Below are positions 1 to 64,000 of a DNA stretch of 64,000 bases, in pieces. The stretch comes from Candidatus Falkowbacteria bacterium. Lineage in GTDB: Bacteria; Patescibacteriota; Patescibacteriia; UBA11705. The position numbers were made by a program, and so were the translations under genes. The stretch lies in the NCBI GenBank assembly GCA_003518055.1, contig DOZJ01000002.1, positions 55,225-119,224 on the forward strand, written 5' to 3'. Below the pieces are notes generated by a model. It was given only the letters and a program-made list of their open reading frames with translations. It was not told the origin of the DNA and made no database searches. How positions within the stretch are numbered: position 1 is the stretch's first letter; each line of letters starts with the position of its first letter.

Positions 1-1378
1 CGCTTTTATTATTGCGTTTGATTTGCTTTGGCTGATCAGAATTGTTTATTTTTCATTGTTGTTGTTTTTTTCATGGAGAAGTTTCCGGCGTGAATCCCGC
101 CTCAACTGGTTTGACCGCCTGAAAACTGAAAATAAAGATTGGCAGCGGATCTATCATTACATCCTTTTACCCACCGCCGGTGAACCGTATGAAGTGCTTG
201 ACACCACATTGGACAGTTTGACCAAAAATCATTTTCCCTTGGATCACTTTATTGTCCACTTGGCCGGCGAGGAGCGGTTTCAAACTCAGTTCATCGCCGC
301 GTGGGAAAAATTGTCAAAGAAATATCACGGCCGTTTTTTCCGTTTGATTCACACGATTCATCCGGATGGTTTGCCGGGAGAGATGAAAGGCAAAGGCGCC
401 AATGCTCACTTTGCCGGGTGGGAGGGCAAGAAAGTCATGGATCAACTCGGCTTGAAGTATGAGGATATAATTTGTTCCTATTTTGATTCAGATACTCAGG
501 CCCATCCGGAATACTTTTCGAATTTAACGTACAAGTATTTAACCGTTGAAAATCCGCTGAGGAAGGCTTATCAGCCGGCCGTGGTTTATAACAACAATAT
601 TTGGGATGCTCCCGCCATTACTCGGATTACCGCGTTTGGGACAGTCTTTTGGTTAATGGCGGAGTTGGTGCGGCCGGAGCGCATGTTTACTTTTTCGTCG
701 CACTCCATGCCTTACAAAGCCTTGGTTGATATCGGTTTTTGGCAAAAGGATATTGTGACCGATGATTCGCGAATATTTCTTCAGGGGTATTTTCAGTATC
801 GAGGCGATTTTGAAGTCGTCCCGTTATACGTACCTGTTTCCATGGATAATGTTGCCGCCGACACTTGGTGGCAGAGCGCTCGGAATTTATACAAACAACA
901 GCGCCGCTGGGCGTGGGGCGTGGAGCACTTCCCGTATATGATGAAGGAGTATCGCGCTCACCCGGAAATTTCCAAATGGGCGAAATTTAGACACGCTTTC
1001 AATCAAACCGAGGGGATGTTCTCTTGGGCTACAGCCCCGATCCTGATCTTTATCCTCGGCCGCCTGCCGCTTTGGGTAGCCGGTCTTGGACCGGAATCCT
1101 CATCGGTGATCGTTCAAAATACACCGTTTGTGTTGGAATGGCTGATGGGCGCGGCCATGTTTGGAATATTGATTTCCGCTATTTTCAGCCTGTTGATTTT
1201 ACCGCCGCGACCGGAGTCTCATCCCCGCTACAAATGGTTGATCATGCTGGTCCAGTGGGCTTTACTGCCGGTCACCATGATTATTTTCGGCTCGATTCCC
1301 GCGCTTGATGCTCAAACTCGCTTGGCTCTCGGCAAGAAATATCATCTCGGTTTTTGGGTCACGCCGAAGAAACGCTAG
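1..1378 (+). CDS. Glycosyltransferase family 2, processive (cellulose/chitin-synthase-like), 5'-partial (frame open to window edge)
   Basis: Multi-TM protein with a QQRRW (QxxRW) motif typical of processive GT2 enzymes. The reading frame continues upstream of the first Met at position 23 with no stop. Confidence 0.6.
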   Translation, partial: AFIIAFDLLWLIRIVYFSLLLFFSWRSFRRESRLNWFDRLKTENKDWQRIYHYILLPTAGEPYEVLDTTLDSLTKNHFPLDHFIVHLAGEERFQTQFIAAWEKLSKKYHGRFFRLIHTIHPDGLPGEMKGKGANAHFAGWEGKKVMDQLGLKYEDIICSYFDSDTQAHPEYFSNLTYKYLTVENPLRKAYQPAVVYNNNIWDAPAITRITAFGTVFWLMAELVRPERMFTFSSHSMPYKALVDIGFWQKDIVTDDSRIFLQGYFQYRGDFEVVPLYVPVSMDNVAADTWWQSARNLYKQQRRWAWGVEHFPYMMKEYRAHPEISKWAKFRHAFNQTEGMFSWATAPILIFILGRLPLWVAGLGPESSSVIVQNTPFVLEWLMGAAMFGILISAIFSLLILPPRPESHPRYKWLIMLVQWALLPVTMIIFGSIPALDAQTRLALGKKYHLGFWVTPKKR

Positions 1379-1520
1379 TATCAAGTCATAAAACAAAATT
1401 AGAAGGTATTTACTTAAAATAATTTGTAATTAGTCGAAATTAGGCTGTCTACCGATAAATTTCTCGCCGAAGGACGAGTCAGTCCTATGGCTGACAACAA
1501 ATTTCCCAACTTCTATTAAT

Positions 1521-1603
1521 TTCATTTCTCTAAACCCGCTACCCGCTACCCGCTACACGCTAAAAGCTAAAAGCTATAAGCTATAAGTAAAACGCTATTC
1601 GCT
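1521..1603. repeat. Short tandem repeats abutting a start codon: 3x 'cccgctac', then 'aagctaaa' and 'aagctata' units, ending ...cgctATG
   Basis: Direct reading of the sequence. 7-8 bp periodicity. No Shine-Dalgarno. Confidence 0.8.
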
Positions 1604-2593
1604 ATGTCAAAAGTCGCCGTCAATTTAGTCACGTGGAACGGAGCCAACTACATCAAGGGTTGTCTGGATTCTTTGTTTAATCAGACCTTCACGGACTTCT
1701 CTTTGATGATTATTGACAACGGCTCAACCGACGAAACTCTGGAATTGATCAATGAAAAGTATCCGCATTTAAAAATAGTTAAACACCGAAATAATCTTGG
1801 TTTTGCCAAGGCGCATAATCAGGCGATTCACTGGACCGACAGCGAGTATGTTTTGCTGCTGAATCAGGATATTCTGCTTGAGCCGGATTTTATTGCCAAG
1901 CTGGTGGCGTTCGCCGACACGCGGCCAGACTCTGGCGCCTTTACCGGCAAAATTCTCAAACTGCAAGACGGCCAAAAAACCAAATATATTGATTCCCTTG
2001 GTTTACGTTTGTTCAAAAATCACCGGGTGATTGATCTCGGCGCCGGCGAAATGGACGACAGTCAGTATGACGCAGTCGAAGAAGTTTTCGGCGTTTCCGG
2101 CGCGATTCCATTGTATCGCCGAGCTGCCTTGACGGCGGTTGAGATGGATAAACAGTTTTTTGATGAAGATTTTTTCAGCTACAAGGAAGATGTGGACTTG
2201 GCCTATCGGCTGCGTTCCGCCGGCTGGAAAGCGTTCAAAGTGCCGCCGGCCGTCGCTTATCATGACCGCTCAGTTGCTTTGCCGCAAAAAGATATGTCCA
2301 AACTTGAGCTGGCCAAAGCGCGGCGTCACCGATCAAAGTTTGCCAATTATTATTCCTATCGCAACCATTGGTATTTCCTGATCAAAAATTTACCTGATCT
2401 GAAACCCAAGCATTTATTGCCGGTTTTATGGTTTGAATTTATCAAATTTTTTTACATTTTATTTTTTGAGACCGCGAATTTGAAAATTATAAAAGAGGTT
2501 TGGGCCGAGCGTCATCGATTCCAAGCCAAACGCCGCCTTATCAAGGCCAAACAAAAAGCAAGGACTGAAGATATTGATTCATGGCTGACATAG
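1604..2593 (+). CDS. Glycosyltransferase family 2 (WcaA/rhamnosyltransferase-like)
   Basis: N-terminal 'VTWNGANYIKGCLDSL...IIDNGSTDET' plus DxD-type GT-A signatures. Confidence 0.75.
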   Translation: MSKVAVNLVTWNGANYIKGCLDSLFNQTFTDFSLMIIDNGSTDETLELINEKYPHLKIVKHRNNLGFAKAHNQAIHWTDSEYVLLLNQDILLEPDFIAKLVAFADTRPDSGAFTGKILKLQDGQKTKYIDSLGLRLFKNHRVIDLGAGEMDDSQYDAVEEVFGVSGAIPLYRRAALTAVEMDKQFFDEDFFSYKEDVDLAYRLRSAGWKAFKVPPAVAYHDRSVALPQKDMSKLELAKARRHRSKFANYYSYRNHWYFLIKNLPDLKPKHLLPVLWFEFIKFFYILFFETANLKIIKEVWAERHRFQAKRRLIKAKQKARTEDIDSWLT

Positions 2594-3408
2594 ATATGGA
2601 TTTGTCTATCGTAATATTAAATTACAAATCAAAACGGCTGGTTCGAAACTGCATCCGCGCCATCAAGGAGTCGGTGATTAAGGCTGAATATGAGATAATT
2701 GTGGTTGATAATGATTCCGGTGATCGCATCGCCGAAGATTTGAGTCAATACGCGCCTGATGTTCGTTTTCTCTCGTCCGACCATAATCTTGGCATGGGCG
2801 GCGGCAACAATATCGGCATTCGCGCGGCCGCGGGAAAATATGTCATGATCATGAATCCGGATATTTTTGTCTTCAAAGATTCCATTCAGCGGCTCTACGA
2901 TTTTATCGCTCAGAATCCGGATATCGGTCTGGCCGCGCCGCGCTTGTTAAACCCTGACCGGAGTTTACAATATACCTGTTATGAGTGGTATGGCCCGTTG
3001 ACACCACTGTACCGCCGGACATTTCTCGGCCGGCTGAACTTTGCCGCTCGGGACATCGATCGATTTTTGATGAAAAATTTTGATCATTTGTCGATCAAGG
3101 ACGTTGATTGGTGTCAGGGATCATGTTTCATCGTTCCGAAAAAAGTTTTTGATCAAGTTGGATTGTTTGATGAACGATTTTTTATGTATTTTGAGGATAC
3201 GGATTTATGCCGGCGGATTTGGGCCGGTGGTTATCGCGTCACCTATGTCGGTCCGATTGAAGTGATTCACATGCACATGAAAATGAGCCGTGGCGGCCTA
3301 TTTCAACTATTTACCAACAAACTGACTCGTTTGCATCTCGCCAGTTGGATGCGTTACCTCTGGAAGCATCGATCACGGGAAACACAACCATCAAAAACAA
3401 ACAGCTAA
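2581..3408 (+). CDS. Glycosyltransferase family 2
   Basis: 'SIVILNYKS...VVDNDSGD' GT-A fold motifs. 13-nt overlap with the upstream GT2, which suggests an operon. Confidence 0.75.
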   Translation: MADIDMDLSIVILNYKSKRLVRNCIRAIKESVIKAEYEIIVVDNDSGDRIAEDLSQYAPDVRFLSSDHNLGMGGGNNIGIRAAAGKYVMIMNPDIFVFKDSIQRLYDFIAQNPDIGLAAPRLLNPDRSLQYTCYEWYGPLTPLYRRTFLGRLNFAARDIDRFLMKNFDHLSIKDVDWCQGSCFIVPKKVFDQVGLFDERFFMYFEDTDLCRRIWAGGYRVTYVGPIEVIHMHMKMSRGGLFQLFTNKLTRLHLASWMRYLWKHRSRETQPSKTNS

Positions 3409-3521
3409 AAGTATTTAAAAGCGAATTTACATTCATTTTCTTACTCTATCTTCTTCTTGTATTTGTATTCGTCGTCTCATAATTGTATTTTATCCTCTTA
3501 ATTATCTAAAATTTTACCACC

Positions 3522-5489
3522 ATGGAGGGCCACCAAAATTTTCTTCATCAGTTTGAAGACCGTCATGAACCCAAAACCGGCAGCCGGTGGTGGCGGATTT
3601 TGGCGGTGCCGTTTTCAGTTCTGCCGACAATCTTGCTTACGCTTATAATCGTTGTGTTGGTGATTGTCGTTGGCGGCTTGGTTTTGATCTGGCCGTCGAT
3701 CAATTCCGTTCAAACGATTTCGACCGAGACCCTAAATGCCAAAAAACACCTTGAAGCAGCCCAGACATATCTTCTGGCTCAGGATTTTTTTACCGCCAAA
3801 GAGCAAATTACAGCCGCACGAGATAGTTTTTCCACCGTCAACCGCGAACTTGATGTGATCGCGGCCAAAAGAATCTTTCGTCTGCCTTATGTCAAAGACC
3901 AGGTGAGTATCGCTCGCGACATTGCGCTGATCGGTGAGAACACTTCAAGTCTATTGTCTGAGGTTTCAGATCTTGGAGATCATATTCTGCAACTCACCAA
4001 TTCAACTACGGTCAATTTCAAAGATATCTCAGAGGAACAAAAGGTTCTGGTTCTAAATCAATTGGTGGCCGCCGGCCAAACGTTAAAAAATTCAGAATCG
4101 AAGATCAACGAGGTTGACGCAGCCCTGATTCGGTTGCAGCCTTTGCAGGCTTCTGGCCTGTGGCGCGAGGTGGTGGTTGAGTTGAATTCAAACATTCCTC
4201 AACTTATGAAGGGGTTGCGCTATATCATTACCGCCTCTGATGTTTTGCCCGAGCTGGCCGGCCTTGACCGCGAAAAAGTTTATCTGCTCCTACTTCAAAA
4301 CAATTCCGAACTCCGACCGAGCGGCGGATTTATCGGCACCTACGGCATTTTAAAAGTCAAAAACGGCGAGCTGGCCTCAATCTTTACCGACAACATTTAT
4401 AACTTGGACAAAACAATTGAAGACACCAACGAGATCGCGCCGCCCGAGCCGCTGGTCAAATATCTGAACCAAAAAAAATGGTATATGCGGGATTCAAATT
4501 GGTGGCCTGATTTTCCGACTTCAGCGCGTAAAGTTGAAGAATTTTATCATCTCGAAGGCGGCCCTGAAACCAATATTGACGGTGTGCTGGCGTTAACCCC
4601 TGATGTCATCGCAGATTTCTTGAAAATTGTTGGTCCGGTTACCATTTCTGGCATCACCTTTACCGCTGACAATTTTGTCGATGAACTTCAATATCAAGTG
4701 GAAGTGGGTTTTTTCGAAGACCCCAAAGAATTTGAAGAGCGCAAAGAAATCATCAGTCACTTGGCCGAAGAAATCAAAAATCGTCTGTTCAATTTGAAGG
4801 TCGAACAGCTTCCTTTGGTTTTTGACACGCTTGAAAATAATTTGACCGAAAAATTTATCCTTGGTTATTTTGATCAAGCTGATTTACAAACATTTTTCTC
4901 CACTAAGAATTGGTCGGGTGAGGTCAGACCGACTCCCGATGATTATTTGCTTGTGGTGGATGCTAATTTGGCCGCGCTCAAAACCGATCGGGTGATGCAA
5001 CGTCAAGTCAGTTATTCGGTCCGACCGGACAGCGGCGGCCTTTTGGCTGAAGCCAAGCTGACTTATATCAATAACGGCTGGTTTGACTGGCGCACTACGC
5101 GCTATCGCACCTACACTCGCGTTTACGTTCCTGCCGGCAGCCGGATTCAGAGCCTCAAGGTTGGCAATACTGAATTTAACCCCGAGAGCATCGATACTTA
5201 TCATGAATTTGGTAAAACTGCGTTTGGTTTTTTCTTTCAAGTTGAACCGGGGACCCGCCAAGTGGTCACCTTACGCTATCATCTCCCCGAGTCAGTCGCA
5301 GCCGGCCTCGCTGATTCAGCTTATACGCTGCTGCTGCAAAAACAGTCGGGTGTACCTGAATATGATTTGTCGTTGAACATTAATTTGGGCCGGTCGATTG
5401 TCAAGCAATCCACCGGCGAGACGCTCCCTTCGCTGAACTATTCCGCGAAGGTAAAGGCCGATGAACTATTGACCATAAAAATTAAATAG
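3522..5489 (+). CDS. Membrane-anchored extracytoplasmic protein, DUF4012-like (family assignment tentative)
   Basis: 655 aa with an N-terminal TM helix. Size, architecture and position after the GT genes resemble DUF4012 proteins. No catalytic motif seen. Confidence 0.4.
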   Translation: MEGHQNFLHQFEDRHEPKTGSRWWRILAVPFSVLPTILLTLIIVVLVIVVGGLVLIWPSINSVQTISTETLNAKKHLEAAQTYLLAQDFFTAKEQITAARDSFSTVNRELDVIAAKRIFRLPYVKDQVSIARDIALIGENTSSLLSEVSDLGDHILQLTNSTTVNFKDISEEQKVLVLNQLVAAGQTLKNSESKINEVDAALIRLQPLQASGLWREVVVELNSNIPQLMKGLRYIITASDVLPELAGLDREKVYLLLLQNNSELRPSGGFIGTYGILKVKNGELASIFTDNIYNLDKTIEDTNEIAPPEPLVKYLNQKKWYMRDSNWWPDFPTSARKVEEFYHLEGGPETNIDGVLALTPDVIADFLKIVGPVTISGITFTADNFVDELQYQVEVGFFEDPKEFEERKEIISHLAEEIKNRLFNLKVEQLPLVFDTLENNLTEKFILGYFDQADLQTFFSTKNWSGEVRPTPDDYLLVVDANLAALKTDRVMQRQVSYSVRPDSGGLLAEAKLTYINNGWFDWRTTRYRTYTRVYVPAGSRIQSLKVGNTEFNPESIDTYHEFGKTAFGFFFQVEPGTRQVVTLRYHLPESVAAGLADSAYTLLLQKQSGVPEYDLSLNINLGRSIVKQSTGETLPSLNYSAKVKADELLTIKIK

Positions 5490-5664
5490 TCTGGTTTTTT
5501 TTGCTAGAAATAGCTTTTTTTGTTATTATAATCATTATTATGGGAATTTAGATGTTGAGTTAGGTACTAGAAAGCAATAGGCGCAATGATTAACGATTTT
5601 TTAAGGTAATTAAGCGGATATTTAAACGAAATTCGTATATGAAAAGCTAAATCCAGAATTATGA

Positions 5665-5693
5665 TTGACAGGATGAAAGTTATGTGATAAAAT
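5665..5693 (+). promoter_or_regulatory. Sigma70-type promoter TTGACA-17-TGaTAAAAT (extended -10)
   Basis: ttgaca at 5665-5670, 17-nt spacer, TG at 5685-5686, taaaat at 5688-5693. Followed by SD 'aaaggag' 6 nt before the ATG at 5754. Confidence 0.5.
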
Positions 5694-5753
5694 ATTCCGT
5701 TATGTCCTTTATAATTTTCACCAAGCCGCTCACCAACAGGAAAGGAGCACGGC

Positions 5754-7757
5754 ATGGTATGGTTGATCCTGGCCGTTCTGTTCATCATTTTGGCTGCCTG
5801 CGGTAAGCCGATTTCCAAGCTGTTTTATCGTGAAAACTATCGAGAGGATGTGATGATTAGCGGACGGCGCAAGGTATTTCTTGGCGTCACAATCGCTTCA
5901 AGCTTTATCGCTCTCTTTCTCATCATGGCTACCAGTTATGTGTTTATCGATCAGGATAAGGTTGGTCATCTCAAGCGTATTTACGGCGCCAATATGCCCG
6001 CCGGCCGAGTCATCGCCGTTGATGGCGAAAAGGGCCCCCAGGCTGAGATCCTGCCTCCCGGTTTTCACTTCCGACTGTTCATCAATGTTCTCTATGAAGT
6101 GGAGGAGAAGGATATCGTCTCCGTTTCCAATGATCATTACCGCATTCTCACCGCCTTTGACGGTCGAACGCTGCCTGAAGGTCAGTATCTGGCTGATGAA
6201 TGGCCTGATGGTATGACTGAAAGTTTCCTCAATGCTGAATATTTTATGAGTCCTGTGGCGGAGGGTGGCGAACCACGTGGTCAGAAGGGTCCTCAGCTGT
6301 CGGTTCTAAAGCCTGGCCAGTATCGTCTCAATCGGTATCTGTTTGATGTTAGTGACGAAGTTCAGGCAACCGAGATCGAAGCTGGATCAGTCGGTGTGAT
6401 CAAGAGCAATGTTGGTACGGTTTATACGGACAAGGCGATCGTGCCGAAGTCCATCATCGAGTCCTATCTCGAGGCTTCTCGTCTGGAAATTTCGCTTCGT
6501 CGGACTGCTCTTGAGCAGGAACTCAAGACGCTTGAATCTCTACCTCCGGTAATCGATACCGTAGCGACTCTCGCTACTCCAGAAGCCGCTCCCGAATCCG
6601 GTGATCAGGCTTCTGATGTTGTGCCGGAGGTAGGTGTCACCGCCATTGCTGCCGTCGCTCCGTCTGCTCCGATTTTCCGGACTCAGGAAGTCATTCAGAA
6701 GGATCTGGATAGTCTACGAGAGCTGACTGAAGATGAGGCCTATTCCCGGGCTCTGACCAATCTGTCAAATCCGCTGGTTCCAAAAGGAAACATCGGTGTC
6801 TGGCAGGAGGTTTTGCTTCCCGGCCGCTATTATCTGAATAAGCTGGCATACCATGTAACTATGGTTGATACTCGAGTCCAGACTTGGACTTATGAAGGCG
6901 GGTATACCAGGCGGTATTTTGATCTGACTGTGAATCCTGACGGATCAATCACTCAGAAGGAACGGGAAGATGACGTTCTTCAGCCAGATGGTGCTGCCGA
7001 TTCGGCCATCGTTCATAAGGTTGAGGGCTGGGACGTCTGGCTCGACAGCCGCATTCTGGTTCAGGTCACTCCGGATAATGCACCTTTCGTAGTCGCTTCA
7101 GTTGGAAATCTGGAAGAAGTCGAGAATCGGATCATCACCCCGATGTATCGATCTGTTTCCAGAAACATCCTCGGCAATCGTAAGAATCGCGTACTTGACG
7201 TGATTTATGATCGTCAGACTCAGGAGGCACAGGTTGAGGCGGGTATCAAGCCTGAAGGTTTGAAGTCAGGGCTCATCATCCGAGATGTTCGCTTCGGTGA
7301 TCCATATGTGCCGCCCGAGCTCCTGATCCCTGGCAAGCGTCAGCAGTTGGCTATGCAGCTTCAGACCACGTTCGATCAGGAGAAGGTCGCCCAGGAGACC
7401 CGAATCCAAGCTGAGAAAAAGAAGGCTGAGGCCGAACAGCAGGCCATTCTCATGAAGGCCGAGATCGAAAAGCAGGCGGCCGAGCGCCAGAAGGAACGCG
7501 ATCGTTTGCTCGGTGAAGGTGAACAGCTTCGTCTCGAGGCCGTGGCCAAGGGGCAGAAGGCCCAGGAGGATGTTCTCGGTCCGAAGCTGACATTCGAGCT
7601 GTCCGTAATTCGCGAGATGCTCGCTGCCGCCAAGGAGCATCCCGAGTTGGTCAAGGTTCCCCACATCTTGGTTACCGGTGAGGGTGGCGGTCTATCAGGC
7701 GCGGCCGCTATTCTTGGTGAAAGCACCCTTACTCGGGCCCTCACGCCGAGCAAGTAA
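5754..7757 (+). CDS. SPFH/band-7 flotillin-like protein with lipoprotein-type signal (LAAC lipobox)
   Basis: C-terminal EA-rich coiled coil 'QAEKKKAEAEQQAILMKAEIEKQAAERQKE' typical of flotillin/YqiK, preceded by an SPFH-like region. N-terminal signal with a Cys. GC-richer than flanks, with codons such as CTG/GCC/GGC. Confidence 0.5.
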   Translation: MVWLILAVLFIILAACGKPISKLFYRENYREDVMISGRRKVFLGVTIASSFIALFLIMATSYVFIDQDKVGHLKRIYGANMPAGRVIAVDGEKGPQAEILPPGFHFRLFINVLYEVEEKDIVSVSNDHYRILTAFDGRTLPEGQYLADEWPDGMTESFLNAEYFMSPVAEGGEPRGQKGPQLSVLKPGQYRLNRYLFDVSDEVQATEIEAGSVGVIKSNVGTVYTDKAIVPKSIIESYLEASRLEISLRRTALEQELKTLESLPPVIDTVATLATPEAAPESGDQASDVVPEVGVTAIAAVAPSAPIFRTQEVIQKDLDSLRELTEDEAYSRALTNLSNPLVPKGNIGVWQEVLLPGRYYLNKLAYHVTMVDTRVQTWTYEGGYTRRYFDLTVNPDGSITQKEREDDVLQPDGAADSAIVHKVEGWDVWLDSRILVQVTPDNAPFVVASVGNLEEVENRIITPMYRSVSRNILGNRKNRVLDVIYDRQTQEAQVEAGIKPEGLKSGLIIRDVRFGDPYVPPELLIPGKRQQLAMQLQTTFDQEKVAQETRIQAEKKKAEAEQQAILMKAEIEKQAAERQKERDRLLGEGEQLRLEAVAKGQKAQEDVLGPKLTFELSVIREMLAAAKEHPELVKVPHILVTGEGGGLSGAAAILGESTLTRALTPSK

Positions 7758-7769
7758 ATTTAATTCAAA

Positions 7770-7794
7770 CACAGCAACTACTGTGTTTTTTTGT
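7770..7794 (+). terminator. Rho-independent terminator (acacag-caacta-ctgtgt + T7)
   Basis: Perfect 6-bp stem followed by tttttttg, 13 nt after the stop. Confidence 0.6.
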
Positions 7795-8102
7795 TATAAA
7801 AAATCCCATTTGTTCAGTTGCTCAAAATTTGGTAAACTAGGGGACGCGGGTGACATGAGGCGAGTGCCGCACACTTACCTCGATGTTACTGTCACCAAAT
7901 CCTTTTACCCTCACTATTCCCTTATTACACATTACTTCTCACTTATACTGTTTCCTCTTTACCACCCTCATCACCGTAATTTATTTATTTACCATCTCCC
8001 AATTCGTCCAAAATTTTTGTAGAAAGACTTTATCTAAACGACCCTTCATCTTGAAATTGTTTTTGTAAAAGCCAAACCTCCCAATTTCTTTCCAGAATAA
8101 TA

Positions 8103-8144
8103 TCTAATCTCGAATCTCCAATCTCTTAATCTCTTAATCTCTTC
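8103..8144. repeat. Tandem 7-8 bp repeat (t)aatctc(t), about 5 units, directly upstream of dnaE, ending ...tctccccctATG
   Basis: Direct reading. The same unit recurs at 57619-57668. Confidence 0.8.
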
Positions 8145-8156
8145 TTTTCTCCCCCT

Positions 8157-11100
8157 ATGTCTCAATTCGTCCATCTCCACGTCCACAGCCATTATTCTCT
8201 ACTTGACGGCTTGGCCAAAATCGATGACTTGGTTGGCAAGGCGGCCGCTGACGGCATGCCGGCTTTGGCTTTGACCGATCATGGTGTGATGTATGGCTCG
8301 ATTGAGTTTTACCAAAAATGCCGCAAAGCCGGTATCAAGCCGATTATCGGCGTCGAAGCCTATATCGCTAAATTCGGCCACTTGGTCAAAGACAGTTCTC
8401 GAGAAAAGCGGTTTCACGTGATTTTGCTGGCCAAAAACAACACCGGTTACAAAAATTTAATCAAATTAACCACAATCGCGCATTTGGTGGGTTTTTATTA
8501 TAAACCACGGATCGATTGGGACTTATTAAAAGAATATCATGAGGGTATAATCTGTGCGTCCGCTTGCCAGCAGGGGGAGTTAGCCAACGCTATCCTGAAT
8601 GAAAATTTAGACGCGGCTGAAGAGGTGGCTCGCAAATATTTGGCATTGTTCGGCGAGGGTAATTATTATCTGGAAGTGCAGCATCATCCCAACCTGCCCA
8701 AACAAAAAATCGTCAATGACGGCGTCTTTAAAATCGGAAAAAAATTAAATATCCCGATCATCGCCACCAACGACGTTCACTATTTGAATACCGAAGACGC
8801 CGAAGCCCACGATATCTTGATCTGTCTGCAAACCAAAAAAAAGGTTCATGATGAAAATCGCATGAGTTACTTGGGCGAAGATTTCTCCTTGTATTCCACG
8901 GCTCAGATGCAGGGATTTTTTCGCGCCAATCCCGAAGTTTTGGATAATACGGTCAAATTAGCCGAGCAATGCGATGTTGACATCACACTCGGCCAGATTC
9001 AATTACCGTCATATGATTTACCGGCAGGGCAGACGGCGTTTATGGCGCTTACCGCCGCCTGTCAGACTGGCATAACTGAGCGCTTTCAGTTTGATCCTGC
9101 CCAGCAGGATACCGATCGCCAAAAACAAATTATTGAGCGGTTGAATTATGAGCTCGGGATTATTGAAAAAACCGGCTATGCTTCCTACTTTTTGATTGTT
9201 ATGGATTTCATTGTCTGGGCGAAAAAGAACGGCATTGTCGTTGGTCCGGGCCGTGGTTCAGCCGCCGGCAGCTTGGTGGCTTATTTAACCAAAATCACCA
9301 ACATTGATCCGCTGCAATATGATTTATTGTTCGAGCGCTTTTTGAATCCCGACCGCGTATCCATGCCCGATATTGATACTGATTTTGCCGATATCCGCCG
9401 CTCCGATGTGATTCGTTACGTGGAAGAAAAATATGGCAAGGACAATGTGTCGCAGATTATTACTTTTGGCACCATGGCCGCTCGCGTGGCCATTCGGGAT
9501 GTTGGTCGGGTTCTGGATGTGCCGTATTCTTTTTGCGACAAGGTGGCCAAACAAGTCCCCATGGGTATGAGCATTGATGACTCAATCAATCAAAACAAGG
9601 AAATGAAGAGTTTGTACGAGAGCAACAGCGACGCCAAACGATTGTTGGATTTTGCCCGGAAGCTTGAGGGCGTTTGCCGCCACACATCGACCCACGCCTG
9701 CGGCATTTTGATTACTCCAAAACCACTCACCGAGTATACGCCGGTCCAATATTCGGCGACGAGCGATGAAGACACGGTTTCTCAGTATTCTTTGCATCCG
9801 GTCGAAGATTTGGGGCTGCTCAAAATGGACTTCCTCGGGTTAAAAAACTTGACCATCATGCAGCACGCCACCGAAATTATCGAAAAAATCCACGGTCTGA
9901 AATTAGATCTGGACGCCCTGCCTCTCGATGATGAGAAAACATTTAAACTGTTCCAACAGGGCAAAACCACCGGCGTTTTTCAATTTGAATCTCAAGGCAT
10001 GAAAAAATATTTGAAAATGTTGAAACCGACGCAGTTCGAAGATTTGATCGCTATGGTGGCCCTGTATCGTCCCGGACCACTCAATTCCGGCATGGTTGAT
10101 GAATTCATTGATCGTAAACACGGGCGCAAACAAATTTCTTATCCGCACGAAATTATGCGCGAACCACTCAAAAATACTTATGGCGTCATTGTTTACCAGG
10201 AGCAGGTCATGCAACTATCCAAGGATATGGCCGGGTTTACCGGTGGCCAAGCCGATACTTTGCGCAAGGCCATGGGCAAAAAAATTGCCGATTTGATGGC
10301 CAAAATGAAATTGGAATTTATTACCGGCTGCGAAAAAAATAAACTACCCAAAAGATTGGCGGAAGAAACTTTCGCCAGCATGGAAAAATTCGCTGAATAC
10401 GGATTCAACAAATCGCACGCAGCCTGCTACGCTTTGATTGCCTACCAAACCGCGTATCTCAAAGCCAATTATCCAGCTGAATTTATGGCCTCGCTTTTGA
10501 CGAGCGACCAGGAAAATATGGATCGGGTGGCGATTGAGATCGATGAATGCAAACAGATGAAAATCAAAGTGCTCCCGCCTGATGTCAATGAAAGTTTTAC
10601 CACCTTCACGGTCGTGGCCGAGTCTCTGGCTGCCGGAAATCCAACCATCAGATTTGGGTTGCAGGCGATTCGCAATGTCGGTCATGGCGTGGTTAAGGCG
10701 ATCATTCGAGAGCGCAAGGACCATGGCCGGTTCGCTGATTTTTCCGCTTTCTTGCAGCGGGTCAAAAGCAAGGATTTGAACAAAAAATCATTGGATGGAT
10801 TGGCCAAGAGCGGCGCTCTTGATAATTTCATTGGCCGCAGTCTGGTCCTGGAAAATATGGACAAGATTTTGTTGTATATCAAGGCGGTGGATGAAGAACA
10901 GAATACCAACCAGACCAATCTGTTTGCTCTTGGCGGCGGTCAGTCATTGCCGTCCTTGAATTTGATCGAATACCCCGAGGCCGCCAAAAAACAACGTTTA
11001 TCATGGGAAAAAGAATTCCTCGGTCTTTACGTTACCGAACATCCTTTCTCCGAGTTTGAAGACCGCCTCAAAGACATCATTGTTCCACTGCATAAAATCA

Positions 11101-11648
11101 AAGAAACCGACCCCGAAGAACAAGAGGAGCGGGCTACGGTTGTGACTGCGGGCGTTATCGGCAGCCTGACTAAAATTATTACCGCCAAGGGCGACCCCAT
11201 GTTATTCGTCCGGCTGGAAGACGCGTTTGTCGGGGTTGAACTGTTGATTTTCCCCAAACTATATGAGGAAATTGGCGACAAGATTCAAGAAGAAAAAATT
11301 ATGATGGTAACCGGCCAGTTGAGCTACAAAGACGCCGAACCAAAGATCTTGGTCAATAATTTATGGGAAATCAATCAAGACAATCTGGATTCGGTTGTCC
11401 AATCGGTACGGGTGTATGAACCGCCGCGATTCAACAAAAAAAATATTATTATCAAATATCCCAAAGGCAGTACGCACGAACTGGCTGATCGCATCAAGCA
11501 TCTCTTCCGATCGTTTCCCGGGACGAACACCATTTTTCTCCATGTGGACGCGCAAATCATCAAAACCAACTTCAAAGTCAAATACTGTCCTAATTTTGAG
11601 CAAAAAGTTCAGGAATTGCTGGGCAAAGACGCGATCAAGATCAAATAA
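8157..11648 (+). CDS. dnaE: DNA polymerase III alpha subunit
   Basis: N-terminal PHP domain 'HLHVHSHYSLLDG...ALTDHG'. 1163 aa. Conserved polymerase core. Confidence 0.95.
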   Translation: MSQFVHLHVHSHYSLLDGLAKIDDLVGKAAADGMPALALTDHGVMYGSIEFYQKCRKAGIKPIIGVEAYIAKFGHLVKDSSREKRFHVILLAKNNTGYKNLIKLTTIAHLVGFYYKPRIDWDLLKEYHEGIICASACQQGELANAILNENLDAAEEVARKYLALFGEGNYYLEVQHHPNLPKQKIVNDGVFKIGKKLNIPIIATNDVHYLNTEDAEAHDILICLQTKKKVHDENRMSYLGEDFSLYSTAQMQGFFRANPEVLDNTVKLAEQCDVDITLGQIQLPSYDLPAGQTAFMALTAACQTGITERFQFDPAQQDTDRQKQIIERLNYELGIIEKTGYASYFLIVMDFIVWAKKNGIVVGPGRGSAAGSLVAYLTKITNIDPLQYDLLFERFLNPDRVSMPDIDTDFADIRRSDVIRYVEEKYGKDNVSQIITFGTMAARVAIRDVGRVLDVPYSFCDKVAKQVPMGMSIDDSINQNKEMKSLYESNSDAKRLLDFARKLEGVCRHTSTHACGILITPKPLTEYTPVQYSATSDEDTVSQYSLHPVEDLGLLKMDFLGLKNLTIMQHATEIIEKIHGLKLDLDALPLDDEKTFKLFQQGKTTGVFQFESQGMKKYLKMLKPTQFEDLIAMVALYRPGPLNSGMVDEFIDRKHGRKQISYPHEIMREPLKNTYGVIVYQEQVMQLSKDMAGFTGGQADTLRKAMGKKIADLMAKMKLEFITGCEKNKLPKRLAEETFASMEKFAEYGFNKSHAACYALIAYQTAYLKANYPAEFMASLLTSDQENMDRVAIEIDECKQMKIKVLPPDVNESFTTFTVVAESLAAGNPTIRFGLQAIRNVGHGVVKAIIRERKDHGRFADFSAFLQRVKSKDLNKKSLDGLAKSGALDNFIGRSLVLENMDKILLYIKAVDEEQNTNQTNLFALGGGQSLPSLNLIEYPEAAKKQRLSWEKEFLGLYVTEHPFSEFEDRLKDIIVPLHKIKETDPEEQEERATVVTAGVIGSLTKIITAKGDPMLFVRLEDAFVGVELLIFPKLYEEIGDKIQEEKIMMVTGQLSYKDAEPKILVNNLWEINQDNLDSVVQSVRVYEPPRFNKKNIIIKYPKGSTHELADRIKHLFRSFPGTNTIFLHVDAQIIKTNFKVKYCPNFEQKVQELLGKDAIKIK

Positions 11649-11790
11649 AGTTTTTTGCCTTGGATTGGCGTTTCAGTCTATGGTATAATACAGATAGTAA
11701 TTTGGTGTTAATTGCCAAGTTATTTGATGCTGGCCGAATCCGGTCTTGATAGTAATTAATTTTTTATCCAATATATTTTAATTTTTCTCT

Positions 11791-12933
11791 ATGAGTTCAC
11801 ACGCAGCCAATAAGGTGGGGATTTCCAAACTTTATGTCAAATTCATCGCGGTCTTTGTTGTCTTGACCATAGTGTTGATTTTTGTCATCTTTTATTTTTC
11901 ATTTTCTCGCGCCTTGATCCGCATCACGCCCAAACCGGCGTCGGTCGCGACCGATTTTATCGCCGATATCAATACTCAGGATAATGAACCCACAGCCGGC
12001 ACGCTCAAAGGATTTCTATTTGAAACCGAGGTTGATATGACCAAGGAATATCCGGCCACCGGGACCAAGGATGCGGAGGGCAATGTCATCGGACAGGTTT
12101 CGATTATCAATAAACGGACTGTTAACCAGCCTCTCGTCGCGACTACTCGGCTGATCACGACTGATGGTGTGCTGCTGCGAATCAAAAACCGCGTGGATGT
12201 TCCCGCCGGCGGATCGGTCAATGCTGATGTTTACGCCGATGATCCATCGAGCTTTACCACCTTGGCGGCAACCAAATTTACCATTCCCGGCTTGTCTGAA
12301 AGCCTCCAAAACGAAGTGTACGCTGAGAGCAAAACTTCATTGAATAGCGCTCCCGGAGCGTTAAAAGTAGTCAAATCTGTTGATGTCGCCCGCGCCAAAG
12401 ATGATTTAACCGCCGCTTTATATCAAAAAGCTTTGGCTGATTTTGAAGCCGAGGTCAGCGAAGGTTACGTTGCGGTTTTGGTTGATAAAAAAGTGGTCGA
12501 AGAAGCGGTCAGCGCCGGTATCGATGATGTGGCGGAGACCTTTACTGTCCGGCAAAAGATGAATGTCACCCTGATTGGACTCGAACAGCCGGCGATCGTC
12601 AGCCTGTCGGCCGAGCGGTTGAGGGAACTCGTCACGGGCGAGCGGGAGTTGAGTGAGATAATGTTGGATAAATTAACTTACGTGGTGCAAAATTATAATC
12701 AGGAAAACAAAACCGCCAATATCAAAGTGCACGCCGAAGGTGAAACCGTATTAAAAGAAAACAGTGAAATTTTGGACAAAAGCAAAATCGCCGGCTTGAG
12801 CGACAAAGGGGTGGAATTATATCTCGATAGTTTTGATGAAATCGAATCAGTTGAAGTTCAGCTGTCGCCATTTTGGGTCAAACGCGTACCGTCTTTACCT
12901 GATAATATAGTTATCGAAGTGGTCACGGATTAG
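11791..12933 (+). CDS. Hypothetical membrane-anchored protein (single N-terminal TM)
   Basis: 380-aa ORF with a TM helix at residues about 17-38. No recognisable motifs. Confidence 0.5.
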   Translation: MSSHAANKVGISKLYVKFIAVFVVLTIVLIFVIFYFSFSRALIRITPKPASVATDFIADINTQDNEPTAGTLKGFLFETEVDMTKEYPATGTKDAEGNVIGQVSIINKRTVNQPLVATTRLITTDGVLLRIKNRVDVPAGGSVNADVYADDPSSFTTLAATKFTIPGLSESLQNEVYAESKTSLNSAPGALKVVKSVDVARAKDDLTAALYQKALADFEAEVSEGYVAVLVDKKVVEEAVSAGIDDVAETFTVRQKMNVTLIGLEQPAIVSLSAERLRELVTGERELSEIMLDKLTYVVQNYNQENKTANIKVHAEGETVLKENSEILDKSKIAGLSDKGVELYLDSFDEIESVEVQLSPFWVKRVPSLPDNIVIEVVTD

Positions 12934-13049
12934 ATCTTATTTATATTCGATAAAAAAATGTGTCATCTTTCGAGAACATCAGGATGACACATTTTTTATC
13001 AAAAAAGAACCGTGTTTGGTTCTTGTTTATTCAATGATTGCCGACAGTT

Positions 13050-13379
13050 TTACATCTTGTTACGTTTCATGTAAACATAATAAAGTTTCATTTGAAACCA
13101 TTCCCCGCGATCGGCCAGATCATTTGGTTCTGGACATTTCCTGACATCAAAGCTGGTGACCATTGCGTTGCCCGGCAGAAGACCCAATCGATGAAGTTCA
13201 GATGCGAATACGGCTGCGGCTCGCTCATGAAGCCTATCGACAGATTCGTCAATGATCACGATTGGTGTTCCGGCTTCCCATGCCATTAGGAGTGTCTCCG
13301 TTTGCGGGTGAAGAATCTGAGGATCATTCCCATCAGAGTCAGTTCGGGAGACTTTCCCGAACCGGAGCAATAACTGCAC
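13050..13379 (-). CDS. Hypothetical ORF overlapping the zinc-ribbon gene in another frame; possible Toprim-like remnant or frameshift partner
   Basis: 109 aa. 'TPIVIIDESVDRL' loosely resembles a Toprim acidic motif. 94-nt out-of-frame overlap with 13286..13486. Confidence 0.25.
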   Translation of the reverse strand: MQLLLRFGKVSRTDSDGNDPQILHPQTETLLMAWEAGTPIVIIDESVDRLHERAAAVFASELHRLGLLPGNAMVTSFDVRKCPEPNDLADRGEWFQMKLYYVYMKRNKM

Positions 13380-13486
13380 TGTACCAATTGAGGTATGGCA
13401 CTGTGTCGATCTTCATCAAGGAATCGTGGAATATAGTATTCTCCTACTCCTTTGCAGACAGGACATTTCCTGCCAAAGATTGCCAT
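13286..13486 (-). CDS. Small zinc-ribbon protein (CxxC...CxxC)
   Basis: 66 aa 'KCPVCKG...CSYCSGSG'. Strong SD 'gggagg' 5 nt before the ATG. Consensus-type promoter upstream. Confidence 0.4.
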   Translation of the reverse strand: MAIFGRKCPVCKGVGEYYIPRFLDEDRHSAIPQLVQCSYCSGSGKSPELTLMGMILRFFTRKRRHS

Positions 13487-13518
13487 TTTTACCTCCCAAG
13501 TGATTTGGAATACTTAAT

Positions 13519-13547
13519 ACTATATCACAAGGATTTTTTATTGTCAA
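13519..13547 (-). promoter_or_regulatory. Promoter TTGACA-17-TGaTATAGT (minus strand)
   Basis: Reverse complement of 13519-13547 reads ttgaca-ataaaaaatccttgtga-tatagt. Confidence 0.4.
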
Positions 13548-13924
13548 TGAATCGGTTTGACGTTATGCGTTGTTTTATCTATAATTAACTTGCTCGCTGG
13601 TGATTGGGTCAGCTACCATCTGGCCGTCCTTTAATAGGACTTAAATCAGCCAAGAATTTAACTAAGCGGCGAGAACAATCAAAGAAATTAAGAGCTCCAA
13701 TTATTGTCATAATGTCTTGAACTTTTAAGGGATCAAGGAATCAATGGTGAACAATAGCGGAGAACGTGGGTGGAAACGCCGTCAATTCGATGGTCCCAAG
13801 GTTTATAGCCTTGTTTTTTATTTATATTATTACTAATGACGAATATACTACGAATATACTAAAACAAACTTAGGCGGTTGCTAAATTCGTAGATAAGTAG
13901 TCGATTTGTAATTGGTAACAAATT

Positions 13925-14362
13925 ATGAAAGCCCTGCTCCAACGCGTGAACCACGCGAAAGTCACAGTTGATCACAAGACAGTCGGCGAGATCGGCCGGG
14001 GGATTTTGATTCTGCTCGGAATTGATCGGGCTGATGACGCGGGTAAAATAAAACCGTTGGCGGATAAAATTTTAAATTTACGGATTTTTGCCGGTGCTGG
14101 TGGGGAATTTGATCAAGCGGTGCTTGATATCAAGGGTGAAATTTTAGTTGTTTCCCAGTTTACCTTGTGCGGTTCGTGCGCCAAAGGCCGGCGGCCGGAT
14201 TTTATGAGCGCAGCGGATCCGATTGTGGCTAATGATTTGTATAAAAAATTCGTGGCGGAGCTCAAGGCATCAGGTCTGACCGTTGCTACCGGCGAATTTC
14301 AGAAAATGATGAAGGTTGAATTGGAAAATGATGGACCAGCCACGTTTATAATCGAAAAATAA
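13925..14362 (+). CDS. dtd: D-tyrosyl-tRNA(Tyr) deacylase
   Basis: 145 aa, 'QRV..A.V....GEIG.G.L.LLG' start and 'VVSQFTL...NDGPATF' core, collinear with Dtd. Confidence 0.9.
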   Translation: MKALLQRVNHAKVTVDHKTVGEIGRGILILLGIDRADDAGKIKPLADKILNLRIFAGAGGEFDQAVLDIKGEILVVSQFTLCGSCAKGRRPDFMSAADPIVANDLYKKFVAELKASGLTVATGEFQKMMKVELENDGPATFIIEK

Positions 14363-14369
14363 TAAAAAT

Positions 14370-15017
14370 ATGTTTTTAGAAGATTTAAATGTAAATAAAA
14401 GTCGGCCACCACAGAGCGAACGCGATATGGCTAAAGAAAAGCTTGATCGGGTGGTGACTGAAAACATCAGGATGTTAAAGACCGAAGGCTATGAATCTAC
14501 GTCTGATGAATCAATGGGCGGGAACGCCAGAACATTTAACGTTGCTGGTTTAAATATCTTGATGACATGCAAAGGAATGAATGCCTATTGCGATGAGGAT
14601 GGTATCTTAAAACAGTTTACAAACTATGAGAATCAGGTAAGGAGTGGAAGTCGGAGGCATATAACCTTTCGTGTCGGCATCGATGTCAGTGAATATTTCC
14701 AACGCCACAAACCGACCGCTGGGTTAATTGTTGAAGTTTATGGCACTGAAAACGCCACTCCTGAAATCAAAAAAATATTCAGAGAGACTCAGCACCGCTT
14801 CAATGTTGAATCCGCCAAGAGCTTTCATGATTTAAAAATCGCCGTCGCGCTCATGGGCGAGCTGGAATCATCAACCGGTGAAACTATATCCACGGCAGAG
14901 CTGTTACAGCGTCTTAACGAAGTTCAAACTTCTCGCAGCAATGCCGCGCTGCTTCCTCGGGAGTTTGGCCTCAGGTACAAGGTGATTGAATTGTTGAGAA
15001 ATGAAATTGTCCATTGA
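14370..15017 (+). CDS. Hypothetical protein
   Basis: 215-aa ORF, no motifs recognised. Confidence 0.45.
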   Translation: MFLEDLNVNKSRPPQSERDMAKEKLDRVVTENIRMLKTEGYESTSDESMGGNARTFNVAGLNILMTCKGMNAYCDEDGILKQFTNYENQVRSGSRRHITFRVGIDVSEYFQRHKPTAGLIVEVYGTENATPEIKKIFRETQHRFNVESAKSFHDLKIAVALMGELESSTGETISTAELLQRLNEVQTSRSNAALLPREFGLRYKVIELLRNEIVH

Positions 15018-15099
15018 AATTGGTTGTTGATGATTTGTTTTATGGGTGAAATTCAATGTTTAGATTATCATCACATCAAATTTATGGGCTTGATTAAAT

Positions 15100-15730
15100 A
15101 GATAATCCCCACTTTAGTGGAAGGGTTTTATGAGATATCAGTTCTTTTCCAACACAACATATTTTGTTACCTACAAAACATGTAATAATGGATCGTATTA
15201 TTTTTCTGATGAGGAAAAAGATATTATCTTATCGAAATTGCTAGAAGCCCGGTCAAAATTCATACCCGGATTAAAAGCGTTTGCCATTCTTTCCAACCAT
15301 TATCATCTATTAATTGAAAATGTTGATAGTCGGGCCGCCCAAAAGTTTTTCCAACTATTAAATGGTGGTAGCTCGTTCATTATTAATAAGGATAAAAATA
15401 GTAAATTTAATTATTGGGGGATTCAGGACCGAATCAATTGGCCGGTTAAGACTGAGGGAAAGTTTTTTCAATTTTTAGCGTATGTGGTGGCCAATCCGTG
15501 GCGTCATGGTTTGGTGCGGGAAATAAGTGATTTAAAAGGTTATCGGTATTGTAATTATGACCAAGTTTGCGAAGACTATGGAGAGGCGTTTATACAAGAT
15601 TTAATTTTAAATCGTATTAAGAAAGATGATGAATGAGGTGTTTTCCCCACTAAGGTGGGGCATATTTAATTCATGTAATATAAAAAGAAATAAAATTCCT
15701 TATGTCCCACTTTAGTGGGAGGGTCTATAA
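15100..15730 (+). mobile_element. IS200/IS605-like or REP-RAYT element: Y1 transposase flanked by palindromic hairpins
   Basis: Near-identical hairpin copies 'cccactttagtgg(a/g)agggt' at 15106-15129 and 15704-15727, plus 'ccccactaaggtgggg' at 15645-15660, bracket the 168-aa HuH gene. Confidence 0.6.
15130..15636 (+). CDS. IS200/RAYT-like HuH tyrosine (Y1) transposase
   Basis: HuH motif 'NHYHLLIE'. 'NYWGIQDRI' and C-terminal 'NPWRHGLV' match the COG1943/RayT signature (NPvkaGLV). About 165 aa, typical size. Confidence 0.7.
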   Translation: MRYQFFSNTTYFVTYKTCNNGSYYFSDEEKDIILSKLLEARSKFIPGLKAFAILSNHYHLLIENVDSRAAQKFFQLLNGGSSFIINKDKNSKFNYWGIQDRINWPVKTEGKFFQFLAYVVANPWRHGLVREISDLKGYRYCNYDQVCEDYGEAFIQDLILNRIKKDDE

Positions 15731-15764
15731 AAAACGATAGAATTAATATTTTCTTTATAATAAT

Positions 15765-17525
15765 ATGAACGAAGATCAATTAAAAAAAATGCGTCACTCT
15801 CTCGCCCACGTAATGGCTCAAGCGGTTTTGAAGTTTTTTCCTGACGCCAAATTAGCGATCGGTCCTGACATTGATACCGGTTTTTATTATGATTTTGACT
15901 TGGGTGGCCAGTCATTCTCACCGGAAGATTTGAAAAAAATCGAGAAACAAATGAAAAAAATCATCGCCGGTAATCAGAAATTCGAAGCTTATTCCTTACC
16001 GCTGTCCGAAGCCAAAGAAAAAATGCAGGGCAACCCCTACAAGGTTGAGTTAATCGATGAACTTGGGGGTGCGGGGGAGACGGTTATTAATTTTTACAAA
16101 AATATCGACGGCAACGGCCAAACCATGTTTAATGATATGTGCCGCGGGCCTCATGTCGAGTCCACCAAAGCGGTCGGCGCCTTCAAAATTGACAAGGTCG
16201 CTGGCGCCTATTGGCGGGGAGATGAAAAAAAACCGATGCTTCAGCGGATTTACGCGTTGGCTTTTGGCACCCAAGCGGAATTGGAACATTTTCTAACCAT
16301 GAGGGCTGAGGCTGAACGCCGCGATCACCGAAAACTGGCCAAAGAGTTGGGCTTGATTGTCCATTCCGAATTGGTCGGACCGGGCCTGCCGCTTTACACG
16401 GGCAAAGGCGCGTTGCTTCGACGACTGATCGGCGATTATTCGCGTGAACTTCGAGACCGTATGGGTTATGTCGAAGTTCATACGCCGCAAATGAACAAGG
16501 CCGAACTCTTTAAACGCTCCGGCCATTATGACAAATACAAAGATGATATGTTCCGCGTGGTGTCCAATTATACCGATGAAGAATATTATCTTAAACCCAT
16601 GAATTGTCCTCAGCACACGCAGATTTTTGCCGCGGATATCCGCAGCTACAAAGACTTACCGGTTCGCATCGCTGATTTCGCCAATCTCTATCGAGATGAA
16701 AAACCCGGAGAGTTGAGCGGTCTGACTCGTCTACGGTGTTTTGCTCAGGACGACGGCCATTGTTTTTGCCGCGAGGATCAGATTGAGCAGGAATTCAGCC
16801 AGCTGCTCGAAGCGGAAAAGGAAACCCTCGCGACTTATGGGATGGACTATCATGTTCGGTTGTCATTCTCTGATAAAAATAATATGAAAGCCTATCTCGG
16901 TGACGAAGCGGTGTGGTCCAAGGCGGAGATCATGCTCGAAGCTTTGGTTAAAGAAAAAAATGTCCCTTACGTTATAGCCGAAGGCGAAGCCGCTTTTTAT
17001 GGCCCCAAAATGGACATCATTGCCAAGGATTCGCTCGGCCGCGAGTGGCAATTGTCGACGATTCAAATCGATTTTAATCTGCCTGAGCGGTTTGAACTGG
17101 AATACATCGGCCAAGACGGCAAAAAACACCGTCCGGTGATGATTCATAGTGCTCTAGTCGGTTCGCTGGAACGTTTTATGGCCGTCGTGATTGAGCATTA
17201 TGCCGGGGACTTTCCTTTGTGGCTCTCACCGGTTCAGGTCAAGCTGATTTCCGTCGGTGAAAAACATCACGACTATGTGGTTAATTTGGCTGCTAAATTA
17301 AAACAGGAAAAAATTCGAGTGGAGATTGATTTGAGCGATGAAACCGTTGGCAACAAAATTAGAAAATCAGAAAAAGAAAAGAATCCTTACATGTTGGTCA
17401 TTGGTGACAAAGAAATGGAATCGACCAAATACACCATTCGTCAGCGTAATGAATCTGACCAACGCGAACTCAGTCTGGACGAGTTGGTCACGGAAATTGT
17501 CCAGAAAGTGGCTGCCAAAAAATAG
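15765..17525 (+). CDS. thrS: Threonyl-tRNA synthetase (short form lacking N-terminal TGS domain)
   Basis: 586 aa. 'HSLAHVMAQAV' editing-domain start, class II core and anticodon-binding domain collinear with ThrRS. Confidence 0.9.
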   Translation: MNEDQLKKMRHSLAHVMAQAVLKFFPDAKLAIGPDIDTGFYYDFDLGGQSFSPEDLKKIEKQMKKIIAGNQKFEAYSLPLSEAKEKMQGNPYKVELIDELGGAGETVINFYKNIDGNGQTMFNDMCRGPHVESTKAVGAFKIDKVAGAYWRGDEKKPMLQRIYALAFGTQAELEHFLTMRAEAERRDHRKLAKELGLIVHSELVGPGLPLYTGKGALLRRLIGDYSRELRDRMGYVEVHTPQMNKAELFKRSGHYDKYKDDMFRVVSNYTDEEYYLKPMNCPQHTQIFAADIRSYKDLPVRIADFANLYRDEKPGELSGLTRLRCFAQDDGHCFCREDQIEQEFSQLLEAEKETLATYGMDYHVRLSFSDKNNMKAYLGDEAVWSKAEIMLEALVKEKNVPYVIAEGEAAFYGPKMDIIAKDSLGREWQLSTIQIDFNLPERFELEYIGQDGKKHRPVMIHSALVGSLERFMAVVIEHYAGDFPLWLSPVQVKLISVGEKHHDYVVNLAAKLKQEKIRVEIDLSDETVGNKIRKSEKEKNPYMLVIGDKEMESTKYTIRQRNESDQRELSLDELVTEIVQKVAAKK

Positions 17526-17580
17526 TAATTTATTTCTCAAATTATTTCACCTGCATCCCGAGTAGGTATTTCACCGACAA

Positions 17581-17607
17581 AAAAAGGCGCTCATTGGGCG
17601 TCTTTTT
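17581..17607. terminator. Bidirectional hairpin terminator (aggcgc-loop-gcgucu flanked by A7 / T5) between thrS and a convergent gene
   Basis: A-run and T-run flank a 6-bp stem. The stop codon of the minus-strand gene (17591-17593) lies in the loop. Confidence 0.5.
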
Positions 17608-18380
17608 GGTCTTTGTTTCGAAACAGCTTTTGCTTTAGCCTCTGCCAAGTTGTCAGTGTCGGCGTTGGCTCAGGTTCAGTGGCGAGTACCGATTCGGCCG
17701 GCTTGATCTTGGCCATTTGCTCTGCGACTGTGATCAGGGTCGCGACGGCCGTTATCACCGTTGCTTTTGGCAGCTGACTGATAGCTGATAGCCGCTGGAT
17801 GCGGCAGCACACCGCCAGCCAGTTCCAGACAGGGAGGTAGTCATCATGGATCTTGTAGGCAAGATTTTGTTTAACTTGGCCCTGCTTCTCAGGGAATAGA
17901 ACCATGACATTCCGAGTATTAGCCGGAAAACTCTTCTGGAATACTCGTTTGTGATGAGGGAGTGCCTCCTTGCCGAAGAGCAGCCGGATTTCTAGGCTGG
18001 TTGTCCGGCGCCAGGCTTCTTCCTCCAATCTAACCACTTCAATCAGTCCAAGATCTCTGAGCTCGGCCTCAACCTTTTCGATTTCTATTGGTTCGGTCTT
18101 GACAATGCCGGCCAGCTTATCGGTCAGCGCGACCAGCAATTCCCGCTGGGTTTCAGTGCCAATGGATTCATTATGCAGTACTTTGAGCACAAATTGGGTC
18201 AGCGTCGTCTTTGGCATGTCAACCGGCTTTTGCCCGTGGTGGGGTTGTTTATCTGCTCTTGAAAGGCTGAATTCAAGCAGACTCGCTCCGTCAGAATCCG
18301 GGGCCTTCAATGGATAAAAAGTTCGTCGCTTGGTCAATGCTTGACGGGCTGACAAGAGGATAACATCCTGATTTTCCATG
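17591..18380 (-). CDS. Hypothetical protein, likely start MENQDV...
   Basis: SD 'aaaggag' 5 nt before the ATG at 18380. The ORF-track start at 18418 is a GTG inside the promoter. GC-richer than flanks. Confidence 0.5.
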
Positions 18381-18408
18381 ATTCGCTCCTTTGGTTGAGT
18401 TACATTGA

Positions 18409-18437
18409 AGCATATCACGAAAGCACAAGTTTGTCAA
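18409..18437 (-). promoter_or_regulatory. Promoter TTGACA-17-TGaTATGCT (minus strand)
   Basis: Reverse complement reads ttgaca-aacttgtgctttcgtga-tatgct. Confidence 0.35.
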
Positions 18438-18492
18438 ATGGGTGGGGTGTATGATAATATAATGGTATTAGAAGTATAAATTGTCGCTAATT

Positions 18493-20499
18493 ATGATGAA
18501 AAAAATTGTTTCAGGAGTAATGTTGTTGTTTCTCGCATTATTAACCGCCGCTCCAGTCTTAGCTAATGATCCCTATGAAGATGACCAATGGTATTTGGAT
18601 CAAATCAATGTTCGGCCGGCTTGGGACATTACAACCGGGAACGATGAGATCGTCGTCGCGGTTCTTGATACCGGCGTGGATATGAACCACCCGGATTTGG
18701 TCGACAATCTCTGGACTAATCCAAACGAGATCTCGGGTGATGGCCGCGATAACGACAACAATGGTTTTATTGACGATGTTCACGGCTGGAATTTTATCTA
18801 TGACTCCAACGATCCTGAACCGCACATCACCTCAATCTACTCGGTTGAAGCGGTTAAACACGGAACCTTTGTGGCGGGGCTTATTTCCGCGGTTCATGAT
18901 AATAATGTCGGTATCAAGGGTGTCACCGCCAAGGTAAAAATCATGCCTCTGGTGGTCTTGAATGCCGCCGGCTTTGGTACTTCGACCTCAGTCTCCGATG
19001 CCATTCATTATGCGATTGATAATGGCGCCGATGTCATCAATTTGAGCTTTGGCGGCAGCGAACATTACAGCGCGCTCAAAAGCGCCATTGTCCGCGCTTA
19101 TGACAACAACGTGACCGTCGTGGCTGCCGCCGGCAATAGTATCAGCGGCGGGTTAAACTTGGCTGCGAGTCCGGTTTATCCAATTTGCTACGACAATGAT
19201 TGGGAATTGAACGCCATAATCGGTGTGGCCGCGACCGATGAAGACAACCAATTATCAGGTTATTCAAATTACGGCGGTGGCTGTATTGATATTGTCGCCC
19301 CCGGTGACAATATCACCAGCTTGGCATTTTACAATAATGAATTTAGTGATTTTTCCACCTTGGTCGAGCAGCAATACATGGGCACGTCTTTTTCCACGGC
19401 CTTGGTTTCAGGGACCGTGGCTTTGATGAAATCCATCAATCCAACCTTTACCACCGAACAAGTGGCGGAAATTCTGGCTTCAACCGCTGTAAATCTTGAT
19501 TCAATTAATCCGGATTACGTGGATCAACTTGGAGCCGGTCTATTAGACGCCGCCGCCGCCGTGACTGAGACGTATAATCAGTACAATGTTGAAAATCGTC
19601 TGAAATTTTATATCAGCGCGGATGAAAACCATCCAGCGGCGGCTTATGAGTATGATGTGACCTTTCGGCATCTGAATGATATTGAGGTTTTCGGTTCCGG
19701 TTTCATTGGCTTGAATCTTCAGTCCGGCGATTTGAACGCCGATGGCGTAGCCGATTTGGTGACGGCCGCCAAACCCGGGCAAATGCCGTTTGTCCGCGGT
19801 ATCAGTTCGGATAAAGTATTACTCAGCAGTTTTCTGGCGTTTGAAGATTCCTTCCGTGGCGGCGTTCGCGCCGACGCGGGCGATGTTGACAATGACGGCC
19901 AAATTGAATACGTAGTCGTGCCGGAAAAAGACCGCGCGCCGGTTGTTCGGGTTTTTGATCATAATGGTAAATTACAAACCGGATTCAAAGCCTTTGACCG
20001 CTCAGATTGGTTTGGTTTATCCGTCGCGGTGGGCGATGTGACTGGCGACTCTCGGGCTGAGATCGTGGTCGGCGCGCCAAAAGGCAGCACCCCGGAAGTG
20101 AAAATTTTCGACTCAAACGGCCACTTACTGAAAACTCTTTTGGTTTACGGCTCAAACTTTACCGGCGGCGTCAATGTGGCTCTCGGGGCTATCTCCGGCC
20201 GGGGCTATGATGATATTATCGTCGGCGCCGGCTTCGGCGGCGGTCCTCATGTTCGAGCGTTTTCTTATGATGGGTCTCTCCGCGCCAATTTTTTCGCTTA
20301 CAACGACAATTTCCGCGGCGGTGTCAGGGTTGCGGCCGGTGATTTTAATCTTGATGGTTACATCGATATTATTACCGCTCCGGGCAAGACTGGCGGTCCG
20401 CACGTCCGTATTTACACCCCGACCGGAAATATGCTCGGAGAATTCTTTGCCCTATCAGCTGATTATACCGGAGGGATTCAGGTCGCGGTTGGTGAATAA
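18493..20499 (+). CDS. Secreted subtilisin-like serine protease (peptidase S8) with C-terminal FG-GAP/VCBS repeats
   Basis: Catalytic triad contexts 'DTGVDMNHPDL', 'HGTFVAG' and 'GTSFSTALVSG'. Signal peptide. Repeated 'GD.N.DG..D' units. ATG at 18493 is preferred over the TTG at 18481. Confidence 0.85.
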   Translation: MMKKIVSGVMLLFLALLTAAPVLANDPYEDDQWYLDQINVRPAWDITTGNDEIVVAVLDTGVDMNHPDLVDNLWTNPNEISGDGRDNDNNGFIDDVHGWNFIYDSNDPEPHITSIYSVEAVKHGTFVAGLISAVHDNNVGIKGVTAKVKIMPLVVLNAAGFGTSTSVSDAIHYAIDNGADVINLSFGGSEHYSALKSAIVRAYDNNVTVVAAAGNSISGGLNLAASPVYPICYDNDWELNAIIGVAATDEDNQLSGYSNYGGGCIDIVAPGDNITSLAFYNNEFSDFSTLVEQQYMGTSFSTALVSGTVALMKSINPTFTTEQVAEILASTAVNLDSINPDYVDQLGAGLLDAAAAVTETYNQYNVENRLKFYISADENHPAAAYEYDVTFRHLNDIEVFGSGFIGLNLQSGDLNADGVADLVTAAKPGQMPFVRGISSDKVLLSSFLAFEDSFRGGVRADAGDVDNDGQIEYVVVPEKDRAPVVRVFDHNGKLQTGFKAFDRSDWFGLSVAVGDVTGDSRAEIVVGAPKGSTPEVKIFDSNGHLLKTLLVYGSNFTGGVNVALGAISGRGYDDIIVGAGFGGGPHVRAFSYDGSLRANFFAYNDNFRGGVRVAAGDFNLDGYIDIITAPGKTGGPHVRIYTPTGNMLGEFFALSADYTGGIQVAVGE

Positions 20500-20519
20500 C
20501 AATTAATTTCAATCAATAT

Positions 20520-21080
20520 ATGTTTCCCTTTCCAACCACAGAAGTCACTCCGAACAAAGCTGAATTTGACTTAAAGTTAGAGCCGATTTCTGATCCAGCG
20601 CAAGCGTTAAAATTTCTATGCGGCGTTGATTTCGATCCAAAATACAGCGATTGGAGTCATCGAATCCCGAGTTTTATCGAGACATACGCCGGTTCTTGGC
20701 GGATGCTCAAAATTCAAGACCGGTCAGGTGTTGATTGTGGTTTTTGCCTCATGTCGGATTCTCCGGAGAAGTTGGCTGCATGGAGCCGCAAGTTTACCTC
20801 GGCCGGTTGGATCAGGCAGCCGATTGATGTTCGATCATCAACCCAATTCGCTTACTTTTATATTTTTCCCACCAAACGCGGCGGCGGCCGAGGCACCAAA
20901 GCCCTTGAATTGATCAAACGTCAAGAAAAAGACCGCGGCAAAAAAACTATTTTTGGTTTTTCTCGTTATCCCGAGGTGATTCCGTTGTACCAAAAAACCG
21001 GCGCGGTTATTTTGAACCAAGAAAAAAAAGGCGATGAGGTTCGGAGTTATTATTATTGGGATTTAACCGCTGAGGTTTAA
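20520..21080 (+). CDS. Hypothetical protein, possibly GNAT-like acetyltransferase
   Basis: 'FYIFPTKRGGGRGTKAL' resembles GNAT motif A (R/Q-x-x-G-x-G/A). Weak. Confidence 0.35.
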   Translation: MFPFPTTEVTPNKAEFDLKLEPISDPAQALKFLCGVDFDPKYSDWSHRIPSFIETYAGSWRMLKIQDRSGVDCGFCLMSDSPEKLAAWSRKFTSAGWIRQPIDVRSSTQFAYFYIFPTKRGGGRGTKALELIKRQEKDRGKKTIFGFSRYPEVIPLYQKTGAVILNQEKKGDEVRSYYYWDLTAEV

Positions 21081-21137
21081 ACTCCCAGCCGTAATTGACG
21101 AATTACGTCATTATTGCGTAAGATATAGTAAGTAATT

Positions 21138-21176
21138 CCCTAAACCCTAAAAGCTAAACGCTAACCCCTAAACCCT
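21138..21176. repeat. Telomere-like heptamer repeats CCCTAAA / (a/c)GCTAAA abutting the rfbC start (...ccctATG)
   Basis: Direct reading of 'ccctaaaccctaaaagctaaacgctaacccctaaaccct'. Confidence 0.8.
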
Positions 21177-21632
21177 ATGATCTCCGGAGTTCAAATCAAA
21201 CCCATCAAACGCTTCTGCGATGACCGCGGTTATTTTTGCGAAGTTATTAAGTTCGGTGAAGACACTTATCACGAAGTCAAACAAACCAGCTATACCGAGA
21301 CGCATCCCGGCGTGATCAAAGCTTTCCATTGGCACAAAAAACAATGGGATGTCTGGTTCGTGGTTCGGGGTATGGCTCAGGTTGTGCTTCATGATATGCG
21401 CGATGACTCGCCAACCAAAGGCGAAACTCAAGTCATTTGCGCCGGCGAAGATAACCCGGTCTTGATTGCCATCCCGCCATTTGTGGCCCATGGTTATCGG
21501 GTTCTGGGAAACGAGAAGGTTTGTTTGTTTTATCACACGAGCGAAGCCTATGATCCGGCCAACCCGGATGAAGAGCGGATCGAATTTGACGACCCGAAAA
21601 TCGGCTTTGACTGGACCACCAAAAATCGTTAG
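21177..21632 (+). CDS. rfbC: dTDP-4-dehydrorhamnose 3,5-epimerase (short cupin form)
   Basis: 'DDRGYFCEV' and 'AFHWHKKQ' correspond to RmlC 'DERGFF' and 'GLHFQ' motifs. Confidence 0.7.
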   Translation: MISGVQIKPIKRFCDDRGYFCEVIKFGEDTYHEVKQTSYTETHPGVIKAFHWHKKQWDVWFVVRGMAQVVLHDMRDDSPTKGETQVICAGEDNPVLIAIPPFVAHGYRVLGNEKVCLFYHTSEAYDPANPDEERIEFDDPKIGFDWTTKNR

Positions 21633-21727
21633 TTGCTATCGCGTATGTTTTTTTGTCACGCTGAATTTAGTTCAGCGCCTAAGTCACCAGTGGCCACAAG
21701 TCATCAGCTGAATTATTATCATCATTT

Positions 21728-22309
21728 ATGCTCGAAAAAATCAAACAACACATGGAAAATTTTTTCGATCCGTTTTGCCGCCTTTTTTTCCCGGTGATCC
21801 CAATGTGGGTCACGCCGAATCGCTTGACCATAAGCAGATTAATCGGTGTGCCTTTTCTGATATATTTTTTATGGCAGGGCTGGTATGTTGGTTCGCTGGT
21901 TTTATTTATCCTTTTAGCCTTGACCGACATGTTCGACGGCGCTCTGGCTCGCGGCCGCAATATGATTACCGAGTTTGGCACTTTGCTTGACCCGCTCGCC
22001 GACAAAATTTTAATTGCCTCAGCCAGTTTGATTCTATTGATCAAGGTAAACCTGACTTTGGCTATTCTGGTCGTCGGACTGGATGTCATTGTCATCGTTT
22101 TGGGCGCGGTCGGAAAACTCATCGGCCACAAATTGACCTTGAAGGCTAATATTTGGGGCAAAACCAAATTAACCCTGCAGGTTCTAGGTATCGGTTTGGT
22201 ATTTTTGGGTTTTATTTTCAACTTCGTGTGGCTTCATAACGTGGCCGAATATTTTCTCTGGGCCGCTATCGGCTTTGCCATCATCAGTATTGTCAAAAAC
22301 GGGGCGTGA
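21728..22309 (+). CDS. CDP-alcohol phosphatidyltransferase family protein (PgsA-like)
   Basis: Signature 'D..DG.LAR......G..LD...D' present: 'DMFDGALARGRNMITEFGTLLDPLADK'. Multi-TM. Confidence 0.75.
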   Translation: MLEKIKQHMENFFDPFCRLFFPVIPMWVTPNRLTISRLIGVPFLIYFLWQGWYVGSLVLFILLALTDMFDGALARGRNMITEFGTLLDPLADKILIASASLILLIKVNLTLAILVVGLDVIVIVLGAVGKLIGHKLTLKANIWGKTKLTLQVLGIGLVFLGFIFNFVWLHNVAEYFLWAAIGFAIISIVKNGA

Positions 22310-22404
22310 GTTAATTGAGCGTATAGCGCCTCTGTCTGCTGGCAGACAGGTTTAGCGTCTAGGGTAGAGAAAAAACTAACCGCTGCACACCAACCCCTAA
22401 AATT

Positions 22405-22749
22405 ATGGATTGGAAAGAGCAATTTAACGAAGGTCAGGAGTTAGTCTTGGCCACAGCGTCAAAATCGAGTCTCCCCAACGCCAATATTGTGGTCTCATTA
22501 GGGTTCGTCGCCGAAAAATTATTGGTGGCCAACTGCCAAATGAATCAAACCATAAAAAATTTGACTGAAAACAATCGCATCTGCGTTATTGGCGGCTATT
22601 ATAGACTCAAAGGCACGGTGGAAATTTTTTCTTCAGGTGAATATTTTGATTTATGCCAGCAAAAAAACGCCGGTTATGAAGTTAAAAGCGCTATTTTGAT
22701 CACGGTCGATGAAATTTTTGATTTGAATGACCTGAAAGTCATAAGGTAA
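22405..22749 (+). CDS. Hypothetical small protein, possibly PNPOx-like FMN-binding split barrel
   Basis: 114 aa, size and pattern only. Confidence 0.3.
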   Translation: MDWKEQFNEGQELVLATASKSSLPNANIVVSLGFVAEKLLVANCQMNQTIKNLTENNRICVIGGYYRLKGTVEIFSSGEYFDLCQQKNAGYEVKSAILITVDEIFDLNDLKVIR

Positions 22750-22809
22750 CGAGCGCCCACTGCCGTTTTATATATTACACATTACATATTACACAAATAA
22801 TTCACCAAT

Positions 22810-23214
22810 ATGCCCGACTGTATTTTTTGTAAAATTATCGCCGGTGATATCCCGAGTTATAAAATCTATGAAGACGCTGAGTTTTTGGCATTTCTTGATA
22901 TTCGGCCGCTGACAAAAGGGCATGCTTTAGTTATTCCCAAGAAACACTATCGCTGGGTTTGGGATGTTGAAAATATTTCCGGCTATTACTCCGTGGTCAA
23001 AAAAATCGCCAACGCCCAAAAACACGCTTTTGGCACCGACCGGATTTTTTCTCTCGTTTTTGGCGAAGAAGTTCCTCATGCCCACGTTTGGCTCATCCCG
23101 AGATACGACGACGATGGCCATGGCCCGGCAATTGATTTAAAAAATATTCAAGAATATTCACCAGATCAAATGATGGCCTTCGCTGAAGCGATTAAAAATC
23201 ATTTGTCGGACTAG
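22810..23214 (+). CDS. HIT family hydrolase
   Basis: 'CIFCKII' start and histidine triad 'VPHAHVWLIP'. Confidence 0.85.
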   Translation: MPDCIFCKIIAGDIPSYKIYEDAEFLAFLDIRPLTKGHALVIPKKHYRWVWDVENISGYYSVVKKIANAQKHAFGTDRIFSLVFGEEVPHAHVWLIPRYDDDGHGPAIDLKNIQEYSPDQMMAFAEAIKNHLSD

Positions 23215-23286
23215 CGGATTCTGTTCCCTGACAGTTGTTTGATCTCCCCTAATTACTGATCACTGTTTACTCTTTACTTTTTCTAT

Positions 23287-23838
23287 ATGCACCAAGAATG
23301 GCAGACCATAAAAAGCAACGAGATTCACAAAAATCCTTGGTATCGTCTGGTTCAGGATGATGTGGTCATGCCGAGCGGCCAAGTTGGTAAATATACTTAT
23401 ATCGACCGCAGCCCGGGCGTGATTATCCTCGCTCTGACGCCGGGCAAAGAATTGTATATCGTTGGCCAATACCGCTACCCGGTCAAAAAGTTTTCCTGGG
23501 AATTGCCGATGGGTGCGGTTGAAACGGGGGATGCTGATGTTCTCAGCGCCGCCAAACGGGAGCTGTTGGAGGAGGTCGGGGTGGCCGCGGCCAAGTGGAC
23601 TGAGTTCGGCCATTTTGATTTTTGCAACGGCCTCTGCAACCAAGTAGCGCATATTTTTGTGGCGGAAGATTTGACCCAGCAGGAAGCCAATCCCGCCTTT
23701 ACCGAATTCATTACCATGAAACGAGTCCCGATCAATGAAATTGAACAGATGATCTCCCGCGGCGAGATTTCCAACGCCCCGACGATTAGCGCTTTTTATC
23801 GGTTTCAGTTGGGGAACAAGGGAGAGCAAGGGAGATAA
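23287..23838 (+). CDS. NUDIX hydrolase (ADP-ribose pyrophosphatase-like)
   Basis: Nudix box 'GAVETGDADVLSAAKRELLEEVGV'. Confidence 0.8.
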   Translation: MHQEWQTIKSNEIHKNPWYRLVQDDVVMPSGQVGKYTYIDRSPGVIILALTPGKELYIVGQYRYPVKKFSWELPMGAVETGDADVLSAAKRELLEEVGVAAAKWTEFGHFDFCNGLCNQVAHIFVAEDLTQQEANPAFTEFITMKRVPINEIEQMISRGEISNAPTISAFYRFQLGNKGEQGR

Positions 23839-23874
23839 GGGTTATCACGGGAAATCAAGGGGGATTTATAAGCC

Positions 23875-24110
23875 CGTGTCATGCTGAGCCCCGTCGAAGC
23901 ATAGACACGCGAAGGTGATTATTGAAACAAAAAACCAGGCTTCGAGAGCCTCAGCCTGACAAGACTGATAATCCAACATCCCAAAGGAATTTCAAGCATC
24001 AAAATAATTCGTGTCATGCTGAGCCCCGTCGAAGCATAGACACGCGAAGGTGATTATTGAAATAAAAAGCCAGGATTCGAGAGCTTCAATCTGACAAAAT
24101 AAGTAATCCT
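23875..24110. repeat. Two tandem copies (about 136-bp period) of a unit containing a conserved hairpin 'cgtgtcatgct-gagccccgtcga-agcatagacacg'
   Basis: The first 53 nt of each copy are identical (23875-23927 vs 24010-24062). The rest is about 85% similar. Confidence 0.7.
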
Positions 24111-24207
24111 ACATCCTCAACCCTACAACTTACTTCTTTCATTGACTTTTTATCAAATTTACCATAAGTTAAACATTACGGAGGGTTAATCTTCTAACGA
24201 TCGAATT

Positions 24208-25227
24208 ATGAAAATGCTTGTAACCGGAGGGGCCGGTTTTATCGGATCAAACTTTATCCGTTTTATTTTGACTAAATATCCTCATTACGCGGTAATTAAT
24301 TTTGATAAATTAACCTACGCCGGTAATTTGGAGAATCTGCGCGACGTTGAACATCACCCCAACTATTCTTTTGTTAAGGGTGATATTTTAAATACCGAAT
24401 TATTGATTCACGTGATGAAGGACGTGGACGTGGTCGCACATTTCGCGGCTGAGACCCACGTCGATCGCTCGATCCTCGGCGCCGACGCCTTTGTTCAGAC
24501 CAATGTTATCGGGACTTACTCTGTCATGGAGGCGGCGCGGCAGACCAAAGTTAAACGTTTTCACCATATTTCCACCGATGAAGTCTTTGGCTCGCTCGGG
24601 CCTGATGGTTATTTCACCGAAGACACGCCCTATGATCCTCGGAGTCCATACTCGGCGGCCAAGGCCGCCTCGGATCATTTGGTCCGGGCATATTATCACA
24701 CCCACGGCCTGCCGGCCACCATTTCCAACTGCACCAACAACTATGGCCCCTATATGTTTCCGGAAAAAATGATGCCGCTTTTTATCACCAATTTGCTCGA
24801 AGGCAAAAAAGTGCCGCTTTACGGCGACGGTTTGAATGTCCGCGACTGGATTCATGTCGACGATCACAATCGTGCCGTTGATTTGATTATTCACGAAGGT
24901 AAAGTGGGGGAGACCTACTGCATCAGCGCTAGGGAAGAAAAAACCAATCGGGAAGTTACTGATTTGGTTTTGCAAAAAATGGGTTTTGGCCCGGACATGA
25001 TCGAATACGTCGAAGACCGCAAAGGCCACGACCGGCGCTATGCCATCCGTCCCTATAAGCTGATGGCGGAACTGGGCTGGAAACCGGCCATCAGTTTTGA
25101 TCAGGGTTTGAGCCAGATGATCGAATGGTACAAGAATAATCCTGAATGGTGGAAGCGCGTCCGGAGTGGGGAGTACCAGAATTATTACGCCAAACAATAC
25201 GGCCAAAAAACCGGTATTACCATATAA
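24208..25227 (+). CDS. rfbB: dTDP-glucose 4,6-dehydratase
   Basis: 'MLVTGGAGFIGSNF' Rossmann start, 'YSAAKAASD' YxxxK. 339 aa. Confidence 0.9.
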   Translation: MKMLVTGGAGFIGSNFIRFILTKYPHYAVINFDKLTYAGNLENLRDVEHHPNYSFVKGDILNTELLIHVMKDVDVVAHFAAETHVDRSILGADAFVQTNVIGTYSVMEAARQTKVKRFHHISTDEVFGSLGPDGYFTEDTPYDPRSPYSAAKAASDHLVRAYYHTHGLPATISNCTNNYGPYMFPEKMMPLFITNLLEGKKVPLYGDGLNVRDWIHVDDHNRAVDLIIHEGKVGETYCISAREEKTNREVTDLVLQKMGFGPDMIEYVEDRKGHDRRYAIRPYKLMAELGWKPAISFDQGLSQMIEWYKNNPEWWKRVRSGEYQNYYAKQYGQKTGITI

Positions 25228-25263
25228 ATATCTCTAAAACAGGCCTTGAAACCTGTTTTTTTA

Positions 25264-25292
25264 TTGACAAAGAGTAAAGTTTTTGATATTAT
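25264..25292 (+). promoter_or_regulatory. Promoter TTGACA-17-TGaTATTAT
   Basis: ttgaca at 25264-25269, 17-nt spacer ending tga, tattat at 25287-25292. SD 'ggagg' before the ATG at 25325. Confidence 0.5.
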
Positions 25293-25324
25293 ACATTGTC
25301 CATACACTACCGGAGGAAAAAGTC

Positions 25325-25645
25325 ATGAGGGGACCGGTCATCGCCGCTCAGATGAATCCATCCACCGTCAACTTTATGGCCAAAGTTGAAGCTGAGTGTG
25401 ATCGTTATTTGGAACTCGAATTTATACCGGGATCAACATTTTTTCGACGGGAAATGACCATTCCGGTCGCCAACTGTGATGTTGGGTATATCAGTTATCC
25501 CAAGATGTTCGCGGCCTTGATTGCTCTTTATACTACCGGCGATGAATCATGGGCCCAAGCCGTGTTTACCTTGTTTTCAACTGAAAATCAGACTTGTGTC
25601 ATCGAAGTATTTTTGTCAACCGAAACAGCCGAAACCAAGGAGTGA
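25325..25645 (+). CDS. Small hypothetical protein (paralogue A)
   Basis: Start at MRGPVIAAQ after the SD. Shares 'M.GP...VEAECD..L.L.F.P.S' with the next ORF. Confidence 0.45.
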   Translation: MRGPVIAAQMNPSTVNFMAKVEAECDRYLELEFIPGSTFFRREMTIPVANCDVGYISYPKMFAALIALYTTGDESWAQAVFTLFSTENQTCVIEVFLSTETAETKE

Positions 25646-25650
25646 AACCC

Positions 25651-26028
25651 ATGATCGGACCCCATCAGGCGGAGGCCGTGATTTTGTCAGAAGATGAAAC
25701 TCGTGTTTTTCGGGTTATTGAGGCGGCTTGTGATGCCAATCTTCCGCTTCATTTTCAACCGGATTCTCTGACAACGGAATTTTCTTTTGCTGTTAATCCG
25801 CCGGCGTTTAGAGAGATTTTGTACCGGGGGGTTGAAATTGCTTTAGCCAAATGTTACACGACCCCTACCGAAAAGAATCCCAAAGCCTGGGCAGCAGCTG
25901 AATTCAGGATTCGCAGAAAAGATAATGGGGAATTTATCATTTCCGTTAAACTGTCAGTCGCGCCGGCGCAGGAAGCTCCACGGCCGGATTTTCATGATCT
26001 CCGTAGTGATGCTTTCCATAACAAGTAA
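25651..26028 (+). CDS. Small hypothetical protein (paralogue B)
   Basis: Start MIGPHQAEAV after SD 'aaggag'. Paralogous to 25325..25645. Confidence 0.45.
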   Translation: MIGPHQAEAVILSEDETRVFRVIEAACDANLPLHFQPDSLTTEFSFAVNPPAFREILYRGVEIALAKCYTTPTEKNPKAWAAAEFRIRRKDNGEFIISVKLSVAPAQEAPRPDFHDLRSDAFHNK

Positions 26029-26099
26029 TTGAATCGTCTAACCGCGATTCTTTTTTATTTTTGATAATCACAATCTTGTCTTTCAATGGGTTAAACCAC

Positions 26100-26128
26100 T
26101 TGACAAAATTATCCATTATCGTTAAATT
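26100..26128 (+). promoter_or_regulatory. Promoter TTGACA-17-TAAATT
   Basis: ttgaca at 26100-26105. The -10 is only 4/6. Confidence 0.3.
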
Positions 26129-26157
26129 AAATTAAACGCCAAAGGAGAGGAGGCAAT

Positions 26158-26391
26158 ATGGTTGGCAGCTTCGACGAAGACACAATTCTGGATGAATTTG
26201 ATCAGGAGGAGCCGGTTTTCCTGGCTACCTGCCCCAAATGCTCATATACATTTTCTGTCGATGAATTGGCAGTCGAGTGCAAGTGTCCGCGCTGCCGCTT
26301 TGTTTTTGACCATGAAGCTTCTACTGAAGCCCCGGAGCCGGATGATGATGTGGCGGATACTGTCGATGACCTGAATTTTGATGATCAATGA
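26158..26391 (+). CDS. Small acidic zinc-ribbon protein (CPKC...CPRC)
   Basis: 77 aa. Two CxxC pairs. Very acidic N- and C-terminal tails. SD 'aaaggagaggagg'. Confidence 0.5.
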   Translation: MVGSFDEDTILDEFDQEEPVFLATCPKCSYTFSVDELAVECKCPRCRFVFDHEASTEAPEPDDDVADTVDDLNFDDQ

Positions 26392-26490
26392 TCATCTCTT
26401 TTTATTTTGCGGATTTGACGAATTATAAACTCTGAGATACGGTGAAATCACGGTGAAGTTTTCCCATCACCACCATGGAAAGGCGAACCA

Positions 26491-27195
26491 ATGGGGCACA
26501 ATCCGCTGCAGTCGATTCCGGCCGGTGCCAAACGCGGCTGGTCAGTCAAAGTAAATGGAGCCGTGGTTGATCCGGTTTCGGTCGTAGAAATTTCCCATCC
26601 GCGTTATGGCGTCCTGAATTATGGTTCTGTTGGTGGGAGATATGACAGCTGGAATTTCATGGAGATTGGAAGCGGCGGTGTCGTTACCGTGCCATACGCC
26701 AGAGTAAATGGGGCTCTTTATATCGGCTTGGTTGATCAGGAGAGAGACAATCAAGGCGGTCGTGTTCTCAACGTTCCTCGTGGTTTTTTGGATCCCAAGG
26801 AAAAGCATTTTGAAGCCGCGGCCCGAGAACTGGAAGAAGAAACCGGTTTGGCCAATTTGAATGACCGAATGTCGGAGTTTCCCGGCCAGCGGGCCAATCC
26901 TAATTCCACATTCTTTGTAACTAACGGAGACAATGAAGGCGTAGCTTTCTTTGGTTTGGTTATCAAACCTCATGAATTGGAACGAGATCCCGGGCATGTT
27001 GTCCCTGAGCTTTCGGCCTCGGCAGTGGCTGTCGATCCGGTCGTCAGTCTCAAACTGAGGGCGGATATGGTTAAACCGGTTAGTAAACAAGCAGAATTGA
27101 TTTATAGTTGTTGTTTCCTTCCAATTTCGGTGGCCATTGCTCTTTCAGATATGTTCACCAAAGTCGCGGCCGGTCTGGTGCTGCAGCACGGTTAA
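26491..27195 (+). CDS. NUDIX-domain protein (divergent)
   Basis: Nudix box-like 'GFLDPKEKHFEAAARELEEETGL'. Confidence 0.55.
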   Translation: MGHNPLQSIPAGAKRGWSVKVNGAVVDPVSVVEISHPRYGVLNYGSVGGRYDSWNFMEIGSGGVVTVPYARVNGALYIGLVDQERDNQGGRVLNVPRGFLDPKEKHFEAAARELEEETGLANLNDRMSEFPGQRANPNSTFFVTNGDNEGVAFFGLVIKPHELERDPGHVVPELSASAVAVDPVVSLKLRADMVKPVSKQAELIYSCCFLPISVAIALSDMFTKVAAGLVLQHG

Positions 27196-27204
27196 GTTTA
27201 CATT

Positions 27205-27230
27205 AGAAAGCTAAAGAGCTTTCTTTTTTA
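27205..27230 (+). terminator. Rho-independent terminator (agaaagct-aaag-agctttct + T5)
   Basis: Perfect 8-bp stem and T-run. Confidence 0.6.
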
Positions 27231-27401
27231 ATCCAGCAAATCAAACCGTTTTATTTTCGATCCCCGCGAGAAATCTATCCCTCCAACAAATTCCTATTTA
27301 TTTCAATATGTTTCCCTATTCCAAATTTACTTATCTCGCATTCTTGCTCATCTCGCTTATCCAATTGACAATTATCCTCACTTTGCTACACTTAAATTAC
27401 T

Positions 27402-29120
27402 ATGAAAATACTTATTATCGGTGCCAAAGGCATGCTTGGTCAAGAGTTAGCTAAGGTTTTTAATGATGAAGATCTTCATCAGTGGGATCGCGAAGAGATT
27501 GATATTACCGATCGAAACGCGGTCTTCACCAAGGTCAAAGCTTTAGCGCCTGACATCATCATCAATGCCGCCGCCTACAACGCGGTGGACCAAGCCGAAG
27601 AGGAAACAGAGTTGGCTCACCTCGTCAACGCTGTCGGCCCCAAAAATCTAGCAGAGGTGGCTAGGGATCTGCACACTAAATTTGTTCACTACAGCAGTGA
27701 TTATGTTTTTGATGGTACCAAAACCGACGGATACACAGAAACCGATACCCCAAACCCGATCAGCGAATATGGCCGATCAAAGCTGGCGGGGGAGCGTTTC
27801 GTTCAAACTGCCGGCGGCCAATATTACATTATTCGCTTGTCTCGGCTATTTGGCCGGCCCGCCTTATCCGATGGCGCTAAAAAAAGCTTTGTCGACGTTA
27901 TGCGCGACCTAGGTGAAACCAAAGATGAGCTTCAGGTGGTGAATGAAGAAGTCAGCTGTCCGACATATGCTCCTGACCTTGCGTTGCAAACCAAACGGTT
28001 GCTGTCGCTCCAATTACCAGCCGGTATTTATCATTCGGCCAATGCGGGCGCCTGCACTTGGTATGAGTTCGCGGCTGAAATTTTCAAAACTTTAAATAAA
28101 ACCCTTCACTTGATCCCTGTAGCCGGATCCACTTTTCCTCGGCCGGCCAAACGCCCGGCGTATTCAGAGTTAAAGACAACAAAAATGCCGGCGATGCGGC
28201 CTTGGTCGGAGGCGCTACGTGAATATTTGAATCGCGATAATCGTCCGGTTAAAACCGATCTGACTTCCAAATCAAATTCAGCAGCCAATCTCAATCAAAT
28301 GCCACTCAATCAAAATGTTATTCCTCCCGTCGTGCCACAATCTGTTGGCTCAAGTCGAGGGATGAAAGGGATTGTTCTAGCCGGAGGCAAGGGCACTCGT
28401 CTGTATCCATTGACTAAAATCACCAGCAAACAGCTACTGCCTGTTTTCAACAAAGCCATGGTGATGTACCCGGTGGAAACTTTGATTAGGGCTGGAATAA
28501 AAGATATTTTAATCATTGTCGCGCCTGATCACGCCGGCGATTACTTGCGCCTGCTCGGTTCCGGTCGAGAATTAGGGGTCAAATTTACCTACGAAATTCA
28601 AGATGAACCCAAAGGCTTGCCCGAAGCGTTCATTATCGGGGAGAATTTTATCGGCGACGACGATGTGACCATGATTTTGGGCGACAATATTTTCTTTGGG
28701 CATGATTTTTCCGACGACATCCAGTCTTTTGTCAAAGGCGGCCGAATTTTTGCCGTTGAAGTCCCAGATCCGGAGCGCTTTGGCGTTGTCGAATTTGATT
28801 CCACCATGAAAGTGTTGTCGATTGAAGAAAAACCGCAACAGCCAAAGAGTCATTACGCTATTCCCGGTGTTTATATTTACGACCATCGCGTGATCAATAT
28901 TGCCAAAGGTATCCGGCCAACTTGGCGGACTGAAACCGATATTGTCGAGGTCCACAAAGCCTATCTTGGATTAAATGAACTTGATGTCCGCATGGTTCGT
29001 GGCAGTTGGTATGATGCCGGCACCTTCGAGTCTCTGCTTCAGGCTTCAAATGAAGCGGCCGCCGAAGCTTACAAAAAAAAGCTGGGCATGAATCCGGATA
29101 TTTATACCGCCAAAAAATAA
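27402..29120 (+). CDS. rfbD-rfbA: Bifunctional fusion: dTDP-4-dehydrorhamnose reductase (RmlD, N-terminal) + glucose-1-phosphate thymidylyltransferase (RmlA, C-terminal)
   Basis: N-terminal 'MKILIIGAKGMLGQEL' Rossmann and 'YSSDYVFDG' of RmlD. From about residue 320, 'MKGIVLAGGKGTRLYPLT' of RmlA. Single uninterrupted 572-aa frame with a Pro/Ser/Asn-rich linker. Confidence 0.8.
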   Translation: MKILIIGAKGMLGQELAKVFNDEDLHQWDREEIDITDRNAVFTKVKALAPDIIINAAAYNAVDQAEEETELAHLVNAVGPKNLAEVARDLHTKFVHYSSDYVFDGTKTDGYTETDTPNPISEYGRSKLAGERFVQTAGGQYYIIRLSRLFGRPALSDGAKKSFVDVMRDLGETKDELQVVNEEVSCPTYAPDLALQTKRLLSLQLPAGIYHSANAGACTWYEFAAEIFKTLNKTLHLIPVAGSTFPRPAKRPAYSELKTTKMPAMRPWSEALREYLNRDNRPVKTDLTSKSNSAANLNQMPLNQNVIPPVVPQSVGSSRGMKGIVLAGGKGTRLYPLTKITSKQLLPVFNKAMVMYPVETLIRAGIKDILIIVAPDHAGDYLRLLGSGRELGVKFTYEIQDEPKGLPEAFIIGENFIGDDDVTMILGDNIFFGHDFSDDIQSFVKGGRIFAVEVPDPERFGVVEFDSTMKVLSIEEKPQQPKSHYAIPGVYIYDHRVINIAKGIRPTWRTETDIVEVHKAYLGLNELDVRMVRGSWYDAGTFESLLQASNEAAAEAYKKKLGMNPDIYTAKK

Positions 29121-29136
29121 TCATCGACCGGCCAAG

Positions 29137-29156
29137 ACCTGTTTTTAAAAACAGGT
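29137..29156. terminator. Perfect 20-bp palindrome 'acctgtttttaaaaacaggt' (hairpin, weak T-run)
   Basis: Direct reading, 16 nt after the rfbDA stop. Confidence 0.4.
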
Positions 29157-29192
29157 TTGTCTGGTTGACCAATAAAACAAAAATAAAATTTA

Positions 29193-30052
29193 TGATGATG
29201 TCCTTCAAAGAAGTTTTTAAGACGTCTTGGCGCAACGTTTTCAAGTACAAAAGTTTGTGGTTCATGGGCATATTCGTATCCGGCGCCAGCATTCTACTCG
29301 AATATAATCCGGACGATATCAACCAATTTTTTTCCACCCTAGCCTCAGTCGGAGTTATCAATTGGTTCACCGGACTCGCCAAGGCGCCTGCGTTTCTTCT
29401 GTTGATTATTTTAGGCTTGATTTTAGCCGTAGTTTTTGCCTTGATTTCTGTCATTGCCTCAGCTGGATTGCTGGCAGCAGTAGGGCAAATCAAAAATGAA
29501 GCTCGAGCTGATTTTAAATATAATATAAAAGCCGGTCTGAGCCGATTCGCGCCGATGATCGTGGCGGCTGTTTGGTTTTTTATCCCCTTGTTTTTTCTGT
29601 TTATTTTGACGGTTATTTTTTATCAATTTGAGTTGTTTTTCTTGTCGTCATTAGTTGGTATATTGATGTTTGTTTACATGTTTTTCATTTATTTATTCAA
29701 ACACTTTGCTTCATGTTATATCGTGCTGGAGCAGTACCCTGCTTGGGCGGCAATCATGGCCGGTTTTAAATTTTTTATCCGGAATTGGTCTTCGGTATTA
29801 GTCGCGCACTTGATTGATTGGGGTATCCTCTTGGCCTTCTTTTTGGCCAGTTTTCTAATCGCGGCGTTGGTGGCCATCCCCTTTATCCTGATCGGTGCCA
29901 TTTTGATCCTTTTTTCCGGCTGGAGCTTACCGTTTGTCACCATCATGATCGGTATTGTCGTTTATGGTTTAGTCACGATAATTATGTCCGGAATTCGAGT
30001 TTGTTTCTCGTATAACTTTTTAACGCATACATACTGGCAGCTGAAAAAATAA
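29193..30052 (+). CDS. Hypothetical polytopic membrane protein
   Basis: Multiple hydrophobic helices. ATG at 29193 is preferred over the TTG at 29165. Confidence 0.5.
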
Positions 30053-30070
30053 AATTTGCAGCTGAATTAA

Positions 30071-30095
30071 AAAACAGGCATAGCGCCTGTTTTTA
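30071..30095. terminator. Bidirectional terminator (A5-caggc-atagc-gcctg-T5) between convergent genes
   Basis: Hairpin flanked by an A-run and a T-run. Confidence 0.6.
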
Positions 30096-30107
30096 AGTTG
30101 ATTTGTC

Positions 30108-31460
30108 TTAATGTATCTCCAAGGCAAATAATCCGGGTTCGGTATTCTTAAAGTAATATATAAACTCTCCCTTCCGGTCAAGTACCATATCATTGATATC
30201 ATCAATCGGGAGGTCCCACTGCAGCCGATAGTCTCGTTCGTCCAGTTCGATTATTTTAGCCCGATTTTGGAAGGCGTACACGACATAGTTTATCTCCGGA
30301 TACCAGCTGACGTGACTGATCCCATCGCTCACCCTGGTAATGGTAGTCTTTTCCCCAGCGTCCAGATCGAACACCGCGATTTCATTCTTGTCTGCGACTA
30401 AAAGCAGATTTTCTTTTTCTTTGTAATAATAACTTGAAAGCTCAGTCACACCGGTCAAGATTTCTCCCAGCCCTAAACTGACAAAATATGTTGTATCTGA
30501 TGTTTTATCAAGAATCACCAAATGATCATCAACCACTCCTGGGATGGTATATTCTGCTGTCGGCAGGATTATTTTTGCCTCAGGCCGGTCAGCCGGCACT
30601 CCGACGCGATGCCTTTCAATGATCGTTTCTTGATTTCGATCGCTGGAGATCAGATAAAGGTAATCATTGTAAATATTGAAATCCGCTTGTTTGACCGGGT
30701 TATAGTTGTCCACGGTTTCCGTCACTAGGATCCGATTTTGAATGGTGGCTTGGATAATTTTGTCACCCGACACCGCGTACAAAATATTATCTTCTTCCAA
30801 ACTAAATTTAACCTTTACCGCATTGGCCATAAATTCGGCGACTGTTATTTTAATGCTTGGAGCGGTCCGGTTGATAATTACTCCGGACAAAGCCGGCTCA
30901 GCGAAGGTCAGGAGCAAAAAATTTCCGTCTTTTGACCATGATAGGTTCGGCTCATTTAGAGTGTCGGTGGTATTATATATTTTTTGGACTGTTTTGCTGC
31001 CAAACGCGTAGTAATAAATATCCAGCTCATTCTCGTTGTGGCTGAGAATGGCCGCGCCTTTTCGATCCGGTGTTTCCGCCATGGCCGTGACACGAAAGTC
31101 AAACAACTTTTTCGGATCGGTTTTTTTGAACAACACAATATCTTCAGCAAAGGTCGTTTCCTGCGAGTTTATAGTTAGATTTTTTTTCCATGGATAATAA
31201 CCGTCTTTCGAGATTTCGATGGTATATTTTTGCGGCGTCAAATCAGTCAGTCTGATCGGGGTCTGATATTCTACTTCTTGATTGAGCGTCAGCCGCGCGG
31301 CCCGGGGAGCGGTTTCAACTACCAGTGTGCCGGTCGTCGCCAGCTGTTGTTTTTTTGGATTGTAGCGATAGCCGGCAGTGTAAAAAATCAAAATCGGGGC
31401 GATGATCACAAAAGCCAAAATGAATGAATACGCCAAAAAACGCCGCGCGTGGATGTTCAT
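30108..31460 (-). CDS. PEGA-domain protein with N-terminal TM anchor and beta-rich C-terminal region
   Basis: 'YTIEISKDGYYPWKKNLTIN' matches the PEGA motif. 450 aa. Confidence 0.55.
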   Translation of the reverse strand: MNIHARRFLAYSFILAFVIIAPILIFYTAGYRYNPKKQQLATTGTLVVETAPRAARLTLNQEVEYQTPIRLTDLTPQKYTIEISKDGYYPWKKNLTINSQETTFAEDIVLFKKTDPKKLFDFRVTAMAETPDRKGAAILSHNENELDIYYYAFGSKTVQKIYNTTDTLNEPNLSWSKDGNFLLLTFAEPALSGVIINRTAPSIKITVAEFMANAVKVKFSLEEDNILYAVSGDKIIQATIQNRILVTETVDNYNPVKQADFNIYNDYLYLISSDRNQETIIERHRVGVPADRPEAKIILPTAEYTIPGVVDDHLVILDKTSDTTYFVSLGLGEILTGVTELSSYYYKEKENLLLVADKNEIAVFDLDAGEKTTITRVSDGISHVSWYPEINYVVYAFQNRAKIIELDERDYRLQWDLPIDDINDMVLDRKGEFIYYFKNTEPGLFALEIH

Positions 31461-31626
31461 AAATTAGTTGGAAGTCAATGACGATTTACCCTTCTATCCT
31501 ACCTGAAAATTCGAAAAAATTCAATTATTCGCGTCCGGACTTTATTTTATGGTGATTTTGTGCTAGATTGTTAGAGGAATTAATCGTTTTGTTTTTAACC
31601 AATTTTATCTGATAAAAGTCAACCAT

Positions 31627-32883
31627 ATGTCAAAGTTCATTATTACCGGAGGTAAAGCATTGAGTGGTGAGATCTCCGTCATGGGGGCCAAGAACGCCGC
31701 GTTAAAAATTCTGGCAGCTTCACTTCTGTCCGACAAAGAAATCACCATCAATAATGTGCCGAACATCGAGGAAATCAGTCGGCTGCTTGAGCTGATGGAA
31801 AGCATCGGCACCCAATACCGCCGCTCCGAGGAACGACTGATACTCAAAACGCCGGTCATTACCGATTCAAAGTTGCCCGAAGAATTAGTGCGCAAGATTC
31901 GCGCCGCTGTTTTGTTGGTCGGACCGCTTTTGGTTCGAACGGGTGAAGCGCATTTGTCTCACCCCGGTGGCTGCGCCATCGGCCAGCGACCGATCGATTT
32001 GTTTATCGAGGGTTTCAAGCGTTTTGGCGCCGAAGTTAAGTTTGATAATGATACCTATATTTTCAAAGCCAAAAAGCTCAAGGGCATGACTTTTATTTTC
32101 CCCAAAATTTCCGTCACCGCCACCGAAGCGCTTATGATGACGGCGACTCTGGCCGAAGGTACCACCACCCTCAAAAACGCGGCCTGTGAACCGGAAATCC
32201 CAGCCTTGGCCGAATATTTGAATCGAGTCGGGGCGCGGATTACCGGCGCCGGCACGCACACCATCGTTATCGAGGGGGTAAAGGAATTGTCGTCTGATAG
32301 TTATACCGTTATTCCTGATCGGGTTGAAGCCGGCAGCTTTGCCATTCTTGGCGCTTTGATCGGACACGACCTCAAGGTTGTCAATTGTCGCCCCGACCAC
32401 CTTGAAGCTTTGTGGACCATGTTCGACGCCATGGGCGTTGATTATCAGTTGGGTTCTGATTATGTTCAAGTTTTTGGTGGGAAAAAACTAAAGGCGGTCG
32501 ACATTCAAACTCATGAATATCCCGGGTTTATCACCGACTTGCAGCAGCCGTTCACAGTTTTGCTGACCCAAGCGGAGGGAATGTCTCTGGTTCATGAAAC
32601 GATTTTTGAGAGCCGTCTTTTTTATACCGATATGCTGCGTCAAATGGGGGCCAATATCATAATGTGCGATCCGCATCGAGTGATCGTCAATGGACCGACC
32701 AAATTATATGGCCGAAAATTGACCAGCCCTGACTTGCGCGCCGGTTTTGCCATGTTGCTGGCCGGTTTGGTGGCTGAAGGCGAGACGGAAATCGACAATA
32801 TATATCAGATTGATCGGGGATACAGCCACATTGAAAAACGCCTGCAAAATATCGGCGCTGACATCAAGCGTGTTGTTGACTAA
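31627..32883 (+). CDS. murA: UDP-N-acetylglucosamine 1-carboxyvinyltransferase
   Basis: 'GGKALSGEISVMGAKNAALKILAASLL' and 'HPGGCAIGQRPIDL' with the active-site Cys. Confidence 0.9.
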   Translation: MSKFIITGGKALSGEISVMGAKNAALKILAASLLSDKEITINNVPNIEEISRLLELMESIGTQYRRSEERLILKTPVITDSKLPEELVRKIRAAVLLVGPLLVRTGEAHLSHPGGCAIGQRPIDLFIEGFKRFGAEVKFDNDTYIFKAKKLKGMTFIFPKISVTATEALMMTATLAEGTTTLKNAACEPEIPALAEYLNRVGARITGAGTHTIVIEGVKELSSDSYTVIPDRVEAGSFAILGALIGHDLKVVNCRPDHLEALWTMFDAMGVDYQLGSDYVQVFGGKKLKAVDIQTHEYPGFITDLQQPFTVLLTQAEGMSLVHETIFESRLFYTDMLRQMGANIIMCDPHRVIVNGPTKLYGRKLTSPDLRAGFAMLLAGLVAEGETEIDNIYQIDRGYSHIEKRLQNIGADIKRVVD

Positions 32884-32939
32884 GTAGCGCATCTGTGTTT
32901 TTAAAGATATTCGAGTGTCTGATTTTTTCTTAACTGGCA

Positions 32940-34241
32940 TTGACCGGAGCGGTCCCTTTTGTTTTCTGTCTGCGTTTTATATTAATTATTATGGACATTC
33001 AGTCTTATCAAAATCATTTAAAGACAAGTATGGGAAAACTCAAACGGTTTGCCTTTTTGTATATTATTTTTATCGTGGTTATTATCTCTTTTGGCGTTGG
33101 ATTTGTGGCCGGCCGAATAAAAATTAATTCCACGTCCGGATTTGTCAATTATTATCAAACCGCCTTGGCCGGAGAAGATTTACCCGAGGTATTTGAGGGG
33201 GATTTGATCAAGTCGATCTGGGGCATGCTGCAGTCTGATTTCATTTACAAAGACAAACTTGATCCGGCCAAAATGTATTACAGCGCTCTCGAAGGGTTTG
33301 TGAATGGCGCCGATGATCCATATACGAATTATTTGGATCCGGAGCAGACCGAAGAATTTCAAAGCGATATCAATGCCGAGTTCGAGGGGATTGGAGCTGA
33401 AATCGGCATCCGCGACGGCCGATTGACCATTGTGGCTCCGATGCCCGGTTCGCCGGCCGCCAAAGCCGGGCTATTGGCCGGAGATAAAATTTACGCCATC
33501 GATGAAATTGATACGACCGATATGTCGATGGACAAAGCGATCAAACTTATTCGTGGCCCGCGGGGCACTGATGTAAAGTTGTTGGTTTTACGCGGGGCTG
33601 ACACCCCGATTGACGTGGTGATTACCCGCGACACGATTGAGATTGCGAGCGTGGAGTGGGAATTCCGGTCTGACAATATATTATATATAAAAATAGCGAA
33701 TTTTTACCGTGACACCGACGAGCAGATCGACAAAATTGTCAAAGAAAGCCGTGGTCGTGAGTTGTCGGGAATAATCTTGGATATGAGAAACAATCCGGGC
33801 GGCATTTTATCTGAAGCCAATTATGTCGCGTCTCAATGGCTTAATTCCGATGAGGTGGTCGTGGTTGAGCGATTCAGCGACGGCCGTGAAGTGCAGTATC
33901 AAGCTGACGCCGGTTCGCCGTTTCGTGATATCCCGACCGTGGTGTTGGTCAATGTCGGCTCAGCCTCAGGTTCGGAGATCGTAGCCGGCGCCCTTCAGGA
34001 TTATCATCAGGGAATTATCCTCGGCGAACAAACTTTCGGCAAGGGATCGGTTCAAGAGCTGCGGCCGCTGCCCGATGGTTCGTCGTTAAAAGTCACCACC
34101 GCCATCTGGCTGACCCCGAATAAAAATTCTATCAACGAAGTGGGTATCACTCCGGATGAAATAGTGGCGATGACTTATGAAGATTATCAAGCCGAGCGTG
34201 ATCCGCAGCTTGATAAAGCGCTATCGCTGATAAAAAAATAA
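32940..34241 (+). CDS. C-terminal processing peptidase (S41, CtpA-like) with PDZ domain
   Basis: PDZ 'GIGAEIGIRDGRLTIVAPMPGSPAAKAGLLAGDKI'. S41 'LDMRNNPGGIL' and 'TFGKGSVQ'. Start may be the internal Met at 33030. Confidence 0.8.
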   Translation: MTGAVPFVFCLRFILIIMDIQSYQNHLKTSMGKLKRFAFLYIIFIVVIISFGVGFVAGRIKINSTSGFVNYYQTALAGEDLPEVFEGDLIKSIWGMLQSDFIYKDKLDPAKMYYSALEGFVNGADDPYTNYLDPEQTEEFQSDINAEFEGIGAEIGIRDGRLTIVAPMPGSPAAKAGLLAGDKIYAIDEIDTTDMSMDKAIKLIRGPRGTDVKLLVLRGADTPIDVVITRDTIEIASVEWEFRSDNILYIKIANFYRDTDEQIDKIVKESRGRELSGIILDMRNNPGGILSEANYVASQWLNSDEVVVVERFSDGREVQYQADAGSPFRDIPTVVLVNVGSASGSEIVAGALQDYHQGIILGEQTFGKGSVQELRPLPDGSSLKVTTAIWLTPNKNSINEVGITPDEIVAMTYEDYQAERDPQLDKALSLIKK

Positions 34242-34319
34242 GACTGACAAAAACGAGGGGATACTCTCGTTTTTGGCTTTTGGAATAATGTGATAAAATA
34301 CGTTAAAGATGAATAATAT

Positions 34320-34760
34320 ATGAAGATTGTTGTGCTGAAAAATGATCCTAGGATTGGAAAAGTCGGCGACCTCAAGACCGTGTCCGACGGCTATGCCTCC
34401 AACTTCTTGTTTCCTCAAAAGCTAGCCGCTCCGGCTACGCCGGCCAATGTAGCACTCGCAGCCAAGATAAACAATCAGCGGGCTGAGCAATTGGGCCGGC
34501 CGAAAATTGCGGCTCAAACCGCGATCAGCCGGTTGTCGGGGATGCATTTGACGTTCACCGAGCCGGCCGATGAATCAGGAACTTTTTTTGCCGGCGTTAC
34601 GCGCGAATTGATTGCCTCAGCGTTGAATTTAAAAGGAATTGGGGTTAAAAGCAAACAAATCATTTTGGCTCAGCCGATCAAAACCGCCGGCCGTTATCAC
34701 GTTCCGGTGTCAGTCGGCGGCCAAACAGTCGAAATAACCATTACCGCAACCAATCAATAG
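34320..34760 (+). CDS. rplI: 50S ribosomal protein L9
   Basis: 'MKIVVLKNDPRIGKVGDLKTVSDGYASNFLFP' is the canonical L9 N-terminal domain. Confidence 0.85.
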   Translation: MKIVVLKNDPRIGKVGDLKTVSDGYASNFLFPQKLAAPATPANVALAAKINNQRAEQLGRPKIAAQTAISRLSGMHLTFTEPADESGTFFAGVTRELIASALNLKGIGVKSKQIILAQPIKTAGRYHVPVSVGGQTVEITITATNQ

Positions 34761-34907
34761 GGTGATGAGTTAATTTAAATCGTTAATGCCGGTCGAGTCA
34801 AAAATTATTCCGGAGTGACTAGGTGTTTTCTTCATCGGCTTGATTTTTAAAAAAGTAAGCATTGGGTATAAAATTTAATTCACTAAGTTTTTCTTTTTCA
34901 GTTTTCT

Positions 34908-36554
34908 ATGTCCAAATACATTTTCGTGGTGGGAGGGGTGATGAGCGGCGTGGGCAAGGGGATTGCCTCAGCCTCGATCGGTCGAATACTTCAATCCAAG
35001 GGGTACAAAGTTACCGCCATCAAAATTGATCCGTATATTAATGTCGATGCCGGCACGATGAATCCGACCGAGCACGGGGAAGTTTTTGTCACCGATGACG
35101 GCGATGAAACCGATCAGGATATCGGTAATTATGAGAGATTTCTCAACCAAGATATTACTTCGGTCAATTATATGACGACCGGCCGAGTTTACAAGACGGT
35201 CATCGAAAAGGAGCGTAATTTGGAATACAAAGGCAAATGCGTGGAAGTCGTGCCTCACATTCCCGACGAGATTATTCGGCGGATTACCACCGCGGCGGAA
35301 AAAGCCCGAGCGGACATTTCTATCGTTGAGGTCGGCGGTACGGTTGGGGAGTATCAAAACTTGTTATTTTTGGAAGCGGCCAGAATGATGAAAATGACTA
35401 ATTACGGCGATGTGGTATTCGTTTTGGTTTCTTATCTGCCGATTCCTTCGAAAATCGGGGAGATGAAAACCAAACCGACCCAATACGCGATTCGGACGTT
35501 GAATTCCGCCGGTATTCAGCCTGATTTTGTGGTTTGCCGCGCAGACCGGGCGATTGACGATGTGCGCAAGAAGAAAATTTCCATCCAAGGCAATGTGTTC
35601 AAAGACCATATTATCTCCGCTCCGGATATTGATTATATTTACGAAGTGCCGCTTAATTTTGAGAAAGAACGCTTTGGCGATTTGATTTTGAAGCAATTTG
35701 GCTGGTCGGAAAAATCAGATGCGCCCGGCTTGAAGGAATGGGAGAATTTTATTGATCGGATCAAGCGCTCGGACAAAAAAAATAATGAAATTAAAATCGG
35801 CATTGTCGGCAAATATTTCAAAACCGGCGACTTTGTGTTAACTGATTCTTATATTTCAGTCATCGAGGCGATCAAGCACGCCTGCTGGAAAATCGAAGCC
35901 AAGCCGGTCTTGACTTGGATCAACTCCGAGGAGTATGAAGAAGAGCCCGCAAAATTGTCCGAACTTAGTCAGTATGACGGTATTATCGTGCCCGGCGGTT
36001 TTGGTACTCGGGGGATTGAAGGCAAAATTTCCGCCATTGAATACGTGCGGCAAAATGGCATTCCTTATTTGGGCTTATGTTATGGTATGCAGCTGGCCAC
36101 GATTGAGTTTGCCCGCCATGTCGCCGGTATCAAGGACGCCACTACCTCCGAGGTTGATCCCGACGCCAAACACCAAATCATCCACACCAATCCGGAGCAG
36201 GAAAAAAATATTGCCGCCAATCGTTATGGTTCATCCATGCGCCTTGGAGCCTATCCCTGCGAGCTGGCGCCGGACTCAATTTCAGCCAAGGCTTACAACA
36301 AAACCAAAATCTCCGAGCGGCACCGCCATCGCTACGAATTTAACAATGACTATCGTGAACAGTTGGAGCAGGCCGGCCTAAAATTTGCCGGTGTTTCTCC
36401 GGACAACAAATTGGTGGAGGTGATTGAGCTTCCCAACCACCCGTTTTTTGTCGGTGTGCAGTTTCACCCGGAACTGAAATCGCGGCCGCTGACCGGTCAT
36501 CCACTCTTCAACGCCTTTATCGAAGCCGCGGCCGAACATAAAACCAAAGAATAA
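34908..36554 (+). CDS. pyrG: CTP synthase
   Basis: 'KYIFVVGGVMSGVGKGI' start. Glutamine amidotransferase 'GLCYGMQ' and 'HRHRYE'. Confidence 0.95.
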   Translation: MSKYIFVVGGVMSGVGKGIASASIGRILQSKGYKVTAIKIDPYINVDAGTMNPTEHGEVFVTDDGDETDQDIGNYERFLNQDITSVNYMTTGRVYKTVIEKERNLEYKGKCVEVVPHIPDEIIRRITTAAEKARADISIVEVGGTVGEYQNLLFLEAARMMKMTNYGDVVFVLVSYLPIPSKIGEMKTKPTQYAIRTLNSAGIQPDFVVCRADRAIDDVRKKKISIQGNVFKDHIISAPDIDYIYEVPLNFEKERFGDLILKQFGWSEKSDAPGLKEWENFIDRIKRSDKKNNEIKIGIVGKYFKTGDFVLTDSYISVIEAIKHACWKIEAKPVLTWINSEEYEEEPAKLSELSQYDGIIVPGGFGTRGIEGKISAIEYVRQNGIPYLGLCYGMQLATIEFARHVAGIKDATTSEVDPDAKHQIIHTNPEQEKNIAANRYGSSMRLGAYPCELAPDSISAKAYNKTKISERHRHRYEFNNDYREQLEQAGLKFAGVSPDNKLVEVIELPNHPFFVGVQFHPELKSRPLTGHPLFNAFIEAAAEHKTKE

Positions 36555-36555
36555 T

Positions 36556-36933
36556 ATGTTAAAGCTTCAAGTTAACCACACTGTCGCAGTTGTTGGCGCC
36601 TCAGCCAATCAGGACAAATATGGTTACAAAGTTTTAAATACCCTCAAGGTCAAAGGGGTGAAAGTCTACCCAGTTAATCCCAACGCTGATTGTATTGGTG
36701 GGTTAAAGGTCTGGCCGGATTTGGCCTCGCTGCCGGTCAAGCCGGATATTATTTCAATCATTGTTCCGCCGGCGGTTAGTCTGCGGATTGTCGATCAGAT
36801 TATTAAATTGAAGTATGATAATGTGTGGTTTCAGCCCGGCAGTTTTGATGAAGCCGTTTTAGCCAAAGCCAAATCAGCAGGGTTGAATTATGAGGCTAAG
36901 GCTTGCATTTTAGTCGCGGCTGGCGAGTTATAA
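36556..36933 (+). CDS. CoA-binding domain protein (YccU-like)
   Basis: 'VAVVGASANQDKYGYKV' CoA-binding Rossmann. Confidence 0.7.
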   Translation: MLKLQVNHTVAVVGASANQDKYGYKVLNTLKVKGVKVYPVNPNADCIGGLKVWPDLASLPVKPDIISIIVPPAVSLRIVDQIIKLKYDNVWFQPGSFDEAVLAKAKSAGLNYEAKACILVAAGEL

Positions 36934-36945
36934 AATAAAAAATAT

Positions 36946-37386
36946 ATGAATCAAGTCGGTTATTTAATTTCATTTATCATTGGATTGGTCTTGTTTGTTT
37001 TTGGTTTTTATTATCTGGCCAAAAGCCGCAAGATAAAGCACTGGCCGCGGGCTCAGGCCAAGGTTTTGAGCCGGCAAGTGATATTGTCCCAACAGCCGGC
37101 CGCTATTCATGACAACGAAATTGCTAAATATGAGGTAGCTATTGAATTTGAATATGTAGCCAACGGCCAGAAACTCCAAGCCGCCAATTTGTATCCATCT
37201 CATCACCTATATAGCCAAAAGCGGGCCGCCAAAGTTTTGGCCGAGCTGCCGCCATCAGCCATGATTTATTATAATCCGGATAAACCGGAAGAAGCCTATT
37301 TTTTGGCTGAACCGTATTGGATTTCAGTTGTAATCGTTATTTCCGGCTTTGTGCTGCTGCTGTTGGGGCTGCCATTCTTCTTCTGA
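36946..37386 (+). CDS. Membrane protein, DUF3592-like (two TM helices flanking a soluble domain)
   Basis: Architecture only. Confidence 0.4.
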   Translation: MNQVGYLISFIIGLVLFVFGFYYLAKSRKIKHWPRAQAKVLSRQVILSQQPAAIHDNEIAKYEVAIEFEYVANGQKLQAANLYPSHHLYSQKRAAKVLAELPPSAMIYYNPDKPEEAYFLAEPYWISVVIVISGFVLLLLGLPFFF

Positions 37387-37402
37387 CTTTATCTCCGCGA
37401 AA

Positions 37403-37426
37403 AAACCGGCCTGGCCGGATTTTTTG
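37403..37426 (+). terminator. Rho-independent terminator (A6-ccggc-ctg-gccgg-T6)
   Basis: GC stem and T-run. Confidence 0.6.
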
Positions 37427-37519
37427 TATCCTAAACCTCCGATTGTTTATTGTGAAAAGCTAAGAAAATTATTGGAGTTATTTTTTTTTCTAAGTTTAAG
37501 CCAAATAATGAGTATGTAC

Positions 37520-37548
37520 TTGACGTTATGGAGGAAATATGATATAAT
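37520..37548 (+). promoter_or_regulatory. Consensus promoter TTGACG-17-TGaTATAAT
   Basis: ttgacg at 37520-37525. 17-nt spacer ending tga. tataat at 37543-37548. Confidence 0.6.
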
Positions 37549-37608
37549 ACTCTGATGTAAGCTCTTTTTCACGTTTGCCTCACAGGGGAAACCCAAGGAG
37601 AGAAGCGC

Positions 37609-38031
37609 ATGAAGATCTATAAGGGAGACCGCATCACGTTCAACCATACCACCAGGATGAGAGGCCGGATCAAGCTGATCGTGAGCTACACCAACGGAAT
37701 GGGGCCGTTGATCGGCGCCGACGAGGTCAAGATGCTGGCCGACTGGCTGGCGGCTGAGATCCGCAGTCGGGGGATCGTCCTCGACCAGTGTCGGCACATC
37801 ATGCTTCACCTGGCCCACACCGAGCAGCATCCCGGATACAACAGCCGCGAAGGTCAGCCGATCGTCGGCTGCTTCGCCACCGTCCAGATGTATATGGGAC
37901 GCAAGCTGGTCGTGAGCCACGCCACCACCTACCACGGCTTCTTCCAGGCCGCACACGGTATGCTCCGAGGAACCGTGCTGCCGTACATCGCGCGCATGGC
38001 GTCCAAGGAGACTGTCGCGGCCGTGGCCTAA
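37609..38031 (+). CDS. Hypothetical protein on a GC-rich single-gene islet
   Basis: 140 aa. SD 'aaggag' 8 nt upstream. GC-rich codons (CTG/GCC/GGC/CGC) contrast sharply with flanks. Antisense ORFs 37447..38043 and 37788..38336 are shadows. Confidence 0.6.
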   Translation: MKIYKGDRITFNHTTRMRGRIKLIVSYTNGMGPLIGADEVKMLADWLAAEIRSRGIVLDQCRHIMLHLAHTEQHPGYNSREGQPIVGCFATVQMYMGRKLVVSHATTYHGFFQAAHGMLRGTVLPYIARMASKETVAAVA

Positions 38032-38156
38032 CCGTCTACCCACCTCATCTCAGCCCGATTCAGGGCAAATTCCAAGCAAAACCAAACCACGCAATATCAT
38101 TTGCACCCTGGCATCTCAATGTCAGGTTTTTTGATTATTTATTTTTGTGGATTATA

Positions 38157-38211
38157 AAACTCCCGAGAATGTCATCCTGGATGTGTTTCAGGATCTGGTC
38201 TCGGGAGTTTT
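38157..38211. terminator. Long nested hairpin ('aaaactcccgaga' ... 'tctcgggagtttt' enclosing 'atcctg...caggat')
   Basis: 12-bp outer stem with A/T runs on both sides. Between the convergent genes 37609(+) and 38242(-). Confidence 0.45.
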
Positions 38212-38241
38212 ATCAGTATCTAATCAGTTACTCTTATTATG

Positions 38242-38709
38242 TTATTCGCGAACCACGTAAGTTTTCGCGATCATGTCATGCAGGCCTTGTTTTTTCTTGG
38301 TCCAGAAAATTATCAAAAAGCCAATGCCGAGGGTGATACCGCAGACAATGCCACCAACAATTTGTCTCAGCAGGACGACCGCCCACCAATTCATCTTGTT
38401 CTCATTTGCTTCTTTGATTAATTTCAATTTCAAAGCCATCATGCCCAGTGTTTGCTGCTTCAAAGCCAAGAAACAAATCACATAAACCAATCCGATCAAG
38501 CCGCCAAGATTGTTGGTCGCGTTTTCTGACATGAATGAACCGAGGATTCCGATCACAATCCCTAGAATTATCGCATCGATAATGTAGGCCAGAAATCGAA
38601 TCCAGCCACCGGCATAATGCGGTCCGCCGAGCGCCGGTTTTGACATGTCCGGTTGAGCAGCCATTGGCGTTGCCGCCGGCATCGACCCTTGAGATCTTTG
38701 TTCGTCCAT
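38242..38709 (-). CDS. RDD family membrane protein
   Basis: 'WIRFLAYIIDAII' and C-terminal 'QGLHDMIAKTYVV' typical of RDD domains. Confidence 0.7.
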   Translation of the reverse strand: MDEQRSQGSMPAATPMAAQPDMSKPALGGPHYAGGWIRFLAYIIDAIILGIVIGILGSFMSENATNNLGGLIGLVYVICFLALKQQTLGMMALKLKLIKEANENKMNWWAVVLLRQIVGGIVCGITLGIGFLIIFWTKKKQGLHDMIAKTYVVRE

Positions 38710-39063
38710 AAGAAGTTTGATTATGATTTATTCTTACTCGTCTATTATAGCAAAAAACAATCAAACAATCCAATAATTAAAAAACCACGTGGTGACGTGA
38801 TTTATTGTTCCTTTAACAGTTGTTTAGTTTCTTCCAAGGTTTTTCTAAACGCCTTGAACAAGAACCATTTCCCGGTGAAAAAGGCCTTCCATTTGAGCCG
38901 CCGCAGGCGGCTGATTTCAGCTTCCAGATATTGTTTATATTCGTGAGCCGTCCAGAGTCCTTCGGCTTTCCTTTCCGTTTCCATTGATCATCTCTTTCCG
39001 GCTGCTGCCAGATTTTTCTTTTGTAAATGGGTGAGGTTTTACCCTGATATTAATTGTTAATTA

Positions 39064-39090
39064 AAACAAACGAGCTAACCTCGTTTGTTT
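39064..39090 (-). terminator. Hairpin 'aaacaaacgag-ctaacc-tcgtttgttt' (terminator for the minus-strand GIY-YIG gene)
   Basis: 10-bp stem. T-run on the minus strand. Confidence 0.4.
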
Positions 39091-39147
39091 CTATGTGAGT
39101 CAATAACCCCAATCGGGGCTTTGATTTTATTTTTTTCTCTCGCTGAT

Positions 39148-39432
39148 TCAATGGGTTTGACTTTCAACCAGTGTTTCTCTAATCATTTGCCTTAAAGTAG
39201 TTTTTCCTTTTGTTGTTTTAAAATATTTTTCGCGGCGCAAAGCGTCTTTTTTTGAAAGGTAGGCTTCGTAAAACACCAAAATCATTGGTAGCCTTTTGGC
39301 GGTAGAGACATTTTCGCCTCTCTGATGTTCAAGAACCCTTCGGTCAACCTCAGCCGAATATCCGATATAAAATTTATTATCCTTCAAGCTTTGAAGAACA
39401 TAAACGTAATAGAATTTTTTCACCATACTCAA
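39148..39432 (-). CDS. GIY-YIG nuclease family protein
   Basis: 'YVYVLQS...KFYIGYS...R...H' GIY-YIG core. 94 aa. Confidence 0.8.
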   Translation of the reverse strand: MSMVKKFYYVYVLQSLKDNKFYIGYSAEVDRRVLEHQRGENVSTAKRLPMILVFYEAYLSKKDALRREKYFKTTKGKTTLRQMIRETLVESQTH

Positions 39433-39493
39433 ATTGCAGTGAACCTGAAAAATAAATGGCGAGCCATGAACTCGAGCGTACGCGAGTAGTTCA

Positions 39494-39567
39494 TGGCTCG
39501 AGGCCAGGGATTCGAACCCCGATAGCTGGGACCAAAACCCAGAGTCCTACCATTAGACGAGCCTCGA
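39494..39567 (-). tRNA. tRNA-Gln (anticodon UUG)
   Basis: Hand-folded cloverleaf, 74 nt. Acceptor UCGAGGC/GCCUCGA with U1-A72 and G73 (GlnRS identity elements). D-loop AAUGGUA. Anticodon loop UUUUGGU. T-arm CGGGG-UUCGAAU-CCCUG. CCA encoded. Confidence 0.8.
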
Positions 39568-39883
39568 ATAAGTTTTCAGGTCAAACATATCCGAATCAAT
39601 GCTATCATGGCTTATTTCGTTTGTCAATCGCGGTTTTGTTTGTCGTGTATAACGGATGAGATTAAATCGGACCATAAAATTTTGTGCTGGTCGTGGATCA
39701 GTTTTATGCCGACACTGAATTTGGTTTACCCGCCAATGTTTTTACAACCAGAAAATTATTATCAAGATTTCGTATTCAATATTATAGCAGTTTTTTTTTA
39801 TTCTCCCCAAATAATATTTCCCCCGACCAGCTGGAACGATCGTATTTTTGGAGTTTAGCTATGGTTGAGTTATAATAATCAAT

Positions 39884-40249
39884 ATGAGCTACAATCAGTT
39901 AACACCTGAAGAAGAAGCGGTTATCGTTCGCAAGGGGACTGAAGCGCCATTTTCAGGGGAGTATAATGAACACTTCGCGGCCGGCAGTTATCTCTGCCGC
40001 CGCTGCGGCGCTGCACTTTATAAGTCCAAAGACAAATTCAAATCCGATTGCGGCTGGCCGAGTTTTGATGATTCTGTGCCGGGCGCGGTTGTGCGGCTGC
40101 CTGATCCCGACGGTCTGCGCGTCGAAATCCAATGCGCCAACTGCGGCGCTCATTTGGGCCATATGTTTGCCGGCGAGAACTATACCGCCAAAAACACTCG
40201 TCATTGCGTCAATTCATTATCAATGAAATTTATTCCCGCCAAAAAATAA
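39884..40249 (+). CDS. msrB: Peptide methionine-(R)-S-oxide reductase
   Basis: Two CxxC zinc pairs and 'GHMFAGE...RHCVNS'. Confidence 0.9.
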
Positions 40250-40264
40250 TTAGTCAAAATATTT

Positions 40265-41872
40265 ATGTCCAAATCAACCATGGAATCGGCTGCGATGCCG
40301 GCTGCGGCCGGAGAGAAACAAGAAACTAAAAAAGAAGATCGAATTGAAACCCTGCGGGAAAAAGCGCGGGAAAGACTTTTCTGGAGTGGTGAAACGCCGG
40401 TAAATAAATCAGGGTTCTATTTGCCGACTTACATTTATCCCGATGTGGAGATCGAGCGGTCTTATGATTATGAAATAGTTCAGGAGCTGTGCGACAAAGA
40501 ATACCAATCCAGAAAGGCCTATGCATTTGATCCTAAAACCAGCGCGCTTTATTTGGTTCGAGAAAAGTTAGACCGGTATGGCGAATATTATGATGACCTA
40601 TCTGAGGATGAGATTCCGCCATCAGATCCTGTATACAAAAAAATCAAGGAAATGCATGACAAAGATATGGCGGTCTTAACGGCCAGAAATGAATTAGCCG
40701 ATGCTTTGTCCGGCGGCGATGCCCTGCTGCGAAAAATTATCAGTTTGTCTATAGCCAAAGATGGGGAAGTCCAAATCATGAGAATGCGGGGCATTGAGTT
40801 TTTCGCTGTGGGCGAAAATTCCAGTCATCGATTTTATCTCGGAGTCAAAGACGGCAAGCTGTTTAGATATGCGACTACCGGCGATGAGGTTTTTATCGAA
40901 GATCAAATCGCTGTGGCGCAAGAAGAAATTGACGCTACGGTCGAACAAGCAGAATTACTAGCGCGCATGGATGACCGTGAGTTTGAGGCGTATGTCACAA
41001 CCAAACAACAGGCCCAGACCGAAAGGCTGGCCGGATACAACCATCAGGATAATGAACGGTTTTTGCCCCAAACCATCAAGCAGATTCAGCAGGAAAAGCA
41101 GATGGCCGAATATTTGTTGACGCATAACCCAAAAAATACCTTGCAGCTTGACCGGATTGTGAAACTCATCAGGGCGCTGGCCGCTCACGTTAATGAACCT
41201 GACGCCAGAGCTGAATTGGCAGCGGTGACAAATGAACCTGAAAAAGTCGATTTTACCGCCTTGTTAGAGACCCATGCGGATGAACCGGATGATCAAATCT
41301 TGGCGGCCGCCAGAAAATGTATTAAAAAATGCCTGCCGAAAGTCAAGACTGCTGAACAGATCACCAAACTGGCCGAAGAATACCTAACCAGAAATACCTT
41401 TTCCAATTTTGGTAAAGTTGAAGATCCGGCACAAACCCAAAACAGGCTTCAAGAATTACGCGTTGGACTGGAGCATTTGCGCGTAGAGGGTGAGATGTAT
41501 CTGCAAATGACGCCGGAGGAGAAAGCTGAGCATATCTCCGGAGCTGCGGCAGCCAAAGTTGATAGATTTATTGATAGGATAAAAAGCGATTTGCGCTCCC
41601 GGTTTTATGCTGGTGATGATTATGAAAGTATTGATTTTGATCAGCCTGTAGATCCGGTAACAGAACAAATGGTGGAGCATTTTATCAGACCCGGCAGCGC
41701 TATTCATGAGATTGATGTCAACCAAGAAGAAGAAATATATATAGACCGCGGCACTTTTCTCAATTTGAAAGATTTGACCATTACCGATCCCCGAGAATTG
41801 TGGGCTGAGGCGATAGAGATAGCGACCGCTAAAATGGAGCGCTCTGAGCTTCCGGATGATGAATTAAATTAA
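40265..41872 (+). CDS. Hypothetical acidic cytoplasmic protein (535 aa) inserted between msrB and msrA
   Basis: No motifs recognised. Helical, acidic. Confidence 0.5.
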   Translation: MSKSTMESAAMPAAAGEKQETKKEDRIETLREKARERLFWSGETPVNKSGFYLPTYIYPDVEIERSYDYEIVQELCDKEYQSRKAYAFDPKTSALYLVREKLDRYGEYYDDLSEDEIPPSDPVYKKIKEMHDKDMAVLTARNELADALSGGDALLRKIISLSIAKDGEVQIMRMRGIEFFAVGENSSHRFYLGVKDGKLFRYATTGDEVFIEDQIAVAQEEIDATVEQAELLARMDDREFEAYVTTKQQAQTERLAGYNHQDNERFLPQTIKQIQQEKQMAEYLLTHNPKNTLQLDRIVKLIRALAAHVNEPDARAELAAVTNEPEKVDFTALLETHADEPDDQILAAARKCIKKCLPKVKTAEQITKLAEEYLTRNTFSNFGKVEDPAQTQNRLQELRVGLEHLRVEGEMYLQMTPEEKAEHISGAAAAKVDRFIDRIKSDLRSRFYAGDDYESIDFDQPVDPVTEQMVEHFIRPGSAIHEIDVNQEEEIYIDRGTFLNLKDLTITDPRELWAEAIEIATAKMERSELPDDELN

Positions 41873-41888
41873 CCTCTAAATCAACAAT

Positions 41889-42425
41889 ATGAAAAATGAA
41901 GCCATTGTCTTTGGCGGCGGTTGTTTCTGGTGCACTGAGGCGATCTTCCAGCTGGTCGAGGGCGTGAAAAATGTAATTCCCGGCTACACCGGCGGTCATG
42001 TCGAAGATCCAACCTACGAGCATGTTGGCAGCGGCAGCACCGGCCACGCTGAAGTGATCAAACTAGAATTTGATCCTGACGTTATTAGTCTGGAAAACTT
42101 ATTGAGGATTTTTTTTGAAGCCCACGATCCGACCGTTGAAGACAAACAAGGCCCTGACATTGGCAATCAATATCGTTCGGTTATTTTTTGGACCGACAGC
42201 AGCCAATTATCGGTGATCAAACCATTGATGATTGAATTACGCAAAAAACTAGGGCAAAAAATTGTTACGCAGGTTGAAGCCCTGACCCATTTTTATCCGG
42301 CTGAAGAATTTCATCGTGATTATTTTCACAAAAACCCCAATAAACCATATTGCGCCTTGAACATCGCACCGAAAGTTCGTAAGTTAAAAAAGTATCTTGA
42401 AGATAACGGCTGGCTGAAAAAATGA
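41889..42425 (+). CDS. msrA: Peptide methionine-(S)-S-oxide reductase
   Basis: 'AIVFGGGCFWCTEAIF' active site. Confidence 0.9.
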   Translation: MKNEAIVFGGGCFWCTEAIFQLVEGVKNVIPGYTGGHVEDPTYEHVGSGSTGHAEVIKLEFDPDVISLENLLRIFFEAHDPTVEDKQGPDIGNQYRSVIFWTDSSQLSVIKPLMIELRKKLGQKIVTQVEALTHFYPAEEFHRDYFHKNPNKPYCALNIAPKVRKLKKYLEDNGWLKK

Positions 42426-42461
42426 ATGGTAATAAAAAAGCTCACTGGATTTCAGTGAGTT

Positions 42462-43004
42462 TTATCGTTGGCACAATTGTTCCATTTTTTTCCAGAGCAT
42501 CATCAGCTTATCAAATCCAAATTCCTGCTGCACCCGCCGTTCTAATTCGCCCTGTTCCCAATACCCGAGTTCCACTAGGGCGCAGTTAAACCGGTTTTGC
42601 GGCGGCGTGACCGTGGTTTCAGCTTCGCGGCAGGGAATCGTATCGGCCACAGCCGCGATCAATTCATCAAGTGAACCGCAATATGGACAGCCGGCGCAGA
42701 GCCAGTCATTGAGCATCGCCTGATACATCCGCCGTTGATGATTTTCATACCAAAGATTGAATGAATTCGGAACCGCGTCATCAACGGAGAGTCCAAATCG
42801 GCGGCAGCAATCATCAATAAACTGCCGGCGGAAACCGTCGACTTGATCAATCACCTCCATTTGCTTTACCAGCATATCATCACTGGCGTCATCGAGCCCA
42901 GCTTGCGCCTTTGCCAGATAGACTCTCAGTCCCTCAATCATCTCAAAGAATTCTTTCTCAGTCTGTGGATCGGGAAACAGGTGTAGTGCCATGAATCCCC
43001 CCAT
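42462..43004 (-). CDS. Hypothetical protein (CxxC-containing)
   Basis: About 176-180 aa. G-rich SD. Consensus promoter upstream. GC-richer. Confidence 0.5.
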   Translation of the reverse strand: MGGFMALHLFPDPQTEKEFFEMIEGLRVYLAKAQAGLDDASDDMLVKQMEVIDQVDGFRRQFIDDCCRRFGLSVDDAVPNSFNLWYENHQRRMYQAMLNDWLCAGCPYCGSLDELIAAVADTIPCREAETTVTPPQNRFNCALVELGYWEQGELERRVQQEFGFDKLMMLWKKMEQLCQR

Positions 43005-43052
43005 TGACGGTGGTTTGTTCCGATCGGTGGTAACTGAAATTACCAGTTTTTC

Positions 43053-43081
43053 ATTTTAACATATAATGTCTACGCTGTCAA
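43053..43081 (-). promoter_or_regulatory. Consensus promoter TTGACA-17-TGtTAAAAT (minus strand)
   Basis: Reverse complement reads ttgaca-gcgtagacattatatgt-taaaat. Confidence 0.45.
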
Positions 43082-43147
43082 TTGTCGTGTCTTAAATTTT
43101 ATTCCAAAGCTTAATTAATCAGTAACAAATGACTTCATTCGGACATG

Positions 43148-43176
43148 TTGACAAATATTTTGATTAATGTTAGAAT
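43148..43176 (+). promoter_or_regulatory. Consensus promoter TTGACA-17-TGtTAGAAT
   Basis: ttgaca at 43148-43153. tagaat at 43171-43176. Confidence 0.5.
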
Positions 43177-43218
43177 CATAGCTAAATCAATCAGTCCCAC
43201 TCACCAAAGGAGCCGGTC

Positions 43219-43632
43219 ATGTCCGCTGATACTCTAGTTGGAGCTATTCTTCTTGGCCTCTTGGTTTGGTTGATAATTTATAGAGCTCGCCGGTCCCGCC
43301 GTCTGCGCGTTGATCATCTCAATCACTACACAAGGATACTTGAAGCGATTCATGACAAGGGTCACGCTGATGCCGCTGCCCGCAAGGAACGAAAATCGCA
43401 TTATGATATCAATGACTCGGAACTAAAAGGGGTAAGGCAGGAGTTGGTTGATGCTTTGAATCATAGTTATCTGAGCGGCTTTGATGATTTCAATAAGGGA
43501 AAGCCCAGTTTTTATTCTCTTTACGAGAAGCAGAATGAATTGCTCCAGCAAGAATTGGATGCCCTCAAAGCCCGGCTGGATGAGCTCCGCCATCCCAAGC
43601 CGCCGCCCAAGCAGCTCGAACTCAAATTCTAG
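43219..43632 (+). CDS. Small membrane-anchored coiled-coil protein
   Basis: N-terminal TM. SD 'aaaggag'. Leu-heptad C-terminal region. Confidence 0.5.
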   Translation: MSADTLVGAILLGLLVWLIIYRARRSRRLRVDHLNHYTRILEAIHDKGHADAAARKERKSHYDINDSELKGVRQELVDALNHSYLSGFDDFNKGKPSFYSLYEKQNELLQQELDALKARLDELRHPKPPPKQLELKF

Positions 43633-43655
43633 ACTCACATGTTGAGTCTTTTTTA
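43631..43655 (+). terminator. Rho-independent terminator (agactca-catgt-tgagtct + T6) overlapping the stop codon
   Basis: 7-bp stem and T-run. Confidence 0.65.
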
Positions 43656-43804
43656 TTAATTATTCTTTCTATTTTATTCACACCGGCGGGAGTGTCTGGT
43701 TTGAATCCGAGGAAAATCACGGTTCAACCTTCTACGTGTCTTTGCCGCTTTCGGGCATGAAAGAAAAATCCGGTGCTAAAGCCCTCGAAGCCTGAAGTTC
43801 AGAA

Positions 43805-43830
43805 CAAAAAAACCAACCTTATGTTGGTTG
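43805..43830 (-). terminator. Terminator hairpin for the minus-strand gene (aaccaac-auaag-guugguu + U7); the stop codon sits in the loop
   Basis: Reverse-complement reading. Confidence 0.5.
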
Positions 43831-45045
43831 CCCCGAATGTGTTATCGGGTAATTGACTGCGATTTTGGCTGTTTGCAGCGCTTCAATCAATTTGATGATA
43901 TTGGGGTTATCCCAATCAACAAAGAGATCAGCCGGGAAAAGGAGTTTGAGCAGCGGCAGGCTTTGCTGCAGCCGATATAGATGATGGTTTTCCGGTCCAA
44001 ACGATAGTTTCCGATTGAAGTAATGATCGAATATAAATAGTTGGACTTCCAACACTTCACCTTGAACATATACTAGAAACTGCATCTCGGGCGGTGACAC
44101 GGTGGATGAATATTCGTTGCGCCGCTTTCCTCCATGTCCATTGATTTTAACGTTTGAAATTACGGCGCCGTTGCCAAAAATTCCATGAGGTTCGGTCATC
44201 CGTTCATAGGCGGCGTTCAAATCATCTCTAGAGAAAAAGACCATCGTGATGCCGCACGCGTCATTATTGATCGGCAGCTCGGCTTTGCTCTGAACTAGGG
44301 TTTTGCGGAAATTATCTTCTTCTTTTTTAATGCGGCTGTCATACAAAACCTTGATTAGGCGGTTTTCGGTATTTATAAATCGATACCACAGCGCTAGGGT
44401 CAAACAATTTTGAGTTTCATCGCACGCGCCCAGCCCCGCAAACCGATTGAGGTTGGCCGGGTCATATCTGACCGTAATGTTTTCTCTGTAGGGTTTTTCC
44501 ACCTGCTCGGCCACAAACAGATTTTTTTCGAGCCAAAGAGTGAGACCGCTCAGCTGTCGTGAATAGTCTTTGTGGTGAATGCGCATCATGAGAAATCTGA
44601 TCCCAAGATGCCAGTAAACCAGAGCCACGAAGGATCTCATCCGTCGGTAGCGTTCATCTCCGGGCGGCCGCCAGATAATCGTCAAAATTTCGGCCGGATC
44701 AATCGTTGGGTTGATGATTCCGTCTGATGTGAACGGGAACCGAATGGCATCGGGGACAAATTCGCGAATCAAGGCTTGTTTGAAATCCTTGACCGCCGCG
44801 ATTGCCTGCCTGAAATTTTCATACAAGTATTTTTTCTCAATTTTTTCTCCGGTTGTCAGGTGCAGCCAATCAGCGATGGCTCTTCTGGCTTGGTCCGCGC
44901 TTTTTTTCTCCACTTTCTGGTATAATGAATACAGGGACCTCAGATGTGTCCACGCGATCGGATTTTCAATCCTCAGCTTGGTTTCATCAGTGAGGAACAT
45001 TTGCGTCAAGTCAGTGGGCTTGAGCAGGGGCGCTACATCTTTCAT
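43819..45045 (-). CDS. Hypothetical 408-aa protein, isolated on the minus strand; C-terminal half weakly nucleotidyltransferase (RelA/SpoT- or Pol-beta-)like
   Basis: Preferred start MKDVAPLL after SD 'aaaggagg'. 'DACGITMVFFSRDD' and 'EVQLFIFDHY' are only loosely reminiscent of the Syn2/Syn4 motifs. Confidence 0.5.
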   Translation of the reverse strand: MKDVAPLLKPTDLTQMFLTDETKLRIENPIAWTHLRSLYSLYQKVEKKSADQARRAIADWLHLTTGEKIEKKYLYENFRQAIAAVKDFKQALIREFVPDAIRFPFTSDGIINPTIDPAEILTIIWRPPGDERYRRMRSFVALVYWHLGIRFLMMRIHHKDYSRQLSGLTLWLEKNLFVAEQVEKPYRENITVRYDPANLNRFAGLGACDETQNCLTLALWYRFINTENRLIKVLYDSRIKKEEDNFRKTLVQSKAELPINNDACGITMVFFSRDDLNAAYERMTEPHGIFGNGAVISNVKINGHGGKRRNEYSSTVSPPEMQFLVYVQGEVLEVQLFIFDHYFNRKLSFGPENHHLYRLQQSLPLLKLLFPADLFVDWDNPNIIKLIEALQTAKIAVNYPITHSGQPT

Positions 45046-45089
45046 CCAGCCTCCTTTGTCCGAGCATTTTTGTGAGTTTGCCAATAATT

Positions 45090-45118
45090 ATTATATTGAA
45101 GTTATATTATTCTGTAAA
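45090..45118 (-). promoter_or_regulatory. Promoter TTTACA-17-TATAAT (minus strand)
   Basis: Reverse complement reads tttaca-gaataatataacttcaa-tataat. Confidence 0.45.
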
Positions 45119-45165
45119 GCCGGCACTTGATCTCGTCTTGCCATCAAAATTTCAACGAACAATAT

Positions 45166-46113
45166 ATGAAGTATATTTTTTCTTCAATCGGAATAGTCAT
45201 AATCTTGATTCTGATGGGATTATCTTGGGCCTTGTATCAAGATAATAGTTCAGCGGTCGTGCCGGTCACCACATTTAGTGAGTGTGCTTCAGCCGGATTT
45301 CCGGTTCTGGACGGTCCCGTGCGCAAATGCGCCATCGATGGTCGGGTTTTTATTGAAGACAGCCTTGGCGATGTTATTATCGACAAAAACGGCTCATTGG
45401 TTATTATGAAACCGCAATCAGAGCAAGTAGTGACCAGTCCGCTGGTGATTCAGGGGCGAGCGGTCAAAAGCGTCTTCACTTCCGGCGGTCTTGGTTTAGA
45501 GGTTTATGACAACGACGATGTTTTGCTTGGTCGGGATTTGCTTGATCTTGTACCCGAGGCCGCCGACGTCACCTATGGACAGTTCACCGCCGCCATTGAG
45601 CTTGAGCGGACCGATCAACCACGCGGTTATGTCATTGTTAAACCGACATCCGAGGCGGACAACAACAGCGTCGAGCCGATTATAATTCCCATTGCCTTTT
45701 CCGCCGATACCTGGCCGGCCTCAGATTTAGTTGAAACCACAATTTTCTTTCACAACCAAAGCTTGACTCCCGCTGATTCTGGTGATTGCGGTATAGTTTT
45801 CCCGGTTTTTCGTTCAGTCGCGGCGTCCGATGATTTAAGCCTCGAATCCCTGTCAGCATTGGTCAATGGACCCACTGATGAGGAGCGGGCCGCCGGATAT
45901 ACCACATCTTTCAACAGCCGTGTTGTCATTCAGGATCTGCAAATAGCCGATCGGGTAGCTTATGTTGATTTCAACGACCAATTCAGCCGTGATGTCTCGG
46001 ATGAATGCCGCGTTCAGGCTTTGACGGAGCAGGTCAAACAGACAGTGCTTCAATTTCCGGGTATTGATGACGTAAAAATTTCCGTCAATGGTCAATTTGA
46101 TGATATTTTTTAA
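45166..46113 (+). CDS. GerMN/Gmad2-domain secreted protein
   Basis: C-terminal 'VAYVDF...LTEQVKQTVLQFPGIDDVKISVNGQ' is typical of GerMN. N-terminal anchor. Paralogue of 49889..50839. Confidence 0.55.
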   Translation: MKYIFSSIGIVIILILMGLSWALYQDNSSAVVPVTTFSECASAGFPVLDGPVRKCAIDGRVFIEDSLGDVIIDKNGSLVIMKPQSEQVVTSPLVIQGRAVKSVFTSGGLGLEVYDNDDVLLGRDLLDLVPEAADVTYGQFTAAIELERTDQPRGYVIVKPTSEADNNSVEPIIIPIAFSADTWPASDLVETTIFFHNQSLTPADSGDCGIVFPVFRSVAASDDLSLESLSALVNGPTDEERAAGYTTSFNSRVVIQDLQIADRVAYVDFNDQFSRDVSDECRVQALTEQVKQTVLQFPGIDDVKISVNGQFDDIF

Positions 46114-46342
46114 CGATTGTATTGGAATCTAAACCGCCAATTGGGGCTGAGGTGTAATTTTAATCTAAGACTTTATATCGATGAGGATTAATAATCCATT
46201 TTTTTATTTTGTTAAATCTCACCAGGATCAAAAAATCAATTACCAAACGCTCCAATTTTATAATCCTCCGGTTGGCGTCTTGCCCTCACTTCTTAAAACA
46301 TGCTACAATTGAACCATTATTTATAAGTAAATTGTAATTTGT

Positions 46343-46696
46343 ATGAAAGATTTAGCGCAGATTTTTGATCGGATTCAGGAAAAAAGTAAAAAAATGAAAG
46401 ACATCAAGTCGTCCATTAGGGATGCTTTGGACACCACTCCCGGCTTCAAAGATGTGATGGAAGAACTCAAAACGATCAGGGCGCGTAAAGCCGCTTTGGA
46501 ATTGGCCGTCAAAGAGCAATTCAACGCCGAACTCGGTGAACTTGAAGAATTAAAAATCGACATTGATTCCGACCGAGAAATGCTGAGCGATTTAGCCCTG
46601 ACTCAAATGATGAAAGGGGAGACCATTGAGCTGAAAGATAAATACGATACCAGTTATGAGCCGGTTTTCAAGGTCAATTTTCGCAAACTGAATTAA
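46343..46696 (+). CDS. Hypothetical coiled-coil protein
   Basis: 117 aa. No motifs. Confidence 0.45.
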   Translation: MKDLAQIFDRIQEKSKKMKDIKSSIRDALDTTPGFKDVMEELKTIRARKAALELAVKEQFNAELGELEELKIDIDSDREMLSDLALTQMMKGETIELKDKYDTSYEPVFKVNFRKLN

Positions 46697-46710
46697 ACAT
46701 ATCAAAAAAA

Positions 46711-46733
46711 ACACTCAGCTGAGTGTTTTTTTG
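46711..46733 (+). terminator. Rho-independent terminator (acactcagctgagtgt + T7)
   Basis: Perfect palindrome and T-run. Confidence 0.7.
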
Positions 46734-46839
46734 TTTAACCGGTGAATATCATAGCTCCGGCAGTATATATCGTGATGTTTTTGAATAGTTATTTTTGTTT
46801 TGTCGCGATTTTGCTATAATAAAACCATAAACATTTCAT

Positions 46840-47937
46840 ATGAAACAACGCTACAAAGTTTTGTTGCTATTTCTGATTATTTCGCTCATTCCTCTTGTGA
46901 TGTCAGTCGGTTGGGGAGTCTATACCGTTAAGCAAGCCCAAGATGAGGGGTTTTCTTTTCTCCAAGCGCAGATTACACGGGCGGTGAGCAATAATATGTC
47001 ATTGTATTTTCAGCAGAAAATTGAAAACACCTCTATCCGAGTGGTCCAAGAGGGCGCGAGTGACATCTCCGTCGAGGACCAACAATTTATTTTGACCGGC
47101 CTTTTGGCCAAGGATCAGGGTTTGGTTGAAGCCTCAATCGTCAATCGCGGCGGAATCGAAAAAAGTAAAATGGTTAGAGGCGCGCAGGCTTTTATCATGA
47201 GTAATACCAATTTTGCTGATCAAGAATTTTTTCATCTCAATCGCGGCGGTGAGTATTTTGTTGATTCAATTCAAACAACAGCTGCAGGGAAAACGGTGTT
47301 GATCGCCTCGCCCATATTGAGTTCTACCGATGAATACCTTGGAAGTTTGCTTGCCAGATATAACCTAACCGAAGTTAAAAATATTTTGGATGAAGTCACT
47401 CAAAGCGGCCACGGTTATGCTTATGTCGTGGATAAGGCCAAAAATCTGCTCATGACCACCCACAATGTTGATGGCTTAAAACTTAATGTCGGGCTTGGAA
47501 TTTTTGCGTCTGATTCTAAGTATCAAAAATTCCTGCTTGAAGGGGAAGATGTTTATTCCGGCCTTCAGGGCAGTCTGGTTCACGGCACCATCGACAAGCT
47601 GCCCGGTGTTGATTGGTGGCTGGTGGTGGAATGGCCGGTGGCTGATTTGTCCGACATCATTCGTGTCAACTTAATTCAGCTCGCCATTTTAACGTTGATT
47701 GTTTTGCTTGTTTCCGCAGTCGTGAGTCTAATCTATATTAATCGCGTGAACAATCAATTCAACCAAGTGATCGAAGGCGTTAAAATTATTGACAAGGGCA
47801 ATCTGAAATTCCGGATCAAAGCTCCGACCAATGATGAGTTGGAGGATCTGGCTACGGCCGTGAATAGTCTCGCCGATAAACTGGAACGATGCCAACCAGA
47901 GGGAGAAGATAAATCCAAATCCGGATCAGCATCATAA
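46840..47937 (+). CDS. Membrane sensor-like protein: periplasmic Cache-like domain + HAMP, no output domain
   Basis: Two TM helices bracket an extracytoplasmic domain. A HAMP-like amphipathic segment follows the second TM. The protein ends there. Confidence 0.45.
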   Translation: MKQRYKVLLLFLIISLIPLVMSVGWGVYTVKQAQDEGFSFLQAQITRAVSNNMSLYFQQKIENTSIRVVQEGASDISVEDQQFILTGLLAKDQGLVEASIVNRGGIEKSKMVRGAQAFIMSNTNFADQEFFHLNRGGEYFVDSIQTTAAGKTVLIASPILSSTDEYLGSLLARYNLTEVKNILDEVTQSGHGYAYVVDKAKNLLMTTHNVDGLKLNVGLGIFASDSKYQKFLLEGEDVYSGLQGSLVHGTIDKLPGVDWWLVVEWPVADLSDIIRVNLIQLAILTLIVLLVSAVVSLIYINRVNNQFNQVIEGVKIIDKGNLKFRIKAPTNDELEDLATAVNSLADKLERCQPEGEDKSKSGSAS

Positions 47938-47963
47938 TGTAACTTTTATTTAATAATTTAATA

Positions 47964-48590
47964 TTGCATATGGGGAGTTTTGACGTCCCGCCGGCGGCCA
48001 ATGAAGATTTGCGCAATTCAGAGGTTATGCTTAAACTTTTGGAACGAGGTGATCCGGACGACTTGAAAAAAATTGCCGTTTTTCATCAAGTTCCTATCGA
48101 CAAGGTTAAATTATTCAGTGATTTTGCCAAATTGCGACTGCGGACGGTGACCCGTTCTTGGGATGATGTTGTCGACCGGGAAAAAAATAACCCCAAAGCC
48201 ACCGACGAGGAATTGGCGCTCGGCGGCTACGCGGAAATGATTGAGCCGCAAGTCAGGAACGCTGTCTTGGCTCTTCGGCGCAAGGGTTACTCGACTTATG
48301 AATCCGGCTTTTACGACGAAAATTTTCAAGTCATTAGTTGTCAGGATAAACCATTCACAAATTACGTTTTCCCTGAAGCCTTTGTCGCCTCATTGAAATC
48401 CAAGGGTGTGGAGATTACGATTATCGACGATGAAATGATTCAGCTCAAATTTGACCGGTTTATGGATCTGGCTGAGATTAAACAGATTTGGGATGATATC
48501 GCGGAAATTTTGCCGCCGCTTGGCCGTCCGGCTGAACCCAGTCAAACCGGGTTTGCCCGAAATTTCAGAGATTCTCAACAAGCAGTATGA
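47964..48590 (+). CDS. Hypothetical protein
   Basis: 208-aa ORF. Confidence 0.45.
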   Translation: MHMGSFDVPPAANEDLRNSEVMLKLLERGDPDDLKKIAVFHQVPIDKVKLFSDFAKLRLRTVTRSWDDVVDREKNNPKATDEELALGGYAEMIEPQVRNAVLALRRKGYSTYESGFYDENFQVISCQDKPFTNYVFPEAFVASLKSKGVEITIIDDEMIQLKFDRFMDLAEIKQIWDDIAEILPPLGRPAEPSQTGFARNFRDSQQAV

Positions 48591-48661
48591 TTACTTAAAC
48601 CATATTTTTATTTCGGCAGGAGCAGGCTAGGCTTGTAATATAATTGTGAAATAAATTGAAT

Positions 48662-48690
48662 AAAAAAAGCCGCGATGTTTTCGCGGTTTT
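48662..48690. terminator. Bidirectional terminator (A7-ccgcga-tgttt-tcgcgg-T4)
   Basis: Between convergent genes. Confidence 0.55.
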
Positions 48691-48693
48691 ATC

Positions 48694-49143
48694 TTACTCG
48701 TTCCAGTTTTCAGGCTGCATCTCAAAGTCGGTCGGTTTCCAGACGACGACCGTGCGGTCAAAGTCTAGTCCGGCCTGTTTCAAATACCATGCAAAGGCTT
48801 CCACCGCCAGCCCACGGTTAATCGCGTCAGAGTTAACCACGATGTCCGGCAGGAACGGCCGATCATCGTCGGTGTGGATGACATAGTCAAGGTTCGAGAA
48901 GGTGTTACCAGCCTCAAAGTCCGCTGCCACGCGGGCGGCCGCATCAAGTCCTGCCGCTTCAGCGTATTTGCGCCACCGGGCAGCATCCTCCTCAAAGCTG
49001 ATCCTTCCCAGAATGGTGAAACGATACAGTCGCTGTTCACCTCGAACCCATACAGTCACATCAAAATCATCCCATGGTACGGTAGATGTCTGATGATTCG
49101 CAAGCGGTCCGAGCGTCGTTACCGTCAATCGCAGCTTCTTCAT
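48694..49143 (-). CDS. Hypothetical protein (GC-rich islet, gene 2 of 2)
   Basis: 149 aa. SD 'gggagg'. Confidence 0.55.
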   Translation of the reverse strand: MKKLRLTVTTLGPLANHQTSTVPWDDFDVTVWVRGEQRLYRFTILGRISFEEDAARWRKYAEAAGLDAAARVAADFEAGNTFSNLDYVIHTDDDRPFLPDIVVNSDAINRGLAVEAFAWYLKQAGLDFDRTVVVWKPTDFEMQPENWNE

Positions 49144-49231
49144 TCTCGCCTCCCGTGGTTGTTGGGATTTAGAGAAACCCCGACAATCGCAGGCTGGCGC
49201 AGCCGCTTCTCTTCATGTTTCTCCTTCCGGG

Positions 49232-49525
49232 TTAGTCGTTCTTCGTCAAATACGCCACCAAGGACTGAGCCTCTTCGGGCGTCCAGGCAAACCGCTGGGT
49301 CAGGCAAGAAATCACCTGCTCGTTAGTCCGGCCGCCAGCCAGAAGCTTGCGCGCCACCTTGCACGGCATAATGCTTTCATCGGACAGAGCGTGAGAACCA
49401 CCGGCATGTTCAGTCCAGCGATAAGGCCGGCGCAGATTTTCCCGCGCCGCCCTGAACCAACGCTTCGGACAATGATTATTATCCCGGCCAATAGTTTTGA
49501 CGAAACGGCGATGCGTTCGGCTCAT
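49232..49525 (-). CDS. Hypothetical basic protein, possible HTH at the C-terminus (GC-rich islet, gene 1 of 2)
   Basis: 97 aa. SD 'ggagg'. Arg-rich N-terminus. Confidence 0.5.
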   Translation of the reverse strand: MSRTHRRFVKTIGRDNNHCPKRWFRAARENLRRPYRWTEHAGGSHALSDESIMPCKVARKLLAGGRTNEQVISCLTQRFAWTPEEAQSLVAYLTKND

Positions 49526-49631
49526 GATTTCCTCCGGCCGCGGTTAGGTTTCTATTCGAAATCCCCGCAGCTGAAGCAGTTGATCATCCCTTTCTTTCAT
49601 CGTATCCCTCCATTTGGGAGTATCTTTGCTA

Positions 49632-49660
49632 ATTTTAGCAAAATTGTAATGGTTTGTCAA
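49632..49660 (-). promoter_or_regulatory. Consensus promoter TTGACA-17-TGcTAAAAT (minus strand)
   Basis: Reverse complement reads ttgaca-aaccattacaattttgc-taaaat. Confidence 0.5.
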
Positions 49661-49888
49661 TAGACCAGATTTTTTTGCTTGACTTTTTTAGTAAAATAAG
49701 ATATAATTTTAATATAATAAAAGATATTTAAAATCAGTTTGCATCTTCTGAAGCAGCAAATCCTACCTCTCAGTTTGCCATTTACGGCGAACTGAATTTA
49801 TGGGGTTAATTTTAAATCTTTTCTTATTGCGCTTGCCAAAATAGCTCAATTTGGTAGGATACCTAAATAACTATTTTACTTCTAATTT

Positions 49889-50839
49889 ATGATGAAAAAT
49901 CTTTTACTTGTTATCATTATCGTCCTTTTGGCCGCTTTGCTTGGATTGGCCGCGTTCTTTTACTTCGGTGAACGCGCTGCTGAGCCGACTGACAATACTA
50001 ATTCTACTACTGATATCACAGACGTCGCGAATGGGGCCAATGGTTCTCGAAGCGATGATTCAAATACAAATTCTGATCCTCGAACAAACCAGCCGTCGAA
50101 CACTCGTCCGGTTGATGAGTTAATTCGGGTGGTCAGTCCGAAAGTGGGGGACACTGTGTCCAACCCGATCCAGTATAGCGGTGAAGCCCGCGGTCAATTT
50201 TATTTCGAGGGCAGCTTTCCGGTTCGGCTGGAGACACCGAGTGGAAAAATTATCGCTCAAAGTTTCGCGACCGCTCAGGGTGAATGGATGACCGAGAATT
50301 TTGTGCCTTTTACCGGTCAATTGACTTTCAATTATGCTGATATTGAAGACGGTCGCCTTAATTTGGTATTTGAAAAAGATAATGCCGGTGACTTGCCTCT
50401 GACCGCCAATGACCGCAAGGTTATTGCGATCTATATTCAGGACGCGCCGGATAGAGTTTCTTTTAATGTCTATTTCCTCAACGACGACCTCGATAACAAC
50501 CCGAACTCCTGCGCTGAAGTCTTTCCCATAGTGCGCAGCGTTCCGTTTACCCAAGCTGTGGCCCGAGCCGCGTTGGAGACTCTGATCGAAGGCCCTGATG
50601 GCTTGGAATCAGAATCAGGCTACACCAGCGTGGTGCCGACAGCGACGATTAATTCGTTGGCAATCAATAATGGTACTCTAACGGTTGACTTCCGTGGTAA
50701 TAGCAATGACTGGAGCGGCGGATCATGCCGAGTCACCGCTATGCGTCAGCAAATCCTGCGTACCGCCAGTCAATTCCCGACGGTGAATAATGTAGTTATC
50801 TCCGTCAATGGTGAAGTTGATACGATTTTCCAACCATAA
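49889..50839 (+). CDS. GerMN/Gmad2-domain secreted protein (paralogue)
   Basis: Same C-terminal pattern '...VISVNGEVDTIF'. N-terminal TM. Confidence 0.55.
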   Translation: MMKNLLLVIIIVLLAALLGLAAFFYFGERAAEPTDNTNSTTDITDVANGANGSRSDDSNTNSDPRTNQPSNTRPVDELIRVVSPKVGDTVSNPIQYSGEARGQFYFEGSFPVRLETPSGKIIAQSFATAQGEWMTENFVPFTGQLTFNYADIEDGRLNLVFEKDNAGDLPLTANDRKVIAIYIQDAPDRVSFNVYFLNDDLDNNPNSCAEVFPIVRSVPFTQAVARAALETLIEGPDGLESESGYTSVVPTATINSLAINNGTLTVDFRGNSNDWSGGSCRVTAMRQQILRTASQFPTVNNVVISVNGEVDTIFQP

Positions 50840-50936
50840 TTAAACTTCGATATACTTAAAAAATACCGGTCAGCGGTATTTTTTAATTTGGCTGAAATGC
50901 TTTATAATTATCTTTATATAATGATTAATATTATTT

Positions 50937-52082
50937 ATGAAAAAAATATTGGTTATATTCTTACTCTGTTTACTTTGGCTGCCGACCAGCACCGTTTTTG
51001 CCGCTGATGCCGAAGCCGCACCCGATCAAGAGTTTTTCACCGCCAAGGTGATCAAAATTTTGGCTGAGCAGGAAATCACCCGGCAGGATGGCTCAATTGC
51101 TGTTCAGCAGAATATTCGCCTTTTGGGTTTGGAGGGTGAGTGGACCGGGCGAGAGGTAGAGTACATTGGCATCTCCGGCCTCGATGTGATCAGCAACAAT
51201 GTTTATCGAGAAGGCGACAAGGTTATAGTTCTATCGAGTCCAGACACCGATGGGAATGAAATTTATTACATCACCGACTATGTCCGTCAGGGATATTTGA
51301 TTTGGCTGCTGGTGATTCTGTTCTTGGTTATTTTTGCTGTGGCTTTTGGTAAAGGAATTAAGGCGTTGATCAGTTTATTCCTCACGTTTGTGGTTATTAT
51401 TTGGTTTATTATTCCGCGGATTTTGGCTGGCGGCAACCCGGTTTTATATACCGTGATCGGATCATTGATTATTTTGGCTATTATTATTTATTTGACCGAA
51501 GGCTGGAATCAGAAATCGCACTTGGCTGTGACGAGTATCGTGATCTCTCTTTTTATCACCGGTACTTTGGCGGTCCTTTTCACGTCACTGGCCCGCTTGA
51601 CCGGCAGCGCCGAGGAAGAAGTGATGTATCTGATCGGTGTCGGCAAGGGCATCATTGATTTCAAGGGGCTGCTTCTAGCCGGCATTATCATTGGTACTTT
51701 GGGCGCGCTTGATGACGGTGTCATCAGTCAGGTATCAGCCGTCGAAGAACTCAAAAAAGCCAATCCAAATTTGACCAAAATGCAAATTTACACCAGCGCC
51801 ATGAAAGTGGGCGTATCTCATATCGGCTCAATGACCAACACCTTATTTCTGGCCTATGCCGGCGCCTCCATGCCGCTGCTGCTGATTTTCAGTGTGCGAC
51901 AAGAGCCGTTTTTGCGGTTTTCTCAGATTGTCAACAATGAAATGATTGCCACCGAGATTGTCCGCGCTTTTGTCGGCAGTATCGGCTTGGCATTGGTTGT
52001 GCCGATTGCCACCGCCCTAGCCGCCTTTTACTTGAAAATTGAGGTTAAAGGACCAATTACAGAATCCGCTAAAAAACAGTAA
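50937..52082 (+). CDS. YibE/F-family membrane protein
   Basis: Signal peptide, periplasmic N-domain, then about 6 TM helices with a Gly-rich core typical of YibE/F. Confidence 0.6.
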   Translation: MKKILVIFLLCLLWLPTSTVFAADAEAAPDQEFFTAKVIKILAEQEITRQDGSIAVQQNIRLLGLEGEWTGREVEYIGISGLDVISNNVYREGDKVIVLSSPDTDGNEIYYITDYVRQGYLIWLLVILFLVIFAVAFGKGIKALISLFLTFVVIIWFIIPRILAGGNPVLYTVIGSLIILAIIIYLTEGWNQKSHLAVTSIVISLFITGTLAVLFTSLARLTGSAEEEVMYLIGVGKGIIDFKGLLLAGIIIGTLGALDDGVISQVSAVEELKKANPNLTKMQIYTSAMKVGVSHIGSMTNTLFLAYAGASMPLLLIFSVRQEPFLRFSQIVNNEMIATEIVRAFVGSIGLALVVPIATALAAFYLKIEVKGPITESAKKQ

Positions 52083-52095
52083 AAACAAGCTAGTT

Positions 52096-52124
52096 TTGAC
52101 AATATTTATTAATTGTGATATAAT
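52096..52124 (+). promoter_or_regulatory. Consensus promoter TTGACA-17-TGaTATAAT
   Basis: ttgaca at 52096-52101. 17-nt spacer ending tga. tataat at 52119-52124. Confidence 0.6.
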
Positions 52125-52168
52125 TTTGTGTTGTTTTCCACCACGGAGAAGGTGAAAGGGGATACCGA

Positions 52169-53077
52169 ATGAGCAGTGCAGCCTTCGCCACTTTTCCAAT
52201 GTATGGCGCTTTTCAGTCTGCTGAAGAACACATGGGTATCAAGAACGCGCGCTGGCAGCCCGTGGCAGCGGAGTCTTTGCAGCAGCGGTTTGTTGAATTT
52301 TTGGAGCGCAATCGTGGTAATGTTGGAACCGTGAATCGTTTCATGAAGTGTATCGCGACCAGAGACGTGGCTGAGTTTAATCGCTTCATGGTGGAAAATC
52401 ATCATCCGGAAATGCAGCTTCAAAGCCTCGGTGATATGCAGTTCGCCGCCGGTGCGGTCATGGATGTGCTCGTCAAGTGGCTTCAGATCGGCGATCCCGT
52501 TGACATTTGCCAGTTCGGCCATCAGGGACCGACTTATCCTGGTGTTCATCTGAAGAAGGGCGTGACCGTTTACTCCACGGCTGAAGATCACGGCCGATGC
52601 GTGGTCAAGATCATCACGCAGGATCCGGATGTCGAAGTGCTTTTGATCAAGGCCAAACCAGGAGCCGATGATGACATGGACGGCCTGACTCTCACTGACC
52701 GCGGCCGGTTCATTATTGGCATGGTTGATCGGTTGCCCCGTTCCCGGACTTTTTCCGGTGTGGAATTTCCGATGGTGATGTTGGACACCGAACCGGATGT
52801 GAACTGGCTTTGCGGCTTGTCCACGGTTGACGACGGAGGGGTGCCGGCCTGGGTGGCTCAGGCGCGGATGCACGTCCGCCTGCGGGTCAACCTCGAAGGG
52901 GCGCGCGCTGAAGCTGCTTTTGAAATGGTTGTCCTTCGTGGCGGCGGCGATTTCAATCCGCCATATGTCATTGATGGTCCGTTTTACTTCATCATGCGCT
53001 ATCGCGGCGTGGATGAGCCGCTTCTGGTCGCCTACTGCGATGTGGATTCGTGGAAGGATCCGGGCAGTCTCGCTTAG
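52169..53077 (+). CDS. Hypothetical cytoplasmic protein (GC-rich)
   Basis: 302 aa. Extended SD 'ggagaaggtgaaagggg'. The antisense ORF 52109..53095 is His-rich low-complexity and is judged a shadow. Confidence 0.55.
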   Translation: MSSAAFATFPMYGAFQSAEEHMGIKNARWQPVAAESLQQRFVEFLERNRGNVGTVNRFMKCIATRDVAEFNRFMVENHHPEMQLQSLGDMQFAAGAVMDVLVKWLQIGDPVDICQFGHQGPTYPGVHLKKGVTVYSTAEDHGRCVVKIITQDPDVEVLLIKAKPGADDDMDGLTLTDRGRFIIGMVDRLPRSRTFSGVEFPMVMLDTEPDVNWLCGLSTVDDGGVPAWVAQARMHVRLRVNLEGARAEAAFEMVVLRGGGDFNPPYVIDGPFYFIMRYRGVDEPLLVAYCDVDSWKDPGSLA

Positions 53078-53209
53078 TTCGTACACTGATATCAATCAGT
53101 GTTTTTTTGTGCTTGTAGCGGAATCGGCATTTTTTCATTGATTGGTTGACAAATGAATGGTTATTTTATATCATTATATATCGTATCCACCACAGGAAGG
53201 AGCTGCCTG

Positions 53210-53659
53210 ATGTTGTACCGGATTGGGCTTATCCTTGTTGGTCTTTCCCTATGCAGCTGCGGGCCGTCAACCGGATTCATTCGACATCGAATTTCGCGGA
53301 CCACTGATTGGCAGCATGAACGCTTGGCTGATTTGTGGCAGAAAACCGATGGCGGACATCACATTGTCAAAACCGTGGTTGACCCCAAAGATGGCGATGA
53401 ATATTATGTTAAATGCGGTTTCAGGTTTGATCATCAGGCCATGGTTCAGCTCAGCACGGAATATGAGGAGGCGTTACTGAATTTCGCAATTTGCGATCAA
53501 TGCCGATATGATAGACGGTTCGGTCATGATTGCGAAACATTCGAACGAAATACTCGAATTAAGCGCGACGGCTTTACCGGCTTTTTTCAAGAAGGGGAAG
53601 ATCAAAATCCCGAAGCGGTGTGCGGTTTTTTGCGCCTTGATCGTCCGGACTGTTTGTGA
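53210..53659 (+). CDS. Putative lipoprotein
   Basis: Start MLYRIGLILVGLSLCSC after SD 'aggaaggag'. Lipobox L-S-L-C. Confidence 0.5.
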   Translation: MLYRIGLILVGLSLCSCGPSTGFIRHRISRTTDWQHERLADLWQKTDGGHHIVKTVVDPKDGDEYYVKCGFRFDHQAMVQLSTEYEEALLNFAICDQCRYDRRFGHDCETFERNTRIKRDGFTGFFQEGEDQNPEAVCGFLRLDRPDCL

Positions 53660-53677
53660 TTAACCCCACAAGGAGGT

Positions 53678-54088
53678 TTGGAAATGAAAATGACATCATT
53701 TATCGTACTCTTTGCCTGTTTCTGGCTCATGGCTGGCTGCGGTTCTGCTAATCTTCGTGAGAGTGAACAACCTAATACTCGATTGATTGAGTGGTGGGGT
53801 CTGTCAGCCTCTGGATCGGCGGTTTTTAGAAGCTCCGATGGTGATGAAGATATTTTTGTTTACTGCTCCGAGGTGGAGTCAGCGGATCGTCTTAAGGCAA
53901 AAGAATTGGGATCAATTCTTATTTTACGCCGGCATATTTATAATGAAGAATGCGGCGAAGACCGAGTGTTTTTAAGTGATGAGGAGATTAGCTTTTATCC
54001 CGTGATGCTTCATGAGGTCGATTGCACCAATTGTCGAGTTTGTATTTATACCAAAACGATTCAAGTCAATTGTTCTTCTGCCCTCTAG
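53678..54088 (+). CDS. Putative lipoprotein (Cys-rich)
   Basis: SD 'aaggagg'. Signal plus lipobox L-M-A-G-C. Eight Cys residues. Confidence 0.5.
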   Translation: MEMKMTSFIVLFACFWLMAGCGSANLRESEQPNTRLIEWWGLSASGSAVFRSSDGDEDIFVYCSEVESADRLKAKELGSILILRRHIYNEECGEDRVFLSDEEISFYPVMLHEVDCTNCRVCIYTKTIQVNCSSAL

Positions 54089-54114
54089 TCCTAATATAAA
54101 TTAGGACTTTTTTA
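54087..54114 (+). terminator. Rho-independent terminator (agtcctaat-ataa-attaggact + T6)
   Basis: 9-bp stem and T-run. Confidence 0.65.
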
Positions 54115-54186
54115 TTTCAATAGTTATCTTTTTTTGCTATAATATTTGTGTAGTGCAATTATTTTAACTATATTTCACCATCGTCT

Positions 54187-55545
54187 ATGTCAAAATACAT
54201 GTCTTTGAATCACCAGAAAGCTTGGGTGGTCGCCGTTGATATGGGGTATGGCCACCAGCGCGCGGCCGCGCCGCTCAAAAACTTGGCGTACGGCGGCGAA
54301 GTGATCAACGCCAATAATTACAAGGGGATACCAAAAGAAGATCAAGAGTTATGGCATGACAGCCGGCGATTTTATGAATTTATTTCTCGATTCAAAAATG
54401 TCCCCATCTTAGGCCGAGCCGCATTTGATTTATTTGATAAGTTCCAAGAAATACCGCCATTCTATCCCAAACGTGATTTGTCTGATCCGAATTTGCAGGT
54501 CAAATACATGCATCATTTGATCCAGAAAAAAGACTGGGGCAAGCACCTGATCCAGAAGCTCGACAAGAAACCCATGCCGTTGATTACCACGTTTTTTGTC
54601 ACCGCCTTTATGGCTGAACAATTTAATTATTCAGGTGATATTTATGCCGTCGCCACTGACACGGACATCAGCCGCAGCTGGGTGCCGATTGATCCGGAAA
54701 AGAGCCGAATCCGCTATTTTGCGCCGAGCCAAAGAGCTTATGATCGTCTCAAGCGGTATGGGGTTCAAGAAGACAAAATTTTTCTCACCGGTTTCCCACT
54801 GCCGATTGAACTCCTCGGCCAAAAAAGTCTTAATATTCTGAAGGGTGACCTCGGACATCGTCTGACCAACCTAGATCCCAACCGTAAATATATCGAGCAT
54901 TATGGCGAGAGTTTGGTTGAGCATCTGGGCAAAAATAATTTTCCCGGCAAAAAGCGTCATCATCCGCTTACTATTATGTTTGCCGTTGGCGGCGCCGGAG
55001 CCCAGCGTGAAGTCGGGGTCGCGGTAGTCAAGAGCCTTCGAGCCAAAATTAGACGCGGCCAGGTCCGCGTGATTCTCGTCGCCGGCACGCACAAAGATAT
55101 CAAAACCTATTTTAAACGAGAAATAATTTCCTTGGGCTTGGACAAACAGTTGGGGAGGGGAGTTATTATTATTCACTGCCTGAATAAGGAGCAATATTTT
55201 CGTAAATTCAACCGCGCGCTGCGCACCACCGATATCTTGTGGACCAAGCCGAGCGAATTGAGTTTCTATACCGCACTTGGTCTGCCGATTGTCATGGCGC
55301 CGCCGATCGGTTCGCAGGAAAAATTCAACCGCAAGTGGCTGTTTATGATTGGCTCGGGCGTGGAACAGGAAAGGGCTGAATACACCGACGAATGGCTATT
55401 CGATTTGATCAATACCGGCTGGTTTGCGGAAGCCGCAGTTAATGGTTTTCTCGAAGCGCCGAAATACGGCACCTACAACATTCAGAAAATTATCAGCGCC
55501 AAGCCGGAAGAATGTTTACGGTGCAAAACCGAGATGAGGTATTAG
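54187..55545 (+). CDS. GT28-family glycosyltransferase (MGDG-synthase/UgtP/MurG-like)
   Basis: N-terminal 'VAVDMGYGHQRAA' matches the GT-B N-domain G-G-H motif of MGDG synthase-like enzymes. 452 aa. Confidence 0.5.
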   Translation: MSKYMSLNHQKAWVVAVDMGYGHQRAAAPLKNLAYGGEVINANNYKGIPKEDQELWHDSRRFYEFISRFKNVPILGRAAFDLFDKFQEIPPFYPKRDLSDPNLQVKYMHHLIQKKDWGKHLIQKLDKKPMPLITTFFVTAFMAEQFNYSGDIYAVATDTDISRSWVPIDPEKSRIRYFAPSQRAYDRLKRYGVQEDKIFLTGFPLPIELLGQKSLNILKGDLGHRLTNLDPNRKYIEHYGESLVEHLGKNNFPGKKRHHPLTIMFAVGGAGAQREVGVAVVKSLRAKIRRGQVRVILVAGTHKDIKTYFKREIISLGLDKQLGRGVIIIHCLNKEQYFRKFNRALRTTDILWTKPSELSFYTALGLPIVMAPPIGSQEKFNRKWLFMIGSGVEQERAEYTDEWLFDLINTGWFAEAAVNGFLEAPKYGTYNIQKIISAKPEECLRCKTEMRY

Positions 55546-55744
55546 TGACGAATTTAAAATTACAATCATTGTTGATAGAAGCCGGACCAATGAGGTTGTC
55601 CGGCTTTTTTATCTCCCTGATGTGAACTCTTAAACTTTTAATCACATCCTTTTTTGGTATGGAGGTTATTGCTCTCAATCATCCCCAAAGATTTTGGTTA
55701 TCACCAAATAAATGATATAATATTTCCATAACAATTCGGTTTCT

Positions 55745-56095
55745 ATGCAAAAATCACATAAAATCCGATTGGTAATCAGCTATCTTTTTTTAGTCGCGGC
55801 TTACGCGATTTATTTTGGTTATGATACGGTTTTGTTTAGTTTACTTTTGACTGTTTTCGGTTTATCGATTCTGATGCTTGGTTTGGTTGGCGGCAAACCA
55901 AAATTGCGGATGTCGTCCCCCGGTTTTGTTTGGCGGCGGCGAAAAGAAAAATCCGCTGAGGAGCAGGATTTGGCCGCGGTTGAGTTGTCACCGGAAACCG
56001 CGGAGGTTGAGGTCCGGCCAAAAACTTCCGCTGACATCAAGAATGATCTCCAAGAAATAACTAAGGTTTGGAAAGAACTTGAAGAAGATAAATAA
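55745..56095 (+). CDS. Small membrane protein
   Basis: Two hydrophobic helices. Confidence 0.35.
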   Translation: MQKSHKIRLVISYLFLVAAYAIYFGYDTVLFSLLLTVFGLSILMLGLVGGKPKLRMSSPGFVWRRRKEKSAEEQDLAAVELSPETAEVEVRPKTSADIKNDLQEITKVWKELEEDK

Positions 56096-56096
56096 T

Positions 56097-56453
56097 ATGA
56101 GAGAATTATCTATCGCTGACCGGCGGTTAGTCGGCCAGATGGCCGAGAATTTCCGTGCTGAAGTCGAGCGGTTACAATCAGCTTATGCCAAGGCGCATCA
56201 GCAGATTAAACCCAAAAAAGATTTTGAGGCTGAAGCGCGCCAACTTGTTTTGCGTCAATATATCGGAGATAACTTATCTCAGGCGGATTTCAGTTTTTGG
56301 ACACGGCAGTTACGCCTCGAAGTCAAGGAACTGGACCGGTTGGCCAAAGAACGATTGCTCGCCGGCGCCAGACAACATGAACAAGAGATTGTTCATCGTC
56401 TGCCGGATGAGGACCAAGCTGAATATTGGCATGAACAAGGACGATTTCGTTAA
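56097..56453 (+). CDS. Hypothetical protein
   Basis: Start MRELSIADRR is preferred over the overlapping ATG at 56079. Confidence 0.4.
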   Translation: MRELSIADRRLVGQMAENFRAEVERLQSAYAKAHQQIKPKKDFEAEARQLVLRQYIGDNLSQADFSFWTRQLRLEVKELDRLAKERLLAGARQHEQEIVHRLPDEDQAEYWHEQGRFR

Positions 56454-56456
56454 TTT

Positions 56457-57416
56457 ATGAAAAAAATTATTTTAATTATAATTCTGATATTGCTGCCAAC
56501 CACCGTACTGGCCGCGTTTGATATTGATTTTACCTCTCAAGCTCCGGTCGGGGATTGGCGTCAACCGTGGCAGGATGCATGTGAAGAAACTTCGGTGGTG
56601 ATGGTGGATGCTTTTTATGGCGGTTATGACCTGACGGTTGATAAATCTGTGACCAAAATCAAAACTGTTTTTGCCATCAAAGAAAAATTTTTTGGTCCGA
56701 GTTATGATGAAACTGCCGGCCTTATCGTTGATATGATCAACCGGCATTTTCCTTGGGAATCGCGAGTGGTCGAAAACCCAACGCTTGATCAGATAAAGTT
56801 TGAGCTGGATGCCAGCCGTCCGGTTTTGGTGCCGGTTCATGGCGGTACGCTTAATAATCCCAATTATCATTCCGGCTCAATCGATTATCACATGATTGTG
56901 CTGATCGGTTATGACGACGCTCGCGGTGAATTTATGGCGCATGATCCGGGCACGCAATTCGGTTCTCGTCATCATTACAGTTACGATACCATTATGGCCG
57001 CCATGCATGATTTTTTGCCTAACGACCAGACATTAAGAGGCGCCAAAGTGGCGATTTTCACACAGCCTGACATTTCTCTCTCCGGTCAAACCGATGGCGA
57101 CAGGGACGGATTATTGAAAATTGACGAAATTAGATCAGGCGCCAACCTGTCACAAGCTGATACTGATCGAGATGGTTTTCTTGACGGCGAAGAAGTTCAG
57201 CAGGGGTATTCTCCGTTGGTGGCCGAGTTCAAACTGGGGGATAACCGATTGGTGCGCGACGCGGCGACTCAGCGGATCTATTTTATTTCCGGCAGCCAGA
57301 AAAGACATATTCAAACCCTCCCGACGGTATTCAGTTATGGCCGCCTTTATGGCGCGGTTGTTAATGTCAGCGCTAAATTCTTGAACAGTTTTGTTGACGG
57401 GCAGCCGATCCATTAG
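56457..57416 (+). CDS. Secreted papain-fold (C39-like) cysteine peptidase domain protein with Ca-binding D-x-D-x-D-G repeats
   Basis: Signal peptide. 'QPWQDACEETS' Cys context and a downstream His are C39_2-like. 'TDGDRDGLL' and 'TDRDGFLDGEE' repeats. Confidence 0.45.
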   Translation: MKKIILIIILILLPTTVLAAFDIDFTSQAPVGDWRQPWQDACEETSVVMVDAFYGGYDLTVDKSVTKIKTVFAIKEKFFGPSYDETAGLIVDMINRHFPWESRVVENPTLDQIKFELDASRPVLVPVHGGTLNNPNYHSGSIDYHMIVLIGYDDARGEFMAHDPGTQFGSRHHYSYDTIMAAMHDFLPNDQTLRGAKVAIFTQPDISLSGQTDGDRDGLLKIDEIRSGANLSQADTDRDGFLDGEEVQQGYSPLVAEFKLGDNRLVRDAATQRIYFISGSQKRHIQTLPTVFSYGRLYGAVVNVSAKFLNSFVDGQPIH

Positions 57417-57420
57417 CTTT

Positions 57421-57616
57421 CCCGCACTGAAGTACAGGAAAAATGATTCTGGCCGGTTTGGATCTTTTCCCGCACTAAAGTACGGGAAAAGAAGGATGGG
57501 AAAAATGGTTTAGGCCGGTTTGAATCCTTTCCCCGCACTAAAGTACGGGAAAAGAATGGTGGGAAAAATGATTTTAGCCGGTTTAGATATTTCCCCGCAC
57601 TTCAGTGCGGGAAGCG
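57421..57616. repeat. Tandem array (about 3.5 units of about 62 bp), each unit starting with a GC-stem hairpin ccc(c)gcac-t(a/t)(a/c)ag-t(a/g)cggg
   Basis: Units at 57421, 57468, 57531 and 57594. First and last hairpins carry reverse-complementary loops (ctgaag vs cttcag). Spacer parts are also repeated, so this is not a CRISPR. Confidence 0.75.
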
Positions 57617-57618
57617 GG

Positions 57619-57668
57619 CTCAATCTCTCAATCTTTCAATCTCTTAATCTCTTAATCTCTTAATCTCT
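57619..57668. repeat. Tandem 8-mer (c/t)aatctct x about 6, ending ...tctctcccaccccATG
   Basis: Same unit as the one upstream of dnaE. Confidence 0.8.
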
Positions 57669-57678
57669 CTCCCACCCC

Positions 57679-58128
57679 ATGTGCGCCGGTATTTCATTTC
57701 ATATTGATAAAATCAATCCTGAGGAACTGGATCGGTTTTTCCTGCCGGCAGAATACGATAGCCACCGCCGCGGCGACCGAGTTGAGGTTTTTTACTGGGA
57801 CCGTGATCCGTTTCTGCCGATTGAAGAAGACGATGGTGTTCATCTTTATCCTTGGGGCAACCGGGAAAAAGATTTGAAGCTGCCCAAAACCGGTTGGGCC
57901 AAGATTGAATCCATTCAAGATGGCCGCTGGGATTATCTGGCGCCGAAACTGGTCAAAATCCCCAGCCTGTCAGGCTATGAAAAAAAACACTGGTTTGGCA
58001 CGCCGGCCGGCATCAGAGGTATTAAGGTTCGCTTTCACAACCTGACTCGCGTTTATTTAGTCACCCAAAAAGCCGATCAAGAATTTTTCAGTAAAATCGG
58101 GCATGATCGGATGCCAATTCAATTTTAA
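57679..58128 (+). CDS. Hypothetical 149-aa protein with N-terminal Met-Cys
   Basis: Stop is 3 nt before the giant ORF start. Confidence 0.5.
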   Translation: MCAGISFHIDKINPEELDRFFLPAEYDSHRRGDRVEVFYWDRDPFLPIEEDDGVHLYPWGNREKDLKLPKTGWAKIESIQDGRWDYLAPKLVKIPSLSGYEKKHWFGTPAGIRGIKVRFHNLTRVYLVTQKADQEFFSKIGHDRMPIQF

Positions 58129-58131
58129 TTT

Positions 58132-61100
58132 ATGTCAGAAGGCGTCTCATACAATTCAAAAATTTCTCATGAGCTAACCGAATCCAAATCCGTCTTGGAA
58201 TCGGAGATTGAACTCATGGGCAATTTAAATCTTGCCAAAAAATATTTTCGAGAAGAAGAGGCTTTTATTTCCTATCTGAAAGAATTGAAAGGGCAAGAAG
58301 AAGAAAGCCAGAAAAAAAAGACCGACCTCCCGTTTGATCTTGATATCGAAGCCAAACAATTGGCTGAAATGCTGGCGGTCAAAGCTCAAGACAACATTGT
58401 TGGCAGTTTTTTGTTGTCCCTCGCTGGAGGCAGCCGGCTTTGGGCCCAGACCATTAAGTATTATCTTGATATGATCGGCGCTGATTGGGATGAATGGCAC
58501 CGATTGGGCCGAGATATTGAAGGACACGTGGAGTATGATTGGGATTTTCGATCCCGGGATCAGGCTCATGCTCTTGGGGCTTGTTTCAGAAATTTTGATT
58601 TTGACGGTTCGTATGATGTTGAAAGACTGCAGGTTTCGTTTGGTAGCCCGGAGCGGTTTCAAAACAAAAGGAACATCATGTTTTCTCGCTTTATCCGTTT
58701 TGGTCAGCAGCATATCAAGGCTGAATACAGGGAAGTTCAATCAGCTTTGTCATCTGTCTCAATCATCTCGGCCGACAGAATTGCGGACCGCTCATCTGAG
58801 TTGGTTGAAAATATTTTAGCAGGCATCCATGCCAAGCCTTATTCTGACCAAATACAAAATTTGACCAAAATGATAGAGACAGGCCTTGGCGATATTGTTT
58901 TGTTTCATTTGGAAGAATTTAAAATTCAGGATTCCGACCGGTCAGATTTGATTTATTCCATTGGTTCTCATGATCCGGAATTATTTTTTGCTCATTTTGA
59001 TGAATTCAATCTCATTGGACACGCTCAAGCTGAAGAGTTGTTTATGAATCTCTTGGACCGAGAGCCAAGGTTGGCTTTGGCTCACTTGGAGCAGTCTGGT
59101 TTGGATCCCAATCCGGTTATCGACTATCTGATTCACAATCACCCTAAACTTTTTATTCATTATTTGGATGAATTTCTGGTGACTCTGATCCCCGAAGGCA
59201 AAATGGCAGAGTGTGTTCACGCTATCAATAAATATTTTGACCGGCTTTATACCGGAAATCCGGCTAGAGCTGTCAATGAACTCTATGGCTTAAAAATCAA
59301 TAATCCGGTTATTAATGGTTTGATTGAAAAATATTATCTTGAAGCACTTCAAATATTTGTTCCTGATGTATATCAAGAGTTGTTAAAAATCCAGTCCGCT
59401 ATTGAAGACGAAGATAAGGATATAATTTTTTCCAAAAATCAAGATTTCCAACCGGTAATCAAATATTTTAAAGAGAAAGGTTTAAATCGGGGCTACGCTG
59501 ATATCCTTGCTTTGGCCGTTGCCGCAGATGATAAGCTGAGGACCATTAAGGCAACATATAATGGTCATGAGTATGATGAAGACATTAGTTTTCGTTATGG
59601 CGCGTCGCATTTTCGGGATGCTGACAATAGGATTGTTCCGGGTCATAGTTCATCTGAGGTGGTTCATCGTTATCTCATTGATAAATTTGTCCGAGAGGAA
59701 GACTGGCATAATGCTATCCATAGCTGGGTGGCCTTTTTCCGAGATGGGATGACGGCCAACTCGAACGATCTCGAGTTTTTTGAAGATCTGTTATTCAATG
59801 TATTGAGATCTGCGCCTGAAATAATTATGAATACTGCAATCTTGGAAGATCTGCCGAAATATCGATTTCCTCGGGAAAAAGAACTTCTTGATATCATGGT
59901 CAAGTTGACGGACGATTGGTTCTTTTTCCAGTCTGGTAAAAACGCCGAGGCTTTGCGCAGCCGGTTGAGCGAGTCGCAAAAATTGACTCTGATCAATAAA
60001 CTCATAGAGCAAAATCCGGTTTATCTGGCTGAAAAATTCAAATTGATCAGGCTCAAGAACAAAAAACAGGAATATGAGATGTTGCGCCGGTTGATCAGGG
60101 ATGGGATTGAACCGTTTAGCTATTTTTCTTCTCCCGGCCAAGCGCTCAAAATTTTACTGGCCAGCAATGTCGGTCGTTTGTGGGACGGCTATCAAGATCC
60201 GGAGCACAGGCGGGAAATAATCAGCCATCTTTTATCCATCAAGGATACGATCTCTCCGGAGACTTGGGATTTTATTCAATCAATTCAAAAAGAATCACAT
60301 CGTTCCTATGATATCAGTCAATTGTCCTTAGACAGCTTCAAAGCAATTGACTATGTTCGCCAAAATAAGCCTGAAATTTTTCAAAAGCTACAGGGACCGA
60401 GAGCTGACTTCAGGCTCAAGATGTTTGAATGTTTCGAGCGGCTTAATACCCAAAATGTCAATCAGCTGACGCGCATTTTGTCGGATATAGAAGAACTATC
60501 AGATGGTATCGAGTCTAAATTACGTCGAAAGGTTGAATCGTATTCTGTTGTTCGCAACGCTGCTCCGGCTGAGAGAGAGAGAATCATTAAAGATCAAATT
60601 CAAGCAGCGATTCACAATCTCAAAGAGCCCGAGAGAAGTATATATGGGACTCTGCGTTCAGCTTATAGTGATGAGGTCTATGATTATATCGCCTTGGCCT
60701 TGGCCACTCAAAGAAAATTGCCTGATTTGATTACTACAATCAATAAAGTTCAGGAAGGCCTCAAGGATGAATCGTCAAAGCGCTATATTTCCGAAGACAA
60801 GCTTTTAGATTTTTGTTTGCGGGACAATCAAATCACAGCCAGATACAACTTGCTCAGAAACAATGTTAGTCAATTAAAAGCATTCAATATATTATTTGGA
60901 GATAATTTGTTTGAATCTCCGTTTCAAGGCGGGCGACAGGAATTGCTGTACTTGGATCTGTTATTTGATGCCCCCCCGGACAGACAGCAGGCGATTTTGG
61001 GCGGAGCGGTTGACTTTGATTCACTGAGCCGCGGGTTGGAGCGGGTTGAAGTTATCAAGTTGACTTTGCAGCTGCTGCCATATTTGGAGTTTGAAAAAGG

Positions 61101-62700
61101 CCAAAGTGAAGTGGAGCTTTTTCAGGGGTATATCCGAGAATTTGGCCTCCTAAATGAGCCTGTAATTTTTTCTGAATACAAAAAAATCAAACAAGGCAGT
61201 GCAGTTTCTCCTGCCTTTGCTTCCTTGGGGGTAAAAAATTTGCCGGCAGTGGCCGGGGAATCAGAAACTGAAGCCAATCGCCGAATCAGCCGGATGCTCA
61301 ATAATATCAGGCACGTGATGAGGCAGCTGAGAGATGATATTATTTTGACCGGCGAAATCAACCCTGACCTTTTGACCAATGACTTAGCTTTGGCTGTTTT
61401 TCGGTCCTCTACTCATTTTGATGAAAGTCAATGGCGCCGGTCATATAGTTTTGAAAAAATGATTGCAGAATTTTATCAAGAAACGGATCAGGGGCTGATT
61501 GCCCCCTTGCCTCGGGAATACCGAGCTGAAATTTTCACGGTTAAAAAGCTGGCCGATGAGAATGAAATTCCGGAGTTTGAATTTTCAGAAGTATCAGCCA
61601 GTCAATTTGAGCGTTTTATCGCTGTCGCCAATGAAACTCTGCGTTTGATTGATTTTCATGGATCAGGCCCGGCTGCTTTCAGAGAAATTGCCACTCGCTG
61701 TCAAGCTGGTTTGCGTGAGTATCTGGACAGTTTATCAGCCAATCTTGAACAAACAAAATCCAACTCCAGTCTGCCGGCAGATAAAAAGGAAAAAATTATC
61801 TCTAGTCTGGAGTCACAGTTTAAAGCTCATCAACAGCTATTCCTAGCTCTGGATCACCCTGAAAACATTGTTCAGGCTTTAGCTGATTTTGAAATTCAGC
61901 AGCAAATTAAAAAAGAGAATAAGTATACCAGTCCCTTTTTACGTTTAGCTTCTCTAGTGGCCAGTTATGGGCAGGATCCCAAAGTGGCCGACCTTCTGCA
62001 GAATATCTCCAAAGAAGATGACATCAATTCGGCGGCCTTGCGTCAAATTGGTGAGTTGGTCAACAACAATTTAGCTCAACATGCATTGCCCGCTTTAAAT
62101 TTATCTAATAAACAGATCGCCAAGATAAGACAAATATTGGGCATATCGACATTTAGCGATGAATTGTCTCGGATTCAAGGTTATGAAAGCGGCCGGTTTG
62201 AAGAGTTCGGCATGCTGCCCACCCGTGGTTTTCTCGGAGAACTCAGCGGTTATTATTGCGACGCTTGCTGGACCAGCCGCACTTCTATCATGAAGGCAAA
62301 CCCTCGAATGACTGCGGTGGCGTTTGTCGGTAATTTGGAAAATGAAGCTCAGCGCAAAATTGTGGGTGGCAGTCTTTTGATTGAAACCGAAGCCGGCGGC
62401 GAAAAAGTGATGATCATTCGAGGCTTCAACCCAAAACAAAATACTCTGGCCGGCGCCAATGCTGAAGATTTTTTTGAACAATTTTCCAGTTCTGTGGCTA
62501 GAATTGCCAAAGACCGCGGCTGCACCAAAGTGATTGCTCCGGTTTTTAATCCGGGGGCCATGAGCAATCGTCAGGAGGTGTTGAGTTATATGGATAAGCG
62601 TTATAGCAAAAGTAAAAAGGTAAAACTTGATGAGGAGATATCTTTCAATGGTTATAATCTGGTTACCAGTTGCGTAGTAATACGCGATTTAAAGTCTTAA
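58132..62700 (+). CDS. Giant hypothetical cytoplasmic protein (1522 aa), no recognisable domains
   Basis: Uninterrupted frame. Largely helical-looking. C-terminal about 200 aa Gly/Cys-containing globular region. No signal peptide. Confidence 0.7.
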   Translation: MSEGVSYNSKISHELTESKSVLESEIELMGNLNLAKKYFREEEAFISYLKELKGQEEESQKKKTDLPFDLDIEAKQLAEMLAVKAQDNIVGSFLLSLAGGSRLWAQTIKYYLDMIGADWDEWHRLGRDIEGHVEYDWDFRSRDQAHALGACFRNFDFDGSYDVERLQVSFGSPERFQNKRNIMFSRFIRFGQQHIKAEYREVQSALSSVSIISADRIADRSSELVENILAGIHAKPYSDQIQNLTKMIETGLGDIVLFHLEEFKIQDSDRSDLIYSIGSHDPELFFAHFDEFNLIGHAQAEELFMNLLDREPRLALAHLEQSGLDPNPVIDYLIHNHPKLFIHYLDEFLVTLIPEGKMAECVHAINKYFDRLYTGNPARAVNELYGLKINNPVINGLIEKYYLEALQIFVPDVYQELLKIQSAIEDEDKDIIFSKNQDFQPVIKYFKEKGLNRGYADILALAVAADDKLRTIKATYNGHEYDEDISFRYGASHFRDADNRIVPGHSSSEVVHRYLIDKFVREEDWHNAIHSWVAFFRDGMTANSNDLEFFEDLLFNVLRSAPEIIMNTAILEDLPKYRFPREKELLDIMVKLTDDWFFFQSGKNAEALRSRLSESQKLTLINKLIEQNPVYLAEKFKLIRLKNKKQEYEMLRRLIRDGIEPFSYFSSPGQALKILLASNVGRLWDGYQDPEHRREIISHLLSIKDTISPETWDFIQSIQKESHRSYDISQLSLDSFKAIDYVRQNKPEIFQKLQGPRADFRLKMFECFERLNTQNVNQLTRILSDIEELSDGIESKLRRKVESYSVVRNAAPAERERIIKDQIQAAIHNLKEPERSIYGTLRSAYSDEVYDYIALALATQRKLPDLITTINKVQEGLKDESSKRYISEDKLLDFCLRDNQITARYNLLRNNVSQLKAFNILFGDNLFESPFQGGRQELLYLDLLFDAPPDRQQAILGGAVDFDSLSRGLERVEVIKLTLQLLPYLEFEKGQSEVELFQGYIREFGLLNEPVIFSEYKKIKQGSAVSPAFASLGVKNLPAVAGESETEANRRISRMLNNIRHVMRQLRDDIILTGEINPDLLTNDLALAVFRSSTHFDESQWRRSYSFEKMIAEFYQETDQGLIAPLPREYRAEIFTVKKLADENEIPEFEFSEVSASQFERFIAVANETLRLIDFHGSGPAAFREIATRCQAGLREYLDSLSANLEQTKSNSSLPADKKEKIISSLESQFKAHQQLFLALDHPENIVQALADFEIQQQIKKENKYTSPFLRLASLVASYGQDPKVADLLQNISKEDDINSAALRQIGELVNNNLAQHALPALNLSNKQIAKIRQILGISTFSDELSRIQGYESGRFEEFGMLPTRGFLGELSGYYCDACWTSRTSIMKANPRMTAVAFVGNLENEAQRKIVGGSLLIETEAGGEKVMIIRGFNPKQNTLAGANAEDFFEQFSSSVARIAKDRGCTKVIAPVFNPGAMSNRQEVLSYMDKRYSKSKKVKLDEEISFNGYNLVTSCVVIRDLKS

Positions 62701-62739
62701 TTAGTACAATTAAAAATTATTTTGATCAATTAGGTTAAT

Positions 62740-63657
62740 TTGTATAATTATTATAATTTTTTTATGCTCTGGCTCATCATAACCATATCCGCCCACATTT
62801 TGAATGCTTTGGTTTTTGTTCTGACCAAAGCCCTGCTGGAAAAATACATTACCAATGAAAAAGTTTTCGCGATTCTAATCGGCATTCTCGGGTTGGCTGC
62901 TTTTGCTCTGGCTCCCTTGGGTTTAACGCTTCCTTCCTTTTTGAACTTCACCATTGATATCCTTGCCGGCGCCGCATTTGTCTGGGCGTTGTATTTCTTT
63001 TATCTGGTGTTGAAAAAGTTTGACGCTTCGACCGTGGTGCCGGTCAGCGGCGCATCAGTACCGATTTTTACGTTTATTTTATCTTTCATCTTTTTGCATG
63101 AGCGGTTGAGTCTTCGGGAAGTGATGGCTTTTGGTTTGTTAATTATCGGCACCGTTGTTATTTCCTTGGCCAAATCCAAACACCCATTATCATGGAAGGC
63201 TTTCTATATCGCCGTTTTATCCGGATTTACCTTTGCTCTGTCCTATTTCCTGACGAAATTCGCCTATGACACGCATGATTTTGTCAGCGCTTTTGTCTGG
63301 ATGCGGGCCGGATCATTGATTGGCGCTTTGGTTTTACTTTTGGATTCCAAAGCCAGAGCCGCCACATGGATGATTGTCCGGAAAACATCGATCAAAGTTA
63401 AAATTTCCATTCTCGGCGTCATGGCTTTGGCCGCGGCCGCGTTTGTGTTGTTGAATTGGGGCATTTCGCTTGCCAGCGTCAGTCTGGTCAACGCGCTGCA
63501 AGGGGTTCAGTACGCCTTTTTAATTATCATTGTTATTTTGGGTAATCTGTTCCTGCCAAAATTAATCAAAGAAAAAATCCGCGGCTGGGCTTTGGCGCAA
63601 AAAATATTGGCCATTGTCTTCATCGGCGGAGGAATCGCGCTCTTAGCCTTTGTTTGA
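62740..63657 (+). CDS. EamA/DMT-family transporter (10 TM)
   Basis: Two EamA-like halves with 'ERLSLREVMAFGLLIIGTVVIS'. Confidence 0.75.
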   Translation: MYNYYNFFMLWLIITISAHILNALVFVLTKALLEKYITNEKVFAILIGILGLAAFALAPLGLTLPSFLNFTIDILAGAAFVWALYFFYLVLKKFDASTVVPVSGASVPIFTFILSFIFLHERLSLREVMAFGLLIIGTVVISLAKSKHPLSWKAFYIAVLSGFTFALSYFLTKFAYDTHDFVSAFVWMRAGSLIGALVLLLDSKARAATWMIVRKTSIKVKISILGVMALAAAAFVLLNWGISLASVSLVNALQGVQYAFLIIIVILGNLFLPKLIKEKIRGWALAQKILAIVFIGGGIALLAFV

Positions 63658-63660
63658 TCT

Positions 63661-64000
63661 ATGCCAAGCACTCTCGAACAACTCGGTATCAAATCAGACT
63701 TTGAATTCATTGACCCTGATCATCAGCAGCAGGCTTTGAAATTGTATCAGAAGGTGGTTCGAGTCGCAGGTGATCGTTCATTCGATCAGCTTGTGAATGA
63801 CGCGGATTTTTTAGATTTAGCGGCTGAATTTATCCGAAGGCTTCAGGAATTTATCACAGCTGAGAATGAGGTAAGGGAAAAGTGGAATAAAAATGACCTT
63901 TCCCAGTGGGTGTTGTCCAGCGGTATAGCCAACTCTAATGATGGAGCTTTATACTTTATCCATACCACGTTCAATATGCAAAAAGATGGAGATATTTCTA
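63661..64000 (+). CDS. Hypothetical protein, 3'-partial (runs off window)
   Basis: ATG at 63661. Open frame to the end of the window. Confidence 0.4.
   Translation, partial: MPSTLEQLGIKSDFEFIDPDHQQQALKLYQKVVRVAGDRSFDQLVNDADFLDLAAEFIRRLQEFITAENEVREKWNKNDLSQWVLSSGIANSNDGALYFIHTTFNMQKDGDIS

What the first reader, a model, noticed from the sequence alone, without database searches (positions are those of the whole stretch)
23875..24110. Duplicated 136-bp element with a conserved imperfect hairpin upstream of rfbB
Two tandem copies occur, with the first 53 nt identical and the remainder about 85% similar. Each begins with the hairpin cgtgtcatgct-(12-nt loop)-agcatagacacg. It lies in the 370-bp gap between a Nudix gene and rfbB. 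This could be a duplicated small RNA, a regulatory or attenuator element, or a miniature repeat family.
Basis: seen in the sequence. Interest (0 to 1): 0.5.

Follow-up and report, generated by a model that had tools for sequence, protein, structure and literature searches.

The report
Tandem REP-like hairpin-dimer repeat, Ssn-type
The duplicated element upstream of rfbB is two side-by-side copies of a small palindromic DNA repeat found across many bacterial phyla, of the hairpin type published as the target of small GIY-YIG single-strand DNA nucleases; it is not an rfbB-specific RNA switch, so it is a fairly ordinary find, though unusual in a tiny candidate-phyla-radiation genome.

Summary
Two direct copies (23875-23990 and 24010-24125, period 135) lie in the 369-nt Nudix-rfbB gap, and each starts with the same 35-nt hairpin.

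Each copy is a dimer: a TGTC-tagged hairpin (TGTC-AT-GCTGAGC-CCC-GTCGAAGC-AT), an A-rich spacer, then a second hairpin unit in inverted orientation. The right unit is intact in copy 1 and decayed in copy 2.

The 22-nt hairpin core occurs exactly in at least 82 genome stretches from many phyla, usually in the same dimer layout. Three of its base pairs covary strongly.

In Bacteroidota, Alphaproteobacteria and Cyanobacteria, such units flank small single-domain GIY-YIG genes. This matches the published Ssn nuclease / SRM repeat system (Chenal 2025) and the CGTC-tagged REPs (Di Nocera 2013).

The closest Falkowbacteria relative has a different dimer at the same site, and more distant relatives have none. 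Other assemblies show a one-copy form. A conserved promoter-like block lies downstream of the repeats.

It is therefore a DNA-level repeat, not an rfbB attenuator or small RNA. No cognate nuclease gene lies next to it, and the units fail the published SRM search pattern. I class it as a new member of a known kind, of modest interest.

The parts
23875..23990 (+). Copy 1 of the repeat (~116 nt): left hairpin unit, spacer, inverted right unit, shared 3' tail
   Evidence: As ssDNA the dimer folds with z = -3.3 on the + strand and -4.2 on the - strand.
23876..23908 (+). Copy 1 left unit: tag GTGTC, then the hairpin ATGCT-GAGCCCCGTCGA-AGCAT. It is extended locally by A-GACAC, which pairs with the tag.
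   Evidence: Exact string match. All 7 family base pairs are satisfied. DNA fold -8.9 kcal/mol, z = -3.5.
23910..23934 (.). Copy 1 spacer, A-rich (CGAAGGTGATTATTGAAACAAAAAA)
   Evidence: It is 28% G+C against 60-63% for the two units.
23935..23961 (-). Copy 1 right unit, inverted. On the minus strand it reads TGTCAGGCTGAGGCTCTCGAAGCCTGG. Intact.
   Evidence: 7 of 7 family pairs. The same core, CTGAGGCTCTCGAAG, is seen in other genomes. The scan also flags it as a minus-strand terminator-like hairpin with a T-run.
23962..23990 (+). Copy 1 3' tail, shared with copy 2 at about 56% identity
23991..24009 (.). Junction between the copies; not repeated (3/19 identity to the matching stretch after copy 2)
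24010..24125 (+). Copy 2 of the repeat. The left unit is identical to that of copy 1; the rest is diverged.
   Evidence: The dimer fold is no better than shuffles, z = -1.1.
24011..24043 (+). Copy 2 left unit, identical to the copy 1 left unit
24070..24096 (-). Copy 2 right unit, decayed. Three of 7 pairs are broken by C/G-to-A/T changes.
   Evidence: DNA fold -0.7 kcal/mol, z = +0.65.
24141..24207 (+). Block conserved with the closest relative. I read it as the rfbB promoter (TTGACT, 17 nt, TAAGTT) and 5' leader. It lies downstream of both repeat copies and is not part of the repeat.
   Evidence: Alignment with L101. The promoter reading is my inference; the tool's consensus scan did not call it.
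23287..23838 (+). Upstream gene: NUDIX hydrolase (ADP-ribose pyrophosphatase). Context only.
24208..25227 (+). Downstream gene: rfbB, dTDP-glucose 4,6-dehydratase. Context only.

Best explanation
The element is a tandem pair of non-coding palindromic DNA repeats of the 'CGTC/TGTC-tagged REP' type, also published as 'Ssn-related motif' (SRM).

Each copy is a dimer. It has a left hairpin unit (tag TGTC; stem A-T, T-A, G-C, C-G, T-A; an internal G-A/A-G step; then G-C and C-G closing a 3-nt loop), an A-rich spacer, and a second unit in inverted orientation.

Such units act as single-stranded DNA hairpins. In other bacteria they flank, and are bound and cut a few nucleotides 5' of the tag by, small single-domain GIY-YIG nucleases called Ssn. 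The nuclease activity is shown for Neisseria and Wolbachia homologues in PMC11893778. I infer it here by analogy.

The copies in this Candidatus Falkowbacteria genome are non-autonomous passengers. They sit between the Nudix stop codon and the rfbB promoter.
- The site already held a dimer in the common ancestor with the CG10 relative.
- The array now varies between one and two copies.
- The right arm of copy 2 is decaying by AT-biased mutation.
- The two left hairpins are kept identical, by gene conversion or by selection. This step is inferred.

Any effect on Nudix or rfbB expression would be a side effect.
For: Shown here:
1. Family. The 22-nt core ATGCTGAGCCCCGTCGAAGCAT occurs exactly in 82 stretches of species-representative genomes. 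These include Mucilaginibacter (many per genome), Hymenobacter, Taibaiella, Chlorobiota, Ignavibacteria, Armatimonadota, Vulcanimicrobiota, Binatia, Deltaproteobacteria, Dehalococcoidia, Leptospirales and Clostridia. A version with a free loop occurs in 12 IMG/VR contigs.
2. Architecture. In those loci the unit is mostly paired with an inverted partner. There were 43 tag-outward pairs less than 60 nt apart, against 10 in the opposite arrangement, and 54 dimers, mostly 71-75 bp. The window copies have the same layout.
3. Structure. On 84 units not selected by their stems, 94.9% of cells pair against 81.3% in shuffles. There are 81 double-sided changes against 21 +/- 5, with 0 of 500 shuffles as high. 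Pairs 7-26, 8-25 and 14-18 each show 3-4 pair types.
4. Nuclease link. Ten non-CPR GIY-YIG loci were inspected, including ones found by protein similarity only. All ten have tagged hairpin units within about 100 nt: L096, L039, L024, L082, L108, L109, L114 Methylobacterium, L115 Sphingomonas, L116 Planktothrix and L117 Spirosoma. Background unit density is about 0.12 per kb. This reproduces the published Ssn/SRM association (PMC11893778).
5. Not an rfbB regulator. Nudix-rfbB synteny is kept in relatives, but the spacer has no unit in L104 and L106 (58-59% Nudix identity) and a differently built dimer in L101-L103 (82%). The conserved promoter-like block is downstream of the repeats. There is no Rfam hit.
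6. Turnover. Contigs L004 and L006, from other samples, carry a one-copy form.
7. Non-neutral identity pattern. There are 0 differences in 35 nt of the left hairpin against 17 in 54 nt of right unit plus tail, P about 2e-6. The left edge of the homology lies 2 nt 5' of the TGTC tag. That is the region where Ssn enzymes cut.
Against: - No GIY-YIG gene lies next to the element.
- The only GIY-YIG gene in the window (39148-39411, 15 kb away) belongs to a tRNA-linked CPR type. It carries no such units here or in 4 other CPR contigs.
- The units do not match the published degenerate SRM search sequence.
- The base after the palindrome is A or G, not the C shown to be critical for N. meningitidis SsnA binding (PMC11893778).
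- In the window the tag itself can pair with GACAC just 3' of the hairpin. This is not the published unpaired-tag arrangement.
- Only two copies occur in 64 kb. A JGI metagenome scan for the element-specific spacer found only this same locus. Multi-copy spread within this genome is therefore not shown.
- The one-copy form could be an assembler collapse.
- No transcription or biochemical data exist for this organism.
Confidence: 0.72

Rival explanations
1. A cis-regulatory RNA leader (attenuator or riboswitch-like) of rfbB. The hairpins would form in the 5' UTR and control read-through into rfbB.
For: It sits directly upstream of rfbB on the coding strand. Stable hairpins are present.
Against: - It is not conserved in the syntenic spacer of relatives.
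- The block that is conserved with the closest relative, with a TTGACT-17-TAAGTT promoter-like site, lies downstream of both copies. The rfbB transcript would then probably start after them.
- The same hairpin occurs in unrelated gene contexts in many phyla.
- There is no Rfam match.
- The whole-gap fold gives z about -0.9.
- Neither left hairpin is followed by a U-run on the + strand.
Confidence: 0.04
2. An RNA-level REP function. The hairpins would lie at the 3' end of the Nudix transcript and act as a terminator, insulator or 3'-end stabiliser. The family would be kept for that reason.
For: - The element starts 36 nt after the Nudix stop codon, the typical position of REPs between genes read in the same direction (PMC3733652).
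- In Sphingobacteriaceae the dimers are framed by an A-run on the left (26/54) and a T-run on the right (24/54). This looks like a bidirectional intrinsic terminator.
- The copy 1 right unit followed by T6 is called terminator-like on the minus strand.
Against: - On the + strand, the only strand with genes here, no hairpin is followed by a T-run.
- The copy 2 right arm is decaying.
- N. meningitidis SsnA does not bind the RNA form of its motif (PMC11893778).
- The element is absent in relatives with the same gene order.
- This may be a secondary effect rather than the reason the family exists.
Confidence: 0.15
3. A neutral, locus-specific tandem duplication that belongs to no wider family.
For: Only two copies are seen, side by side. 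No other copy of this spacer exists in JGI metagenomes.
Against: - The hairpin core and the dimer layout are shared with hundreds of elements elsewhere and show covariation.
- A related dimer sits at the same site in a relative.
- Divergence between the copies is strongly non-uniform, P about 2e-6.
- The last 19 nt of the period are not duplicated.
Confidence: 0.03
4. A duplicated small-RNA gene transcribed from its own promoter.
For: One weak promoter-like site lies on the minus strand at 23995-23968. There are weak sub-threshold Rfam hits to RF02901.
Against: - Promoter-like sites are no more frequent than in shuffles: 1 found, 1.9 expected.
- The Rfam score is 14.9 bits against a gathering score of 97.
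- There is no conservation as a unit in relatives.
Confidence: 0.03

Closest known systems
Ssn-related motifs (SRM / NTS hairpin repeats) with single-domain GIY-YIG Ssn nucleases (Chenal et al. 2025, Nat Commun 16:2388, PMC11893778)
   Same: - Head H-G-T-C-W-Y (here TGTCAT) directly 5' of a 20-50 nt hairpin.
- The units are oriented and intergenic, often in inverted pairs.
- In unit-rich genomes, units of the window's CTGAG...TCGAAG type flank 92-98 aa single-domain GIY-YIG genes on one or both sides. This is the NTS-ssnA-NTS layout of the paper.
   Different: - The window units and their Bacteroidota, Cyanobacteria and Alphaproteobacteria relatives fail the published degenerate SRM pattern.
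- The stem carries an internal G-A/A-G step instead of a perfect GC-rich stem.
- The base after the palindrome is not C.
- No ssn gene is adjacent.
- The copy number in this genome appears very low.
- The host is a CPR bacterium.
CGTC-tagged REP superfamily (Di Nocera, De Gregorio & Rocco 2013, BMC Genomics 14:522, PMC3733652)
   Same: - Terminal tag CGTC, with TGTC listed as a common variant.
- The first two stem pairs are A-T and T-A.
- The elements are mostly inverted dimers with 20-100 bp spacers.
- They are placed just downstream of the upstream ORF between genes read in the same direction.
- They are found across several phyla, including Bacteroidetes, Chlorobi and Spirochaetes.
   Different: - The described families have uninterrupted 8-9 bp stems, 4-5 nt loops and a CCA tail. 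Here there are 5 Watson-Crick pairs, 2 non-canonical positions, 2 more pairs, a 3-nt loop and the tail AGA.
- That paper found no dedicated enzyme.
- I could not see its Figure 2 consensus sequences, so I cannot say whether this sequence type is one of its four families.
REPINs / BIMEs mobilised by RAYT tyrosine transposases (Bertels & Rainey 2011, PMC3116915; Nunvar 2010, PMC2817692)
   Same: Two hairpin REPs in inverted orientation around a short spacer, able to fold as one long hairpin. They are non-autonomous and vertically persistent at a site, and they decay into singletons.
   Different: - The tag is GTAG, not TGTC.
- The partner enzyme is a Y1 HUH transposase (PF01797), not a GIY-YIG nuclease.
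- REPINs are typically present in tens to hundreds of copies per genome.
MITEs (miniature inverted-repeat transposable elements)
   Same: Small size (~90-116 nt), terminal inverted repeats, non-coding and intergenic.
   Different: - No target-site duplication is evident. Only a weak 7-8 nt direct match flanks copy 2, in AT-rich sequence.
- Each arm is itself a covarying hairpin, which is not a MITE property.
- No parent IS with these ends was seen.

Membership tests
SRM / Ssn system (PMC11893778) | Matches the published degenerate SRM search sequence HGTCWYN(0-2)YYVSBRHN(0-5)WNVSBRGN(0-2)RNCYNB | tested here: not met
   The regex scan gave 0 hits in the window on both strands. The window units and the units beside the Mucilaginibacter L082 gene and the Spirosoma and Planktothrix GIY-YIG genes, plus Mucilaginibacter and Hymenobacter dimer units, all fail. 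A canonical NTS passes as positive control. The failure is at the S position, which is A in the CTGAGC stem.
SRM / Ssn system (PMC11893778) | Oriented head (H)GTC + W + Y immediately 5' of a hairpin-forming palindrome | tested here: met
   TGTCAT precedes the stem in both left units, and TGTCAG in the right unit of copy 1. The hairpin is supported by covariation across 84 units.
SRM / Ssn system (PMC11893778) | Cytosine immediately after the palindrome (most critical base for N. meningitidis SsnA binding) | tested here: not met
   The next base is A for the left units (AGCAT-A) and G for the right unit. Hymenobacter members do have C.
SRM / Ssn system (PMC11893778) | Units flank a single-domain GIY-YIG (ssn) gene in genomes that carry them | tested here: inconclusive
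   Met for this unit type in other phyla: 10 of 10 non-CPR GIY-YIG loci. Not met locally: the window's GIY-YIG gene (39148-39411) has no units next to it, nor do 4 CPR homologues.
SRM / Ssn system (PMC11893778) | The partner protein belongs to CDD family cd10448 and cuts the motif as ssDNA only | not testable with these tools
   Only Pfam PF01541 and similarity to the UPF0213 structures 1ZG2 and 1YWL could be shown. No CDD library, no N. meningitidis SsnA sequence and no biochemistry were available.
CGTC-tagged REPs (PMC3733652) | Terminal tetranucleotide CGTC (accepted variants TGTC, CCTC), not involved in the unit's own pairing | tested here: inconclusive
   The TGTC tag is present. In the window, however, GTGTC can pair with a local GACAC. 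In most other members it pairs only with the far end of the partner unit.
CGTC-tagged REPs (PMC3733652) | Stem of 8-9 bp that starts with complementary A-T and T-A; loop of 4-5 nt | tested here: inconclusive
   The first two pairs, A-T and T-A, are met. The stem spans 9 positions, but 2 of them are G-A/A-G. The loop is 3 nt if pair 14-18 forms, and that pair covaries (CG 67, UA 8, GC 7).
CGTC-tagged REPs (PMC3733652) | Short unpaired 3' tail, consensus CCA | tested here: not met
   The tail is AGA for the left units and GGT for the right unit.
CGTC-tagged REPs (PMC3733652) | Mostly inverted dimers with the tags outward and spacers of 20-100 bp | tested here: met
   Both window copies are such dimers, with about 26 nt between the extended left hairpin and the right unit. 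In other genomes there are 43 such pairs against 10 of the opposite type.
CGTC-tagged REPs (PMC3733652) | Multi-copy within a genome (tens to thousands) | tested here: inconclusive
   Only 2 copies occur in 64 kb, and the spacer-specific metagenome scan found only this locus. The rest of the genome, at least 490 kb, was not available.
REPIN / RAYT | GTAG tag and an associated Y1 (RAYT) transposase | tested here: not met
   The tag is TGTC. The genes found between units are GIY-YIG (PF01541), not Y1_Tnp.
Rfam RNA families | Score at or above a family's gathering threshold | tested here: not met
   The best overlapping hit is RF02901 at 14.9 bits, against a gathering score of 97. A Mucilaginibacter dimer behaves the same way.

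The most novel reading that the evidence does not exclude
The CTGAG-N(4-6)-TCGAAG hairpin dimers may be a distinct pan-bacterial class of Ssn target repeats. This class lies outside the published SRM definition and has its own clade of about 95-aa GIY-YIG nucleases.

The Falkowbacteria locus may then record their mobility directly. Four features point that way:
- a repeat edge 2 nt 5' of the tag;
- a 5'-to-3' decay of identity between the copies;
- one-copy and two-copy alleles;
- a unit core nested in the loop of another unit in the sister genome.

Together these would be footprints of nuclease-initiated copying at hairpin tips. That would make SRM dimers true mobile elements and would bring them into CPR genomes.
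Probability: 0.2. Interest if true: 0.55.

Novelty: new member of a known kind. Interest (0 to 1): 0.3.

Why it matters
- It removes a tempting false lead. The hairpins are not an rfbB riboswitch, attenuator or small RNA.
- It shows that a hairpin type with a 22-nt core shared exactly across many phyla belongs with the CGTC-tagged REP / Ssn-related repeats, even though the published SRM search pattern misses it. Surveys using that pattern may therefore under-count these repeats, for example in Sphingobacteriaceae, where these units flank GIY-YIG genes.
- It places such a repeat in a streamlined CPR genome, where repeats are rare.
- CPR genomes are usually thought to depend on DNA uptake, so a single-strand-DNA-specific nuclease system could matter there. 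That link is speculative.
- The practical value is mainly for annotation and for widening the motif definition.

Tried and rejected
1. Rfam scans of the gap, of a Mucilaginibacter dimer array and of the tRNA/GIY-YIG region found nothing relevant.
2. The whole-gap RNA folds on both strands are no better than shuffles. Only the individual units and the copy 1 dimer stand out.
3. Full-text search for the core strings found no paper.
4. I considered a hammerhead-like reading of CUGA...GAA and rejected it by inspection. Stem II and the UGA of the core are missing, and Rfam gives no match.
5. I first thought the GIY-YIG link might be new, because Di Nocera 2013 reported no dedicated enzyme. Literature search then showed it was published in 2025 as Ssn/SRM.
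6. I tested whether the window's own GIY-YIG gene is the partner. It and 4 CPR homologues carry no such units and are instead tRNA-linked, so the link is unsupported.
7. I looked for instance-specific palindromic targets around the dimers. Flank complementarity is no higher than with shuffled partners, 3.09 against 3.14 of 8 positions. The A-run/T-run frame is a shared consensus, not a per-site palindrome.
8. A generic scan of the window for GTC-tagged perfect hairpins found 12, against 9.5 in shuffles. There is no second hairpin family here.
9. I looked for a gene flanked by units at 0.3-3 kb in the fetched loci. Only L096 qualified, and it led to the GIY-YIG gene.
10. Exact cross-phylum identity of the 22-mer is not evidence of recent transfer. 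Only about 5 positions are free, roughly 1000 variants, so coincidences are expected in a large family.

Full report
**1. The observation**

The 369-nt gap lies between a NUDIX hydrolase gene (23287-23838, +) and rfbB, dTDP-glucose 4,6-dehydratase (24208-25227, +). It contains two direct copies of a sequence at a 135-nt period: 23875-23981 and 24010-24116, 89% identical without gaps.

The 35-nt string CGTGTCATGCTGAGCCCCGTCGAAGCATAGACACG occurs exactly twice in the 64-kb window. It occurred in none of 100 shuffles, even with 3 mismatches allowed.

The first 53 nt are identical. The next 54 nt are 78% identical. By segment, identity is 35/35, 25/27, 22/27, 15/27 and 3/19. The repeat is therefore about 116 nt, followed by a ~19-nt unrelated junction. 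It is not a clean 136-nt tandem unit.

The window comes from a groundwater metagenome contig of a Candidatus Falkowbacteria bacterium, a CPR/Patescibacteria lineage.

**2. Anatomy**

Comparison with related sequences (section 3) shows that each copy is a dimer.
- Left unit: tag (G)TGTC, then ATGCT-GAGCCCCGTCGA-AGCAT.
- Spacer: A-rich, CGAAGGTGATTATTGAAAYAAAAAR.
- Right unit: a second unit in inverted orientation. In copy 1 the minus strand of 23935-23961 reads TGTCAGGCTGAGGCTCTCGAAGCCTGG.

The copy 1 right unit satisfies all seven family base pairs. The copy 2 right unit (24070-24096) has three pairs broken by C/G-to-A/T changes. It no longer folds: -0.7 kcal/mol, z = +0.65.

The copy 1 dimer folds well on both strands, z = -3.3 and -4.2. 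The copy 2 dimer does not, z = -1.1.

**3. A very wide family**

A scan of IMG/VR with the loop left free (ATGCTGAGCNNNGTCGAAGCAT) gave 12 contigs.

The exact 22-mer gave 82 stretches in GTDB species-representative genomes. They come from:
- Mucilaginibacter, with many copies per genome;
- Hymenobacter, Taibaiella and other Bacteroidota;
- Chlorobiota, Ignavibacteria, Armatimonadota and Vulcanimicrobiota;
- Binatia, Deltaproteobacteria, Dehalococcoidia, Leptospirales and Clostridia.

Reading the flanks shows the common layout: GGG-TGTCA-xy-CTGAGC-nnn-GTCGAAG-y'x'-T, a ~25-nt GC-rich spacer, then the mirror-image unit ending TGACA-CCC.
- In 723 kb of fetched loci I found 177 units.
- 43 neighbouring pairs were tag-outward and less than 60 nt apart, against 10 in the opposite arrangement.
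- There were 54 clean dimers, mostly 71-75 bp.

To test structure without circularity, I collected units selected only by CTGAG...TCGAAG and excluded the searched 22-mer. This gave 96 units, 84 of them distinct.
- The two positions next to the core pair in 94-96% of units, against 52-67% for shuffled partners.
- On alignment A3, 94.9% of cells pair against 81.3% in shuffles.
- There are 81 double-sided changes against 21 +/- 5, with 0 of 500 shuffles as high.
- Sliding the partner by 1-3 columns drops pairing to 33-49%.
- Pair 7-26: CG 42, UA 30, GC 4.
- Pair 8-25: CG 50, GC 14, UA 8, AU 4.
- Pair 14-18: CG 67, UA 8, GC 7.

The hairpin is therefore a selected single-strand structure. It has an internal G-A/A-G step and a 2-3 nt loop. 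Only about five positions are free, so exact cross-phylum identity of a 22-mer is expected by coincidence. It does not by itself show recent transfer. That last point is my inference.

**4. Not an rfbB regulator**

The NUDIX protein has Falkowbacteria homologues at 82% and 58-59% identity. All keep the Nudix-rfbB order.

The 58-59% relatives (L104, L106) have no unit in the spacer.

The 82% relative (CG10; L101-L103) has a single, differently built dimer at the same place. It has the same TGTCATGCTGAGC...GTCGAAGCAT outer unit, but a second core is nested in its loop, the spacer is 7 nt, and the right unit is different. It folds with z = -3.8.

What the window and CG10 share is the last ~67 nt before the ATG, window 24141-24207. 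This block contains TTGACT, 17 nt, TAAGTT in both genomes. I read it as the rfbB promoter. That is an inference, and the tool's stricter scan did not call it. On this reading both repeat copies lie upstream of the rfbB transcription start.

Further points against an RNA regulator:
- Rfam has nothing. The best overlapping hit is 14.9 bits against a threshold of 97.
- The whole gap folds no better than shuffles.

**5. Turnover at the locus**

Contigs from other samples either break inside the repeat (L002, L005) or carry a one-copy version (L004 from ERZ27254750, L006 from JGI 3300025088). The one-copy version consists of the copy 1 left flank, the shared 53 nt and the copy 2 right part. This is either a real allele or an assembler collapse. 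Reads would be needed to decide.

A JGI metagenome scan for the element-specific spacer (GACACGCGAAGGTGATTATTG) found only that same contig. No further unit occurs in the 64-kb window with up to 3 mismatches. Spread within this genome is therefore not shown.

The divergence pattern between the copies is not neutral.
- There are 0 differences in 35 nt of the left hairpin, against 17 in 54 nt of right unit plus tail. P is about 2e-6, or 8e-4 using the right unit alone.
- The homology starts 2 nt 5' of the TGTC tag.

**6. What the family is**

In L096, two inverted units flank a 98-aa ORF. This ORF and neighbours of the units in L039, L024 and L082 are single-domain GIY-YIG proteins (PF01541, E 1e-16 to 1e-18).

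In L039 the gene sits inside a split dimer. In L024 and L109 it sits between complete dimers.

Genes found by protein similarity alone show the same thing:
- P0211 in L108 and P0149 in L109;
- plasmid hits from Methylobacterium, Sphingomonas, Planktothrix and Spirosoma.

Each of these has lineage-specific TGTC-, CGTC-, CCTC- or GTTC-tagged CTGAG...CGAAG-type hairpins within about 100 nt. That makes 10 of 10 loci, against a background of about 0.12 units per kb.

The literature explains this.
- Di Nocera et al. 2013 (PMC3733652) defined 'CGTC-tagged REPs'. TGTC is a listed tag variant. The stems start A-T, T-A. The elements are mostly inverted dimers with 20-100 bp spacers, occur in five phyla, and had no known enzyme.
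- Chenal et al. 2025 (PMC11893778) showed that about 94-aa single-domain GIY-YIG proteins, which they named Ssn (CDD cd10448), are site-specific ssDNA endonucleases.
- These enzymes bind such hairpins (NTS/SRM) and cut a few nucleotides 5' of the motif. They do not act on dsDNA or RNA.
- Their genes are typically flanked by the motifs.
- In N. meningitidis they limit transformation by motif-containing DNA.

My association result is therefore a re-finding, not a discovery.

**7. Membership**

The window units share the head HGTCWY and the hairpin, and they are arranged as dimers. Three features do not fit.
- They fail the published degenerate SRM pattern, as do the Mucilaginibacter, Hymenobacter, Spirosoma and Planktothrix units. 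A canonical NTS passes.
- They lack the C after the palindrome.
- They lack the CCA tail and the uninterrupted 8-9 bp stem of the described CGTC families.

I therefore file the element as 'works like, and is related to, the SRM / CGTC-REP kind', in a sequence class that the published definitions do not capture. I do not file it as a proven SRM.

**8. The local nuclease question**

The window encodes one small GIY-YIG protein (39148-39411, minus strand, 92 aa).
- PF01541, E 2.7e-13.
- 37% identity to the Mucilaginibacter-type protein over 67 aa.
- Its best solved relatives are the UPF0213 structures 1YWL and 1ZG2.

It is 15 kb from the repeats, has no units beside it, and lies about 80 nt downstream of tRNA-Gln. 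Its CPR homologues (60-82% identity, many CPR lineages) are likewise tRNA-linked and unit-free in 4 of 4 contigs. A functional link to the repeats is unsupported.

**9. Mechanism**

*Shown:*
- The element is a tandem pair of hairpin dimers from a widespread family whose hairpin covaries.
- Related units flank GIY-YIG genes.
- The element is not conserved as an rfbB leader.

*From the literature:* such hairpins are ssDNA targets of Ssn nucleases.

*Inferred:*
- The copies are non-autonomous elements inherited at this site since before the split from the CG10 relative.
- Copy number changes by recombination, or by nuclease-initiated copying that starts just 5' of the tag. That would explain the sharp left edge and the 5'-to-3' identity gradient.
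- The copy 2 right arm is decaying.
- Effects on Nudix 3' ends are possible side effects.

**10. Verdict**

The kind is known, and this sequence class and host are new. Interest is modest.

Noticed in passing
window 39148-39567 (minus strand); also L118, L119, L124, L125: A 92-aa single-domain GIY-YIG gene sits about 80 nt downstream of tRNA-Gln(ttg). Homologues at 60-82% identity occur across many CPR lineages. In 4 of 4 other contigs the gene is again about 140-150 nt downstream of a tRNA (Gln or Met). The spacer there holds a conserved structured block: GAGCCATGAACTACTCGC...CTCGAGTTCATGGC ... GCGAGTAGTTCATGCAGTGAACC...GGTTCACTG. It looks like a tRNA-3'-linked GIY-YIG cassette with its own hairpins. 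No Rfam match apart from the tRNA.
   Followed up: partly
L004:1-266 and L006:1-262, against window 23815-24215: Short contigs from two other samples carry a one-copy version of the repeat: the copy 1 left flank, the shared 53 nt and the copy 2 right part. Contigs L002 and L005 break inside the repeat. This is either copy-number polymorphism or an assembler collapse.
   Followed up: partly
L101:4584-4675 (Falkowbacteria CG10 relative; the same in L102 and L103): At the same Nudix-rfbB site the relative has one dimer. Its left unit carries a second CTGAGC...GTCGAAGG core nested inside its loop. This may be an insertion at a hairpin tip.
   Followed up: partly
window 24141-24207: A block about 85-90% identical to the CG10 relative, with TTGACT-17-TAAGTT and a conserved ACGGAGGGTTAATC. 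The GGAGGG lies 21 nt before the annotated ATG, too far for a normal ribosome-binding site. It is either a leader element or the start codon is mis-set.
   Followed up: no
L024, L030, L053, L070, L083 and other Sphingobacteriaceae loci: The 71-75 bp dimers are framed by an A-run on the left (26/54) and a T-run on the right (24/54). Each one therefore looks like a bidirectional intrinsic terminator.
   Followed up: partly
L034, L051, L055, L086, L054, L069 (Binatia / Deltaproteobacteria MAGs): The same 22-nt hairpin sits inside a different conserved repeat...GGAAATTTTCCGTTC-[hairpin]-TCATAGGGTTTTTCAGCAG.... It has a GTTC tag and no inverted partner nearby.
   Followed up: no
window 23877-23961 (minus) and L024:1243-1344 (minus): Both the window element and a Mucilaginibacter dimer give weak, far sub-threshold Rfam hits to the same family, RF02901 Aggregatibacter sRNA 41 (14.9 and 16.4 bits; gathering score 97). 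That 'sRNA' may itself contain a REP-like hairpin.
   Followed up: no
window 1534-1605, 8098-8143, 21138-21177, 57437-57669: Several short tandem arrays: ACCCGCT x4, GCTAAAA x5.6, TAATCTCT x5, CCCTAAA x5.7, CTCAATCT x6.4 and a 63-nt unit x2.8.
   Followed up: no
window 23817-23835: The 3' end of the NUDIX ORF carries a CAAGGGAGAG x1.9 repeat. The one-copy contigs L004 and L006 both start within a few bases of it.
   Followed up: no

What the first reader, a model, noticed from the sequence alone, without database searches (positions are those of the whole stretch)
27402..29120. RmlD-RmlA fusion; dTDP-rhamnose pathway complete but scattered
One 572-aa frame encodes dTDP-4-dehydrorhamnose reductase joined by a Pro/Ser/Asn-rich linker to glucose-1-phosphate thymidylyltransferase. 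These are the last and first enzymes of the pathway, fused in the order D-A. RmlC (21177) and RmlB (24208) are separate genes several kb away, interleaved with HIT/Nudix genes. This is an unusual organisation compared with the canonical rmlBDAC operon.
Basis: partly seen in the sequence, partly recalled or inferred. Interest (0 to 1): 0.5.

Follow-up and report, generated by a model that had tools for sequence, protein, structure and literature searches.

The report
Fused RmlD-RmlA rhamnose pathway enzyme
One gene in this groundwater Patescibacteria (Ca. Falkowbacteria) genome really does encode the last and the first enzyme of dTDP-rhamnose synthesis as a single protein joined by a floppy linker; the fusion is genuine and recurs in relatives, but it is only one mutation away from the standard gene order, so it is a modest curiosity and not a surprise.

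Summary
Window 27402-29120 (+) is one uninterrupted 572-aa ORF with a complete RmlD domain (aa 1-280), a disordered linker of about 40 aa, and an RmlA domain (aa 321-572). It is not an artefact. The identical DNA was assembled from three sequencing runs by three pipelines. About 90 homologues keep the D-A order, with linkers of 0-160 aa that share no sequence. The 36 close Patescibacteria fusions are monophyletic in both domain trees. All catalytic residues of both domains are conserved. The RmlA domain is a short form: it lacks the last 33 or so residues and most residues that line the canonical allosteric pocket. The RmlD domain is of the monomeric GacA-like class. D followed by A is the canonical rmlBDAC adjacency, and in many genomes a single in-frame stop codon or a 1-4-nt overlap separates the two genes, so the fusion is easy to make. 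It has arisen several times but remains rare. The "scattered" layout (C-like, CDP-OH transferase, HIT, Nudix, B, DA) is a block conserved in three species. "Pathway complete" is only partly supported, because the RmlC candidate is a divergent 151-aa cupin lacking two of the four canonical catalytic residues. I found no paper describing this fusion. Interest is low to moderate.

The parts
27402..29120 (+). Single 572-aa ORF encoding the RmlD-linker-RmlA fusion (stop codon 29118-29120)
   Evidence: The identical protein is deposited as 'TPA: dTDP-4-dehydrorhamnose reductase [Candidatus Falkowbacteria bacterium]'.
27402..28241 (+). RmlD domain (aa 1-280): dTDP-4-dehydrorhamnose reductase. It has the NAD(P)H motif G7-x-x-G10-x-x-G13 and the catalytic triad S99/Y123/K127. 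It lacks the Mg2+ dimerisation motif, so it is of the monomeric GacA-like class.
   Evidence: TIGR01214 scores 278 bits, above its cutoff. Foldseek gives TM 0.94 to 1vl0. The class criteria come from PMC4832382. Triad conservation across 77 fusions is T/S 77, Y 76, K 77.
28242..28361 (+). Linker (aa 281-320): N/S/P/Q-rich, predicted disordered, not conserved among relatives
   Evidence: AF2 pLDDT is below 50 for residues 281-317. Linkers of relatives share no sequence and range from 0 to 160 aa. GC3 is 0.33 in the linker against 0.50 in both domains.
28362..28364 (+). Internal ATG (Met321), the ancestral rmlA start codon, retained inside the fusion
   Evidence: Met is kept in 70 of 77 fusions while position 320 is hypervariable. 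No conserved Shine-Dalgarno sequence lies upstream.
28362..29117 (+). RmlA domain (aa 321-572): glucose-1-phosphate thymidylyltransferase, short form. All catalytic and substrate-binding residues are kept, but the C-terminal 33 or so residues and most of the allosteric pocket are missing or changed.
   Evidence: Foldseek gives TM about 0.80 to 4ho9 and 1fxo over roughly 250 of 290 residues.
27365..27392 (+). Promoter-like site (TTGACA-16-TACACT, with TG) ending 10 nt before the ATG. No Shine-Dalgarno sequence is present, so the mRNA may be leaderless or have a very short leader.
   Evidence: This is a consensus match only, and promoter-like sites are not enriched over shuffles (20 found, 19.3 expected).
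24208..25227 (+). RmlB, dTDP-glucose 4,6-dehydratase (339 aa)
   Evidence: TIGR01181 scores 471 bits against a cutoff of 365.
21177..21632 (+). RmlC-like short cupin (151 aa), the presumed 3,5-epimerase. His51 and Tyr125 are kept, Asp58 replaces the canonical Lys, the C-terminal Asp is absent, and an H51-x-H53-x4-D58 plus His105 motif is present.
21728..22309 (+). CDP-alcohol phosphatidyltransferase, a member of the conserved syntenic block
22810..23214 (+). HIT-family protein (134 aa), a member of the conserved block
23287..23838 (+). Nudix hydrolase with an NDPSase_N domain (NDP-sugar pyrophosphatase type), a member of the conserved block
26491..27195 (+). Second Nudix-domain protein (234 aa), directly upstream of the fusion. 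The two relatives examined have no gene with a Nudix Pfam hit at this position.
29165..30052 (+). DUF7544-like polytopic membrane protein, 44-74 nt downstream of the fusion and probably co-transcribed. It is syntenic in all three species.
25236..25259 (+). Terminator-like hairpin plus T-run directly after the rmlB stop codon
   Evidence: Terminator-like sites number 27 against 14.2 +/- 3.3 in shuffles.
27205..27224 (+). Terminator-like hairpin directly after the second Nudix gene, upstream of the fusion
30070..30094 (+). Terminator-like hairpin (10-bp stem) after the DUF7544-like gene. It would close a two-gene unit made of the fusion and the membrane protein.

Best explanation
This is a genuine bifunctional enzyme. 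An N-terminal dTDP-4-dehydrorhamnose reductase (RmlD, last step) and a C-terminal glucose-1-phosphate thymidylyltransferase (RmlA, first step) fold as two independent catalytic domains joined by a disordered, rapidly evolving tether of about 40 residues. The fusion arose in an ancestor of a Falkowbacteria/Kuenenbacteria-type Patescibacteria clade when the stop codon between adjacent rmlD and rmlA genes (the canonical rmlB-D-A-C order) was lost. The former intergenic spacer became the linker. The two halves most likely work as they do when separate: RmlA makes dTDP-glucose, the separately encoded RmlB and the RmlC-like cupin convert it, and the RmlD domain reduces the 4-keto intermediate to dTDP-L-rhamnose. 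The fusion adds obligatory 1:1 expression from one, possibly leaderless, transcript. It also keeps the enzyme that makes dTDP-L-rhamnose physically next to the enzyme that dTDP-L-rhamnose inhibits. The following are shown: the single ORF, both folds, intact catalytic residues, the disordered variable linker, recurrence and monophyly of the fusion, and the one-mutation route. The following are inferred: that both activities are real, that the product is L-rhamnose, that the RmlA part oligomerises and carries monomeric RmlD domains on tethers, and that the fusion confers any selective benefit.
For: The ORF is single and both domains are assigned with high significance. The identical DNA comes from 3 runs and 3 assemblers. 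About 90 of the best 120 homologues are D-A fusions, including Falkowbacteria, Kuenenbacteria, other Patescibacteria and Methanoculleus, with linkers of 0-160 aa. The linkers share no sequence and have low GC3. The AF2 model has pLDDT 91 with residues 281-317 below 50, and pTM 0.55, which means two confident domains with no fixed interface. Each domain superimposes on solved single enzymes: TM 0.94 for RmlD and about 0.80 for RmlA. The RmlD triad S99/Y123/K127 and the GxxGxxG motif are conserved. RmlA residues R333, K343, Q400, G405, D428, E476, K477, Y491, E511, W536 and D538 equal PaRmlA R15, K25, Q82, G87, D110, E161, K162, Y176, E196, W223 and D225, and most are invariant across 77 fusions. 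The 36 Patescibacteria fusions are monophyletic in both the A and the D tree. The window has no second rmlD or rmlA copy, so both halves are needed if the pathway runs. Among genomes with adjacent rmlD and rmlA, 7 have a single in-frame stop between them, 4 have a 4-nt overlap and 1 has a 1-nt overlap. Feedback inhibition of RmlA by dTDP-L-rhamnose is established in the literature (PMC10375476).
Against: There are no biochemical data for any D-A fusion in the literature I could search. The RmlA half falls below NCBIfam's equivalog cutoff because its C-terminus is missing. The missing part contributes to the allosteric pocket at the subunit interface in canonical RmlA, so the oligomeric state and regulation of this form are unknown. 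AF2 predicts no inter-domain contact, so nothing supports substrate channelling. The steps are not consecutive, so channelling would not be expected anyway. The fusion is rare: only about 5 or 6 of the best 150 cluster representatives span both domains, against 7,484 single-domain-level hits at E<1e-30. That rarity is compatible with a nearly neutral event. The epimerase step relies on a divergent cupin.
Confidence: 0.8

Rival explanations
1. The fusion is an assembly or sequencing artefact: a lost stop codon or a frameshift at about 28.27-28.36 kb has joined two separate genes.
For: Adjacent rmlD and rmlA genes separated by one stop codon are common, so a single base error could mimic a fusion. 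All contigs carrying this exact gene come from one population and are 100% identical in DNA, so they are not evolutionarily independent.
Against: The same sequence was recovered from 3 runs by 3 assemblers. Thirty-five further Patescibacteria homologues at 52-79% (D) and 70-87% (A) identity keep one open frame across linkers of 13-160 aa. Both other frames are closed by multiple stops across the junction.
Confidence: 0.01
2. The gene yields two products. Besides the 63-kDa fusion, translation also starts at the retained internal ATG (Met321), giving free RmlA, so the cell tunes the A:D ratio above 1:1. This is compatible with the best explanation.
For: Met321 is kept in 70 of 77 fusions although the preceding residue is hypervariable. 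That is about the same frequency as in unfused RmlA, where Met is the start codon (68 of 76). Canonical enzymes tolerate Arg at this position (PaRmlA 'MKRKGI'), so the fold does not require Met. A Methanoculleus-type locus has GGTGA 8 nt upstream of the internal ATG.
Against: No conserved Shine-Dalgarno-like sequence lies upstream of the internal ATG in the window or in the two Patescibacteria relatives. In the window, GAGGG abuts the ATG with no spacing. Met may simply be retained because neighbouring residues co-evolved with it. There are no expression data.
Confidence: 0.2
3. One half is not an enzyme but a regulatory or scaffolding module. The RmlD-like domain might act as an NADP(H)- or dTDP-sugar-sensing regulator of the attached RmlA, as the RmlD homologue MAT2B regulates methionine adenosyltransferase.
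For: MAT2B chains are significant sequence matches to the RmlD half (E about 1e-21). The RmlA half has lost most of its own allosteric pocket, which leaves room for another mode of control. The RmlD domain is the fastest-evolving of the four pathway components (56-67% identity against 67-79% for the others).
Against: The RmlD domain scores above the curated RmlD equivalog cutoff. It keeps the triad in 76-77 of 77 fusions and superimposes on solved RmlD with TM 0.94. The window has no other rmlD. AF2 predicts no contact between the domains.
Confidence: 0.05
4. The enzymes are real, but the end product is not dTDP-L-rhamnose. It could be another dTDP-6-deoxyhexose, such as a 3-epimer or 6-deoxy-L-talose, because the epimerase is non-canonical.
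For: The only RmlC-like gene lacks two of the four canonical catalytic residues: Asp58 replaces the canonical Lys and the C-terminal Asp is absent. It carries a cupin-type HxH...D motif and scores 60 bits against a cutoff of 156 on the RmlC equivalog model. It also has weak similarity to the Cap5F cupin domain and to WbuC and FdtA cupins.
Against: The same short cupin occupies the RmlC slot of a compact rmlA-C-B-D cluster in L021. It is very conserved (72-89%) and syntenic with rmlB and rmlDA across Patescibacteria. Sources annotate homologues as RmlC family or as 'spore coat protein', which probably refers to B. subtilis SpsL of the spsIJKL dTDP-L-rhamnose genes (PMC7439481; the SpsL identity is my recollection and was not tested). 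The reductase half passes the RmlD equivalog cutoff.
Confidence: 0.15

Closest known systems
Other fusions of rml-pathway genes: RmlC-RmlD (69 of 21,964 genomes), RmlA-RmlB, RmlA-RmlC (bioRxiv 10.1101/854612)
   Same: Two enzymes of the dTDP-L-rhamnose pathway are encoded in one polypeptide. The fusions are sporadic and clade-restricted, and database names often cover only one half.
   Different: That survey does not report a D-A combination. This fusion joins the last and first steps and not neighbouring steps, has a long disordered linker, and forms a sizeable Patescibacteria clade plus a Methanoculleus clade.
HldE, the bifunctional enzyme of ADP-heptose synthesis (cited in 10.1101/854612)
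   Same: One polypeptide carries two activities that are not consecutive in the same nucleotide-sugar pathway, and one of them is a nucleotidyltransferase.
   Different: The protein families are unrelated. HldE is biochemically characterised, whereas this fusion is not.
Canonical stand-alone RmlA (P. aeruginosa 1FXO, S. enterica, E. coli), a tetramer with an allosteric dTDP-L-rhamnose site
   Same: The core fold (TM about 0.80) and every catalytic and substrate-binding residue are the same, with 45-56% identity.
   Different: The last 33 or so residues are missing. Pocket residues change: L45 to R363, H119 to S437, E120 to D438, R259 to A570, Q260 to K571. The protein is fused behind RmlD. It scores below the TIGR01207 cutoff.
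Monomeric RmlD class (GacA of S. pyogenes 4WPG; C. acetobutylicum 1VL0; B. anthracis 3SC6) (PMC4832382)
   Same: The catalytic triad and fold are the same, the Pro-x-Gly break in helix alpha1 is absent, and the E2 Mg2+ ligand is missing (Pro191). The best structural matches are 1vl0 and 3sc6.
   Different: It carries a C-terminal linker and a second enzyme. Its oligomeric state is untested.
Bacillus spsIJKL / rfb short-type rml enzymes (PMC7439481; B. anthracis RfbA PDB 3HL3)
   Same: A naturally short RmlA exists (3hl3 matches at E 1.7e-59). The 151-aa RmlC-like cupin is labelled 'spore coat protein' by some sources.
   Different: The genes are separate in Bacillus. The window's RmlA core is closer to long-form enzymes (283 bits to 4ho0 against 205 bits to 3hl3). 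Equivalence to SpsL was not tested here.
MAT2B, the regulatory subunit of methionine adenosyltransferase (RmlD-like fold)
   Same: It is homologous to the RmlD half (E about 1e-21) and is a precedent for an RmlD-fold protein that regulates a partner enzyme.
   Different: MAT2B is a separate eukaryotic subunit. Here the RmlD half keeps full catalytic signatures.

Membership tests
RmlD, dTDP-4-dehydrorhamnose reductase (TIGR01214 / PF04321) | Score above the curated equivalog cutoff | tested here: met
   278.4 bits against a cutoff of 224.05 on aa 2-277; PF04321 scores 285.7 bits.
RmlD, dTDP-4-dehydrorhamnose reductase (TIGR01214 / PF04321) | N-terminal GxxGxxG NAD(P)H motif and the SDR catalytic triad Thr/Ser-Tyr-Lys (Se T104/Y128/K132) | tested here: met
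   The motif is G7/G10/G13. The triad S99/Y123/K127 aligns to the 1kbz and 4wpg triads (triad defined in PMC4832382). Across 77 fusions the counts are T/S 77, Y 76, K 77.
RmlD, dTDP-4-dehydrorhamnose reductase (TIGR01214 / PF04321) | RmlD fold | tested here: met
   Foldseek gives TM 0.94 and rmsd 1.4 A to 1vl0. The model has pLDDT above 94 over most of the domain.
RmlD, dTDP-4-dehydrorhamnose reductase (TIGR01214 / PF04321) | NAD(P)H-dependent reduction of dTDP-6-deoxy-L-lyxo-4-hexulose to dTDP-L-rhamnose | not testable with these tools
   This needs an enzyme assay.
Dimeric (Salmonella-type) RmlD subclass | The E1 - P(L/V)G - E/D2 - E3 Mg2+-dependent dimerisation motif | tested here: not met
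   E15 is present, helix alpha1 has no Pro-x-Gly (the sequence is KVFNDEDL), and Pro191 sits at E2 (criteria from PMC4832382). The domain is therefore filed with the monomeric class.
RmlA, glucose-1-phosphate thymidylyltransferase, short form (TIGR01207 / PF00483) | Score above the curated equivalog cutoff | tested here: not met
   293.9 bits against a cutoff of 360.65, with only profile positions 1-234 of 286 matched. The Pfam NTP_transferase gathering score is met (199.7 bits against 21.2).
RmlA, glucose-1-phosphate thymidylyltransferase, short form (TIGR01207 / PF00483) | The G-G-x-G-T-R-L loop and the catalytic, dTTP-binding and Glc-1-P-binding residues (Pa R15, K25, Q82, G87, D110, E161, K162, Y176, E196, W223, D225) | tested here: met
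   All are conserved as R333, K343, Q400, G405, D428, E476, K477, Y491, E511, W536 and D538. Most are invariant across 77 fusions.
RmlA, glucose-1-phosphate thymidylyltransferase, short form (TIGR01207 / PF00483) | C-terminal helical region that forms the allosteric dTDP-L-rhamnose pocket at the subunit interface (Pa L45, G115, H119, E120, I256, R259, Q260; Se E256) | tested here: not met
   The equivalents are R363, G433, S437, D438, I567, A570 and K571. The protein ends 33 residues early, and the tail has pLDDT 43-73. Pocket residues come from PMC8613358 and PMC10375476.
RmlA, glucose-1-phosphate thymidylyltransferase, short form (TIGR01207 / PF00483) | Thymidylyltransferase activity and feedback inhibition by dTDP-L-rhamnose | not testable with these tools
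   This needs an enzyme assay.
RmlC, dTDP-4-dehydrorhamnose 3,5-epimerase (TIGR01221 / PF00908), for the gene at 21177-21632 | Score above the curated cutoffs | tested here: inconclusive
   PF00908 scores 77 bits, above its cutoff of 27. TIGR01221 scores 60.3 bits, below its cutoff of 155.75.
RmlC, dTDP-4-dehydrorhamnose 3,5-epimerase (TIGR01221 / PF00908), for the gene at 21177-21632 | The catalytic His63-Asp170 dyad, Lys73 and Tyr133 (Salmonella numbering, recalled from established RmlC literature) | tested here: not met
   His51 and Tyr125 align with the canonical His and Tyr. Asp58 sits where the Lys of the 'QGK' motif is, and the protein ends before the 'LSxKD' Asp that all 7 canonical RmlCs in the alignment carry. 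An HxH(x)4D motif is present in 4 of 4 short-type sequences and in none of 7 canonical ones.
RmlC, dTDP-4-dehydrorhamnose 3,5-epimerase (TIGR01221 / PF00908), for the gene at 21177-21632 | Genomic association with rmlA, rmlB and rmlD | tested here: met
   It is syntenic with rmlB and rmlDA in three species. The same short type lies inside an A-C-B-D cluster in L021.
Natural bifunctional fusion protein (as opposed to an assembly chimera) | One open frame recovered independently and conserved among diverged relatives, with both domains under constraint | tested here: met

The most novel reading that the evidence does not exclude
The tether is functional. Having lost the canonical allosteric pocket, the short RmlA is controlled in cis by its attached RmlD. 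This could work through the high local concentration of freshly made dTDP-L-rhamnose at the RmlA active site, or through a MAT2B-like sensing role of the RmlD domain. In addition, the conserved internal Met321 start would give a second, free RmlA product that sets the A:D ratio. That would be a new regulatory design for the committed step of rhamnose synthesis in reduced genomes.
Probability: 0.08. Interest if true: 0.5.

Novelty: new variant of a known kind. Interest (0 to 1): 0.25.

Why it matters
The practical point is annotation. NCBI names this protein, and several named relatives, only 'dTDP-4-dehydrorhamnose reductase', and the RmlA half falls below the curated RmlA cutoff. Automated metabolic reconstructions of these Patescibacteria may therefore report the rhamnose pathway as lacking its first enzyme. 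The 151-aa epimerase-like cupin may be missed in the same way. The biological point is that an ultra-small, probably host-dependent bacterium keeps a full nucleotide-sugar pathway in a block conserved across species, next to envelope genes (MurA, a PEGA protein, a membrane protein, and GT2 transferases elsewhere in the window). That points to a rhamnose-containing surface glycan, which matters for how such cells attach to hosts. For enzymology, the fusion is a natural single-chain pairing of the feedback-sensitive first enzyme with the enzyme that makes the inhibitor, in a form that has lost the usual allosteric pocket. That makes it a convenient system for testing how proximity affects feedback, and possibly a compact catalyst for chemo-enzymatic dTDP-rhamnose synthesis. 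None of this overturns current understanding.

Tried and rejected
None of the 80 loci had D and A in one ORF, so it cannot be used as a census of the fusion. It did reveal the D-then-A adjacency and junction types.

(2) The look-up of the Methanoculleus protein P0057 found nothing on record. P0065 was used instead, but that contig starts just upstream of the fusion, so the presence of rmlB and rmlC there is unknown.

(3) The search for a ribosome-binding site in front of the internal ATG was inconclusive. There is none in the two Patescibacteria relatives, and the gene's own start also lacks one.

(4) The promoter scan shows no enrichment over shuffles (20 found, 19.3 expected). The site before the fusion is therefore only a consensus match.

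(5) Five literature searches found no description of a D-A fusion. The hits for 'RmlA-RmlD' are ranges of gene names and not fusions. The library lacks many subscription papers. Plata 2012 and Baumgartner 2017 could not be read, so the properties of SpsL and of the short B. anthracis RfbA were not verified.

(6) I considered that a 3,4-ketoisomerase (FdtA-like, HxH motif) might replace RmlC. I rejected this as the main reading because no aminotransferase is nearby and the FdtA match is weak (E 0.0077).

(7) Substrate channelling is rejected as a rationale. The two steps are not consecutive and AF2 gives no inter-domain interface.

It was accepted only after 13 of 13 literature-numbered residues matched.
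Full report
WHAT IS THERE. Window 27402-29120 (+) is one ATG-started ORF of 572 codons. The junction DNA reads through without a stop, and both alternative frames are closed by several stops between codons 250 and 340. Pfam places RmlD_sub_bind on aa 1-278 (E 4.3e-85) and NTP_transferase on aa 322-553 (E 7.3e-59). NCBIfam gives rmlD (TIGR01214) at 278 bits, above its cutoff of 224. It gives rmlA (TIGR01207) at 294 bits, below its cutoff of 361, because only profile positions 1-234 of 286 are matched.

IS IT AN ARTEFACT? No. The identical protein is deposited as 'TPA: dTDP-4-dehydrorhamnose reductase [Candidatus Falkowbacteria bacterium]'. It is encoded on at least 8 contigs from groundwater runs SRR2177986, SRR2177953 and SRR5855242, assembled by three pipelines. 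The five contigs I compared are 100% identical to the window over the gene and 400 nt on each side. These contigs sample one population, so the stronger argument is evolutionary. About 90 of the 120 best homologues carry both domains in the order D-A. The 35 closest (52-79% identity in D, 70-87% in A) come from Falkowbacteria, Kuenenbacteria and other Patescibacteria. Their linkers range from 13 to 160 aa. A second group of about 30, which includes Methanoculleus, has linkers of 0-5 aa. A frame kept open across linkers of unrelated sequence (N/S/P/Q-rich here, E/K-rich in P0003, 103 aa in P0022) cannot be a sequencing error.

ANATOMY. An AlphaFold2 model built on 77 fusion sequences has mean pLDDT 91. 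Residues 281-317 are below 50, and pTM is only 0.55. That describes two confident globular domains on a disordered tether with no defined mutual orientation. Foldseek superimposes the N-terminal half on solved RmlD (1vl0, TM 0.94, rmsd 1.4 A). It superimposes the C-terminal half on solved RmlA (4ho9, 1fxo and others, TM about 0.80 over roughly 250 of 290 target residues). No PDB chain covers both halves. GC3 is 0.33 in the linker against 0.50 in both domains, which fits relaxed constraint or an intergenic origin.

RmlD HALF. The NAD(P)H motif G7-x-x-G10-x-x-G13 is present. The catalytic triad S99/Y123/K127 aligns with Salmonella T104/Y128/K132 and GacA T101/Y127/K131 (triad from PMC4832382). 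Across 77 fusions the triad positions are T/S in 77, Y in 76 and K in 77. The published criteria for the Mg2+-dependent dimeric class are E1, a Pro-x-Gly break in helix alpha1, E/D2 and E3. Only E1 (E15) is present here: there is no Pro-x-Gly, and Pro191 occupies E2. The domain therefore belongs with the monomeric GacA, Clostridium and Bacillus type, which also supplies its best structural matches.

RmlA HALF. I mapped it onto P. aeruginosa RmlA. Every catalytic and substrate-binding residue is conserved (R333, K343, Q400, G405, D428, E476, K477, Y491, E511, W536, D538), and most are invariant in 77 fusions. The allosteric pocket is not conserved. In canonical RmlA this pocket binds the end product dTDP-L-rhamnose at a subunit interface of the tetramer (PMC10375476, PMC8613358). 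Here L45 becomes R363, H119 becomes S437, E120 becomes D438, R259 becomes A570 and Q260 becomes K571. The protein stops 33 residues before the canonical C-terminus, and its last dozen residues have low confidence. Some other short-type fusions (P0039, P0107) lack this region entirely, whereas another set of D-A fusions (P0072, P0080, P0087 and others) carries a full-length RmlA. So the fusion is not tied to the truncation. In this protein, however, classical allosteric feedback is probably absent or different. This is an inference.

ORIGIN. Among 80 loci fetched from species-representative genomes, none has the two domains in one ORF. Eighteen of the loci have rmlD directly upstream of rmlA. 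In seven of these the rmlA reading frame begins right after a single in-frame rmlD stop codon (for example TAAATG in L008 and TAGTTG in L007). In four more the genes overlap by 4 nt (ATGA/GTGA) and in one by 1 nt. One substitution or a 1-nt indel therefore creates this fusion, and a longer in-frame spacer would become a linker.

NJ trees of each domain show the 36 Patescibacteria fusions as one clade in both trees, and the Methanoculleus-type fusions as another. Unfused CPR genes fall inside the smallest clade that joins the two groups. The fusions with full-length RmlA are scattered among unfused relatives. This indicates several independent fusion events, one of which is ancestral to the clade containing this genome. 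These are simple NJ trees without support values, so the exact number of events is uncertain.

The architecture is still rare. In a 50%-identity representative library of 1.84 billion proteins, 7,484 proteins hit at E<1e-30, but only about five or six of the best 150 span both domains, and the whole Patescibacteria clade collapses into one representative. Other fusions of rml genes with their neighbours also exist: A-D, RmlA-GT2 and RmlD-GT2. Fusion of adjacent sugar-pathway genes is thus a general, low-frequency process.

CONTEXT. The order in the window is: S8 peptidase, a hypothetical gene, RmlC-like (21177), CDP-alcohol phosphatidyltransferase, a PNPOx-like gene, HIT, Nudix (NDP-sugar pyrophosphatase type), RmlB (24208), three small unannotated ORFs, a second Nudix, RmlD-A (27402), a DUF7544-like membrane protein, a PEGA protein on the minus strand, then MurA, CtpB, L9 and PyrG. 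The same backbone occurs in the species whose fusion is 66% identical (L086) and in a Kuenenbacteria genome at 57% (L089). Identities there are C 77-79%, B 67-76%, A 77% and D 56-67%. So 'scattered' really means a conserved, co-directional 8-kb block.

Terminator-like hairpins are enriched in this region (27 found, 14.2 +/- 3.3 expected). They sit directly after rmlB, after the second Nudix gene and after the membrane protein. That suggests the fusion and the membrane protein form their own transcription unit. A promoter-like site ends 10 nt before the ATG, which has no Shine-Dalgarno sequence, but promoter-like sites are not enriched over chance. In a proteobacterial-type relative (P0087) the fusion sits in a compact C-B-DA operon among glycosyltransferases. 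Three GT2 transferases at 23-3408 in the window are possible users of the sugar.

IS THE PATHWAY COMPLETE? RmlB is unambiguous. The window has only one RmlC-like gene and no second A or D. That gene belongs to a tightly conserved 151-aa family (72-89% identity across Patescibacteria). Sources call it 'RmlC family protein' or 'spore coat protein'. It keeps the canonical catalytic His (H51) and Tyr (Y125). It has Asp58 where canonical RmlC has the Lys of the 'QGK' motif, and it ends before the 'LSxKD' Asp. It also shows an H51-x-H53-x4-D58 motif plus His105, which resembles a cupin metal site. That motif is present in 4 of 4 short-type sequences and in none of 7 canonical ones. The same short type occupies the RmlC position of a compact A-C-B-D cluster in L021. 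The 'spore coat' label probably reflects B. subtilis SpsL of the spsIJKL dTDP-L-rhamnose genes (PMC7439481); the SpsL equivalence is my recollection and was not tested. I therefore consider an epimerase role likely but unproven, and I put about 15% on a product other than L-rhamnose.

HOW IT MOST LIKELY WORKS. Both halves act as ordinary enzymes. RmlA makes dTDP-glucose, the free RmlB and the cupin convert it, and the tethered RmlD finishes the pathway. What the fusion changes is stoichiometry (1:1 from one message) and proximity. The domain that releases dTDP-L-rhamnose is held within the reach of a 40-residue tether of the enzyme that this compound inhibits, in a form that seems to have lost the dedicated allosteric pocket. 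If the RmlA part still oligomerises, the particle would be an RmlA core carrying monomeric RmlD domains on flexible arms. Channelling is not expected, because the steps are not consecutive and no interface is predicted. A nearly neutral origin, fixed in a lineage with a reduced genome, is fully compatible with the data.

One unexplained detail remains. The ancestral start codon of rmlA (Met321) is retained in 70 of 77 fusions, although the preceding residue is hypervariable and canonical enzymes accept Arg at that position. This could mean internal initiation producing free RmlA, to which I give about 20%, but no conserved ribosome-binding site supports it.

COMPARISON AND NOVELTY. A survey of 21,964 genomes describes RmlC-RmlD, RmlA-RmlB and RmlA-RmlC fusions and compares them with HldE, but it does not mention D-A. 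Five literature searches found no description or characterisation of a D-A fusion. Databases already hold these proteins. JGI's automatic names list both activities, while NCBI's product name lists only RmlD. I therefore rate it as a new variant of a known kind: a same-pathway 'Rosetta-stone' fusion built from two textbook families. It is real and recurrent but easily explained. Interest is 0.25. The main value is correct annotation of rhamnose synthesis in Patescibacteria and a convenient natural construct for studying feedback by proximity.

Noticed in passing
window 21177-21632 (+); also L086 5223-5678, L089 443-898, L021 11898-12431: The 151-aa RmlC-like cupin forms a distinct, highly conserved subfamily (72-89% identity across Patescibacteria). 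It has an HxH(x)4D motif plus His105, which resembles a cupin metal site. Asp replaces the canonical catalytic Lys, and the C-terminal 'LSxKD' Asp is absent. It may be a mechanistically different, possibly metal-dependent, sugar epimerase that stands in for RmlC.
   Followed up: partly
window 21728-23838 (+); L086 5719-7271; L089 982-4423: A CDP-alcohol phosphatidyltransferase, a HIT-family protein and a Nudix hydrolase with an NDPSase_N (NDP-sugar pyrophosphatase-type) domain are conserved between the RmlC-like gene and rmlB in three species. This suggests a functional link, for example turnover of dTDP-sugar or nucleotide pools, or a lipid-linked acceptor. The link was not investigated.
   Followed up: partly
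window 27365-27402 (+): The fusion gene has no Shine-Dalgarno sequence, and a TTGACA-16-TACACT promoter-like site ends 10 nt before its ATG. The relative L086 shares 'aaattactATG'. The mRNA may be leaderless or have a very short leader. The evidence is a consensus match only.
   Followed up: partly
window 29165-30052 (+) and 30108-31460 (-): A DUF7544-like polytopic membrane protein immediately downstream of the fusion, and a convergent PEGA-domain protein, are syntenic with the fusion in all three Patescibacteria species. Their function is unknown.
   Followed up: partly
window 25283-26391 (+): Three small ORFs lie between rmlB and the second Nudix gene. Two have no Pfam match and were called as 106 and 125 aa in the public assemblies. 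The third is a 77-aa acidic protein with two CxxC pairs (CPKC...CPRC), which looks like a zinc ribbon. Each is followed by a terminator-like hairpin. Nothing comparable is annotated at this position in the relatives.
   Followed up: no
window 18481-20499 (+): A 672-aa secreted subtilisin-like (S8) peptidase with C-terminal FG-GAP repeats lies directly upstream of the sugar block. It is conserved at this position in L086 and L089.
   Followed up: no
window 23-5489 (+): Three consecutive GT2-family glycosyltransferases (23-1378, 1604-2593, 2581-3408) are followed by a 655-aa DUF4012 protein. They are candidate users of the activated sugar, about 24 kb upstream of the fusion.
   Followed up: no
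window 58132-62700 (+): A 1,522-aa ORF with no Pfam match at E<=0.001 is preceded by a Peptidase_C39-like protein (56457-57416) and followed by an EamA-type transporter. It may be a large orphan surface or secreted protein.
   Followed up: no
window 45127-46113 and 49889-50839 (+): There are two paralogous proteins with Gmad2 and Germane domains (domains named for spore germination). A Cache/HAMP sensor fragment lies between them at 46840-47937.
   Followed up: no
window 15130-15636 (+): A 168-aa ORF has a weak match, below the gathering threshold, to the IS200-like Y1 transposase family (E 7e-4). It may be a remnant of a mobile element next to the ThrRS gene.
   Followed up: no
proteins P0126, P0179, P0211 (RmlA-GT2); P0147, P0184, P0200 (RmlD-GT2); P0073 (RmlA-RmlD plus about 280 extra aa); P0192, P0215 (about 190 aa N-terminal to RmlD, probably RmlC-RmlD): Metagenomic proteins show further fusions of rml enzymes with glycosyltransferases and with each other. 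The RmlA-GT2 and RmlD-GT2 combinations would couple donor synthesis directly to transfer.
   Followed up: partly
L091 999-2645 (Methanoculleus-type fusion): In this archaeal-type fusion the linker is only about 7 aa, and a GGTGA (archaeal Shine-Dalgarno-like) sequence lies 8 nt upstream of the internal ATG of the RmlA part. The gene overlaps the stop of an unrelated upstream 333-aa gene and is followed by methyltransferase and glycosyltransferase genes.
   Followed up: no

What the first reader, a model, noticed from the sequence alone, without database searches (positions are those of the whole stretch)
37520..38211. Self-contained GC-rich single-gene cassette (promoter-SD-140 aa ORF-nested terminator)
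The sharpest compositional discontinuity in the window. A consensus promoter (TTGACG-17-TGaTATAAT) is followed by SD aaggag, a 140-aa ORF rich in CGC/GCC/CTG codons, then a long nested palindrome. It is inserted between an AT-richer membrane protein gene with its own terminator and a convergent RDD gene. This looks like a recently acquired or engineered-looking insertion.
Basis: seen in the sequence. Interest (0 to 1): 0.6.

Follow-up and report, generated by a model that had tools for sequence, protein, structure and literature searches.

The report
Foreign GC-rich orphan gene cassette
A small gene with strongly foreign (GC-rich) codon usage and no detectable relative in about 15 billion proteins sits behind a host-type strong promoter in a Candidatus Falkowbacteria chromosome; the sister lineage carries a different GC-rich gene behind a matching promoter at the same spot, so this is a recent horizontal acquisition at a variable site.

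Summary
The 140-aa ORF (37609-38031, +) is the strongest compositional outlier in the window: GC 0.62 and GC3 0.85, against a gene mean GC3 of 0.50 (sd 0.056, max 0.63). It has an 11/12 extended -10 promoter, an AAGGAG SD and its own intrinsic terminator (38107-38132). The "nested palindrome" (38154-38213) is more likely the ancestral bidirectional terminator of the convergent RDD gene.

It is not a chimera. The sequence is 100% identical in every independent assembly that covers it.

The protein matched only itself in two sequence searches (5.8 billion clusters; 1.84 billion representatives).

More distant relatives keep pyrG-CoA-binding -> <- RDD with only a terminator hairpin between them, so empty sites exist.

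The sister Falkowbacteria lineage has a matching promoter region at this site, followed by an unrelated 145-aa ORF that is also GC-rich. Synonymous sites between the two genomes are saturated. Both cargos therefore look recent, and the promoter looks resident.

Best reading: a horizontally acquired, moron-like single-gene cassette at an intergenic hot spot.

Nothing suggests engineering. This is a new variant of a known kind, of moderate interest.

The parts
36946..37386 (+). Upstream neighbour: a 146-aa DUF3592-like membrane protein with host-like composition (GC3 0.48). It matched only itself in the word-seeded protein search and is absent from the sister lineage.
37406..37426 (+). Intrinsic terminator of the upstream gene (CCGGCCTGGCCGG followed by a T-run).
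37477..37572 (+). AT-rich promoter region that aligns with the sister lineage (about L091 7890-7773, minus strand). It comprises a T-run, CTAAGTTTAAG, the -35, the extended -10 and the first ~17 nt of the transcript (…AAGCTCTTTTTCAC). I interpret it as a resident, selectively constrained promoter.
   Evidence: Local alignment score 45 against shuffle mean 18 +- 2.5 (z about 11). This is the same range as orthologous promoter-bearing intergenic regions of the two genomes (z 11-26).
37520..37548 (+). Sigma-70-type promoter: TTGACG, 17 nt, TGaTATAAT (11/12 match, extended -10). The predicted transcription start is near 37556.
37573..37608 (+). Non-conserved, GC-richer part of the leader, with the SD AAGGAG at 37595-37600. 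The 5' junction of the foreign segment is at about 37573.
37609..38031 (+). 140-aa ORF (DF272_01355, hypothetical protein). GC 0.62, GC3 0.85, pI 9.9, no signal peptide. It matched only itself in both protein searches. The predicted fold is beta-beta-alpha-beta-beta-beta-alpha, resembling HPF/RaiA.
38032..38106 (+). C-rich, G-poor 3'UTR (C 0.37, G 0.12). It contains CCCACCTC and a small GCCC-N6-GGGC hairpin (38053-38066).
38107..38132 (+). The cassette's own intrinsic terminator: an 8-bp stem (CCTGGCAT…ATGTCAGG) followed by TTTTTT.
38154..38213 (.). Nested palindrome: a bidirectional terminator next to the RDD gene. I read it as orthologous to the single hairpin at this position in relatives. 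Its loop carries a GTCATCCTG…CAGGAT hairpin of a family seen in many Patescibacteria loci.
38242..38709 (-). Convergent RDD-family membrane protein gene. It served as the conserved anchor for finding relatives.

Best explanation
The element is a horizontally acquired, self-contained single-gene expression cassette. It sits in the intergenic hot spot between the convergent genes for a CoA-binding protein and an RDD protein, in a Candidatus Falkowbacteria (Patescibacteria/CPR) chromosome.

Shown:
- The ORF has strongly foreign codon usage.
- No homologue was detected in two very large protein searches.
- More distant relatives have an empty site here.
- The sister lineage has a matching promoter region at the same place, followed by a different GC-rich ORF.

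Inferred:
- The AT-rich promoter and first ~17 nt of leader (37477-37572) are resident and conserved by selection.
- The segment from about 37573 to 38132 (own SD, ORF, 3'UTR, terminator) was acquired from an unknown higher-GC donor after the two lineages split. It either replaced an earlier cargo or landed behind the same promoter.
- The gene is transcribed from about 37556, translated from the AAGGAG-ATG, and terminated at 38132, with the RDD terminator as a back-up.
- The basic 15.7-kDa cytoplasmic product most likely adopts an HPF/RaiA-like alpha/beta fold. If so, it would bind the small ribosomal subunit and damp translation. This functional step is the weakest (about 0.3), because it rests on a low-confidence single-sequence model.
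For: Composition and codon usage: (GC3 0.85 against 0.50 +- 0.056; period-3 p = 8e-13).

Expression signals.

Not an artefact: the sequence is 100% identical in every assembly covering it, across 10 loci from several runs and three sources (ENA, JGI, Logan). The flanks are the same in all those long enough to show them.

No detected homologue: only a self-hit among 5.8 billion clusters and in an exhaustive phmmer search of 1.84 billion representatives. No Pfam, PHROG, PADLOC, NCBIfam or PDB-sequence hit. No significant phage, plasmid or IMG/VR hit: one plasmid match at E = 0.3, nothing else.

Empty site: relatives found through RDD homologues keep pyrG-CoAb -> <- RDD with only one terminator hairpin between them. 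These are L095/L097 (165-180 nt) and L102 (45 nt). Others hold different insertions (L099, L101).

Sister lineage L091/92/93 (RDD 79% identical, genome GC 0.39): a 145-aa ORF with GC 0.61 and GC3 0.78, against a host value of about 0.38, sits at the same place. The two proteins are unrelated (BLASTP E = 4). The ORF DNA does not align (z 0.9). The predicted secondary structures differ. The promoter regions do align (z about 11), as orthologous promoter regions of these genomes do (z 11-26).

Saturated synonymous divergence: 4-fold sites are 27-41% identical and NG86 dS is uncomputable for 7 of 8 genes.

Against: - No donor or homologue is known, so transfer is inferred from composition and distribution only.
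- Only two genomes carry the promoter module. "Cargo replacement behind a resident promoter" therefore rests on n = 2.
- Part of the promoter similarity reflects a promoter style common in these organisms. Another promoter in the window (52096) scores almost as high against L091 because of its core and leader motifs. The upstream region of the unrelated locus L164 matches the window's as well as L091's does.
- No target-site duplication, terminal repeats, integrase or transposase was found, so the insertion mechanism is unknown.
- The HPF resemblance has no sequence support (hhalign probability 0.07%; no Pfam S30AE hit) and comes from a pLDDT-60 model.
- There is no expression data and no population variation (all copies identical), so selection on the ORF cannot be measured.
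Confidence: 0.6

Rival explanations
1. The whole unit, promoter included, is a portable expression cassette with conserved AT-rich 5' and 3' modules and variable GC-rich cargo. It moves between Patescibacteria genomes, for example by uptake of DNA and recombination through the conserved modules. On this reading the window and the sister lineage received related cassettes independently at the same hot spot.
For: - The 3' module of the sister cassette (L091 7262-7167) is homologous to the 3' module of an unrelated GC-rich cassette at a different locus in another contig (L187). The local score is 36 against 14.5 +- 2.3, and the nhmmer E-values are 1e-19 to 1e-21.
- L091 and L187 share an architecture: a GTCAYCCTGA hairpin, a T-run, a CTAAAnTTAG-like motif, a consensus promoter, GC-rich cargo and the 3' module.
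- Further single-gene GC-rich units behind consensus promoters occur in L221, L164 and L074.
Against: - The window's own 3'UTR does not match that 3' module (pairwise p 0.07-0.34).
- The promoter similarity of L187, L221 and L164 to the window is within the range of unrelated consensus promoters, apart from one upstream match to L164.
- Alignment of the promoter region at the same chromosomal position, at the level of other orthologous promoter regions, is explained more simply by vertical descent.
- No recombination sites or recombinase were found.
- No copy was found in IMG/VR.
Confidence: 0.2
2. The gene is native and lineage-specific. Its GC-rich codons are maintained by selection or biased gene conversion, and the window and sister ORFs are fast-evolving orthologues.
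For: - Same position and a similar promoter in both lineages.
- Similar lengths (140 and 145 aa) and GC (0.62 and 0.61).
- Both 3'UTRs are C-rich and G-poor, with skew +0.51.
Against: - There is no protein or DNA similarity between the two ORFs, and their predicted secondary structures differ.
- The flanking proteins are 70-79% identical. Complete loss of similarity would need an extreme evolutionary rate, which is hard to reconcile with the very strong synonymous-site constraint this reading also needs.
- The gene is absent from all other relatives.
- Highly expressed native genes such as L9 show no such bias.
Confidence: 0.06
3. The GC-rich stretch is a structured non-coding RNA gene driven by the strong promoter, and the ORF is a by-product of GC richness.
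For: - GC-rich islands behind strong promoters in AT-rich genomes are often RNA genes.
- The transcript folds somewhat better than shuffles (z -2.7, 0 of 100 shuffles).
- Long ORFs occur in several frames of the region.
Against: - The period-3 composition is strong and typical of coding sequence (0.57/0.43/0.85, p = 8e-13).
- A well-placed SD and ATG are present.
- There is no Rfam match at the gathering threshold or at relaxed thresholds.
- The antisense ORF merely mirrors GC3 as GC1.
Confidence: 0.03
4. Assembly chimera, contamination or an engineered construct.
For: The textbook promoter-SD-ORF-terminator layout and the abrupt composition change.
Against: - The sequence and flanks are identical in independent assemblies from several runs and three sources, on contigs of up to about 490 kb.
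- There is no vector, plasmid or phage similarity.
- The sister lineage from other samples shows the same architecture with another cargo.
- The promoter is of the host's common type.
Confidence: 0.01

Closest known systems
Phage 'morons' (Juhala/Hendrix concept; summarised in PMC3594210)
   Same: - A single extra gene lies between two genes that are adjacent in related genomes.
- It has its own sigma-70 promoter and its own intrinsic terminator.
[quoted passage not shown] PMC3594210 lists the promoter, terminator and GC-content features as what characterises morons.
   Different: - It is not in a phage or prophage. The neighbours are housekeeping genes (S41 protease, L9, pyrG, CoA-binding protein, MsrB/MsrA), and the ORF has no PHROG hit.
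- The promoter appears to be resident and shared with the sister lineage, while the cargo differs.
Integron gene cassettes / CALINs
   Same: Unrelated single ORFs occupy the same site downstream of one conserved promoter in related genomes. The cargo is compositionally foreign and of unknown function.
   Different: - No integrase within +-10 kb.
- No attC-like site was recognised by inspection or by the repeat search.
- There is one cassette, not an array.
- Each cargo carries its own SD and intrinsic terminator.
Ribosome hibernation factors HPF / RaiA (YfiA) / pY (Pfam PF02482, S30AE family)
   Same: - Foldseek agrees, and also finds a phage-encoded S30EA protein.
- It is a small cytoplasmic protein.
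   Different: - No sequence similarity (no Pfam, NCBIfam or PDB-sequence hit; hhalign probability 0.07%).
- An extra N-terminal strand and a longer C-terminal helix.
- The model confidence is low (pLDDT 60).
- The promoter is constitutive-looking, not stress-regulated.
Core-gene-flanked accessory-gene hot spots (variable regions between conserved genes, as described for defence islands)
   Same: The CoAb/RDD junction holds nothing, one gene or six genes, depending on the lineage. The wider CoAb-to-tRNA-Gln stretch differs between the two sister genomes and includes a HEPN_AbiU2 gene in L091.
   Different: The ORF has no PADLOC hit. There is no evidence that it acts in defence.

Membership tests
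Phage moron | Extra gene between two genes that are adjacent in related genomes | tested here: met
   CoAb and RDD are adjacent in L095/L097/L102, with only a terminator hairpin between them.
Phage moron | Own promoter and own terminator | tested here: met
   An 11/12 extended -10 promoter at 37520-37548 and a hairpin plus T-run at 38107-38132. These are consensus and folding predictions only; there is no transcript data.
Phage moron | Nucleotide composition different from the neighbours | tested here: met
   GC 0.62 and GC3 0.85, against 0.45 and 0.50 +- 0.056.
Phage moron | Resides in a phage or prophage genome | tested here: not met
   Genes within +-10 kb are housekeeping or unannotated, with no phage families among them. 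No PHROG hit. No tblastn hit in phage records or IMG/VR.
Integron gene cassette | attC recombination site at the 3' end of the cassette | tested here: inconclusive
   Inspection and the repeat search found no R''/R' (GTTRRRY) cores or typical imperfect palindrome. The hairpins present are a terminator and a 4-bp stem. No dedicated attC model was run.
Integron gene cassette | IntI integrase with attI and Pc next to the cassette | tested here: not met
   No integrase or recombinase family among the genes within +-10 kb.
HPF/RaiA (PF02482, S30AE) | Sequence match to the family profile | tested here: not met
   - No Pfam hit at E <= 1.
- No NCBIfam hit.
- No PDB-sequence hit at E <= 10.
- hhalign against E. 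coli HPF+RaiA gives probability 0.07%.
HPF/RaiA (PF02482, S30AE) | beta-alpha-beta-beta-beta-alpha fold | tested here: inconclusive
   [not shown]
HPF/RaiA (PF02482, S30AE) | Binds the 30S decoding region and inactivates ribosomes | not testable with these tools
   Needs ribosome co-sedimentation, in vitro translation or cryo-EM.
tRNA-targeted genomic island | Integrase plus a direct repeat of the tRNA 3' end bounding the island | tested here: not met
   tRNA-Gln lies 1.3 kb away (39494-39567). No integrase is present, and the RDD gene between the tRNA and the cassette is conserved in relatives. No search for a direct repeat of the tRNA 3' end was run.

The most novel reading that the evidence does not exclude
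The CoAb/RDD site of this Falkowbacteria clade may be a conserved 'expression dock'. A resident strong promoter is kept by selection, and unrelated GC-rich foreign ORFs are repeatedly captured and replaced behind it, without an integrase.

These cargos may belong to a wider, undescribed class of single-gene GC-rich cassettes in Patescibacteria, which sometimes share 5' and 3' flanking modules (L091 and L187). The cargos might come from the higher-GC organisms these episymbionts live on. If so, they would be molecular clues to host identity.
Probability: 0.15. Interest if true: 0.7.

Novelty: new variant of a known kind. Interest (0 to 1): 0.42.

Why it matters
Patescibacteria have tiny genomes and are thought to depend on other cells, but how they gain new functions is poorly documented at the level of single events.

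This locus captures such an event in detail. It shows the ancestral empty site, a promoter that appears to be conserved, and two different, compositionally fresh cargos in sister lineages.

If the pattern generalises, it would describe a simple way for streamlined genomes to test foreign genes at ready-made expression sites. The donors' codon signatures could also point to the unknown hosts of these bacteria.

The protein is a family of one. If it really is an HPF-like ribosome binder, it would be a sequence-unrecognisable member of a universal translation-control fold.

If none of this holds, it remains an ordinary, well-delimited example of horizontal transfer.

Tried and rejected
Searches with the 140-aa protein that found nothing:
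- Pfam, PHROGs, PADLOC, NCBIfam and PDB sequences gave no hit.
- tblastn against phage and plasmid records gave nothing significant (one Mesorhizobium plasmid match at E = 0.3), and the IMG/VR scan gave nothing.

Searches for relatives:
- The genome-contig scan with the DUF3592-like neighbour found nothing, not even the source genome.
- The scan with pyrG gave 80 loci, but the closest is 73% identical and lacks downstream synteny.
- The DUF3592-like neighbour also matched only itself.

RNA-gene reading: no Rfam family at the gathering threshold or at E <= 5, so this reading was rejected.

Mobile-element signatures: no target-site duplication or terminal inverted repeats around the cassette.

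Metagenome scan for the promoter pattern: the pattern was too generic. It did not return the known JGI copies, so it cannot be used to count family members.

Apparent similarity of the two 3'UTRs (window against L091): not significant by shuffling.

The L091/L187 3' module: not found in the window, in the other loci or in IMG/VR.

Structure of the sister 145-aa protein: pLDDT 40, unusable.

HPF at sequence level: no HPF homologue in the window or any fetched locus (phmmer), and hhalign was negative.

The AlphaFold database library (afdb50) was unavailable for fold search.

Full report
**1. The observation**

The region reads as the first-stage reader described.

- **Composition.** In 423-nt sliding windows, the GC maximum of the whole 64-kb window is 0.629 at 37621 (mean 0.455, sd 0.046). 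The next peaks are 0.596.
- **Codon positions.** The ORF 37609-38031 has GC 0.617, with GC by codon position 0.57/0.43/0.85. This is the pattern of a real coding sequence from a high-GC genome (chi-square p = 8e-13).
- **Comparison with other genes.** Sixty other long ORFs of the window have GC3 0.50 +- 0.056, with a maximum of 0.63.
- **Codon choice.** All 10 Ile are ATC, all 6 Lys AAG, all 4 Phe TTC, all 4 Asp GAC and all 5 Gln CAG. The host uses these codons 41, 23, 28, 35 and 44% of the time.
- **Promoter.** TTGACG-17-TGaTATAAT at 37520-37548 is the only site above 9/12 in the 3 kb scanned.
- **SD.** AAGGAG at 37595-37600, 8 nt before the ATG.
- **Antisense ORF.** The 198-aa antisense ORF merely mirrors GC3 as GC1.

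**2. Terminators**

The ORF has its own intrinsic terminator: an 8-bp stem plus TTTTTT at 38107-38132.

The nested palindrome (38154-38213) is real and very stable on both strands (-33.5/-31 kcal/mol, z -5.5/-7.5). It lies 29 nt from the stop codon of the convergent RDD gene. In relatives that lack the cassette, a single bidirectional hairpin of similar sequence occupies this position. I therefore assign it to the ancestral CoAb/RDD terminator, not to the cassette.

**3. Not an artefact**

The exact protein is encoded on contigs from several independent runs and three sources: ENA assemblies of SRR2177951/53/56/86, Logan assemblies of SRR6482257 and SRR5855240/41, ERZ27254750 and JGI 3300009031. 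All are 100% identical to the window over the stretches they cover, up to 4 kb, and the neighbours are the same where the contig is long enough to show them.

The source names the protein as hypothetical protein DF272_01355 of a Candidatus Falkowbacteria bacterium.

**4. No homologue detected**

- The word-seeded search of 5.8 billion clusters returned only the protein itself.
- So did an exhaustive phmmer search of 1.84 billion representatives.
- Pfam, PHROGs, PADLOC, NCBIfam and PDB sequences gave nothing.
- Phage records, plasmid records and IMG/VR gave nothing significant.

This needs context. The compositionally normal DUF3592-like neighbour also matched only itself, so the lineage is thinly sampled. 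Finding no homologue is therefore weaker evidence than the composition.

**5. Relatives and the empty site**

The RDD protein has homologues at 79, 63, 61, 60, 53 and 49% identity. Their contigs show that pyrG-CoA-binding -> <- RDD is the ancestral arrangement.

| Locus | RDD identity | Between CoAb and RDD |
|---|---|---|
| L095/L097 | 63% | 165-180 nt: simple repeats and one hairpin |
| L102 | 53% | 45 nt: one hairpin |
| L099 | 61% | a 101-aa ORF on the RDD strand |
| L101 | 49% | six genes |

None of these has a promoter there.

**6. The sister lineage**

L091/L092/L093 come from three further assemblies. The source also names this organism Candidatus Falkowbacteria; the protein is PIR94215.1. 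It shares RDD at 79%, pyrG at 77% and S41 at 77% identity with the window. Its genomic GC is only 0.39.

Between CoAb and RDD it carries one ORF of 145 aa with GC 0.61 and GC3 0.78. The other 15 genes on that contig have GC3 0.18-0.43.

The two cargo proteins are unrelated:
- BLASTP gives E = 4.
- The ORF DNA does not align (z 0.9).
- The predicted secondary structures differ. One is alpha/beta, the other all-beta, although the second model is unreliable (pLDDT 40).

The AT-rich upstream regions do align: window 37477-37572 with about L091 7890-7773, including 16 identical bases around the -10 and the start of the leader (…AAG[CT]TCTTTT[TC]CAC). The score is 45 against 18 +- 2.5 for shuffles. 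The similarity stops where the GC-rich sequence begins.

**7. Is that promoter similarity orthology?**

Two controls bear on this.

- **(a) Divergence baseline.** Synonymous sites between the two genomes are saturated. Four-fold sites are 27-41% identical, and NG86 dS is uncomputable for 7 of 8 genes. Even so, orthologous promoter-bearing intergenic regions still align: PEGA|EPSP gives z 26 and S41|L9 gives z 11. Two other spacers do not align (z about 0). The cassette's upstream region (z 10.7) behaves like the conserved promoter regions.
- **(b) Promoter style.** Part of the similarity is generic. The window has 12 sites at 11/12 or better. The 52096 promoter scores nearly as well against L091 because of its core and a TTTTCCACCA leader motif. 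The upstream region of the unrelated locus L164 matches the window's as well as L091's does.

I conclude that vertical descent of a constrained promoter at this site is the simpler reading, but it is not proven.

**8. Consequence**

With synonymous sites saturated, a gene resident since the split would have drifted to the host's GC3 (0.50 and 0.38 in the two genomes). Both cargos sit 0.35-0.40 above their hosts. Either both were acquired after the split, behind the same promoter, or composition is actively maintained.

The second option fits poorly with the complete lack of similarity between the cargos and with their absence from all other relatives.

Each cargo brings its own SD, 3'UTR and terminator.

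The insertion mechanism is unknown. I found no duplications, terminal repeats, recombinase or attC-like site.

**9. Function**

The product is basic (pI 9.9), 15.7 kDa and has no signal peptide. There is a weak internal repeat, residues 1-19 against 91-109 (p about 0.007).

The single-sequence AlphaFold2 model has pLDDT 60 and pTM 0.51, with topology beta-beta-alpha-beta-beta-beta-alpha.

- Foldseek against PDB gives the same family.
- In the viral library, the second hit is a phage S30EA protein.

There is no sequence-level support, and no canonical HPF homologue was seen in the window or any fetched locus.

I treat "HPF-like ribosome binder" as the most likely function, with about 0.3 confidence.

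**10. Wider context, seen in passing**

Three hits showed the same anatomy: an AT-rich consensus promoter, an SD, a single GC-rich ORF and a terminator, in low-GC contigs.
- L221: a histidine-phosphatase-family protein, named by its source as Patescibacteria.
- L187: a Cys-rich secreted protein.
- L164: a membrane-anchored protein.

These are documented.

L074 is a mosaic of genes with GC3 0.32-0.38 and genes with GC3 0.83-0.88.

The 3' module of the sister cassette is clearly homologous to that of L187, at a different locus with a different cargo. It is absent from the window, the other loci and IMG/VR.

Together these hints keep alive a portable-cassette reading (rival 1). They also show that GC-rich foreign genes are not rare in Patescibacteria, which lowers the novelty of the single case.

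Horizontal transfer into Patescibacteria is documented in general terms (PMC12455944).

**11. Comparison with known kinds**

The unit meets the descriptive criteria of a phage moron: an extra gene between otherwise adjacent genes, its own promoter and terminator, and deviant GC (PMC3594210). It is not in a phage, so it works like a moron but is not a member.

It resembles an integron cassette only in showing different cargos behind one promoter. The integrase is absent and no attC was recognised.

**12. Verdict**

"Engineered" is not supported.

The locus is best described as a moron-like, horizontally acquired orphan gene at a Falkowbacteria intergenic hot spot. The notable twist is that the sister lineage has a different fresh cargo behind what looks like the same promoter.

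It is a new variant of a known kind. Interest is 0.42.

Noticed in passing
L091 7167-7950 (minus strand); also L092, L093: The sister Candidatus Falkowbacteria lineage carries an unrelated GC-rich 145-aa ORF (PIR94215.1; GC 0.61, GC3 0.78, in a 0.39-GC contig). It sits at the same CoAb/RDD site, behind a promoter region that aligns with the window's.
   Followed up: yes
L091 7262-7167 (minus) and L187 4091-4001 (minus): An ~90-nt 3' module (a small GC hairpin, a CA-rich tract, then a terminator) is homologous between two GC-rich cassettes that have different cargos and lie at different loci. The local score is 36 against 14.5 +- 2.3, and nhmmer gives E 1e-19 to 1e-21. It was not found in the window, the other loci or IMG/VR.
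   Followed up: partly
L221 12347-13080; L187 4001-5260 (minus); L164 1-310 (minus): Further single-gene GC-rich units (GC3 0.77-0.79 in L221 and L187) sit behind AT-rich consensus promoters in low-GC (0.35-0.41) contigs. They encode a His_Phos_1 protein, a Cys-rich secreted protein and a membrane-anchored protein.
   Followed up: partly
L074 (Parcubacteria BM519), whole locus: A kb-scale mosaic. Core genes have GC3 0.32-0.38. Five genes have GC3 0.83-0.88: a RidA-like protein, an M20 peptidase, a lipoprotein, a secreted protein and a 109-aa protein with a weak HTH match. A c-di-GMP-II riboswitch lies at 12065-12148.
   Followed up: partly
window 52096-53125 (+): A perfect 12/12 promoter (TTGACA-17-TGaTATAAT) with a TTTTCCACCAC leader drives a 302-aa ORF (52169-53077) with no Pfam hit and elevated GC (0.54; GC3 0.63, second highest in the window). 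A hairpin plus T-run follows. This is a milder cassette-like unit.
   Followed up: partly
window 38032-38106 and L091 7286-7200 (minus): Both cargo 3'UTRs are strongly C-rich and G-poor (C 0.37-0.39, G 0.12-0.13, skew +0.51). Only 1.2% of 75-nt windows in the 64 kb reach this skew. Both contain CCCACCT[CT] and a GCCC-N6-GGGC hairpin. The tract could be rut-like or anti-SD-like; this is unexplained.
   Followed up: partly
window 38171-38194 and 51013 (minus); L091 (two copies); L187; L013; L015; L047: A hairpin family GTCAYCCTGA…(TC)GAAGGRT/CAGGAT recurs in Patescibacteria loci, usually as or inside terminators. In L091 and L187 it lies just upstream of the cassette promoter. In the window it is nested in the RDD terminator.
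   Followed up: partly
about 13-44 nt upstream of the -35 in 12 promoters (23-30 nt in L091, L164, L187; a weaker version in the window at 37489-37499): A palindrome-like CTAAAnTTAG motif. It occurs in 12 of 121 consensus promoters, against about 2% background per 60 nt, and in 3 of the 5 promoters with GC-rich cargo. It may be a regulator site or an UP-like element.
   Followed up: partly
window 39148-39432 (-) and 39494-39567 (-): A 94-aa GIY-YIG protein gene with unusually low GC (0.36; GC3 0.35) lies next to tRNA-Gln. The stretch between RDD and the tRNA differs completely between the window and L091, which has rhomboid, NAGPA and HEPN_AbiU2 genes with GC as low as 0.23.
   Followed up: no
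L095 8507-8673; L097 864-1044: The empty CoAb/RDD site of these relatives holds tandem TTAGTAG and GAAAAAA repeats ahead of the terminator hairpin.
   Followed up: no
L088 (SRR5855241 contig), end = window 37418: One independent contig ends exactly at the terminator hairpin just upstream of the cassette. This could reflect low coverage or allelic heterogeneity at the site.
   Followed up: no
window 36946-37386: The DUF3592-like membrane protein gene has host-like composition, matched only itself in the protein search, and is absent from the sister lineage. It is a second lineage-specific addition at the same hot spot.
   Followed up: partly
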